27,293 nucleotides of DNA, from the IMG/VR virus record IMGVR_UViG_3300031922_000065, positions 1-27,293 of that record. One strand, 5' to 3'. The notes below the pieces were generated by a model, which saw nothing but the letters and a program-made list of their open reading frames with translations, was not told the origin of the DNA and did no database searches. Within the stretch, counting starts at the first letter, position 1. Every line of letters starts with the position of its first letter. The position numbers and the translations under genes are program-made. Source of the stretch: a virus (taxonomy: Duplodnaviria; Caudoviricetes). This document shows, piece by piece, positions 1 through 27,293 of this stretch.

Positions 1-11
1 TAGGCGCGAAA

Positions 12-48
12 ACATTATTTGCGACACGTGCGCACATTATTTGCGACA
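12..48. repeat. Two 15-bp direct repeats ACATTATTTGCGACA (12-26, 34-48), putative transposase-binding sites of the phage right end
   Basis: Exact repeats with 22-bp period, located beyond the last phage gene; function inferred from Mu end architecture. Confidence 0.65.
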
Positions 49-69
49 AGACGGGCTGCATGGGGCGCT

Positions 70-1122
70 TTACGCATCGCCTTTGAAGGAAAACGAGCCA
101 AGCAGCTTCTTCCTCAGGCCGTAGGTTTCTGCGTGGCTGGCGTGGGCCACCCATGACGTGATGGACTGCCGGACCTTTTCCAGGCTCACCTTGCCGGCCG
201 CGTACTGTTTCTGCAAGCGGCGCAGCGTCTTGGTGATTCTGGATATGGAGCTTTTGCGCAGCCGCCGGTGGGTTGGCCAAATTCTGTAGCCTAGAAAGTC
301 CACCGCGCGGCCAAAGCGCTCGCCCACTGGGAAAACTTGGGTTTTGGCGTTCGTTTTTAGACGCAAGCGATCCCACAAAAACCGCTCTATGGCGGCGCGA
401 ATCTTGTGCAGGTGCGCCTTGTCGTGATGGACCACCAGGAAGTCATCCATGTAGCGGATGTAGTGCTTTTCTCGAAGGCCGTGCTTTACAAATTCGTCCA
501 GCTCATGCAGATAGACGTTGGCAAAAAGCTGGGAGCTCAGGTTGCCGATGGGCAGCCCAACAGGGGCCGGATCGCCAGCAATGGCGGTCGAGTCGATGAT
601 GCCGTCAATCAGTTCCAAGGTGCGCCGACAGCGTATTCTTCGGCGCACCAACTGCTTCATTATGGCATGGTCAATGCTATAAAAAAACTTGGAGATGTCT
701 GCCTTTAGCACGAAAACTTGGCCGTGCTCACGTCTGACCTTGCGCACCATTGCCTGAGCACAGTCTGCCCCGAGGTGCGTGCCCTTGTCGGCTCGGCAGG
801 CGTAGCTGTCATGAATAAACCGCCGCTCCCAAATGGGCTCGATGACGGCGTTTAGGGCGTGCTGCAGAACCCGATCCCGAAAAGGCAGCGCGGCTACGGT
901 GCGCTCCTTGGGCTCGGTCACAATGAAGCGCCGGTATTCGCCAGTCTTGTAGGTGCCCCAAATTAGCTCGTTTTGCATCTGAATCAGGTTCCCCTCCAAG
1001 TCCAGATCAAAGCGCTGAACTTCGGCCCGGTCTCGCTTGCCGCGCCGGGCGCGCAGGTAAGCGGCGTGCAGGCTCTCGAAGCTGTAGATTTCTTGGTGCA
1101 GGTTGTTGTAGGTCTTTGCCAT
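70..1122 (-). CDS. DGR reverse transcriptase (about 350 aa; likely start MAKTYNNL at 1122)
   Basis: PKER...ALPFRDRV, LKADISKFF, GLPIGNLSSQLFANVYL (DGR-type SQ motif), YIRYMDDF catalytic motif, DFLGY; no maturase/endonuclease extension. Confidence 0.97.
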   Translation of the reverse strand: MAKTYNNLHQEIYSFESLHAAYLRARRGKRDRAEVQRFDLDLEGNLIQMQNELIWGTYKTGEYRRFIVTEPKERTVAALPFRDRVLQHALNAVIEPIWERRFIHDSYACRADKGTHLGADCAQAMVRKVRREHGQVFVLKADISKFFYSIDHAIMKQLVRRRIRCRRTLELIDGIIDSTAIAGDPAPVGLPIGNLSSQLFANVYLHELDEFVKHGLREKHYIRYMDDFLVVHHDKAHLHKIRAAIERFLWDRLRLKTNAKTQVFPVGERFGRAVDFLGYRIWPTHRRLRKSSISRITKTLRRLQKQYAAGKVSLEKVRQSITSWVAHASHAETYGLRKKLLGSFSFKGDA

Positions 1123-1290
1123 CTTTGACCCAGAAGGGCGGCGACGCCGAACGGTTGCCTTTCGGTTACTGGAACGGCGTCGCCTGTTCAATTTTCCGGC
1201 TTTGGTTTCCCTTGGCCGAGGAATGCGCATCCTTTTGAAGGTGTGCTGCCGTCAGGCCGCTTGGGCCTGCCGTTTCTGACTTTCCTCAAG
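1123..1290 (-). ncRNA. DGR RNA spacer between TR and RT, with stem-loops
   Basis: Perfect 10-bp inverted repeat ggcgacgccg (1140-1149)/cggcgtcgcc (1175-1184) and caggcc (1253-1258)/ggcctg (1264-1269); position equals the Sp region of BPP-1 DGR RNA. Confidence 0.6.
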
Positions 1291-1406
1291 AGCGGGGCGA
1301 GACCCGATGTTCCAGTTGGCGTTGGAGCGGGCGTTGTTCAGGTTGAGCGCAAAGACGCCGCTGCCCGCACCGTTGTTCCAGTTGCCGCCACGGATCGGGA
1401 GCCGTT
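1291..1406 (-). repeat. DGR template repeat (TR)
   Basis: 116-bp ungapped match to 1882-1997; rich in AAC triplets in the target reading frame (RLPIRGGNWNNGAGSGVFALNLNNARSNANWNIGSRPA); begins right after the avd stop. Confidence 0.97.
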
Positions 1407-1811
1407 TCAACGCGCACCCCTTGTATCGCCGTCACCGGCAATTGATTTGACCCATCCGCCGACCATGCGGCCGATTTCGTCGTTAAGCCTGGCCCAGTGC
1501 TCGTATTTCTTAAAGTCGAGATGCCCCATGCTCTTTGCCATTCGCACCTGGGAGCGCAAGAGATCGATTTCCGCGTCCAAGTCTTGTAGCGTGGTCTTCT
1601 TGTGGTAGCGTTTGTTGCAGACCACAATCAGCCGCAAAATGGCCCACATGGTGCACCGGATTTCAGCGCCCAGCACATGCCTTTCGAGCTTCGGAAACTG
1701 CCGGACCGCAATGTGTCCGTACTCGATCATCGCCTCACATTTCTGGCGGATGAGCAAGTCGCTGCTGGGCCGGAGCCCGGTGGTGGTGGTTTCATTCATC
1801 TGAGCATACAC
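1407..1811 (-). CDS. avd: DGR accessory variability determinant Avd (start GTG 1811 or ATG 1799)
   Basis: Basic ~130-aa helical protein with QFPKLERHVLGAEIR, LDAEIDLLR, EIGRMVGGW motifs; lies between target gene and TR. Confidence 0.93.
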   Translation of the reverse strand: MYAQMNETTTTGLRPSSDLLIRQKCEAMIEYGHIAVRQFPKLERHVLGAEIRCTMWAILRLIVVCNKRYHKKTTLQDLDAEIDLLRSQVRMAKSMGHLDFKKYEHWARLNDEIGRMVGGWVKSIAGDGDTRGAR

Positions 1812-1825
1812 GTATTGCGGTCACA

Positions 1826-1847
1826 GGGGCGGGCTATCGCCCACCCC
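1826..1847 (-). promoter_or_regulatory. DGR target-recognition hairpin/cruciform downstream of VR
   Basis: Minus strand GGGGTGGGC-GATA-GCCCGCCCC: 9-bp GC-rich stem (one G.T) with a GRNA-type tetraloop, about 22 nt past the target stop. Confidence 0.8.
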
Positions 1848-1869
1848 AACAGATTGCACACTGCAGATT

Positions 1870-2967
1870 TCAGGGCACAAAAGCGGGGCGAGACCCGAGG
1901 TGCCAGTTGGCGTGGGAGCGGGCGATGCCCAGGAGGAGCGCAAAGACGCCGCCGCCCGCACCGTTGTCCCAGGTGCCGCCACGGACCGGGAGCCGTTCGC
2001 CGGCTGGGTCGACCCAGAACCCGTCTGCACCCAGGCCGCTGCCAGCGATTGGGAATAGCGCGTGGCTGCGAAGCACCGCCAGGGCGGCGGCAGCAACTGG
2101 TGTTGCGCCAGGGTTGGTCATGCCCTCAAAACTAGCGCCACTGGCTCGCACCAGCGTGTGATTGGCGGTTCCGCTGGCTGCATAGCGCACCGAGTTGGGC
2201 GTGGTGGGGGTGTAGTCGGCGCCCGCAATTGATCCGGTGAAGGTGGGCTGAATCAATGCGCCGGTGTTGCCGTCGATGGCGCGCCAATGGCCGGATGTTG
2301 GGCCAAGGTCGGCCACGGAGAACAGGGCGCTGTTGTTGTTTTCGATGAGCTGGATTTCGCCGCCAACTACGCGCATTCCGGGCGTCCACTCCCAAACATT
2401 GCCGCTCAGGTCGGAGATGCCGCTGTGCGCATTGTTGTGCCGCCAAGCGGCCGGGCCGGAGCCGGTCAGGGTGCGCCCCGCGCCCGAGGCAAGGCCTGGC
2501 GCAAGCCCGTCCACCCTGCGCCCGGTTTCCCAGCCGGAATCGGATGACGCGCCCCACGCGGTGTTGCCGCGCGGGAGGTGGCCGTTGCGCCAGCACCAAA
2601 GCGCCAGCGCGGCCCATTCGACGTTTGATGTCAGGTGCCAGCCAGGGCCGCTGGCGCGCCCCAGCGCCGCAAACGCATCGTGATTGAGCGAGTGCGCCGG
2701 ATCGACTCCGGGCAGGCTGAGCAACTCGCCGTTCCTGATCGAGCCTTGATAGGTGCCAATGAAGACCTCTGGCCTGGCAATGCCGTTGACGACAAATGCA
2801 GGATGGATGCCCGTGCCCAGGCTTGGGTCGATGCTTTGCAGGGTGAACTGGGGCACCACGCTCATATAGCTGGGCTGGCCTTTGGCGGTGTAGAGCACGG
2901 TGACTGCGCCGCCGGTGGCCGCCTCTACCGATGCGCGCAGGTCGTCTCTGACAAAAATCGTGGTCAT
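1870..2967 (-). CDS. DGR target protein, Mtd-like receptor-binding protein with C-type lectin (FGE-like) fold, 365 aa
   Basis: Start MTTIFVRDD with AAGGAG RBS; GISDLSGNVWEW and RGGxW...GSRPAF motifs; VR at the 3' end; follows tail-fibre genes. Confidence 0.92.
   Translation of the reverse strand: MTTIFVRDDLRASVEAATGGAVTVLYTAKGQPSYMSVVPQFTLQSIDPSLGTGIHPAFVVNGIARPEVFIGTYQGSIRNGELLSLPGVDPAHSLNHDAFAALGRASGPGWHLTSNVEWAALALWCWRNGHLPRGNTAWGASSDSGWETGRRVDGLAPGLASGAGRTLTGSGPAAWRHNNAHSGISDLSGNVWEWTPGMRVVGGEIQLIENNNSALFSVADLGPTSGHWRAIDGNTGALIQPTFTGSIAGADYTPTTPNSVRYAASGTANHTLVRASGASFEGMTNPGATPVAAAALAVLRSHALFPIAGSGLGADGFWVDPAGERLPVRGGTWDNGAGGGVFALLLGIARSHANWHLGSRPAFVP
1882..1997 (-). repeat. DGR variable repeat (VR)
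   Basis: 12 mismatches to TR, all at TR adenines; encodes the C-terminal RLPVRGGTWDNGAGGGVFALLLGIARSHANWHLGSRPA. Confidence 0.97.
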
Positions 2968-2986
2968 GTGTTTGCTCCTTGGGTGG

Positions 2987-3337
2987 TTAAATGCTCGGCC
3001 ACAGCGTGACCAAAATCCTGCGCGGGTCGAGCGGCAGGGCTCGAATGGATGGACTGCTCTCCATGCCGGTTGCGCCTGGCGCTTGATTGCCTGGCGCTTG
3101 ATTGCCTGGTGCGTCCTGGACTGCCTCGTGCTCCTGCGCAGGGATTTGGATTTGAGCCAAATAGGCTCCGGTGTCGCCCTCGACTGCCTGGCCGTCTTTG
3201 AGCCGGATTTCCACCGTGATTGCGTGGCTGCGCTGGCGCTCGGCGCAGTCGATGACCACACCCGCTACGGCGATGGTGGTGCCAGATACCGAGAAATCGG
3301 CCACGGGCTGGCCGGGTTGCATGAGAATGATGCGCAT
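2987..3337 (-). CDS. Hypothetical 116-aa protein, possible tail-fibre adaptor/assembly protein
   Basis: GGAG RBS upstream, fills the gap between fibre gene and DGR target in the same operon. Confidence 0.7.
   Translation of the reverse strand: MRIILMQPGQPVADFSVSGTTIAVAGVVIDCAERQRSHAITVEIRLKDGQAVEGDTGAYLAQIQIPAQEHEAVQDAPGNQAPGNQAPGATGMESSPSIRALPLDPRRILVTLWPSI
3074..3109. repeat. 15-bp tandem repeat GCCTGGCGCTTGATT (about 2.4 copies), in-frame PGNQA repeat
   Basis: Read directly from sequence. Confidence 0.85.
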
Positions 3338-3349
3338 GATGGGATCTCC

Positions 3350-4279
3350 TTACTGGTTGAGTTTGACGACGGAATAGCGCACGCTGACATCGTCGGCCGC
3401 TGAGGCCAGCCGCACGGTGAAGCCGTTGGCGGCGCGTGACGATACGATCAGGCTGGCTGCATCGCACGGCGCTCCGGCGGAGGCGATGACATCGAGTTGG
3501 ATTTGGTAATCCTGGCCGGAGAGCTGCTTGATTGGCAGCGTGATTTGGGCTGCGCTATCCAGGATCTGCGGGAATGCAGCTTCTATGCGGCGCAGGCTGG
3601 TGAGCGGCACGTGGGTTAGGTGGGGGTCGGTCGCATCGGTTGAGCCCGCCGGAATGGCGAGGCTGTAAATGGGGATCGCGCCCTGCGGCACCGCCGAACC
3701 TATCGGCGTGACGGCCATGCGCCACAGCCCCCCCGAGTCTTGATGAAGGAAGGCTGTGACCACCACGCTGCCCGCTCCGGTGTTGCTGGGCACGGATGCG
3801 GCGTTGTTGCCATCGGCGACCGCAAAAATCCGGCCTTGCGCAAAGCAGCGCCCACCCGAGATGTGCAGGTTTCTGGCCGCCGTGACGGACTTTGTGACCA
3901 CGCAGCCCTCGACTACGCCACGGTTGCTGAGGGTGAATTCGCCCTGCTGCTGCGCCTGCTCGCGCAGTGCGCGCACGCCGTAGTTGGCCAGGGCCGCCTG
4001 GTTGAGGGCGAATTTGAGCGCGGCGTGGCTGGCGTTTTGCATCTCGGGCCCCAGCGCCTGCGCCGATGCCTCTACAGAGCTTAGGCGCGCCACCAGGCCG
4101 CCGTGCCCGAGCCCTGCGGCATCAACCTGATCGGCGCGCAGCTTCAGCCATGCGGTGCGGTTGGCCAGTTGCACCGCCTGGGTGTTGGCGATGCCATTGG
4201 GGCCGCCCAGCACCGGGTCGGTGGTTTTGATTTGATAGACGCCCGGTTCCCAGACGGGGGCTTCTGTGACGTTTGCCAT
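3350..4279 (-). CDS. Tail fibre-like protein (309 aa)
   Basis: N-terminal WEPGVYQIKTTDPVLGG...QLANRTAWLK resembles the baseplate-attachment segment of myovirus fibres; AAGGAG RBS; position after baseplate genes. Confidence 0.75.
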   Translation of the reverse strand: MANVTEAPVWEPGVYQIKTTDPVLGGPNGIANTQAVQLANRTAWLKLRADQVDAAGLGHGGLVARLSSVEASAQALGPEMQNASHAALKFALNQAALANYGVRALREQAQQQGEFTLSNRGVVEGCVVTKSVTAARNLHISGGRCFAQGRIFAVADGNNAASVPSNTGAGSVVVTAFLHQDSGGLWRMAVTPIGSAVPQGAIPIYSLAIPAGSTDATDPHLTHVPLTSLRRIEAAFPQILDSAAQITLPIKQLSGQDYQIQLDVIASAGAPCDAASLIVSSRAANGFTVRLASAADDVSVRYSVVKLNQ

Positions 4280-4288
4280 TTTGACTCC

Positions 4289-4726
4289 TTAAAAAATGAT
4301 GGTCCAGGCTCCAGACAGGGACAAGTCCGAGTCCTTTTGGATGGGGGCGCGCACTCTGCGCGAAAACAGGGTGCCATCGGCGCAAATCAGGCCGAACTCG
4401 GTGATGGTCAGGCCGTTGGCCTCGGCGGTGGACAGGCCCCAGTGGAAGCGGACCTGACCGATGGCCGGGTAGTCCACTGAGGTGACTGGCCGGATGTGGG
4501 CCGCGCTGAGGGCGCTGCTGGTGGGCGTGGCGGCTGCGGTGCCGCTGCCAAAGCCGATCTGGGTGATGTGCCGGTTGGTGCCGCTGCCGCCCACGAGCCG
4601 GGCCAGTTGCTGCCTGGCGCCGTTGACGATGAGGTTCTTTTCCTCAAAGACCTCGACCAGCACGCCGTGGCGGCGCAGCTCTAGCAAAAAATCGCCACGC
4701 ATGGCTTGCACGTCTTTGAATTTCAT
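4289..4726 (-). CDS. Tail collar/fibre-attachment-like protein (145 aa)
   Basis: NLIVNGAR...EANGLTITEFGL...GTLFSRRV pattern; position between gpI-like and fibre genes. Confidence 0.65.
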   Translation of the reverse strand: MKFKDVQAMRGDFLLELRRHGVLVEVFEEKNLIVNGARQQLARLVGGSGTNRHITQIGFGSGTAAATPTSSALSAAHIRPVTSVDYPAIGQVRFHWGLSTAEANGLTITEFGLICADGTLFSRRVRAPIQKDSDLSLSGAWTIIF

Positions 4727-5751
4727 CAGGCCTCCAGGTGGGTGATCACATCGCCCGCATAGGGGATGTTGCCGAAATAGGTGAAGCCGCCCGCGTAGGC
4801 GCGTGCGCCGTCGTGGCGGTGGGCGGCAAAGGCGTGCCGACCGTCGTAGCGCCGGTGGCGTGTGAGGGTGATGGGAATGGGCGGGTCTTGCGCCACAGGG
4901 GCGGTTGCGCCGAAGTCCAGCCAGCCGCCGTAGTCGCCAAAGCCGTCAAAAAGGCTGCCGCGCGACTGCACGTCGGTGAGTTGCAGCAGCCCGGCCATGT
5001 CGTCGGCTTCGCGTTCGGAGTCAAACCGGGTGCCTGCGGCGGTGAAGCCGGAGTAGTCTGCCTCGCCCCCAAATGCAAATGCGCCCTCGTGGGTGCGCAG
5101 CAGGCCCTGGTTGTAAGCCAGGCTGCCGTCGTAGCGATGCCGACCCCACCGGTGCTCATCTTCGCCCACCAGCACGGCCGCCGCCGTGGCCACCTCGCTG
5201 CTGGGGGCCATGTCGGCGGCGCTGGCGCGGTACTGGATGTCCACCAGGTGGCTGCGCACCGGCTTCCACTCGTTGATGGCATCGATGAGGCGCGCGGTGC
5301 CTTGTGCGTCGATCGGCCGCCCGTCGCTGAGGTTGGCCGCTACCCGGAACTGGGCCCAGGTGTGGGCGCTGTAGCGGTCCGCCCCGGTGTGGCTGATGCT
5401 GCCGTCGTAGCGCGTGACAGGCAGGCGTTCTTCGATCTCTATGCTATCCACAGCGCCCGCCAGCCGGAGCGCTTCACGCACGGCCCAGGGCGTGCCTTTT
5501 TTGCGGTGCAGGGCGATGGAGCGCTGGATCAGGCTGCGGCGCTGGGCGTCGCTGAGTGCCAGATCCCAGCCTTCGAGGGCGCTGAGGTTGAACTGCTGCG
5601 CCAACTCGGGCAGGTTGTGCGCCGGGGTGGTGTCGATGAGGTAGGTGAGCAGGCCGTCGAGCGGCAGCGCGCTGATGCGCTCGCTGGCGCTGGCCAGGGC
5701 GGCAAAGCGCGCGTCGGTGGCGAGCAAGTCGGGCGTGAGGGCACTAGCCAT
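4726..5751 (-). CDS. Phage tail/baseplate protein, P2 gpI family, with C-terminal YDG-motif repeats
   Basis: LPELAQQF...SIALHRKKGTPWAVREAL and INEWKPVRSHL motifs; follows baseplate J. Confidence 0.85.
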   Translation of the reverse strand: MASALTPDLLATDARFAALASASERISALPLDGLLTYLIDTTPAHNLPELAQQFNLSALEGWDLALSDAQRRSLIQRSIALHRKKGTPWAVREALRLAGAVDSIEIEERLPVTRYDGSISHTGADRYSAHTWAQFRVAANLSDGRPIDAQGTARLIDAINEWKPVRSHLVDIQYRASAADMAPSSEVATAAAVLVGEDEHRWGRHRYDGSLAYNQGLLRTHEGAFAFGGEADYSGFTAAGTRFDSEREADDMAGLLQLTDVQSRGSLFDGFGDYGGWLDFGATAPVAQDPPIPITLTRHRRYDGRHAFAAHRHDGARAYAGGFTYFGNIPYAGDVITHLEA

Positions 5752-6556
5752 CGCTGACCCCGGCGAGCGTGAGCGTGATCGCGCTGCAATGCGCCCAGCC
5801 CTGCGGCGGCACGGCCAGCACGGCGGCGGGCTGGTCGAGCTCGACCCGGTACACGCCCGGCACCGAGAGGGCTGCCACGATTTGCGAGGGCACGATGTCG
5901 CGCCCCAAAAGGGCTTGCTTTTGCGCCGCGTAGGCGGCGGCGGCGGCGCGGGCCGAGTCCATCACAGCGGCGCTGGGCTGATCGCGGTACAGCGTCAGGC
6001 GCGCGGCGATGGCGTAGGGCAGCGCCAGCGGCGCCTGCACCTGCACCAGATCGGTCAGGGGCCGCACGTCGTCGGCCGAGCAGGCGGCCTGCACGAGCGC
6101 CAGGATTTCGGGGCTGGGCAGGCCGGTGGCGGTGAGCGGGTGCAGCCGCACCAGCCCCGGCTCGGGCGAGAGCACGGCCACATCGACGATGCTGGCGTGC
6201 GCGCTCATGGCGTGGTGCCGGTAGGCGCCCACGGGGCCTGCCACGGAGTAGGCCTCGGGGCTGGACTGGATGCGCTGGCGCAGCCGCTCGTCGCCCTCGC
6301 CCGCCAGGCGGGTGACGCCCATCAGCTCGCCCAGATAGTCGAGCATGGGGGCGCGCGCGAATCGCACCAGATTCTGGCGCGCAGCGTCGTTGATGGCGGC
6401 GCGCAGCAGGGTTTCGCGGTATGCGATGAGGTCGATCAGCAGGTGTTCGATCTGCGCCGGGTGCAGAGTTTTGCCCGTGGCGGCCTGGTACTGCGCAATC
6501 AGCTCGGCCGTGATGGCGGCCGGGCTGTTGGGGATGATGTCGTGCAGGGCGCTCAT
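5744..6556 (-). CDS. Baseplate J/gp47 family protein
   Basis: AYRETLLR, YSVAGPVGAY, VRPLTDLV motifs; synteny W-J-I. Confidence 0.9.
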   Translation of the reverse strand: MSALHDIIPNSPAAITAELIAQYQAATGKTLHPAQIEHLLIDLIAYRETLLRAAINDAARQNLVRFARAPMLDYLGELMGVTRLAGEGDERLRQRIQSSPEAYSVAGPVGAYRHHAMSAHASIVDVAVLSPEPGLVRLHPLTATGLPSPEILALVQAACSADDVRPLTDLVQVQAPLALPYAIAARLTLYRDQPSAAVMDSARAAAAAYAAQKQALLGRDIVPSQIVAALSVPGVYRVELDQPAAVLAVPPQGWAHCSAITLTLAGVSDG

Positions 6557-6561
6557 GGGGC

Positions 6562-6945
6562 CTAGGTGGGCTGGATCACGGCTGTGATCTCTACGCCGTC
6601 GGCGGCGATCAGGCCGACCGTGAGCAAGATGTGGGCCGGGTTGTCGCCGGCGCGATCGACTTGCACGCGGGTGATCTGCGCACGCGGCTCCCAGCGCCGG
6701 ATGGCGGCGACGGTCTCGCGCACGATGTGCGGGCGGGCGCGCTCCAGCGGCCAGTCGAGGTAGTGGCTCAGGCGCGAGCCGAAGTTTGGGCGCAGCGGGT
6801 CGGAGCCGAGCCGCGTTTGCAGGATGACGCGCACCGCCTGGCGCAGATCATCGTAGCTGCGCACAAAGCCATCGGCGTCGCCCGTGGTGCCCAAAGCGGG
6901 CTGCCAGTGCAGGTGCAACGGAAGGGGGGTAGTGGGCGCGCTCAT
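6562..6945 (-). CDS. Baseplate wedge GPW/gp25 family protein
   Basis: ILQTRLGSDPLRPNFGS and AIRRWEPR motifs. Confidence 0.9.
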   Translation of the reverse strand: MSAPTTPLPLHLHWQPALGTTGDADGFVRSYDDLRQAVRVILQTRLGSDPLRPNFGSRLSHYLDWPLERARPHIVRETVAAIRRWEPRAQITRVQVDRAGDNPAHILLTVGLIAADGVEITAVIQPT

Positions 6946-6953
6946 TGCCGGTG

Positions 6954-6997
6954 AGTGTGCGCGTGCGCCCCTTGGCCGTGCAGCTTGAAGCGCTTCA
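6954..6997 (-). promoter_or_regulatory. Putative activator-dependent late promoter (baseplate/fibre operon)
   Basis: Palindrome TGAAGCGCTTCA 6986-6997, -10-like CACACT 6959-6954, ATG at 6945. Confidence 0.75.
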
Positions 6998-7019
6998 GGC
7001 CAGCCGGCCCTGGCCAGCT

Positions 7020-7310
7020 TTAACCGGCAAAGACGTTGGCGCTGCCGCTGGCGGCGCTGGAGCCGCAGCTTACCGCGTCACCCACGCGCCCGGCGGCGCG
7101 GCCGTTGATGAACACGCTGGCGCTACCAGCGCCCAGGCTGCCGCCGTGGCACTCGGGGATCGCCGGGCAGCAGTGTACGGCCCAGCCGTCGCCCAGGCGG
7201 TGCCAGCCGCGGCCGTTGACGAACACACTGGCGCTGGCAGCGGTGTTGGGGCGCGACGGCCAACAGCCGTGCCCGGTGCAGGTGTCGCCGAGGCGGCTTG
7301 CGGCTGGCAT
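7020..7310 (-). CDS. PAAR domain spike-tip protein
   Basis: MPAASRLGD...H, VFVNG, GRAAGRVGD...CGS...GSANVFAG; directly after the gpV spike gene. Confidence 0.92.
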   Translation of the reverse strand: MPAASRLGDTCTGHGCWPSRPNTAASASVFVNGRGWHRLGDGWAVHCCPAIPECHGGSLGAGSASVFINGRAAGRVGDAVSCGSSAASGSANVFAG

Positions 7311-7314
7311 GGCG

Positions 7315-7752
7315 CTAGTTTAGGTCAATGCGCGGCGCACGCAGCGCTATGTGCGTGCTGGAGACGATTTCTACATCGCCCACACACTGGATGCTGAGCC
7401 GGTGCGCAGCGCGATCGTAGTCGATGGTGGTGCCGTCGGCAAAGCGCACGCGGTGATGATCGGCCGATGCGACCGGCGGCGCGTCGCGCTGGCTGTAGAG
7501 GGCGCCGAGCACGCAGCCGGTTTCGCCCCGGCGGTCGAGCAGCAGCGCCACGTGCTCACCCACATCCGGCAGGTGCCAGTGCTGGTCGAGGTGCGTCTTG
7601 CTGTGCAGCACGGGCAGCCAGTGGGTGTGCAGGTCGTCGAGGTCGGGCAGGCGCACGCGCACGCGGCCGTGCGTCGCATCCAATGCGACCACGAAGCCAA
7701 AGCGCAGGGTGACGGCGGACTCGGCGAAGGTGTCGGGGGCGGGGTCAAACAT
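7315..7752 (-). CDS. Baseplate assembly protein V (spike)
   Basis: RVRVRLPDLD...WLPVL, LPDVGEHV, FADGTTIDYDR; likely start MFDP overlapping the gpD stop. Confidence 0.9.
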   Translation of the reverse strand: MFDPAPDTFAESAVTLRFGFVVALDATHGRVRVRLPDLDDLHTHWLPVLHSKTHLDQHWHLPDVGEHVALLLDRRGETGCVLGALYSQRDAPPVASADHHRVRFADGTTIDYDRAAHRLSIQCVGDVEIVSSTHIALRAPRIDLN

Positions 7753-8776
7753 GGGCGATTTTGCGCAGTTGCAGCGCACAGGTGTAGCCCGACTGGGCGA
7801 TTTCGTGGCGCGCTTGCACGATCACGTAGCGCCCGTCGATGCGCCCCAGGCCCTCGATGGACAGCGCCAGTCCGGCGGCCATGCGCGGGTCGCCAGGCAG
7901 ACTGACCTCGAGGCTGGTTTGGTCGAGCGCGCGCCGATCCATTTCGGCCTGAGCCAGGGCCTGGGCCTGCTCGGCGCTGCTGGCGCGGGTGTGCAGGTGC
8001 CGGATGTCGGCGGCGGTGGCGTCGGTGGGGGCGCTGGCGCTGGCGGCGCTGGCGCTGGCGCTGTGCACCTGGGCGCGGTGCGGGTCGTGGTGGCGCACGC
8101 TGGCCTGCGCGGGCACGGCCACGATCTGGTCGCGGTAGCTCCAGCTGGTGATGTCGGATGGCCGAAGTGTGCGCAGCGCGGGCCCGGCATCGGCCAGCCG
8201 CTGCACGCCCATAACCGTGTTGTTTTGCGTGAGCTTGATGACGTAGCCGTATTCGCGCGCCAGCCGCGCAGCGAACTGCCAGAGGGTTTCTTGGTACTGC
8301 GTCACGCGCTCGATGGCCGGGTCGGGCTCGATGCGGCCCTCCAGCCTCGCCCCTACGCTGGCCGCCACCTGCTCCAAAATGGCGCGCAGGCTGGTGTCTT
8401 CGAAGGCGCGCGCCAGGCGGGTGCGCACCATGCGCGAGACGCCGGTGGCCTGGGCCCGCAGCCGCACCACCAGCGGCGGCGCACCGATCTCGATCTCATC
8501 GACCTCAAAGGCCCCGGCTGGCACCAGCGCCTGGTGCGCCCAGCCAAAGCGCGCCTCGATCTCCATGCCTTTGTCGGGGTACCAGTCGGCCAGCCAGCGC
8601 GAGGCGTCGGCCTGCGGTTGCCCCAGCTCCAGCTCGAGCGTGTCGGCCTCGCCGCTCATGCGGTCGGTGAAGGTGAAGCGGCTGAGGTAGGGCGCCAAGT
8701 CGGCGCTGATGTCGCGCCCGTTGTAGCGCACCTCGACCCTTGCGGCCAAGGCGCGGGCGCGCAGATCTTCAGCCAC
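7745..8776 (-). CDS. Late control D family / baseplate hub protein
   Basis: YNGRDISADL, FTDRMSGEADTLEL, FEVDEIE, GDPRMAAG...GRYVI. Confidence 0.88.
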   Translation of the reverse strand: MAEDLRARALAARVEVRYNGRDISADLAPYLSRFTFTDRMSGEADTLELELGQPQADASRWLADWYPDKGMEIEARFGWAHQALVPAGAFEVDEIEIGAPPLVVRLRAQATGVSRMVRTRLARAFEDTSLRAILEQVAASVGARLEGRIEPDPAIERVTQYQETLWQFAARLAREYGYVIKLTQNNTVMGVQRLADAGPALRTLRPSDITSWSYRDQIVAVPAQASVRHHDPHRAQVHSASASAASASAPTDATAADIRHLHTRASSAEQAQALAQAEMDRRALDQTSLEVSLPGDPRMAAGLALSIEGLGRIDGRYVIVQARHEIAQSGYTCALQLRKIAHV

Positions 8777-8987
8777 GGCTGCGCCTCCACGGCGGCAGCG
8801 CGTCGGTGCGGGAGGCTTGGGCGATCAAGGGCACGCGCAGGCGCAGCCCGGCGGGCAGCAGCGGCGTGGCGCTGGCGTGCGGATTGGCGGCCAGCAAGGC
8901 GGGCACGTGCCGCACATCGCGGTAGTAGCGCCAGGCGATTGTGTCCCAGCGCTCGCCGTCGCTGGTGGTGTGCATCAGGTAGGCCAC
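8769..8987 (-). CDS. Tail protein X (LysM-like), 72 aa
   Basis: GTG start with AGGAG RBS; GERWDTIAWRYY...LLAANP...LPAGLRLRVP...LPPWR. Confidence 0.88.
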   Translation of the reverse strand: MAYLMHTTSDGERWDTIAWRYYRDVRHVPALLAANPHASATPLLPAGLRLRVPLIAQASRTDALPPWRRSRG

Positions 8988-9883
8988 AGCCGGGGCTCCT
9001 TCAAGATGGCGGTATGCGCCAGCCGTGCCAGCGCATCGCGCGACTGATCCCCGGCTCGCACGGCCATTTGGGCGTGCAGCATGGCACCGCTTAGGCCGTC
9101 GAGCCCCGCGCCGAGTGCATTGGCGCTGCGCTCTAGGTGGGTGCGCGCGCCGCCAAGCGCCGCAGCCGCTGCGGTGGCGCTGCTGGCCACGTGCTGAATC
9201 GATCGCAGCGCAGTCAGCCCCTCGACCGGGAGCGCCTGGGCGGCTGCGGCGAGCGATGCCGCTGCACCAGGCAGCAGCAGCAGCGCCGCCGGGCCGGATT
9301 GTTGCGCCAGGCTGGCCAGGCTTTGCACCTGGGATGCGACACGGCCCACCTGCCCCACCGCAGCCAGCGCACCGGACACGGCCGCACCCACGGCCGCCAC
9401 CGGGCCGCCGAAGCTGCCCAGCGGGACTTCGGCGTCGCCCACGGCGGCAATGGGGATGCGCAGACCGGCCTGGATGACGCCTGGCGGCAGCGGCTCGGCG
9501 GAGTCGCCGATGTATTCGCGCAGCTTGATGCGCAGCTCCAGCGCCAGCAGCGCGCCCACGCCGTCGGTCTGGCGCGTGCTCAGGTCCATGGACTCGATCA
9601 CAAACACGCCGCGGTATTCGCCGGTGCCCAGCACAAAGGCCAACGGGCGGGTGGCGTCCATGGCGGCCTTGAGCTTGGCCACCTCTTGCGCCGGGTTGCA
9701 CCAGGCAGCGTGCAGGCTGGCCGTGATCTCGATTTCGTCGGGAGCGAAGCCGGTGTGCTGGAGCAGCGCCTTGCGCCCGATCAGGCCCTGCTCGGCGTAC
9801 TGCGCGCCAAAGCGCGCCTCCATGCCGCCCATCCAGGTGATGATCTCCAGCTCGATCTCGTCGAGCACTGCGTATAGGCTCAT
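8975..9883 (-). CDS. P2 GpU family tail protein with Ala-rich C-terminal extension
   Basis: Start MSLYAVLD overlaps tape measure stop; YAEQGLIGRKALLQHTG, GEYRGVFVI, LREY. Confidence 0.85.
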   Translation of the reverse strand: MSLYAVLDEIELEIITWMGGMEARFGAQYAEQGLIGRKALLQHTGFAPDEIEITASLHAAWCNPAQEVAKLKAAMDATRPLAFVLGTGEYRGVFVIESMDLSTRQTDGVGALLALELRIKLREYIGDSAEPLPPGVIQAGLRIPIAAVGDAEVPLGSFGGPVAAVGAAVSGALAAVGQVGRVASQVQSLASLAQQSGPAALLLLPGAAASLAAAAQALPVEGLTALRSIQHVASSATAAAAALGGARTHLERSANALGAGLDGLSGAMLHAQMAVRAGDQSRDALARLAHTAILKEPRLWPT

Positions 9884-12570
9884 GGGCTGATCCTGGCGCG
9901 CTCGCTTTGGTAGCGGCGCATGAGGCGCTCGAACTCGTCGAAACTCACGCGCATGGCGGCTTGCACCTCTTGGCTCACACCCGCCGGCGCGCCGGCGCCC
10001 ACGTGGATCACGGGGGCAAAGTGAATCTGTGTCGCAGATGCCGGTGCGGCTGCCGCCCTGGGCGCTGCGGCCGGCAGCTTGGCCTCTGGGAGGGCTGGGG
10101 CCGCAGCGGGCAGCAGCGCCTGGCGGATAGATTGCACCGCCTCGGGCAGCACCGGCGCAGCGGGCAGCAGCGGGGCGGCCATGGCAGCCGTGGAGCCGAG
10201 CGCCACCGTAGCGGCGGCGGCCATGCCGGCGGCGGCCTTGGTCACCGCATCCAGCCGGGCCCCCATGCCCAGCGCCAGCCCCTCGGAAAGATTTCCGCCC
10301 AACTCGGCAAACACCCGCGAGGGTGAGCGGATGCCCAAAAAGCCTTTGAGCCGGTCGCGCACGGCGGCCCCCAGCTCGGCCACGGCCTGCCCGGCGGCGG
10401 CCATCTTTTGCCGGATGCCTTGGATCAGCCCGGCCACAATCTGACCACCAATGGCCAGCATCTGCCCCGGCAGCGCCCGCAGCATGCCCGGAATACCTAG
10501 CACCGCGCGCACCACAGTGGCTATGCCGTTGCCCACTCGCACACCAAACGCCTCTGCTGCTCCACCCGTATCCTCCACGGGCTTGATCAGGGCGCGAAAC
10601 CAGCCGCCCACGCGCGACAGCAGGCTGCCGATGGGCGCGAGCAGCGGCACCACCGGCGCGAAGGCGGCCCGCACCGACTGCGCTATCGGGGCCAGCCCGG
10701 CCACCAGCCCGCTCCACAGCCCCCGGAAGAAGCCGGCAATCGGCCCCCAGAATTTGTAAACCAGCAGCGCGGCGGCGGTGAGCGCCAGCCCGATCGGGTT
10801 CATGAGCGCGAGGCGACCTACCATCATGATCGCCCGGCCCAGCCCCCTAATTACTCCGCCCAGCCTCATGACGGCCGCACCGGCCCGCCCGCTGCTGGCC
10901 GCCACCGCCTGCATCGGCGCAGCCCCCGCCAGCATCGCGGCACGCCCGATGGCCGCGCGCGCCGCCAGCGACTGCCATGCCAACCCCAAGGAGTTGAGGG
11001 GCGATAGCACCAGGAAGTTGACCGCCCAGCCAACCGCCAAGGCGCCGAGCTTGAATGCCGTCACGCCCAGCACCACGCCTGCCAGCAACCGGATCAATTC
11101 CGGGTTGGCTTGCGCCCACTGGCTGATACCCAGAGCGATAGGCGTGAGCGCCTGCGCCAAAGAGAGTGCGGCCGGCAACAAAGCTTCGCCGATGCTGATC
11201 GCCATATCCTGCAACTGGATGCGCAGCCGCTTGAGTTGCTCGGCCGGTGACTCCTCGCGCCGAGCAAAATCTGCGTCCAGGGTTAGGGTGCCCTCGGCGT
11301 TGCGGCCGCTGGCGGTCTGCGCACGAATGCGGCCGAGCTGGTCGCGGTTTTGCAGCTCTGCCAGCAGGTAGCTGGTGGCCTGCATATCCTGGAACACCTG
11401 CCCCAGGCCCGCCCGCTGGCCTAGGGCCTCGATCATGCCCCGGCGCCGCTGCATCTCTGTGGCGCGCTCGGCCGGGTCTTTGATCGCCGCGATTTCGTTC
11501 GAGAGCGCCTGCAACTCCTGCGCCACAGCGGGGGTCTGCTGGCCGATGCGCTCCATGATCATGCCCACCGCACCCTCGATCGGGTCCAGCCCCTGGCGCG
11601 CCAGGCCCAGCATGCGGCCCTGGAGGTCGATTCCCAGGCGCTCGAAATCCTTGGCTGTATCGGGGCTGGTGAGTTTGGTGAGGAAGTTGCGAAAGTTGTT
11701 GGCGGCTTCGTCGGTGCTGCCTGCTGTGGCCATGGCAATTTGCAGGCGCGAAGCCATGTTGACCACGGCCTCGTTGCCCACCACGCCGATGGCCTTCATT
11801 TGCCCACCCAGCGCCGGGAACCAGCGCGCCATATCGCGCACCTCAAAACTGCCCAGCTTGCCCGCAGTGGCAGCCTGCGAGAACGCCAGCTCCATATCTT
11901 GCGCCGACACGCCCAGCACATCAAAGGAGACCATCATGCGCGCCGCATCATCCAGGCTGGCGCGGCTGGCGGTGGTGAACCGCCCCAGTAAGGCGGCCTG
12001 GTCGGCGGCTTTTTTGGTCTCCATGCCGTTGGCGATCAGCAGCGCGGTACCGCGCGCCACTTCGCTTGCCGTCTGATTTACGCTCAGGGCCACGCCGCGC
12101 AGCGTCACACCCAGACGGGCTTGCTCATCGCGGGTGAGGTCGCCCACGATGGCCAGATCGTTCATGACATCGCCGAAGTTGACCGCCTCGCGCATCGCCG
12201 CCAACACCGGCGCCCCCACGGCGGCAGCGGTTGCCGTCGCGCCCATGAGGTCACCGCCAATTTGCTCGCGCCCCTGCGCCAGCTGGTCGCGCCGATCCAT
12301 ACTGCGCTGCATCGCCTGGTGCCGGTTCTGCACGTTGGTGATGGCGCTGCCGAGCTCGTCGTAGCGCCGCCGCAGGTCGCCCAGCGCGCGCTGGGGGTGT
12401 TGCAGCGCCTGCGCCATCACGCGCCCGAGCCGCTCCTGGCGCGATTGCAGTACGTCGCCGGCGCGCGTTAGTCCGTCTAGCGAGCCCTTGGTGCTGGCCA
12501 GTGCCGCGCCGACTGCCGCTGTGCCCAGCGCGCCCAGCCTGATGCTAAAAAGGATGTCAGATGCAGCCAT
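9880..12570 (-). CDS. Tail tape measure protein (896 aa)
   Basis: Long Ala/Gly-rich helical protein, GKLGSFEVRDMA, EAANNFRNFL, NPIGL; follows tail chaperones. Confidence 0.93.
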   Translation of the reverse strand: MAASDILFSIRLGALGTAAVGAALASTKGSLDGLTRAGDVLQSRQERLGRVMAQALQHPQRALGDLRRRYDELGSAITNVQNRHQAMQRSMDRRDQLAQGREQIGGDLMGATATAAAVGAPVLAAMREAVNFGDVMNDLAIVGDLTRDEQARLGVTLRGVALSVNQTASEVARGTALLIANGMETKKAADQAALLGRFTTASRASLDDAARMMVSFDVLGVSAQDMELAFSQAATAGKLGSFEVRDMARWFPALGGQMKAIGVVGNEAVVNMASRLQIAMATAGSTDEAANNFRNFLTKLTSPDTAKDFERLGIDLQGRMLGLARQGLDPIEGAVGMIMERIGQQTPAVAQELQALSNEIAAIKDPAERATEMQRRRGMIEALGQRAGLGQVFQDMQATSYLLAELQNRDQLGRIRAQTASGRNAEGTLTLDADFARREESPAEQLKRLRIQLQDMAISIGEALLPAALSLAQALTPIALGISQWAQANPELIRLLAGVVLGVTAFKLGALAVGWAVNFLVLSPLNSLGLAWQSLAARAAIGRAAMLAGAAPMQAVAASSGRAGAAVMRLGGVIRGLGRAIMMVGRLALMNPIGLALTAAALLVYKFWGPIAGFFRGLWSGLVAGLAPIAQSVRAAFAPVVPLLAPIGSLLSRVGGWFRALIKPVEDTGGAAEAFGVRVGNGIATVVRAVLGIPGMLRALPGQMLAIGGQIVAGLIQGIRQKMAAAGQAVAELGAAVRDRLKGFLGIRSPSRVFAELGGNLSEGLALGMGARLDAVTKAAAGMAAAATVALGSTAAMAAPLLPAAPVLPEAVQSIRQALLPAAAPALPEAKLPAAAPRAAAAPASATQIHFAPVIHVGAGAPAGVSQEVQAAMRVSFDEFERLMRRYQSERARISP

Positions 12571-12633
12571 CGGAGTCGGTCGTTGTGGTCGTTGCCATTG
12601 CCCTGCCTTTTTTGATCATCCCTGCGCTGGCCC

Positions 12634-12796
12634 TCATGCTCTGGCCTCATCCTTGATCTGCTGCTGCGCCAGCTCTAGCCAGCGCACAAAGTCGGCCACC
12701 TCCAGCGCATCGATCTCCGACGGCTGGAAGCGAAACCAGCGCGCCAGCAGCGCCGCGCCTTGCCAGAGCGGCTCAGGCTTTATCCAGCATGGCGCG
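12634..12796 (-). CDS. GpE'-like tail chaperone extension, probably expressed by frameshift from the upstream chaperone
   Basis: LARWFRFQPSEIDALEVADFVRW matches the P2 GpE-family pattern; no ATG/GTG/TTG start nearby in frame. Confidence 0.75.
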
Positions 12797-13027
12797 AAAG
12801 GAGTCTGCCAGCACCCGATAGTCCGACAAGTCCAGCTCCTCCAGGTCTTCGGGCGTGACGCCGCACAGCAGCGCCAGCAGCGCCAGCTCTTGCTCCTCGG
12901 CCTTGTCGCTGCGCCGCTGCGCCTCTTTGAGGTCGCGCACCTTGGCGCGGCGCATGGCCAGCTTGGTGAGCGTCTGGCCACTGGCCAGCTTGACCGGGTG
13001 CGCCAGCGTGATTTGTTTGGGTTCCAT
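12773..13027 (-). CDS. Tail assembly chaperone (GpE/gp41-like)
   Basis: ITLAHPV...MRRAKVRDL...EDLEELDLSDY; between tube and tape measure; GGAGG RBS. Confidence 0.88.
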   Translation of the reverse strand: MEPKQITLAHPVKLASGQTLTKLAMRRAKVRDLKEAQRRSDKAEEQELALLALLCGVTPEDLEELDLSDYRVLADSFRAMLDKA

Positions 13028-13031
13028 GCGA

Positions 13032-13553
13032 TCAGCCTCCGATGTTGGCGCTGTACTGGGCCAGCAGATCGACCCCGCCGGCCTTGTAGATGTTTTCCAG
13101 CACGTCGATCTCGGTCACGTCCTGGCCGTCCACCGTGAGCTTCATGTAGTAGGCGATGAAGTCGGTTTCGAGCTCGACGTTCTCGTGTTGTTTGAACACG
13201 CCGCCGGGCAGGCTGGTGAACACCACCGACAGCAGCGCCACCACCGGGGCCTCGCGCGAGACGCTGCCGCCCAGGATGATGGGCATGGAGCCGCGCACCT
13301 GAAGCTGCACCGCCTTGAACGGGTTGGCCACCTTCTTGAGCACGTCGGCGTAGTAGCTGGACCAGCGCACCTTGCCCTCGAGCTTCTCGAAGCCCGCAAA
13401 AGCCTCGATGGTGCCGACCATGCCCAGCGCCTTGTGCTCGGTCATTTTGACCTTGACCTGTGGCAGGTCGATCGAGTCGGCGCGCCCGAGCAGCGACTGC
13501 CCGTCGAGGTAGATGTTGGCGTTGGTGATGCGGTGAATTTGGATTTTTGCCAT
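13032..13553 (-). CDS. Major tail tube protein (P2 FII family)
   Basis: NANIYLDG..LLGRA, EHKALGMVG, EIDVLENIYKAGGVD; follows sheath. Confidence 0.92.
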   Translation of the reverse strand: MAKIQIHRITNANIYLDGQSLLGRADSIDLPQVKVKMTEHKALGMVGTIEAFAGFEKLEGKVRWSSYYADVLKKVANPFKAVQLQVRGSMPIILGGSVSREAPVVALLSVVFTSLPGGVFKQHENVELETDFIAYYMKLTVDGQDVTEIDVLENIYKAGGVDLLAQYSANIGG

Positions 13554-13568
13554 GATGCGTTCCCCTGG

Positions 13569-14804
13569 TTACTGCTGGCCGCCCAAGCCGCGCAGCAGCT
13601 CGATGTCGATGAAGCTCTCGAAGCTGATGCGCTCGGCGGGCGTAGGCGGCATGAAGCTGATGTCGAAAGTGATGTGCCCCAGCGCCACCTGGGTGGGCGG
13701 GTTCTTGGCCGGGTCGTAGGTGCAGGCGCCGTCGATGAGTGCGCCGCGCCCGATCAGGGTGCGGATGAAGCCGTTGACCGAGCCCTTGATGTCGTCAATC
13801 AGCGCGTCGTTGATCGGGCGGTCGATGAACTGCAGCATCGAGTGCTCGACCGACTCGTGCAGCACGTCAGCAGTGCGGCGCACATTGATGAAGTTGCGCG
13901 GGTGCGTCACCGTAGGCCAGGCCGCACTGCGGTTGCCCCAGGCCCGAAAGCCGGTGCCAAAGCTGTTGAACACCGTCACGATGCCCACCTCGTTGAGCAG
14001 GTTGGCTTCGCTAAAGGGGTCGTTGATGCGTGCGGTAATGGCGCGCTCGCTGCCCACGATGCCGCGCAGCTCCTGGTTCGAAGGCGACCACCAGTAGCCG
14101 CGCTCGATGTCGGTGGCGCTCATCAGGCCCGCCAGGCGCGGGCTCATCGGCTCCAGCCGCTCGGCATCCAGGCGCGGGTCATAGACCTTGAGGTGCGGGT
14201 AGCACAGAATGGCGCGCTCGCTGGAGGTCTGGAAGTTGATCGAGCCGCCGGGGCCGCGCCCGCTCAGGGCCTGCGGCACCGTCACCCCGGCCGGGGCGTC
14301 GATCAGGGCCATGGCGCGCAGCCGGTGCGCCAGCGCAATCAGCTCGGTGGTCACGCTGGTGAGCGTGGCGTAGCCGGGCGCGATCAAAATCTTGGCGTTG
14401 AAGCCAAACAAGTTGAATGCGTCTTCGACGGCGCGCAGCCCGGTGCGCACCCCGGCCGCATCGACACCGCCAATGATGTGGCTGGGCGCAATCGGCGTGC
14501 GCCCGGCCTGCGCGGTCACGGTGTGCAGCGCCGGGTTAAAAACGTTGACCACGATCACCGTGGCGGCACCGTAGTCCATGATGGCATCCAGCGCCTGCGG
14601 GATGGTGTGTCCGGCCGAGTCTGGCGCGCCAATGCTGCCAAACTGGGCCGCGTCGCGCTCCGAGAGCACCAGCGTGGGGGTGTTGACGGGGCCGCTGGGC
14701 GCGGTGCCGATCAGGGCGATGACGGCGGTCTTGACGGTGCGAATCGGGCGCGGGCCGCGGTCGATCTCGATGGTCTCGACGCCGTGTAAAAAGTTGGCTG
14801 CCAT
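13569..14804 (-). CDS. Contractile tail sheath protein
   Basis: FLHGVETIE, GYWWSPSN, GFRAWGNR, FINVRRT, PPTPAERI. Confidence 0.95.
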   Translation of the reverse strand: MAANFLHGVETIEIDRGPRPIRTVKTAVIALIGTAPSGPVNTPTLVLSERDAAQFGSIGAPDSAGHTIPQALDAIMDYGAATVIVVNVFNPALHTVTAQAGRTPIAPSHIIGGVDAAGVRTGLRAVEDAFNLFGFNAKILIAPGYATLTSVTTELIALAHRLRAMALIDAPAGVTVPQALSGRGPGGSINFQTSSERAILCYPHLKVYDPRLDAERLEPMSPRLAGLMSATDIERGYWWSPSNQELRGIVGSERAITARINDPFSEANLLNEVGIVTVFNSFGTGFRAWGNRSAAWPTVTHPRNFINVRRTADVLHESVEHSMLQFIDRPINDALIDDIKGSVNGFIRTLIGRGALIDGACTYDPAKNPPTQVALGHITFDISFMPPTPAERISFESFIDIELLRGLGGQQ

Positions 14805-14810
14805 GTGGGT

Positions 14811-15020
14811 TTACTCCGTGGTAATGGTCTTGCTGGGGCTGGGCTTGCGCGCCGGGGTGGGTGCGGGCGCATCGGCGGGCACCAGGCGGCCCAGCGCCAC
14901 CAGGGTTTGCACCACCTCGTTGTCGTCGGGCAGATCGATGGGGGCGCCGGGGCACAGCAGCGCCTCGCGGCCGTCGGGCAGGGTCATGGCCGTGCGCGGG
15001 CCTTGGTAGTGGTACAGCAT
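14811..15020 (-). CDS. Hypothetical 69-aa protein upstream of sheath (Mu gp38 position)
   Basis: Fills gap in operon, AAGGA RBS. Confidence 0.7.
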   Translation of the reverse strand: MLYHYQGPRTAMTLPDGREALLCPGAPIDLPDDNEVVQTLVALGRLVPADAPAPTPARKPSPSKTITTE

Positions 15021-15023
15021 GAG

Positions 15024-15476
15024 TCAGGTTCCTTCAAAAATGGCTTGGACCAAAAGCGGCCCGCCTTCGTACTCCAGATCAGGGATCAGCGGCAAGGTGC
15101 TGGCCCAGCGCGTCAGCAGCGTCCAGGCCTCGCCCTCGCCCTCTTGCACCCGCGCATCGAGCAGGCGCAGCGGCGTAGCCCCCAGCGCCAGCCGCTGCGA
15201 ATGCAGGGCACGCCGGGTGGCCTCGAACAAGTCCCAGACCCCGGCCCCGTCGCGCAGCGAGCGTGCAAACAGCGCCACCTCGAGCGTCAGGCGCACCTCT
15301 TGCACGGCGGCCCCCACGTCGTCGGGGTCGCTGGCGCTCAGGTCGCTGGCCAGCACCACCGCCGCCCCTTTGGCGTGTGTGAAGCGGTAGCCGCGCGCGG
15401 GCAGCGCATCCACTGGCAGCGGCTGCAGCGCAGCGCGCAGGCGCTCGACAGCAGCGCGTTCGAGTTGCAAAATCAT
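15024..15476 (-). CDS. Gp37-like tail completion/terminator protein
   Basis: YRFTHAKGAAVV and RSLRDGAG pattern; position after gp36. Confidence 0.72.
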   Translation of the reverse strand: MILQLERAAVERLRAALQPLPVDALPARGYRFTHAKGAAVVLASDLSASDPDDVGAAVQEVRLTLEVALFARSLRDGAGVWDLFEATRRALHSQRLALGATPLRLLDARVQEGEGEAWTLLTRWASTLPLIPDLEYEGGPLLVQAIFEGT

Positions 15477-15477
15477 G

Positions 15478-15915
15478 TCACCAGCCCCCCATTCCAGTGC
15501 GGCCAAAGGTCGCCGCCGGGCCGCCTTGGGCGGCTGCCAGGCTCAGGCCCGGGCGCTGCGCTTCGGGCAGGGCCGCAGGCAGCCCCAGCGCCACCTTGCC
15601 CGATGCAATGCCCTCGAGCAGGCGTCGCGCATCTTCGTAGCGCTTGCGCGCGTCTTCAATGTCGCCCATGCGGCGCAGCCCCAGCAGCCGGTAGATCGCC
15701 ATGTCGCAAGCCAGCCGGCCCAGCAGCGCGGGCACCTTGGGCAGCGGCAGTTGGTAGCGCACCGACAGGTAGCCGTCGATCTCGGCGCTGGCATCCACCA
15801 GGGCCGCCGCGATCATGCGGTCGTCGGACAGGCCGACGCCGTCGCCGTCGGTGAGGTCCACCAGCCGGTCCACACCGTAGCGCAGTGCCAGTTCAGACGG
15901 GGCGGCGTAGCTCAT
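15478..15915 (-). CDS. Mu gp36-like (DUF1320) head-tail adaptor
   Basis: MSYA...DASAEIDGYL..RYQLPL, LACDMAIYRL, RYEDA..LL..IASGKVALG. Confidence 0.9.
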   Translation of the reverse strand: MSYAAPSELALRYGVDRLVDLTDGDGVGLSDDRMIAAALVDASAEIDGYLSVRYQLPLPKVPALLGRLACDMAIYRLLGLRRMGDIEDARKRYEDARRLLEGIASGKVALGLPAALPEAQRPGLSLAAAQGGPAATFGRTGMGGW

Positions 15916-16205
15916 GCCAATGCTCCTGGTGCATCTTCATGCGCCTGCAGCATGGCGTCGGCGCGGATCGCCTGCGCTTGCTCGGGCGTCACCTGCACCT
16001 GGCGCGGCTGGCGCTCAAAGCGCAACCCGGCACGCCAGCGCGCCTGCTCGCCCATCTGCGCCACCGTGCGCACCTGCAGTTGCACCATGCCAGGGATGGC
16101 TTCGGGTGCGCTGGCGGGCGCCACTTCGGGCACGGGTGCGGCGCGGGCGCGGGTGCGCCGAGCCGGTGCGGGATCGGGTGCGGGTGCGGGTGTGGTGTCG
16201 CTCAT
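15912..16205 (-). CDS. Hypothetical Mu gp35/HI1506-like protein
   Basis: RWRAGLRF...TPEQAQAIRADAML; position after major capsid. Confidence 0.7.
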   Translation of the reverse strand: MSDTTPAPAPDPAPARRTRARAAPVPEVAPASAPEAIPGMVQLQVRTVAQMGEQARWRAGLRFERQPRQVQVTPEQAQAIRADAMLQAHEDAPGALA

Positions 16206-16233
16206 GGCTAAGGCCTAGTTTGGCGGCGGGGCA

Positions 16234-17148
16234 TCAGAGCACCCAGGGTGAGACCACCACCTTGACGGCGCGGAAGTTCGGGTTGCTGCCGCCGCCGTTG
16301 AGCAGTTGCGCGTCGATCAGCGCCATGGCTGCGGCGCGCAGCGTGGGCGGCACCACCAGGTGCGTGGGCTTGACGCCCAGCGGGCGCCCGCCATCGGCCT
16401 GCACGCTCATCATCGACGCCATCGCGGTGTTGAAGTTGGCCGCATCCAGTGCGGCGCGCGAGCGGTGCGCCAGTTGCCAAAAGCCCAAGCCCGCATTGCA
16501 GCGGTAGCGGATGCCGTAGCGGTACTCGTCGCGCGTGAACACGCCTTCGTCGTTGCTGGTCGTCATGGCCTCCAGCTCGGGCACGGTGCGCTCTTGGAAG
16601 ATCAGCGGCTTGAGCGCGCGCGAGCAGTCCAGCAAGTACCAGGCCGGGCCGGGCGTGGCGCCGCCGCTTTGCACGTTCGAGACCAGCACGGGCGTGCCGC
16701 TGCCGTCCACGTTCGGGAACACCGGGTGATCCACATCAAAGAAATTTTGGCCATCGTAGCCCAGCGTGGTTTCGCCGGCTGCGAGCAAGCCAAACACCAG
16801 CTCGTCGGCGTGGGTGCGGGCGGCGCGGCCCATCTCGGCAAACAGCGGCGCATAGACGCCCACGTTGTCGTCCTCGATGTCGGTGCGCTGCACGCCCACG
16901 GTGCTCTCGAAGAGCCGGTTGTTGACCACGTAGCCTTGAGCGGCCATGTTGCGCAGCACGCGCGCCCCCACCCACTCACGCAGGCGCGGAAACTGGTTCA
17001 GCCAGCCGTAGGTGTTGCTGGCGTTGGAGCTGGGCACGCGGGTGGCAACTTCAGTCCAGTCGGTCGGGGTGCCAGCCAGCGCATCTTGGAAGCTCTTGCT
17101 AAAACCGGTGCGCAGGCTGGTGATCAGGGAAGGGGTGACGATAGGCAT
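16234..17148 (-). CDS. Mu-like major head subunit gpT
   Basis: YGWLNQFPRLREWVG, DIEDDNVGVY, YDGQNFFDVDHPV, KPLIFQER, PTHLVVPP. Confidence 0.95.
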   Translation of the reverse strand: MPIVTPSLITSLRTGFSKSFQDALAGTPTDWTEVATRVPSSNASNTYGWLNQFPRLREWVGARVLRNMAAQGYVVNNRLFESTVGVQRTDIEDDNVGVYAPLFAEMGRAARTHADELVFGLLAAGETTLGYDGQNFFDVDHPVFPNVDGSGTPVLVSNVQSGGATPGPAWYLLDCSRALKPLIFQERTVPELEAMTTSNDEGVFTRDEYRYGIRYRCNAGLGFWQLAHRSRAALDAANFNTAMASMMSVQADGGRPLGVKPTHLVVPPTLRAAAMALIDAQLLNGGGSNPNFRAVKVVVSPWVL

Positions 17149-17154
17149 TTGGGT

Positions 17155-17628
17155 TTACTCCTTGTGAGTGGCTTGCTTGTGGGCGGCGAAGTCTTTTTCT
17201 GCGATGCCCAGCATCTGGCAGACGTAGCGGTCCTCATCCGACAGCGCGCTGTGGCTGGCGGCGGGCGCGGCGGCGGGTGCGCCGGGCGACAGGATCACCG
17301 GGGCCTTGCTGCACCAGTCGGCAAAGCCTTGCGGGTCTTTGCTGGCGTAGCTGCGCGCCCAGTCTTGCATCGCCGGGCTCAGGCGGCCCGCGCTCATGGC
17401 GGTGCGCACGGCGGCCTCGGCCTGGTCTTGGGCCAGTTTGGCTTGCAGGCCCGCCAGGGTCTCGGCCACGACCTGGTGCTGGCTCATGGGCACCCAGGCG
17501 GCCGGGTCGGGCGCGCGCCGGGCGGCCTCCAGATCGGCCTTGAGCCGTCCGGCGTGCGCCACCAGGGCGGCGGCATCGCTCTCGGCGGGCAGGCCCAGCG
17601 CAGTGGCGATGGGTTCGAGTTCGGTCAT
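17155..17628 (-). CDS. Putative nested in-frame scaffold protein Z
   Basis: Internal ATG (MTELEPIATALGL) preceded by AAAGGA; Mu I/Z precedent. Confidence 0.65.
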   Translation of the reverse strand: MTELEPIATALGLPAESDAAALVAHAGRLKADLEAARRAPDPAAWVPMSQHQVVAETLAGLQAKLAQDQAEAAVRTAMSAGRLSPAMQDWARSYASKDPQGFADWCSKAPVILSPGAPAAAPAASHSALSDEDRYVCQMLGIAEKDFAAHKQATHKE

Positions 17629-18096
17629 GGGGATTCCTTTTTGGATATGCGCGACCGCGCGGAGGTGAAGGTTGGGGTAGTGCGTCAGCCCCGCCCCTTC
17701 CAAGGCGCGGATGCGCCCGGATTTGTCGTGCCGGAACACCGGCGAGAGGTAGCGGTATTCGCGGCTGCGGATCAGCTCGGCGGCGCGCTCGGTCCACTGC
17801 ACGCGCGCCCACAGCGCACTGGCGCGCGCCTGCAGCTCCTTGATCCAGCCTGCGGCAGGCACCGGCCCGGCCTTGTCGGCCGCATCCAGCGTCTGGTGCT
17901 CAAAGTCCACTGGCAAGTCGATGGCCCCGGCGGCAAAGGCGGCCAGCACTGCGTCGGCATCGAGCTCGTAGGGGCCGCGGCCGTCGCGGCCGCTGAAGCG
18001 CCCCGCCGGGATGATCTCGACCCACTCGGGCAGGCTCGCGTCGGCCTGCGCTTGAGCGGGTAGCAGGGTGATGATGTGGGTGGCTCGGTGCAGCAT
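17155..18096 (-). CDS. Mu-like prohead protease I
   Basis: IIPAGRF.GRDGRGP, DFEHQT, PAAGWI, YRYLSPVF, GLTHYPNL. Confidence 0.93.
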   Translation of the reverse strand: MLHRATHIITLLPAQAQADASLPEWVEIIPAGRFSGRDGRGPYELDADAVLAAFAAGAIDLPVDFEHQTLDAADKAGPVPAAGWIKELQARASALWARVQWTERAAELIRSREYRYLSPVFRHDKSGRIRALEGAGLTHYPNLHLRAVAHIQKGIPMTELEPIATALGLPAESDAAALVAHAGRLKADLEAARRAPDPAAWVPMSQHQVVAETLAGLQAKLAQDQAEAAVRTAMSAGRLSPAMQDWARSYASKDPQGFADWCSKAPVILSPGAPAAAPAASHSALSDEDRYVCQMLGIAEKDFAAHKQATHKE

Positions 18097-18103
18097 GGGC
18101 CAC

Positions 18104-18147
18104 AGTTTGGCGGCCCTTGCCGATGCCGTGGAGCTTGAAGCGCTTCA
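18104..18147 (-). promoter_or_regulatory. Putative activator-dependent late promoter (PI-like)
   Basis: Palindrome TGAAGCGCTTCA 18136-18147, -10-like CAAACT 18109-18104, ATG at 18096. Confidence 0.78.
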
Positions 18148-18298
18148 GATCAGCCCTGCCGATGCCCCTGCGGCGCGTTTTGACCCGTTGAATGGGGTTG
18201 AATAAAGACCCCCCTAGGGCTAGGTAGCCACCAGACCCGAAAAGCGCTCCTGGGCCGTTTTAAGGGCTCGGCACTTTGGGCGCTGCCCGGCGGGCCGT

Positions 18299-18763
18299 TT
18301 AGGCCGGGCCGAGGTGTTCGGCCAGCGCGTCGAGCAGGGCCGAGCGATCCGCCGCCGACACACCCAAGAATGGCCGCGCCGGAATGTCGCCCCAAGGTAT
18401 TTTATGCCCGCGCCGGGTGCGCCCAAAGGCCCCGGCCTTGGCCCCGAACTGCTGCGTGGCGGCGTAGATGCGGCTGCTGCCCACCTCTACCTGCTCGCGG
18501 CCCGCGCGGTAGTCGATGCCGCGCGACAGCTCGCGCGTCTCGCCAATGAGCGGCTTGCTGCCGCGCTTGCGCGCCAGGGTGCTGGGGCGGTTGGGGGCCC
18601 AGCGGCTGCCGTCGGGGGCCACGCCACGGCCAAAGCGGTCGATGGTGGACTGGCTCAGCAGCTCGCCCGCCTCGCGCATGAAGGGCCCCAGGTCGCCCAC
18701 CCGCTGCTGCAGCCGCCGCAGGGAGGCGCGCAGTTCGCGGTCATTGAGTTCGATGCGGATCAT
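18299..18763 (-). CDS. Virion morphogenesis protein (Mu gpG family)
   Basis: RF..GVAPDGSRWAP, YAATQQFG, IPARPFLGVS. Confidence 0.92.
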   Translation of the reverse strand: MIRIELNDRELRASLRRLQQRVGDLGPFMREAGELLSQSTIDRFGRGVAPDGSRWAPNRPSTLARKRGSKPLIGETRELSRGIDYRAGREQVEVGSSRIYAATQQFGAKAGAFGRTRRGHKIPWGDIPARPFLGVSAADRSALLDALAEHLGPA

Positions 18764-18823
18764 GGTAGGATTGCTCGCTTAGAGGCCGGTTGCATCCGAT
18801 CGTCGTGCTCATACCACGAAGCG

Positions 18824-20107
18824 TCACGGGCGTAGGGTTGGGGGACGGCCTCTGATCCACATAGACTGCAGCGCAAGCATCTGCCGCCCCGACCGCACCT
18901 CGAACACAGCCCAGTATTCGAGTTGGCCCATGCGCTTGATCACGCGCACCACGTGCCGCCCCACGCCCGATTGGCCGCCATACTCGATGCGGTCGGCACC
19001 ATCGATGATGCGCGGCAGGCGCCCAAAGTCCTGGAGACTCAAGCCGGCCTGGCCGGATCGCGCCTCTGCTGCATCGTCACCGTGATCTTTGAGCACTTTG
19101 CGCACGGTCGATGCGTCCAGCGTCCAATCATAAAGCCCATCCCCAAGCGCTCCCCCGGTGATGCGGGCAACCTCGTCGGCCTGCGCCGCAGTCAGCAGTC
19201 CCATGGTCTGATATGGCGCGGCGCCTTGGGCGCCCATGGCGCGCTGCGCGTAGCGGCGCACCGCCGCTTCGGTTTCTGGCTGGCGTCGTATCGCAATAGC
19301 CAGCGCATCGCGCGCCTTGTCCGGCACAGAGACCATGAACGCCTTTGCAATCTCATACGGCCAAGCGACCGTTTTGCCCGCCAGCGCCCGCACCGCATCC
19401 GTCACGCTGGCGCCGGGCGCATAGTCCCAGCCCTCGCCCACGCCGGGCAGGTTGCCGCTGGGGTCGCGCACGTTCCAGCCCGGTGGCGGCGCACCGTAGC
19501 CGGGGATGCCGCCCACACGCTGCGCCCCGGCCGGGCTGCTGGCCCCGGCCACGCGGCAGCCGCAGCCCCAGCCGTTGGGCGGGTAGTGGGTGCGCCAAAA
19601 GGCATCGTCGGCAGGCAGCGTAAGTCCGTTCCAAGCCAGGTGTTGCAGGCGCGGGTGCTCGGCACCCGAGTGCCGGTAAACCCAAAGCGGGAAATGCTGC
19701 AACTGCACCAGCCGGCCGGCGGCGTAGCTGGTGCGCAGATTGGTGGTGTAGATCACGCGCGTGCGCCAGGCGCGCCCGGCATCGGTGTCGCTGCCCGTCC
19801 AGCCCTGCCAACCCTGGCGCTGCACGATCTCGCCAAAGCGCCCCCGGAACTGCCCGATCGACTCGCCATCGACTATGGCCTTGTCCACCGCGCCGGCCAG
19901 GTCGGCCAGCAAGTCGGCGCGCGCCGCGCCCGCCACCATGAAGGCGCGGTCGTGCTGCTCGCGCTGCATGTCGCGCCACGTGGCCGTGGGCACCAACTGC
20001 CCCAGCTTGCCCCTAAAAAACGCCACCTGCTCGGCAAACGGGCGCTTGAGCACCGCCGCTATCTGCGGCTGCTGCCGTGGGTCGGCCACGTCAACTGCGT
20101 CGGCCAT
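18824..20107 (-). CDS. MuF/gp30 minor head protein with extra C-terminal domain (nuclease-like)
   Basis: PFAEQVAFFRGK, RAFMVAG, IYTTNLRTSYAAGR, FWRTHYPPNGWGCGC; about 190 aa extension. Confidence 0.88.
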   Translation of the reverse strand: MADAVDVADPRQQPQIAAVLKRPFAEQVAFFRGKLGQLVPTATWRDMQREQHDRAFMVAGAARADLLADLAGAVDKAIVDGESIGQFRGRFGEIVQRQGWQGWTGSDTDAGRAWRTRVIYTTNLRTSYAAGRLVQLQHFPLWVYRHSGAEHPRLQHLAWNGLTLPADDAFWRTHYPPNGWGCGCRVAGASSPAGAQRVGGIPGYGAPPPGWNVRDPSGNLPGVGEGWDYAPGASVTDAVRALAGKTVAWPYEIAKAFMVSVPDKARDALAIAIRRQPETEAAVRRYAQRAMGAQGAAPYQTMGLLTAAQADEVARITGGALGDGLYDWTLDASTVRKVLKDHGDDAAEARSGQAGLSLQDFGRLPRIIDGADRIEYGGQSGVGRHVVRVIKRMGQLEYWAVFEVRSGRQMLALQSMWIRGRPPTLRP

Positions 20108-21704
20108 CACCGGGCTCCGCTGGCAGGCCCTGGGCCGCCTCACCCGATTCGGCCTGCACAGCAAAGCGCCCGGCCAGATCGGCGGCGGCAAAGCCCAGCG
20201 CCATGGCCTCGGTCAAGCGCCGCTGGGGCAGGTCGCCATAGGCCTGCAGCAGCGCATCGCGCAGCTCGGGCAGGCTTTGCGCGCGCTCGACCATGCCCGC
20301 CACGCTGGCCATGATCTCGGCCCAGCCCGGCTCACACTCCAGCGCGAGCCGATCGGCCTGCATTTCTGGCAGGTCGGGCGCCACCGGCGGCGCCGCCCCT
20401 TCGGCCGCGCCCGCAATGAAATTTGTCGCATGCAATGCGCGCACGCGCTGCGCCGCCAGCGGCTCGGGCGGCGCCGGCGCACCCTTGGGCACACCGCCCA
20501 GCAGCGGCTCGTCGGCCTCTGGTTCGGGGATGCCGAACTGCGCGCGCACCCACGCCTGCGGAATGGCCGCGCCCACCTCGGCCAGCCGCGCCACCTGCTC
20601 GGCCAGCGCCGCCATGTCGCGCGGCTCGGCCAGCAGCAGCCGCAGCTTGGGCAGCGGGGCCGCCTCGCCCAGGTTGAGCCGCACCAGCGGCGCGACCAGA
20701 TCGCGCTCCAGCGTGGCAGCCAGCGCCAGCGCGTCGGCGCGCACCAGGTCGCGCCGCACGCCTTCGTGCACCTGCGCCTGCGACAGGCTGGCCCCGTCGT
20801 CGGTGGTCATGGTCTGGCCCAGCACAGCCTTCGATATTTGCTTGTCGAGGTAATCGATGAGCTTGTGATACAGGTCGGCCGATGCCGCCTTGGAGCCGGA
20901 CTCGACCAGCTCCAGCGCCATCTCCTGCGGTATCACGGCGGCAGCATCCGATCCCAGCTCGAAAGCGGCGCGCTTGAGCACCGCTACATCCTCGGGGCTG
21001 GCCCCGGCGTGGTATTTACCGAGCCGGATTGGCTGGCCGAATAGCTCGCAAAAGCGCGCCCAGTCGCGCAGCGCATAGCTCTTGAACACCCAGGCCCAGA
21101 GCGCGCTGCGCGCCAGCCCGCCTTGCAGCGCCACGCCGCCGGCCAAGGGCGGCGCGTGCACGATCATTTTGCATGGCGACAGCACCATCCCCTCCGGGCT
21201 GCCATCAACCAGGCGCAGCAGGCGGCCCGTGTCACGGTCCCAGGTGAACCAGTGCGCCTCGCGCACCAGCACCTGCGCCGGCAGCCAGCTCGGCCCCTGC
21301 GTATCCCAGACGATTTCGGCTACGGCATAACCCTTGGCCACAGCATCCATTAGGTGCGCCACCAGCTCGGGTAGGTTCAGCCGCCCCAGCGCCTCGCGCA
21401 CCAGCTCCGCAGCCCGCTGTGCCAGCGCCGATTCGTCGTGCGCCTGCACATCGACCGGCAGCCCTGCCACCGCCATGGTGCGCGACTGCAGCACGGCGCG
21501 GTAGTGCAGGTCTTTTTCGCGGATGTCGTCGGCAGCCAGCAAAAAATCGTGCCCGTCGCCCATGGCGGCGCGGCGCAAAATATCGGCCACCCCGGACGGC
21601 GTGAGGCTGGCCAGCGGCCGCCACTGCCAGACGCTGCGCAGCCCGGTCTGTGCCGGGCGCGCAATCTCGCTGCGTAAATCGGTCTTGAAGTCGCGCATGT
21701 GCAT
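20091..21704 (-). CDS. Portal protein (Mu gp29/DUF935); start uncertain within 21698-21719
   Basis: EKDLHY..VLQSR, DAVAKGYAVAEIVW, FCELFGQPIRLGKY, ISKAVLGQTMT. Confidence 0.93.
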   Translation of the reverse strand: MHMRDFKTDLRSEIARPAQTGLRSVWQWRPLASLTPSGVADILRRAAMGDGHDFLLAADDIREKDLHYRAVLQSRTMAVAGLPVDVQAHDESALAQRAAELVREALGRLNLPELVAHLMDAVAKGYAVAEIVWDTQGPSWLPAQVLVREAHWFTWDRDTGRLLRLVDGSPEGMVLSPCKMIVHAPPLAGGVALQGGLARSALWAWVFKSYALRDWARFCELFGQPIRLGKYHAGASPEDVAVLKRAAFELGSDAAAVIPQEMALELVESGSKAASADLYHKLIDYLDKQISKAVLGQTMTTDDGASLSQAQVHEGVRRDLVRADALALAATLERDLVAPLVRLNLGEAAPLPKLRLLLAEPRDMAALAEQVARLAEVGAAIPQAWVRAQFGIPEPEADEPLLGGVPKGAPAPPEPLAAQRVRALHATNFIAGAAEGAAPPVAPDLPEMQADRLALECEPGWAEIMASVAGMVERAQSLPELRDALLQAYGDLPQRRLTEAMALGFAAADLAGRFAVQAESGEAAQGLPAEPGDGRRS

Positions 21705-23068
21705 CACCATCCTTGCCATTCGGCGGCGCGCGGTGCGCCGCCTGGTTCAACTTCATCGCGGCGGCCGAAGCTGCGCCGCGCCAGGCTCTCGTAGGCATAC
21801 ACCGGCACCCCGGCATCGGCCGCAGCGCAACCCAGCGCCAGCGCCCAAAAGCGGTCGGCGTGACCGCTGGCGGCATCGCGCGCGGCCAGCAGGCGCGGCA
21901 CGCCACCGGTGCCCGGCTCCATCTTCACGGCGCGCAGGTCGTCGATCAGTGCCGGGTGCAGCTCGCTGGGCAGCCCCAGCCGCAGCGTGCGCGCCTGCAG
22001 CCGGTCTTTGAGCGCAACCGCCAGGTCGAGCTTGCGCGCCGCCGTAAACAGCACCCCGTGCACGCGGTAGCCGCCGTGGCGGCGCTGCGCTTCCTGCACC
22101 GGCATTTCGCCCATGCCGGTCTGGTCGATGCAGCAGCGCACCACCCGGTACTGGCGCATCACCCGGTCCAGCTCGGCCAGCTGGGCCGCAAAGCTCTCGC
22201 CGCGCAGCACGCGCAGCTCACGCAGCGCCAGCACCCCCGCGCCAACGTCTTCCAGCGCCGCGATCACGGTCAAGTCGCCGCGCGCAGCAATATCCATGCC
22301 CACATACACGGGCCGTCCGTCAAAAGGCGGCAGCTCCGGGGCTTCGAGGGCGCGCAAAATCTCGTCGTAACTCAGCCACTCGCGCGCCGCCGTGTCCAAA
22401 AACGCGCACTCGAACTCCTGCGCCCAGGTGTCGGGGTCGCGCGCGGCGCGGCGCAGCTCGCCGATGTCGCGCTCCAGCCCGTCGGCCACGGCATCGTGGA
22501 TCGTCACCGTGTGGCGCGAAAACAGCCCACCCAGCCCGTCGCCCATGATCTCGTGAAACATGTCGCCCACACCGTTCGGGGTCGAAATCACGCGCAGCTT
22601 GAGCCCCGGCTTGGATACCACCGGCACCAGCGCGCGCCACAGCGCGCGGTTGTCCTTGTGGTGCGCGAACTCGTCCAAAATCAGGTTGTCGCTCATGCCG
22701 CGCGCGGTTTCCGGCTTGGCCGCAATGGCCCGGATGTAGCTGCCGCCCGGCAGCCGCACCATGTGCGCCATCTCCTCGGCCGCAAAAGGCACTTCGAGCA
22801 AGTCAAAAGCCGCCCCGACGGCGCGCATGTGCAGCGCGGCGCCGTTGCGTATCGCGTCCAGCGCCCGGTCGCGCGAGATTGACAAGATCGTCCAGCGCGC
22901 CACCCGCCCCTGCGCCTCGGCGGCCAGCACATCGAGCACCGCCTCCAGCGTGGTGCAAAAGGTTTTGCCGGTCTGGCGGCTCCAGCAGGCCGCCTTCCAG
23001 CGGCTCTCGTCTGCGAGGTAGCGGCGCTGGTAGGCGTAGAGTACGGGCGACTCGGCTTTAGCCACCAT
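21704..23068 (-). CDS. Terminase large subunit (Mu gp28-like)
   Basis: Walker A SRQTGKT, Walker B LILDEFAH, ISTPNG, nuclease GMDIA, IDQTGMG, HADRFWA. Confidence 0.95.
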   Translation of the reverse strand: MVAKAESPVLYAYQRRYLADESRWKAACWSRQTGKTFCTTLEAVLDVLAAEAQGRVARWTILSISRDRALDAIRNGAALHMRAVGAAFDLLEVPFAAEEMAHMVRLPGGSYIRAIAAKPETARGMSDNLILDEFAHHKDNRALWRALVPVVSKPGLKLRVISTPNGVGDMFHEIMGDGLGGLFSRHTVTIHDAVADGLERDIGELRRAARDPDTWAQEFECAFLDTAAREWLSYDEILRALEAPELPPFDGRPVYVGMDIAARGDLTVIAALEDVGAGVLALRELRVLRGESFAAQLAELDRVMRQYRVVRCCIDQTGMGEMPVQEAQRRHGGYRVHGVLFTAARKLDLAVALKDRLQARTLRLGLPSELHPALIDDLRAVKMEPGTGGVPRLLAARDAASGHADRFWALALGCAAADAGVPVYAYESLARRSFGRRDEVEPGGAPRAAEWQGW

Positions 23069-23585
23069 ACAAGCCTTCGCGGATCACCCGCAGCGTATCG
23101 GCATCGAGCCGCTGCCCCTGTTTGGTGGCACTGCGCTCGAGCGCGTCCAGGCGCTCGCGCACCTCGTCGGCCCAGCGTTTTTGCCCAATGCTGGCCCGGC
23201 TCGCCTCGGCAATCGCGCGCGCCGCCTGGCTCAACACTTTCACCTGGTCGGCGGGGTCGGCGTCTTGCGCCTCGGTCACCCGCGTGATGGCCTCAAACAG
23301 GCTGGACTGCACCATGCGCAACACCGCCGCGCTGTGCTCGTCAGCCTCGTCGGGCGAGGCCTGCACGATCAGCCGTGCCGCATCGGTGCTGGCCCGAATG
23401 CGCGCCATCACCGCCTGCAGCCGCTGGTCGTAGCGGTGCACGCTGCTCTTGCCGATGGCGTAGCCCTGCTCCAGCAGCCACGCCTCCAGCGCCGCATAGC
23501 CGCCGTGGGCCTTGCCCGCCAGCACGCTCTCCAGCTCGTGCTTGAGTGCGGTCGGCAGGGCGTCGATTTTTTGGCGTCTGGGCAT
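23058..23585 (-). CDS. Mu gp27-like DUF3486 protein, probable terminase small subunit
   Basis: MPRRQKIDALP...WL..QGY.IGKSSVHRY; directly upstream of TerL. Confidence 0.85.
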   Translation of the reverse strand: MPRRQKIDALPTALKHELESVLAGKAHGGYAALEAWLLEQGYAIGKSSVHRYDQRLQAVMARIRASTDAARLIVQASPDEADEHSAAVLRMVQSSLFEAITRVTEAQDADPADQVKVLSQAARAIAEASRASIGQKRWADEVRERLDALERSATKQGQRLDADTLRVIREGLYGG

Positions 23586-23592
23586 CACGCAC

Positions 23593-23916
23593 TCACCACC
23601 GTGGCGGCCGGGCCAGCCCCGCCGGGGCCTCGGCACGGTAGTCGTACACGTCCTCGCCCTGGGCCGCCAGCTTGGCCCACCACTGCGGGCCTTCGCGGCC
23701 CACAGTCACCAGGTGGCGCGCCTCCAGCCAGCCGATCTCGCGCCGCACCATGTCGGCGCTGGCGCGCAGCGGCACATCGGCGGCCACACGCAGCAGCAGC
23801 ATCTCGTCGGCCCCGTAGGGGCGCGCGTGCCACAGCGCCGTCAGCAGCACCCAGCGCAGGCTCTCGCGCTCGGCGCGGGCAATGTCAATCGCGGCGTCTA
23901 GCCGTCGTTCAGTCAT
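23593..23916 (-). CDS. Mu gp26-like hypothetical (winged-helix-like) protein
   Basis: RESLRWVLL, RREIGWLEARHLV, AKL...GED, GLARP; synteny. Confidence 0.75.
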   Translation of the reverse strand: MTERRLDAAIDIARAERESLRWVLLTALWHARPYGADEMLLLRVAADVPLRASADMVRREIGWLEARHLVTVGREGPQWWAKLAAQGEDVYDYRAEAPAGLARPPRW

Positions 23917-24235
23917 GGCGTTTCTCCCCGCGCATCAGCACCAAAATTTCATACAGCCGATCCAGCTTGCTGTTGATCGCCGTGTAGTCGCGGATCGCAT
24001 CCTCGCGCCGCTGGTAGTACAGCGGCATGTCGGCGATCAACCGTTTCAGGTCGTTGTCCACCTGCGCCACTTTTTGCGTCAGGTCTTCCATGCGACCCAG
24101 GCGGTCGTCGATGTCCTTCATGATGCGCTGCACCATCCAGCGCATCATGCCCACGATCACCCCGATCACCAGCCCCACCAAGGTCAAGCCGATGGCCAAA
24201 AGGCGCACATAAGATGCGGCCACATCACCTTCCAT
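23909..24235 (-). CDS. Membrane-anchored coiled-coil protein (Mu gp25 position)
   Basis: N-terminal hydrophobic helix, then coiled coil and LPxxYxRREDxIR-like motif. Confidence 0.75.
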   Translation of the reverse strand: MEGDVAASYVRLLAIGLTLVGLVIGVIVGMMRWMVQRIMKDIDDRLGRMEDLTQKVAQVDNDLKRLIADMPLYYQRREDAIRDYTAINSKLDRLYEILVLMRGEKRHD

Positions 24236-24812
24236 GCGTCACCTCGTCCCACTCGCGGACGGCTGCAAGCCGGGCCTGGCACTCGGCGTAGAGGCCGATG
24301 GCGTCTGCAATCCAGTGCCCGACGGCGCGCTCGCTGGCCGCACCAGCGGCACTGGCTGGGCCGGCCCCGGCAGGTCCGCCGGAATCGGTTGCAGCGCTGG
24401 CAGTGGCACCAGCAGCGCCGCTGGCAGCCTCGGGCAAGGCAGCGGGTTGCTGCTGGGTGGCGATGGCGTCGTTGAGCAGCCCGCGAGCGCGAGCAGACAG
24501 GCCGCCGCCGCGGTCATCAAGGGTATTGAGTGCATTTTTTAGCCTCCGGTTGGCAGCCGCCAGGCGGCTGCGTGTCGCATCCAGTGTGTGCGCCGCCTGG
24601 CGCTCGGCCTGCTGCGCCACCGCCAGCCGCTGTGCCGCTTGCTGCGCCGCCGCCTCGCGGTAGGCGGCGTGTGCCGCCTGCACCTGCGCCAGCTCGGCCT
24701 CGGCCTGCACGCCCTTGAGCGCATAGCCCGCAGCAAAGCCGCCGCCCAGGCTCAGCAGCGCCGCGCCCGCCAGCAGCGGCCAGGCGCTGCTGGCACCCAT
24801 AAGCAAGCGCAT
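24225..24812 (-). CDS. Rz-like inner-membrane spanin
   Basis: N-terminal TM segment, Ala/Gln coiled coil, follows endolysin, contains a nested lipoprotein ORF. Confidence 0.75.
   Translation of the reverse strand: MRLLMGASSAWPLLAGAALLSLGGGFAAGYALKGVQAEAELAQVQAAHAAYREAAAQQAAQRLAVAQQAERQAAHTLDATRSRLAAANRRLKNALNTLDDRGGGLSARARGLLNDAIATQQQPAALPEAASGAAGATASAATDSGGPAGAGPASAAGAASERAVGHWIADAIGLYAECQARLAAVREWDEVTHGR
24239..24535 (-). CDS. Rz1-like outer-membrane lipoprotein spanin embedded in Rz
   Basis: Lipobox LLALAG-C followed by Pro-rich mature part, nested in the +1 frame. Confidence 0.72.
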   Translation of the reverse strand: MHSIPLMTAAAACLLALAGCSTTPSPPSSNPLPCPRLPAALLVPLPALQPIPADLPGPAQPVPLVRPASAPSGTGLQTPSASTPSARPGLQPSASGTR

Positions 24813-24868
24813 CACCACCAGCCCCCGCACCAGATGCGCCAGAGCACCATGGGCCAGAGCAGCCACAT
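24812..24868 (-). CDS. Putative 18-aa Trp-rich peptide MWLLWPMVLWRIWCGGWW
   Basis: TGATG overlaps with both the endolysin stop and the Rz start. Confidence 0.5.
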   Translation of the reverse strand: MWLLWPMVLWRIWCGGWW

Positions 24869-25410
24869 CACGGCGCTGCTCCGCTGGCTGGGGTGGGCGC
24901 ACTTGGCGCAGACAGGCCCAGGCACAGCCGGTGCTCGTCTTGGCGGCGCACCGTGAGGCCGCGCATCACCGCCCCGCCGGCGCGGTTCCAGCGCAAAATT
25001 TGGTTGCAGGCCCCGGTGTAATCCGGCGGCGTCTGGCGCAGCTTGCGCGCCAGCGTCGAGCGGCAAAAGGCCCCGCTGCCAATGTTGTAACCCAGCGACA
25101 CAAAGGCGTCCCACTCATGCTGGTGCAGTGGCAGCAGCGGCGGCAGGCAGGCCTTCATCTGGCGTTCGATGCGCGCCGCGTCGGCGGTCATGCGCACCAC
25201 CGCGCGCTCGGGCGTGATGCGGTCGCCGGGCCGGATCGGCGATCCGTCGGGCCGCGTCGTGGTGCCAAAGCCTATCGTCTGCACCCCCACGCCGTCGTCG
25301 TAAGCGCGGTCCCTGAAGCCTTCGTGCACCGCCAGGCCGCCCACCATCGACAGGCTCACCGTCAGGGCAGCCAGGGGCCAGCGTCCAAAGAGGGGGGTTT
25401 GTTCACTCAT
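24868..25410 (-). CDS. Endolysin, GH24 lysozyme, probably SAR type
   Basis: E-x8-D-x5-T triad (HEGFRDRAYDDGVGVQTIGFG), YNIG, STL.RKL, GLTVRR..E; hydrophobic segment before catalytic Glu. Confidence 0.93.
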   Translation of the reverse strand: MSEQTPLFGRWPLAALTVSLSMVGGLAVHEGFRDRAYDDGVGVQTIGFGTTTRPDGSPIRPGDRITPERAVVRMTADAARIERQMKACLPPLLPLHQHEWDAFVSLGYNIGSGAFCRSTLARKLRQTPPDYTGACNQILRWNRAGGAVMRGLTVRRQDEHRLCLGLSAPSAPTPASGAAP

Positions 25411-25417
25411 GGCAGCC

Positions 25418-25461
25418 ATTTTTGCTGCCACGCAGGCTCTGGTCGAGCCTGAAGCGCTTCA
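25418..25461 (-). promoter_or_regulatory. Putative activator-dependent late promoter (Plys-like)
   Basis: Palindrome TGAAGCGCTTCA 25450-25461, -10-like AAAAAT 25423-25418, ATG at 25410. Confidence 0.75.
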
Positions 25462-25492
25462 TGCGCCAACTTCAGCGCGCAAAGGGCGGTGC

Positions 25493-25855
25493 CTAGAACA
25501 GCGCGCCTTGGCGCGCCTCATCTTGCGGCCTGCCCAAGATCTCATAAACCCAGCGCTCGCTCAGGTCGTAGCTGCGCGCCAGCGCCTTCACGGTGGCGCC
25601 GGCATCGTAGGCGGCCACGATGGCGGCATCGCGCTGCAAGCGCAGCCGCGCGTCGCATTTCGGGATATATATCACATCGCCGCCCACATAGCGCGCCAAC
25701 TGCTCCTGCGCCAGCGGCGGCAATTCGGCCAGCACCCCCGGCAGCGGGGGGCGCTTGGGCACGCGCAGCGCCAGCCCGCCCGCGAGCTGCACCAGCTGCT
25801 CGAGCGCCTCGCGCCCCATCAGGCGCTCGAGCAAGGCGGTATCGGCTACTGGCAT
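25493..25855 (-). CDS. Mor/C family transcription activator (late activator)
   Basis: GGDVIYIPK...RDAAI...LARSYDLSERWVYEIL; directly upstream of lysis genes as Mu C. Confidence 0.9.
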   Translation of the reverse strand: MPVADTALLERLMGREALEQLVQLAGGLALRVPKRPPLPGVLAELPPLAQEQLARYVGGDVIYIPKCDARLRLQRDAAIVAAYDAGATVKALARSYDLSERWVYEILGRPQDEARQGALF

Positions 25856-25864
25856 GTGCCGCTC

Positions 25865-26128
25865 CTACACAAAAGGCACAAAGGGCGAGGCCGACTGCTT
25901 GCCACAGCGCCCACACAGCCGGTTGTGCGGCCCCTCGCTGACAAACGCCACCCCGCAGCACAGGCAGGGGCGGCGCTGCGCCTTGGGCCTCACCCCAAGC
26001 CAGCCGCCATCACCCGGCATGGCCTTAACGATGGTCTCGCGCGAAACCCCCATGCGCTGCTCCACCGCGCGCCAGGTAAAACCCATCTCACGCAATGCGC
26101 GCACGCGCTCGATCTGCTCAGGTGACAT
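25865..26128 (-). CDS. Small HTH plus zinc-ribbon protein
   Basis: GFTWRAVEQRMGVSRETI helix-turn-helix-like; RPCLCCGVAFVSEGPHNRLCGRC CxxC pair. Confidence 0.72.
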   Translation of the reverse strand: MSPEQIERVRALREMGFTWRAVEQRMGVSRETIVKAMPGDGGWLGVRPKAQRRPCLCCGVAFVSEGPHNRLCGRCGKQSASPFVPFV

Positions 26129-26597
26129 TCGCGCTCTCCTCTTGCTGTTGCGCCGGTGCGCGCCGGCCCTGGCGCGCCCAGCGGCTCAGGCCCACGATCA
26201 ACTGCGAGGCATTGCTGCGGTTCATCCAGGCCGGGTCATCCACACCGCAGGTGCGGCGCGCAAAACTCACCAGCGCCGCCTCATCCAGCCCCAGCTCAAG
26301 CGCCAGGCGCTCGATCTGTGTCCACTGCTGCGGCGTGGGCCGCTCCCAGCCTTGGCCGCCACGCGGCGCCGGGCCCGGGATGCCTATTGCCGCACCCCGG
26401 CGCTTGAGCTCGTAGCACCAGGCCAGCAGTTGCCGGTCGGTGAAGTCCTTGAGCGAGGTGTAGCCCGCAAACGCCTGCTGCGCGGCCCGGCGCGACTCAT
26501 CGTCCAGGCCCAGCAGCAGCGCCGCCGTGTGCGCCAGCCCCAGCAGCACCCTGCGGCGCTCTGCGGGCATCTTGGCGGGTGCTTTGGCGGCAGCCAT
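26118..26597 (-). CDS. Mu gp16/GemA-like (DUF1018) protein
   Basis: H.A...LGLDDE.RR...G.TS.KD pattern; position upstream of activator. Confidence 0.72.
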   Translation of the reverse strand: MAAAKAPAKMPAERRRVLLGLAHTAALLLGLDDESRRAAQQAFAGYTSLKDFTDRQLLAWCYELKRRGAAIGIPGPAPRGGQGWERPTPQQWTQIERLALELGLDEAALVSFARRTCGVDDPAWMNRSNASQLIVGLSRWARQGRRAPAQQQEESANVT

Positions 26598-26598
26598 C

Positions 26599-26895
26599 TC
26601 AGTCACTCCCCAGCTTCAGGTCTAAATCCAGCACCTGCCCCAAGAAGTTGAGCAAGAGGATCACCTCCTCCGGGCTCAGGCGCACCGATTCCTCGCCACG
26701 CGCGAGCAGCAGACAGCCCCTGGAGTCGAAGCTGTAGACCACTTCGCTGCCGCGCCGCTGCACCACCGGCGCAGCCTTTGGCGCCGCCGCCGCACTGGCG
26801 CCGCCCGCGCCGCCCACCTCGACCCTGCGTGGTAAGCCCGGCCACCGCTCCGTCGATTCGATCATCCCGATCGGCAAAGAGTCATCGGCTCTCAT
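26599..26895 (-). CDS. Hypothetical protein (98 aa)
   Basis: ATGA overlap with upstream gene, GGAGG RBS, abuts the next gene. Confidence 0.65.
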   Translation of the reverse strand: MRADDSLPIGMIESTERWPGLPRRVEVGGAGGASAAAAPKAAPVVQRRGSEVVYSFDSRGCLLLARGEESVRLSPEEVILLLNFLGQVLDLDLKLGSD

Positions 26896-27293
26896 ACAGC
26901 CTCCCGCGCGGCTTTGGTTTTTTTGGCGGGGGCGTCGGCCAGCATCCGCACGCTGCTGCCCGTGCTCACCTTGAGCAGCGTGCGCACCAGGCGGCCCTGC
27001 GGGTCGTCGCCATCAGATGCCATGTTCAGCAGCGCATCGGTGCAACCCACCTTTTCCTCCAGCTTCACCAGATCGCCGAAGCGCTCGCCCAGCAGCGCCC
27101 GCAGCGCCTCCACGTCGGTGATCGACACGCGCTGCGGCTCGCTGTAGATCGCCCGGCACACGCCCGGCACCACCACCGTGCCCACGCGCCCCAGCCGCAG
27201 CTTGATCTCTTGCACCCAGAGCGCGTAGTCCGCTTCGCGGGCATCGATGTCTTGCTTGATCTGCCACGCCTCCAGCACCGCCTCCACCAGCGC
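26892..27293 (-). CDS. Hypothetical phage protein, 5' truncated by window edge
   Basis: Frame open to the window end; coupled to the downstream gene. Confidence 0.7.
   Translation of the reverse strand, partial: ALVEAVLEAWQIKQDIDAREADYALWVQEIKLRLGRVGTVVVPGVCRAIYSEPQRVSITDVEALRALLGERFGDLVKLEEKVGCTDALLNMASDGDDPQGRLVRTLLKVSTGSSVRMLADAPAKKTKAAREAV

Follow-up and report, generated by a model that had tools for sequence, protein, structure and literature searches.

Adenine-directed rewriting of a tail-operon gene by a DGR in natural populations of a Mu-like phage

The cassette near one end of the 27,293-nt viral sequence analysed here (the window, meaning that whole stretch) raises the question of whether a DGR of the BPP-1 type has been at work in nature, and on which kind of protein. 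We are confident that an intact DGR ending a Mu-like tail operon rewrote A-facing positions in the last 40 codons of its target gene in natural populations, likely varying a receptor-binding tip. The features of the locus are collected in Table 1.

Table 1. Coordinates of the DGR cassette and adjoining features in the window.
Feature	Position	Strand	Remark
Two exact 13-nt direct repeats (13-25, 35-47)	13..47	+	near contig end
DGR reverse transcriptase (RT), 350 aa, intact	70..1122	-	best PDB match BPP-1 bRT 8UB7, E 1.3e-64
Spacer RNA	1123..1290	-	five predicted elements, RNAalifold without supplied structure
RT-binding-type stem	1140-1184	-	predicted
Spacer stem-loop, then adenines	1197-1218	-	predicted
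Stop strand of spacer	1219-1230	-	predicted pairing with avd 1410..1421
Primer strand	1232-1240	-	predicted priming base G1232, next G1231
Avd-type stem-loop of spacer	1250-1272	-	predicted
TR 3' end / IMH*	1284..1292	-	template strand of predicted template:primer duplex; C-A mismatch at 1290
Template repeat (TR)	1291..1406	-	directly after avd stop codon; 116 bp
avd, 131 aa	1407..1802	-	NF033474, 111 bits against cut-off 80; PF22296
avd strand of predicted cPRT-Stop duplex	1410..1421	-	11 of 12 pairs compensatory, 19 relatives
DNA hairpin/cruciform	1826..1847	-	GC-rich 9-bp stem, one G-T pair, GATA (GRNA) loop
Target gene, 365 aa	1870..2967	-	TaqVP-like C-type-lectin (FGE-type) fold; PDB 5VF4
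Start of IMH	1878..1883	-	six bases fully complementary to predicted primer strand 1232-1237
Variable region (VR)	1882..1997	-	target codons 324-362
VR variable residues, n=12	residues 328, 332, 334, 335, 339, 345, 347, 348, 352, 354, 356, 357
116-aa gene, directly upstream of target	2987..3337	-	co-conserved in 24 of the 42 related loci that extend far enough upstream
309-aa probable tail fibre, upstream of target	3350..4279	-	PHROG tail-fibre N-terminus; 27 of 42 loci

The repeat pair was recomputed. As a sequence-only reading had claimed, TR and VR align without gaps (the recomputed offset is 591), and all 12 mismatches (TR positions 1308, 1311, 1323, 1334, 1337, 1338, 1343, 1344, 1362, 1377, 1382 and 1395) are A on the coding strand. 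The recount returned the same five A>C, five A>G and two A>T substitutions, the same 10 amino-acid changes and the same nine AAC, two ATC and one AGC codons in the TR, which allow 2.46e12 protein variants (about 2.5e12 in the earlier estimate) with no stop codon. With A at 23 of the 116 TR nucleotides, 12 mismatches placed at random would all hit A with a probability of 2e-10. TR and VR are 90% identical and form the only long high-identity repeat of the window, where an A-wildcard scan found no second VR (score 93 for TR/VR, 12 for the next best). A further A>G lies directly beyond the 5' boundary of the match, at 1407/1998. At the other boundary identity stops at 1290/1881 and the IMH differs from the IMH*, a pattern seen in 19 of 19 family members. 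The two copies thus differ only at TR adenines and the VR closes a gene at its 3' end, as in a DGR.

The protein-coding parts of the cassette are in good agreement with this assignment. RT matches group II intron RTs only at E 1e-21 or weaker, and the catalytic motifs are intact at 70-76, 139-147, 190-198 and 224-227, with K29, F66, R74, D142, I192-G193, Q198 and YMDD 224-227 in place. Identity as a group II intron, retron or DRT RT was rejected, since the scores for all eight NCBIfam RT models stay far under the cut-offs (e.g. 147 against 300); Rfam gave no match in the window. Translation most likely starts at 1122, which aligns with Met1 of bRT; a start at 1230 was set aside. The RT tree, in which no small clade about the window is well supported and which carries long-branch warnings, was used only for separating deep lineages. 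Avd is 22% identical to BPP-1 Avd and found no PDB sequence match at E 0.001, and its last codons are predicted to pair with the spacer. The earlier description of RT, avd and hairpin as intact holds for both genes. In case of the hairpin it holds for its presence and its GATA loop, whereas the stem carries one mismatch, a G-T pair that is C-A on the other strand. The hairpin lies 34 nt beyond the end of TR/VR identity, and its size and distance fall within the ranges of 7-10 bp and 4-34 bp given in the available text of PMC3240598. Its fold has a z of -3.1, with an equally good one in 1 of 200 shuffles, and it is kept in relatives. Every feature testable here supports identity as a DGR.

Comparison between populations demonstrates DGR activity. 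Between run X2 and the window there are 14 differences over positions 1-3400, and all 14 are VR sites facing TR adenines (P 2e-12). All 15 VR differences of X4 face TR adenines as well (P 2e-13), with 12 differences outside the VR, as do all three in the covered part of X3, where 1899-1937 lacks cover. TR differences were absent from X2 to X4, and one contig of X1 crosses the VR without change. In the protein cluster, each of the three remaining members has changes at 10-11 TR-A codons and, apart from these, at 0-2 residues. These alleles are assembled contigs and thus compare majority alleles between samples rather than within-sample variation or rate; X1 and X2 belong to a single study, from which the window may itself derive, and VR differences in the low-depth fragments X6-X9 were left out of the counts. 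Eight of the 18 runs listed for the window were compared with it; the list includes no RNA run, which has no bearing on expression. Since near-identical viruses differ in the targeted stretch only at the rewritten letters, the cassette has been at work. Recent activity, which the sequence-only reading had argued from the lack of non-A mismatches, is thereby supported, and the VR variation limited to TR-A positions that it had proposed to look for is seen between populations.

Two other explanations of these differences were weighed. Collapse of TR and VR reads during assembly could be suspected from the 90% identity of the repeats and from the X3 contigs, which break inside the VR. We consider this next to impossible, because collapse introduces only TR letters while letters absent from both TR and window VR occur at 8 of 14 sites in X2 and 8 of 15 in X4; the contig depths are 44 and 37, and P0123 (JGI/IMG) shares the variable residues of the X2 allele. 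The cassette might also be silent now, its VR alleles either dating from long ago or having been supplied in trans by another, related DGR of the community. Contigs of a related DGR are present in X1 and X4, the hairpin carries its mismatch, and the contig data show variation between samples only. This explanation is very improbable, however. The VR change is recent, as X2 matches the window everywhere else in 3400 nt; the alleles of X2 and X4 show no non-A difference from the window TR, which makes this TR the donor; and L028, L035 and L048 share the imperfect hairpin. Activity of the window cassette itself thus remains our reading.

How copying may be primed was approached through the spacer RNA, whose elements are named after 10.1101/2023.10.23.563531. 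The single-sequence fold has a z of -2.55, and covariation among 19 family members recovered all five BPP-1 elements. Compensatory changes are found in 15 of 20 named pairs, a result equalled by none of 500 shuffles, and 93% of cells are paired compared with 40-58% when the register is slid. The chosen register gives 134 of 171 Watson-Crick cells compared with 72-89 for three other registers, although cells are not independent events because the 19 RNAs are related. Priming in other registers, among them from an adenine at 1230, gave a poorer fit. In the aligned RNAs (51-88% identical, with anchors of the primer/IMH comparison picked by pattern) every TR shows a single C-A mispair to the primer strand, at position 3 in 14 of 19 elements and at position 4 in five, while the VR has T there and is fully paired in all 19. 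Scans for promoters and terminators did no better than chance, and no promoter-like site was detected in 1-3400.

From BPP-1 and this covariation, the avd-TR-spacer transcript would fold such that spacer G1232, paired to TR C1292, serves as the primer for RT-Avd. Copying would begin at G1293, the predicted first templated base, with misincorporation by RT-Avd opposite A, and would halt at the avd:spacer duplex. The RNA-cDNA hybrid may then anneal at the VR, where the IMH fully matches the primer strand, helped in annealing or homing by the downstream hairpin; the function of the IMH is taken by analogy from BPP-1 as described in passages of PMC5703328. The conserved TR mismatch and paired VR lend comparative support to the proposed rule of one-way homing. 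That a widespread proteobacterial DGR lineage primes from G (G1232:TR C1292) and, in addition, that the single conserved C-A mismatch sets one-way homing is a tentative proposal, which we rate at slightly less than even chances. One-way integration of DGR cDNA into the VR is described as unresolved in the accessible parts of PMC5703328 and PMC12875486. If the proposal is true, a one-base exchange should flip or abolish homing directionality, which makes it a minimal test of the homing model. The family alignment yields base-level predictions for priming base, first copied base and IMH mismatch.

The target protein matches PDB 5VF4 (Thermus prophage TaqVP) at E 8.8e-88 over residues 5-364, and this homology points to a C-type-lectin fold with the VR in the terminal binding loops. 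It matches phrog_2889, and is 49% identical to a gene of phage Bise and 38% to VHML ORF35; neither a Pfam or NCBIfam match nor a detectable sequence match to Mtd was found. Fold and gene position make it likely that the target is a receptor-binding protein, and on such a tail-associated protein the 12 variable residues may make up an exposed patch for binding. An active DGR might instead serve a surface-adhesion or decoration protein, or one acting in the lysogen. For the large TaqVP-type family, TaqVP included, we found no demonstrated experimental function in the literature, as far as the available text of PMC6328139 goes; the same text describes TaqVP as monomeric and without the trimerising domains of Mtd. 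Some Mu-like DGRs have Hoc-like capsid proteins as targets (excerpts of PMC5883640), and in 8 of 44 related viral loci the target gene has no RT within 4 kb downstream. We nevertheless regard such a role as unlikely: the gene ends a baseplate-fibre operon, both upstream genes accompany it in 24 of 42 loci, its C-terminus matches tail-protein phrog_5302, and the phiARM81mr homologue bears the annotation "putative virion structural protein". A receptor-binding tip remains the preferred reading.

Models of the two upstream proteins were compared with known folds. The best match of the 116-aa model is SPP1 gp22, a middling one (Z 5.6, rmsd 2.8, 76 aligned), and for the 309-aa model the similarity is to tailspike and fibre domains (Z 8.3, rmsd 2.0, 68 aligned; Z 8.1, rmsd 3.0, 86 aligned). 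Foldseek searches of both models found nothing in the PDB at E 0.001 or better and only unnamed clusters in the atlas. A predicted complex of the target and the 116-aa protein gave no verdict, its score being 0.00 and its controls not folded.

The cassette, which closes the tail operon, is arranged as in BPP-1, with target, hairpin, avd, TR, spacer and RT in this order (mtd-avd-TR-Sp-brt in BPP-1). BPP-1 shares with it the TR abutting the avd stop, the AAC-rich TR, the GRNA hairpin, the RT catalytic and fingertip residues and the five RNA elements predicted in the window. It likewise has G at the first templated position and after the primer base, and its TR, unlike its VR, is mismatched at duplex position 3. 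In contrast, the RTs are 39% identical, Mtd cannot be aligned with the window target, and the window phage is a Mu-like contractile-tail phage, unlike BPP-1. The primer base pair is A:U in BPP-1 and G:C as predicted here; a lineage priming from G would carry naturally what in BPP-1 is a double mutation that lowers homing about 500-fold. In TaqVP, full-length homologous to the target, the constant W349/W371 match window W333/W355 and the variable D348/N351 match T332/N335 (available text of PMC6328139); TaqVP has 9 variable codons compared with 12 in the window, for which activity in nature is demonstrated.

DGRs in Mu-like phages have been described before, as passages of PMC5883640 and PMC9769972 indicate, and Mushu, YPCBV-1 and BalMu-1 likewise carry one, though in other hosts. 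In Mushu, VR reads vary and the target is Hoc-like, unlike in the window; the RTs of YPCBV-1 and BalMu-1, 44% identical to that of the window, lie near the ends of their records. Given more than 30,000 known DGRs, 50-75% of them with recent activity (portions of PMC8144416), the window element is an ordinary further phage DGR, but an unusually clean proof of activity, and valuable as a second tractable system. Pseudomonas phage Bise (OR683401), which has transposase, Mor and Gam genes, carries the same baseplate-145aa-309aa-116aa-target-avd-RT module. The genes adjoining the target are 42-64% identical, and the TR and VR of Bise differ only at A, with 9 mismatches in 116 nt. Its RT (38% identical) is of another lineage and its spacer differs. 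As a cultured phage with this module, Bise is relevant to the function of TaqVP-type targets. The Bise record carries no DGR annotation, and no paper was found under the phage name.

Mu-type head and regulatory genes with matches above the Pfam cut-off comprise gpT, gpI, gpF, portal, gp27, gp36, Mor and GemA. A CRISPR-based search for the host hit repeats alone, in 401 genomes belonging to one family and with at most 72% identity over the array; four such arrays held no spacer to the window, and a Mu-type capsid query found no match in the five genomes with the closest RTs. The contig ends in the early region, before any transposase gene. Two features of its other end are suggestive: the X1 and X2 contigs both stop at position 1, and the two 13-nt repeats are probably transposase-binding sites of the phage end.

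The TR and VR were aligned on the coding (minus) strand. As the sequence-only reading had it, the repeats align ungapped with 12 mismatches, every one at a TR adenine (chance of 12 of 12 falling on A, 2e-10), and its count of 10 residue changes was reproduced exactly. A recount likewise returned 9 AAC, 2 ATC and 1 AGC codons, which hold 21 of the 23 TR adenines, and 2.46e12 stop-free variants. No second VR was found in the window. The hairpin, described as intact, has a 9-bp stem and a GATA loop, but the stem includes one G-T pair; its perfect form was seen in related loci L003 and L005 and the same imperfect form in L028, L035 and L048.

Coordinates of cassette features, predicted RNA elements and other sites in the window
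Feature	Position	Remark
Probable phage end	1-48	two 13-nt repeats
RT	70-1122	start at 1122 probable
Spacer RNA	1123-1290	
TR	1291-1406	
avd	1407-1802	
Hairpin	1826-1847	
Target	1870-2967	
VR	1882-1997	
avd:spacer Stop duplex		RNAalifold equivalent of BPP-1 element
TR:spacer primer duplex		RNAalifold equivalent of BPP-1 element
Avd-type stem-loop		RNAalifold equivalent of BPP-1 element
Stem-loop then adenines		RNAalifold equivalent of BPP-1 element
RT-binding stem		RNAalifold equivalent of BPP-1 element
Protospacer	2674-2706	target gene, outside VR
Protospacer	2725-2757	target gene, outside VR
Protospacer	7113-7145	PAAR gene
Mu gpF-like head gene	18824-20191	C-terminal PBECR3 nuclease-like domain

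Assembled contigs from 8 of 18 listed sequencing runs were compared with the window; runs X6-X9 were uninformative. Run X1 carries the window sequence and may be its source. X2, from the same study, differs from window positions 1-3400 at 14 sites, all of them VR sites facing TR adenines (P 2e-12). X4, from another study, has 27 differences; the 15 that fall within the VR (116 nt) all sit at TR-A sites (P 2e-13), and the other 12 lie outside it. X3, from a third study, shows three differences in the covered part of the VR, again all at TR-A sites, and 10 elsewhere. The TR is identical to that of the window in X2, X3 and X4. Collapse of TR and VR reads is excluded because X2 and X4 each carry 8 VR letters found in neither the TR nor the window's VR. 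Further, neither allele differs from the TR at any non-A site, so the window's TR was their donor. Across alleles, 20 of the 23 A sites vary. Among the three other members of the target's protein cluster, P0123 carries the X2 residues and P0122 those of X4, and the one difference between P0121 and P0122 is at variable residue 328; these proteins may derive from the same samples. Contigs yield the majority allele per sample rather than a rate or within-sample diversity. Overall, the DGR is judged real and active. Recent activity has been described for half to three quarters of DGRs (PMC8144416). X1 and X4 also contain contigs of another, related DGR that diverges by about 13% in avd/TR (window 1256-1703 and 1823-1920), and the 46-nt spacer stretch 1240-1285 forms a shared high-depth contig in X1.

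The best solved relative of the RT is the BPP-1 enzyme bRT (E 1.3e-64), with group II intron RTs at 1e-21 or weaker. It retains K29, F66, R74, the first aspartate, IG...Q and YMDD, with roles taken from 10.1101/2023.10.23.563531. Its start was placed as tabulated because the bRT alignment begins at Met1 and a longer frame would cross the spacer RNA. Avd scores above the NCBIfam cut-off.

For the spacer RNA, we aligned the region from the avd end to the RT for 19 loci, the window plus 18 non-redundant relatives whose RTs are at least 56% identical; six loci that nearly duplicate retained ones were dropped, as was one in which no TR could be detected. RNAalifold, supplied with no structure, recovered equivalents of all five BPP-1 ribonucleoprotein elements. 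Compensatory change was seen in 15 of the 20 pairs of the two long-range duplexes, with 93% of cells paired compared with 40-58% in slid registers, and none of 500 shuffles reached the covariation level, a score that is not a probability because the aligned rows are related (51-88% identity). The best register places TR C1292 with spacer G1232 (134 of 171 Watson-Crick cells versus 72-89 for three alternatives). Here, invariant G1293 lies opposite invariant G1231, the same arrangement as TR G117 and Sp G57 in BPP-1. Priming would occur from spacer G1232 with G1293 as the first copied base; G1231 could also pair with 1409 and so lengthen the Stop duplex. Priming from G is reported to be functional in BPP-1 if the G is C-paired, with homing of about 4.4e-10 versus 2.2e-7 (PMC5703328, PMC6182149). 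The sole spacer difference of X4 (window 1264) replaces C-G by U-G in the predicted Avd-type stem, so that pairing is kept.

The RNA primer pairs better with the IMH, the element at the VR end, than with its TR counterpart IMH*, which has been proposed to set the direction of homing (PMC5703328), and the BPP-1 record shows this preference. Against the primer strand, the TR has exactly one C-A mismatch in all 19 members, at duplex position 3 in 14 and position 4 in five, while the VR has T at both positions in 19 of 19. At position 5, TR, VR and spacer change jointly in two members. Over the first six primer pairs, of which positions 1-2 are set by the chosen anchors and invariant in the alignment, the VR pairs better than the TR in 17 members, equally in one and worse in one. 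We found no such comparison outside BPP-1 in the literature covered, which includes few subscription papers, and one may be in print; 10.1101/2023.10.23.563531 includes a survey of 278 DGRs. It is the predictions on primer and IMH that merit follow-up.

The target has no match in Pfam or NCBIfam; along its full length it aligns with PDB 5VF4 (E 8.8e-88). The protein in that entry, TaqVP, is the target of a DGR in a Thermus prophage. It is a monomer with an FGE-type C-type-lectin fold, and its variable residues make up an exposed patch surrounding two constant tryptophans (PMC6328139). Target W333 and W355 align with these tryptophans, and T332 and N335 with variable D348 and N351. Most DGR targets in viruses are predicted to be tail proteins (PMC8144416). 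Receptor binding is the likely role of the target here. Genes of 309 and 116 residues both lie upstream of it in 24 of 42 related loci. At middling scores, the 309-aa model is similar to tailspike/fibre domains (Z 8.3 and 8.1) and less so to the sandwich of Mtd, the BPP-1 target (Z 6.3); for the 116-aa model the similarity is to SPP1 gp22 (Z 5.6). On one reading, the two genes might supply the stalk that Mtd has within its own chain.

This 27-kb virus contig encodes a contractile tail along with Mu-type head and portal proteins, Mor and GemA; the early region including the transposase is absent. The cassette (target, hairpin, avd, TR, spacer, RT, then the probable phage end) closes the tail operon, following baseplate genes, a 145-aa gene, the 309-aa probable fibre and the 116-aa gene, a site occupied in Mu by the invertible tail-fibre segment. 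In X1 and X2 the contigs end at position 1, and in X3 and X4 they continue past it. Closest RTs in named genomes (Pigmentiphaga, Comamonas and a Porticoccaceae MAG; 77% identity) suggest a proteobacterial, probably betaproteobacterial, host.

A 2013 paper reportedly covers Mu-like phages with such elements, and hankyphage reportedly belongs in the same context. Published examples are Mushu, with variable VR reads (PMC5883640), and YPCBV-1 (PMC9769972); a DGR in a Mu-like phage is thus already known and the window's cassette is a further example. ORF53 of YPCBV-1 (L089 3262-4311), discussed as a non-heme iron auxiliary enzyme (PMC9769972), contains the VR of a TR/VR pair whose mismatches (15 in 127 nt) are A-only, and is therefore the DGR target. 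Phage Bise shares the tail module and an A-only pair but carries an RT from a distant lineage. Since 44 viral loci with the target divide into 20 with an RT of the window's lineage, eight with a distant RT, eight with none within 4 kb and eight truncated, it appears that cassettes are swapped or lost beneath a stable tail module. The eight loci lacking an RT in the 4 kb downstream are L001, L009, L020, L025, L029, L031, L034 and L043. In several Klebsiella phages, the target match ends at residue 335, inside the VR region. The closest relatives (L003, L004, L007, L008, L027, L045, L047, L048) have a second avd directly after the first RT and, where the locus extends far enough, a second RT of separate lineage. 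The second cassette of L003, L045 and L047 has its own AAC-rich TR-like stretch, for which no VR was found within the locus sequences covered.

One CRISPR array of 26 repeats and 25 spacers, which we take to be type I-E-like from the repeat's look, occurs in two contigs (L091, L092). Three of its spacers match the window 33/33, all with the same AAC motif on the 5' side, and a fourth matches L018 32/33. In X2, a single low-depth contig (58 nt, depth 2.8) joins the 2725-2757 protospacer (window 2728-2757) to a CRISPR-like repeat unlike that of the array, a hint of a second array or host.

Follow-up and report, generated by a model that had tools for sequence, protein, structure and literature searches.

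The window analysed here, 27,293 nucleotides of the Caudoviricetes record IMGVR_UViG_3300031922_000065, carries a DGR at one end. As the preliminary description had read it, a fibre gene, a small ORF, the DGR target, avd, the template repeat (TR) and the reverse transcriptase (RT) all lie within positions 70–4279 on the minus strand (Table 1).

Table 1. Features of the window, from the right terminus inwards
Feature	Position	Strand	Details
Right terminus of phage	1–47	-	two direct boxes, 13 nt, end ...GCCTA at base 1
Two direct boxes GTCGCAAATAAT	36–47 and 14–25	-	likely transposase-binding sites
DGR reverse transcriptase	70–1230	-	PF00078; phrog_1423 E=3e-146; YMDD and PIGNLSSQ motifs
TR–RT spacer	1123–1286	-	predicted RNA hairpins; z=-2.08, 6/200 shuffles equally stable
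Template repeat TR	1287–1406	-	IMH* at 3' end
avd	1407–1799	-	130 aa; alternative GTG start 1811; PF22296, NF033474
GC-rich DNA hairpin	1826–1847	-	9-bp stem, one T-G pair, loop GATA
DGR target	1870–2967	-	365 aa; full-length TaqVP homologue (PDB 5VF4); phrog_2889
Variable repeat VR	1878–1997	-	codons 324–364 of target; carries IMH
116-aa small ORF	2987–3337	-	beta protein; conserved between fibre and target genes
Short tail-fibre gene	3350–4279	-	309 aa; P2 gpH-like N-terminus
145-aa ORF	4289–4726	-	between P2 gpI-like gene and fibre gene; not named in the preliminary description
BcepMu/P2-type contractile tail module	4289–14804	-	145-aa ORF, gpI, gpJ, gpW, PAAR, gpV, gpD, gpX, tape measure, chaperone, tube, sheath
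Mu-type neck, head, packaging, lysis and regulatory genes	15024–26606	-	gp37, gp36, gpT, gpI protease, gpG, gpF, portal, TerL, gp27, lysozyme, Mor/C, GemA

The DGR cassette and its variation between samples

The longest RT reading frame encodes 386 residues; its likely start is the ATG at 1122 (350 residues), where most homologue matches begin. The YxDD motif is intact, the nearest phage matches are DGR RTs, and the protein contains GxxxSQ, which we take to be the DGR RT signature. Avd scored 107 bits against PF22296 (E=6.5e-31; cut-off 40) and 111 bits against NF033474 (cut-off 80). Between TR and VR, 13 of 120 bases are mismatched, and TR adenines account for 12 of the 13 (23 adenines in 120 positions; hypergeometric P=1.5e-9); the single non-adenine mismatch, at 1881, falls in the IMH. 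Nine AAC, two ATC and one AGC codon are variable, allowing about 2.5e12 possible protein variants. The GC-rich hairpin begins 22 nt past the target stop codon, with 11 of 200 shuffled sequences equally stable (z=-1.78), and its loop fits 5'GRNA3', the consensus given in excerpts of PMC3240598. The locus thus combines the features by which a DGR is recognised: RT, Avd, an adenine-biased TR/VR pair with the VR at the 3' end of a gene, IMH and IMH*, and a GC-rich hairpin with a GRNA loop. The DGR of Bordetella phage BPP-1 has the same order (mtd-avd-TR-brt), adenine-specific rewriting, IMH/IMH* and GRNA hairpin, and its RT is 39% identical; the phage itself is not known to be transposable. The TR–RT spacer is likely part of the template RNA, a role that we assume from BPP-1.

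Natural variation was read from contigs of runs X2 (a possible source of the window), X3 and X4 (both from other studies); no RNA run containing window sequence was listed. The main contigs of X2 depart from the window at 14 of 4,400 bases, and all 14 differences lie in the VR opposite TR adenines. Among the differences listed, the same holds for 15/15 VR positions in X4 and for 3/3 in X3, whose contigs leave VR positions 1899–1937 uncovered, so that all 32 VR sites listed as differing in these runs are opposite TR adenines; no difference in the TR is listed for the main contigs. Because nearly all TR/VR mismatches fall at adenines and natural VR variation lies opposite TR adenines, the sequences identify the DGR as real and active, and of the BPP-1 type. 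By analogy with BPP-1, retrohoming would be the cause of the VR changes: RT and Avd likely copy the TR with adenine errors into the VR, and this rewriting would alter 12 surface residues of the TaqVP-like, lectin-fold target.

Target protein and short tail fibre

The target aligns with the Thermus aquaticus prophage protein TaqVP over residues 5–364 (E=8.8e-88), with the VR at its C-terminus, and by this homology its fold is predicted to be a single-domain CLec of the FGE type. The T. aquaticus DGR likewise has the order target-avd-TR-RT and a C-terminal VR; 12 codons are variable in the window target against nine residues in TaqVP (PDB 5VF4; PMC6328139). Mtd of BPP-1 is a trimer with prism and sandwich domains of its own, whereas in the window the CLec is single-domain and the sandwich is on a separate fibre. 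That fibre protein comprises a coiled coil (residues 30–109), a beta-sandwich and a fibre-tip-like domain, and its model best matches phage fibre, tailspike and RBP domains (Z 8.9 for 7eea and 8kec, 6.3 for Mtd); these fold matches are moderate, and Foldseek returned none at E<=0.001. The 116-aa protein, a candidate adaptor or chaperone, had no PDB match to its model and one unnamed viral match. Among 44 loci with a target homologue, the fibre gene was matched in 27 and an RT in 28.

Where the target acts can be read in two ways. It could be an accessory virion adhesin or a lysogen-expressed protein, with the tip of the fibre itself binding the receptor and the DGR still active. In keeping with this, the 309-aa fibre has a domain resembling H-type lectins and tailspike tips (Z 7.8–8.9), TaqVP is a monomer with no known ligand and without the trimerisation domains of Mtd (PMC6328139), the Mushu target was interpreted as Hoc-like (PMC5883640), and a second VR in the relative G004 is distant from tail genes. 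We nevertheless consider such a role unlikely, given that the target is the last gene of the tail operon, that fibre, small ORF and target travel together as a unit across unrelated phages, and that relatives of the window place targets with an Mtd or an Ig domain in this very position. The gene order, the joint movement of target and fibre genes and the fibre-like folds instead suggest that the short tail fibre likely bears the target, which likely selects the host receptor. No virion proteomics of the TaqVP-type target family was found in the literature searched. The proposal that tropism is switched by hypermutation is borne out as far as a complete, active DGR between baseplate and right end goes, and the locus is best read as hypermutating a likely tail-tip protein; VR change would then affect host range.

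The right terminus and evidence for transposition

In addition to the DGR, the window encodes a contractile tail and a Mu-type head (Table 1). All eight BcepMu tail proteins tested match the window, as against 0/7 of the Mu sheath, tube and baseplate proteins, and the pairing of Mu-type head with P2-type tail is that of the BcepMu/B3 type; the Mu-type tail genes, G segment, gin, com and mom of Muvirus are all lacking. The designation as a Mu-like contractile-tailed phage therefore holds for the head and for contractility, but the tail is of the BcepMu/P2 type and not of the Mu type.

The window ends in two direct boxes (GTCGCANNNAAT), followed by 13 nt, of which the last two, up to base 1, are TA. 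The same geometry was found at 13 related junctions in one search and at 39 in a second, in which the last two nucleotides are TA in 21 and CA in 18. That this arrangement is shared with the junctions of its relatives supports base 1 as the phage's exact right end; the preliminary description had placed a putative right end here. The window terminus is TA and not CA, departing from the TG...CA ends of Mu-like phages. In three prophages related to the window, the only ones counted because both flanks are present (G001, G004, G005, G011, G014 and G264 each miss one end), the target duplication is 4 bp, N-C-G-N, in 3/3; the window itself has no flank beyond base 1. Both ends are also present in G009, in which a single flank base at the contig edge fits neither a 4- nor a 5-bp repeat. 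Of 401 genomes from one host family, two show the end pattern. An exact search for the window end in metagenome contigs returned no stretches, and therefore no longer contig of this phage was obtained.

Transposase genes had been expected upstream. None is present in the 27-kb contig, which is 67% complete and stops ~0.7 kb upstream of gemA. In trees of the portal and of the sheath, the window falls into one group with G001, G005 and G011 (SH-aLRT 99), all three of which have transposase and AAA genes. Contigs on the G011 transposase have depths of 44.9, 23.1 and 41.8 in X2, X3 and X4, where the window's own contigs have depths of 44–54, 23–24 and 36–37, and the transposase contigs of these runs have shared substitutions. 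The X2 transposase contig spans MuB and joins the Mor spot, at which the window shares an exact 17-mer. Depth matching is not proof, because the deepest run, X1, has no piece listed on the G011 transposase and the linking contig of X3 belongs to another phage; this MuB-gemA contig was considered as part of the window's phage and rejected, as it agrees at only 4 of 7 checked bases. From the nearest relatives and the matching-depth contigs in three of four runs, we infer that a transposase lies in the missing left third.

A non-transposable element, such as a prophage that uses an integrase but has Mu-like late genes, would make the comparison with Mu moot. The contig without a transposase, the missing flank past base 1 and the blank in X1 would fit such an element, which we regard as extremely improbable in view of the Mor and GemA genes, of the transposases in the nearest relatives and in contigs of matching depth in 3/4 runs, and of an end that, with its repeated boxes, is common to relatives at many different insertion sites (differing flanks in L259/L261, L265/L276 and L287/L158). 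The phage is, then, likely transposable. Overall, we are fairly confident in the following reading: the phage, likely transposable, combines a Mu-type head with a P2-type tail and has at its exact right end an active DGR of the BPP-1 type, which rewrites a TaqVP-like lectin-fold protein; this protein is likely carried by the short tail fibre and is likely what picks the receptor.

The right-end slot among transposable phages

Escherichia phage Mu has head and packaging genes in common with the window, as well as Mor and GemA, and in both a host-range module lies between the baseplate and the right end; Mu differs in that no tail or baseplate protein is common to the two by tblastn, and in its invertase and mom. 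The preliminary description had reported no invertase, com or mom, and tblastn with Mu Gin, Com, Mom, S and U, as well as PF00239, indeed gave no match in the window. It had further held that the DGR replaces the Gin/G-segment and mom module. An ancestor with that module at the slot, later displaced by the DGR, would accord with the position of S-U-gin-com-mom in Mu, with the invertase, Com and Mom that Sp18 has there, and with YPCBV-1, which has Mu-type tail genes, a transposase 44% identical to MuA and a DGR at this place. As history, displacement is nonetheless quite improbable. The tail is of the BcepMu/P2 type, and excerpts of PMC2628397 describe BcepMu as having no G region. Comparison of related prophages found gin, com, mom, S or U at 0/33 mapped right ends of the clade, PF00239 in 0/10 records and no resolvase among 71 ORFs scanned. 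Of the 17 distinct relatives whose right end bears a P2-type tail, an RT is present in 14, and the other three lack both DGR and invertase; the alternative state of the clade's right ends is the plain absence of a DGR. Since no close relative has Mu's gene-flipping switch, nothing shows that the DGR replaced one, and by analogy it would fill the same functional slot as the Mu G segment, with no replacement demonstrated. Exchange within the wider Mu family is possible, given that YPCBV-1, with its Mu-type tail genes, has a DGR in this slot. No comparison of DGR and Gin was found in the literature searched, supplements aside.

Burkholderia phage BcepMu resembles the window in its Mu-type head and P2-type tail (sheath 51–65%, tube 49%, gpJ 45–68%), and differs in its right end, which has a single long fibre plus an acyltransferase, and in its Tn552-type transposase. 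The transposase of the window's relatives matches BcepMu's over 87 residues only (E=0.008; the window's own gene is missing) and is not similar to MuA (E=0.11); it has no cultured match, and none among 50,697 phage records. Sp18 was considered as a member of the clade's family and rejected, its transposase having no significant similarity to that of G001 (E>4). The Thermomonas prophages G007 and G008 have close portals, but neither the clade's transposase type nor its end box pair.

The window RT is 80–81% identical to those of L003/4/7/8 versus 38–41% to those of G001/G005/G011. An RT tree (100 rows, quick method), proposed earlier and now built, groups it with a lineage other than the structural relatives; in an AU test, whose group was chosen after the first tree was seen, p=0.0004 supports the avd-RT cassette having come from another phage lineage. 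Because the stretch from the fibre 3' half to the RT is nearer to another phage lineage than to the structural relatives, and because these have other RT lineages, other targets or no DGR, the DGR cassette represents an exchangeable module. More broadly, we put at slightly better than even the odds that the window belongs to a lineage of transposable phages that is uncultured and has a transposase type of its own, TA or CA termini, a 4-bp N-C-G-N duplication and, at the right end, a plug-in slot where DGR cassettes from several RT lineages, with several target folds, are exchanged. Mu, by comparison, has TG...CA ends and a 5-bp duplication.

TA ends are known in Leptospira prophages, and their presence elsewhere was left as an open question (PMC8705779); the window's relatives display them beyond Leptospira. 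Prophage surveys look for TG...CA termini with 5/6-bp repeats (PMC8705779) and would overlook a lineage whose ends are TA, whose repeats are 4 bp long and whose transposase is poorly recognised. No 4-bp duplication in transposable phages was found in the literature searched, supplements aside, and PMC5977238 has nothing on duplication length; a 4-bp stagger, if true, would offer a naturally occurring variant in which to study how target spacing is set by transposases of the Mu family.

By itself the DGR, clear-cut and active, exemplifies a system already described and contributes little, and its pairing with transposable phages, as stated beforehand, is already known. Mushu (Faecalibacterium) and hankyphage (Bacteroides) are transposable phages with DGRs in the corresponding slot for which DGR activity and replicative transposition were shown (PMC5883640, PMC6199706, PMC12135933), and they differ from the window in their gut hosts of other phyla and other targets; hankyphage leaves 5-bp repeats. 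In the boldest form of the lineage reading, replicative transposition would yield many chromosomal copies and hence a library of tail variants from one induction; the idea of many TR/VR copies is not peculiar to transposable phages. Chromohalobacter phage YPCBV-1 (OP380511), whose DGR was noted in print (PMC9769972), is a Mu-like, sheath-bearing phage in culture that encodes two small ORFs, an FGE-type target, avd and an RT. Its RT gene stops 64 bp short of the end of the record, neither gin nor mom is annotated, and TR/VR mismatches are at A in 14/14. Unlike the window, it has true Mu-type tail genes and a MuA-type transposase, and its target shows no tblastn similarity to the window's.

Among phage DGR targets, the trio of fibre, small ORF and monomeric CLec is the type met most often (57 TaqVP-like targets, PMC6199706). 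Pseudomonas phage Bise (OR683401; PMC11846083), an induced transposable prophage with, like the window, a Mu-type head, transposase and P2-type contractile tail, has the window's gene string: gpI, 145-aa ORF, 309-aa fibre, small ORF, 364-aa target, avd, TR and RT (identities along the string 49, 64, 64, 42, 49, 36 and 38%). It differs in a B3/BcepMu-type transposase, a Dam methylase and two ORFs after the RT, and a distant RT lineage. The main text of PMC11846083 mentions neither DGR nor reverse transcriptase. In Bise, TR/VR mismatches are at A in 9/9, and the phage offers a cultured-host model for the placement of the trio on the virion.

DGR anatomy, terminus and activity

We confirmed a diversity-generating retroelement (DGR) at the right end, with reverse transcriptase (RT), template repeat (TR), avd and target gene all present and intact in the order claimed by the preliminary description. 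Between TR and variable repeat (VR), 13 of 120 bases mismatch: 12 of these fall at TR adenines (P = 1.5e-9), and the thirteenth, a non-adenine, is in the IMH; the 12 variable codons allow about 2.5e12 proteins, with no stop among them. Downstream of the target, a hairpin of modest folding score (9-bp GC stem, GATA loop) agrees in stem length and loop with the DGR hairpin consensus (7–10-bp stem, GRNA loop; PMC3240598, excerpt). Among relatives, five records (L177–L180 and L191) show, by eye, an apparent second Avd-like ORF immediately after RT; related record G004 has a single TR and two adenine-biased VRs (near 32,100–32,800 and 1,300–2,800 of that record), one lying about 30 kb off among early genes.

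Features located in the window
Feature	Position	Strand	State
RT	70–1230	minus	intact
TR	1287–1406	minus	intact
avd	1407–1799	minus	intact
Target	1870–2967	minus	intact
End boxes, GTCGCANNNAAT	36–47; 14–25		
Internal end-box copies	7673–7684; 20425–20436		opposite orientation
PAAR gene	7020–7310	minus	
Mu gpF-like gene	18824–20191	minus	

In relatives, exactly 13 nt separate the last end box from unrelated DNA, and these 13 nt end in CA or TA (13 loci; 39 distinct junctions); four groups of records share an identical end with differing flanks, which places the junction independently of the motif. The window likewise continues for 13 nt beyond its last box, ending in TA at the record stop; this shared geometry therefore makes base 1 the right end, as had been proposed, with the RT stop 69 bp inside. 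A second contig of metagenome run X3, corresponding to window 14–48, joins the same two boxes to another 13-nt end, which starts TAGG; it also has a third box and a host-like flank, and is possibly the left end of the window's phage. Internal end-box copies like the window's occur in portal, tape-measure and early regions of kin.

Evidence of DGR activity came from metagenomes. Part of the window is present in 15 of 18 listed runs, and the four containing at least half (X1–X4) were aligned; X1, identical to the window, and X2, from the same study, are possible sources, while X3 and X4 represent two other studies. The main X2 contigs show 14 differences in 4,400 bases, all 14 in VR opposite TR adenines. 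Among the VR differences listed, 15/15 in X4 and 3/3 in X3 also oppose TR adenines; both runs have scattered differences outside VR, none in TR among those listed. Including the window's own allele, 20 of 23 adenine sites were seen varying. X1 and X4 also yield, at window 1256–1920, another DGR cassette, which belongs to the window's family but has diverged.

Genome plan and probable transposition

Every window gene is on the minus strand, ordered from the far end as GemA, Mor/C, lysozyme, Mu gp27, TerL, Mu portal, gpF, gpG, protease, gpT capsid, gp36 and gp37, followed by sheath, tube, tape measure, gpX, gpD, gpV, PAAR, gpW, gpJ and gpI. In tblastn searches, Mu head proteins matched (T, 48%; portal, 32%), 0/7 Mu sheath, tube and baseplate proteins matched, and 8/8 tail proteins of phage BcepMu matched; the window thus combines a Mu-type head with a contractile tail of P2 type. 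The earlier label of a Mu-like contractile-tailed phage holds for the head and for contractility, and the tail itself is of P2/BcepMu type. The spike gene gpV is followed by the PAAR gene, an arrangement shared by many kin, though not by all; the gpF-like protein ends in a PBECR3 nuclease-like domain (PF18812, E = 5e-13); and the lysis-terminase-portal-gpF-gpG block is reversed in three relatives (G002, G014, G156).

As to the MuA/MuB pair sought upstream, the linear 27,293-bp record, rated 67% complete, contains no transposase. Portal and sheath trees group the window with related records G001, G005 and G011 (support 99), and between Mor and RT the window is collinear with G001 and G011; all three records encode a transposase and an AAA ATPase (in G001, phrog_310 at E = 5e-44 and phrog_296 at E = 1e-29). 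Aligning the four runs to the early region of G011 recovered transposase-bearing contigs at depths of 44.9 (X2), 23.1 (X3) and 41.8 (X4), against 44–54, 23–24 and 36–37 for the window's contigs; the transposase pieces carry identical substitutions in the three runs, and X1 had none among those listed. The X2 contig (7,388 nt) extends over MuB as well, and a joint at its depth reaches a spot in Mor that has an exact 17-mer in common with the window (20-letter side). The window's phage very probably transposes. Another X3 contig of similar depth was considered as part of it and belongs to a different phage; this, and the lack of a listed transposase piece in X1, count against transposition.

Three prophages with both flanks display a 4-bp repeat (G002, ACGA; G006, TCGG; G156, CCAG) and no 5- or 6-bp one; a fourth, G009, offers a single flank base that does not fit a repeat. 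At 33 of the 39 junctions the second flank base is C, and at 33 the third is G; bases further out show no comparable bias, the pattern that an even-length palindromic target would give. These junctions (L018–L291) show an N-C-G-N preference, with TA and CA termini mixed. Duplications span 5 bp in Mu and 6 bp in B3 according to an excerpt of PMC8705779, which leaves TA ends outside Leptospira an open question. When the ends of phage Sp18 (L315:4971–43726) are read as TG...TA, shifted by a few bases from those annotated in the record, the flanks give the 4-bp repeat TAAA. Judged solely by the shared end, a 4-bp duplication would be predicted for the window's phage. The clade transposase lacks similarity to the MuA, BcepMu or Sp18 types, has no cultured match (tblastn against 50,697 phage records gave none), and is 29–37% identical to Mesorhizobium plasmid proteins.

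Occupants of the right-end slot

In Mu, this slot holds S, U, U', S', gin, com and mom. By tblastn, Mu gin, com, mom, S and U have no match in the window, in keeping with the reported lack of an invertase, com or mom. The further proposal, that the DGR replaced Gin, the G-segment and mom, is not supported: these five genes match none of the 33 distinct right ends mapped in the clade (34 rows, with one end entered twice), the slot of BcepMu, the model for the window's tail type, contains a single fibre and an acyltransferase, and the available excerpt of PMC2628397 gives the G region as absent from BcepMu and KS10. The interpretation is partly supported, as to position and missing Mu genes but not as to history. 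PF00239 matched 0/10 records against 12/14 controls, and 71 ORFs near ends included no resolvase or Mom. RT is present in 15 of 28 clade right ends of at least 3.5 kb; among 17 with a P2-type tail, 14 have RT and three have none, two of the latter retaining a target homologue with no TR. The states seen at the slot are DGR or nothing, and Gin is an analogue in position and probably in function. Invertases and DGRs are both found in fibre hotspots (10.1101/2024.10.15.618418, excerpt). Related records L055/L268 and L057 lack avd, TR and RT, and in them the fibre gene, small ORF and target homologue abut the right end.

A right-end DGR in transposable phages is already known, from YPCBV-1 (PMC9769972, excerpt), Vibrio ZX4290, BalMu-1, and Mushu and hankyphage (PMC6199706, excerpt). 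Phage Bise has the same seven-gene string as the window, which passes unremarked in the available part of its paper (PMC11846083).

The RT tree that had been proposed sets the window's RT apart from those of its structural kin. Its RT and Avd are 80–81% and 85–87% identical to those of L003, L004, L007 and L008, phage fragments that differ in their baseplate genes and lack the window-type end, and 38–41% and 32–45% identical to those of G001, G005 and G011. Most end-bearing kin form a separate clade (100), L018 and Bise a third; constraining the window's RT with eight kin was rejected (AU p = 0.0004; 24 rows, group set after the first tree). On these comparisons, the cassette appears to move between phages. 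DNA similarity tracts with L180 (101–4045) and G001 (3579–4636) suggest a crossover within the fibre gene. Target kinds among kin include TaqVP-type, Mtd-second-domain and Ig-domain proteins.

Target and fibre

The target resembles TaqVP over its whole length, a monomeric FGE-type CLec protein from a Thermus prophage DGR (PMC6328139, excerpt). The N-terminus of the fibre gene product resembles BcepMu gpH (49% over 51 aa). A fibre model built from 58 sequences (pLDDT 86) comprises a coiled coil, a sandwich resembling SPP1 gp22, Mtd or the fibre of A-1(L), and a further domain similar to H-type lectins and the tips of tailspikes (best Z 8.9; rmsd 1.9–3.0 across 67–87 residues); Foldseek returned no match for the model at E<=0.001. 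The fibre gene was matched at 27 of 44 target loci, and fibre, small ORF and target recur as a group. The monomeric CLec target may dock on a short trimeric fibre, with the 116-aa product of the small ORF perhaps joining the two.

The suggestion that replicative transposition yields many TR/VR copies fits accounts of VR variability in Mushu as remarkable after one cycle (PMC5883640, excerpt) and of increased transposition and DGR signal upon hankyphage derepression (PMC12135933, excerpt). These data do not single out transposition, since TR and VR are amplified whenever a phage of any kind replicates.

A CRISPR spacer in X3 matches window 3845–3879 exactly, with AAG at 3843–3845 the likely PAM. 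The repeat flanking this spacer is presumably of type I-E.
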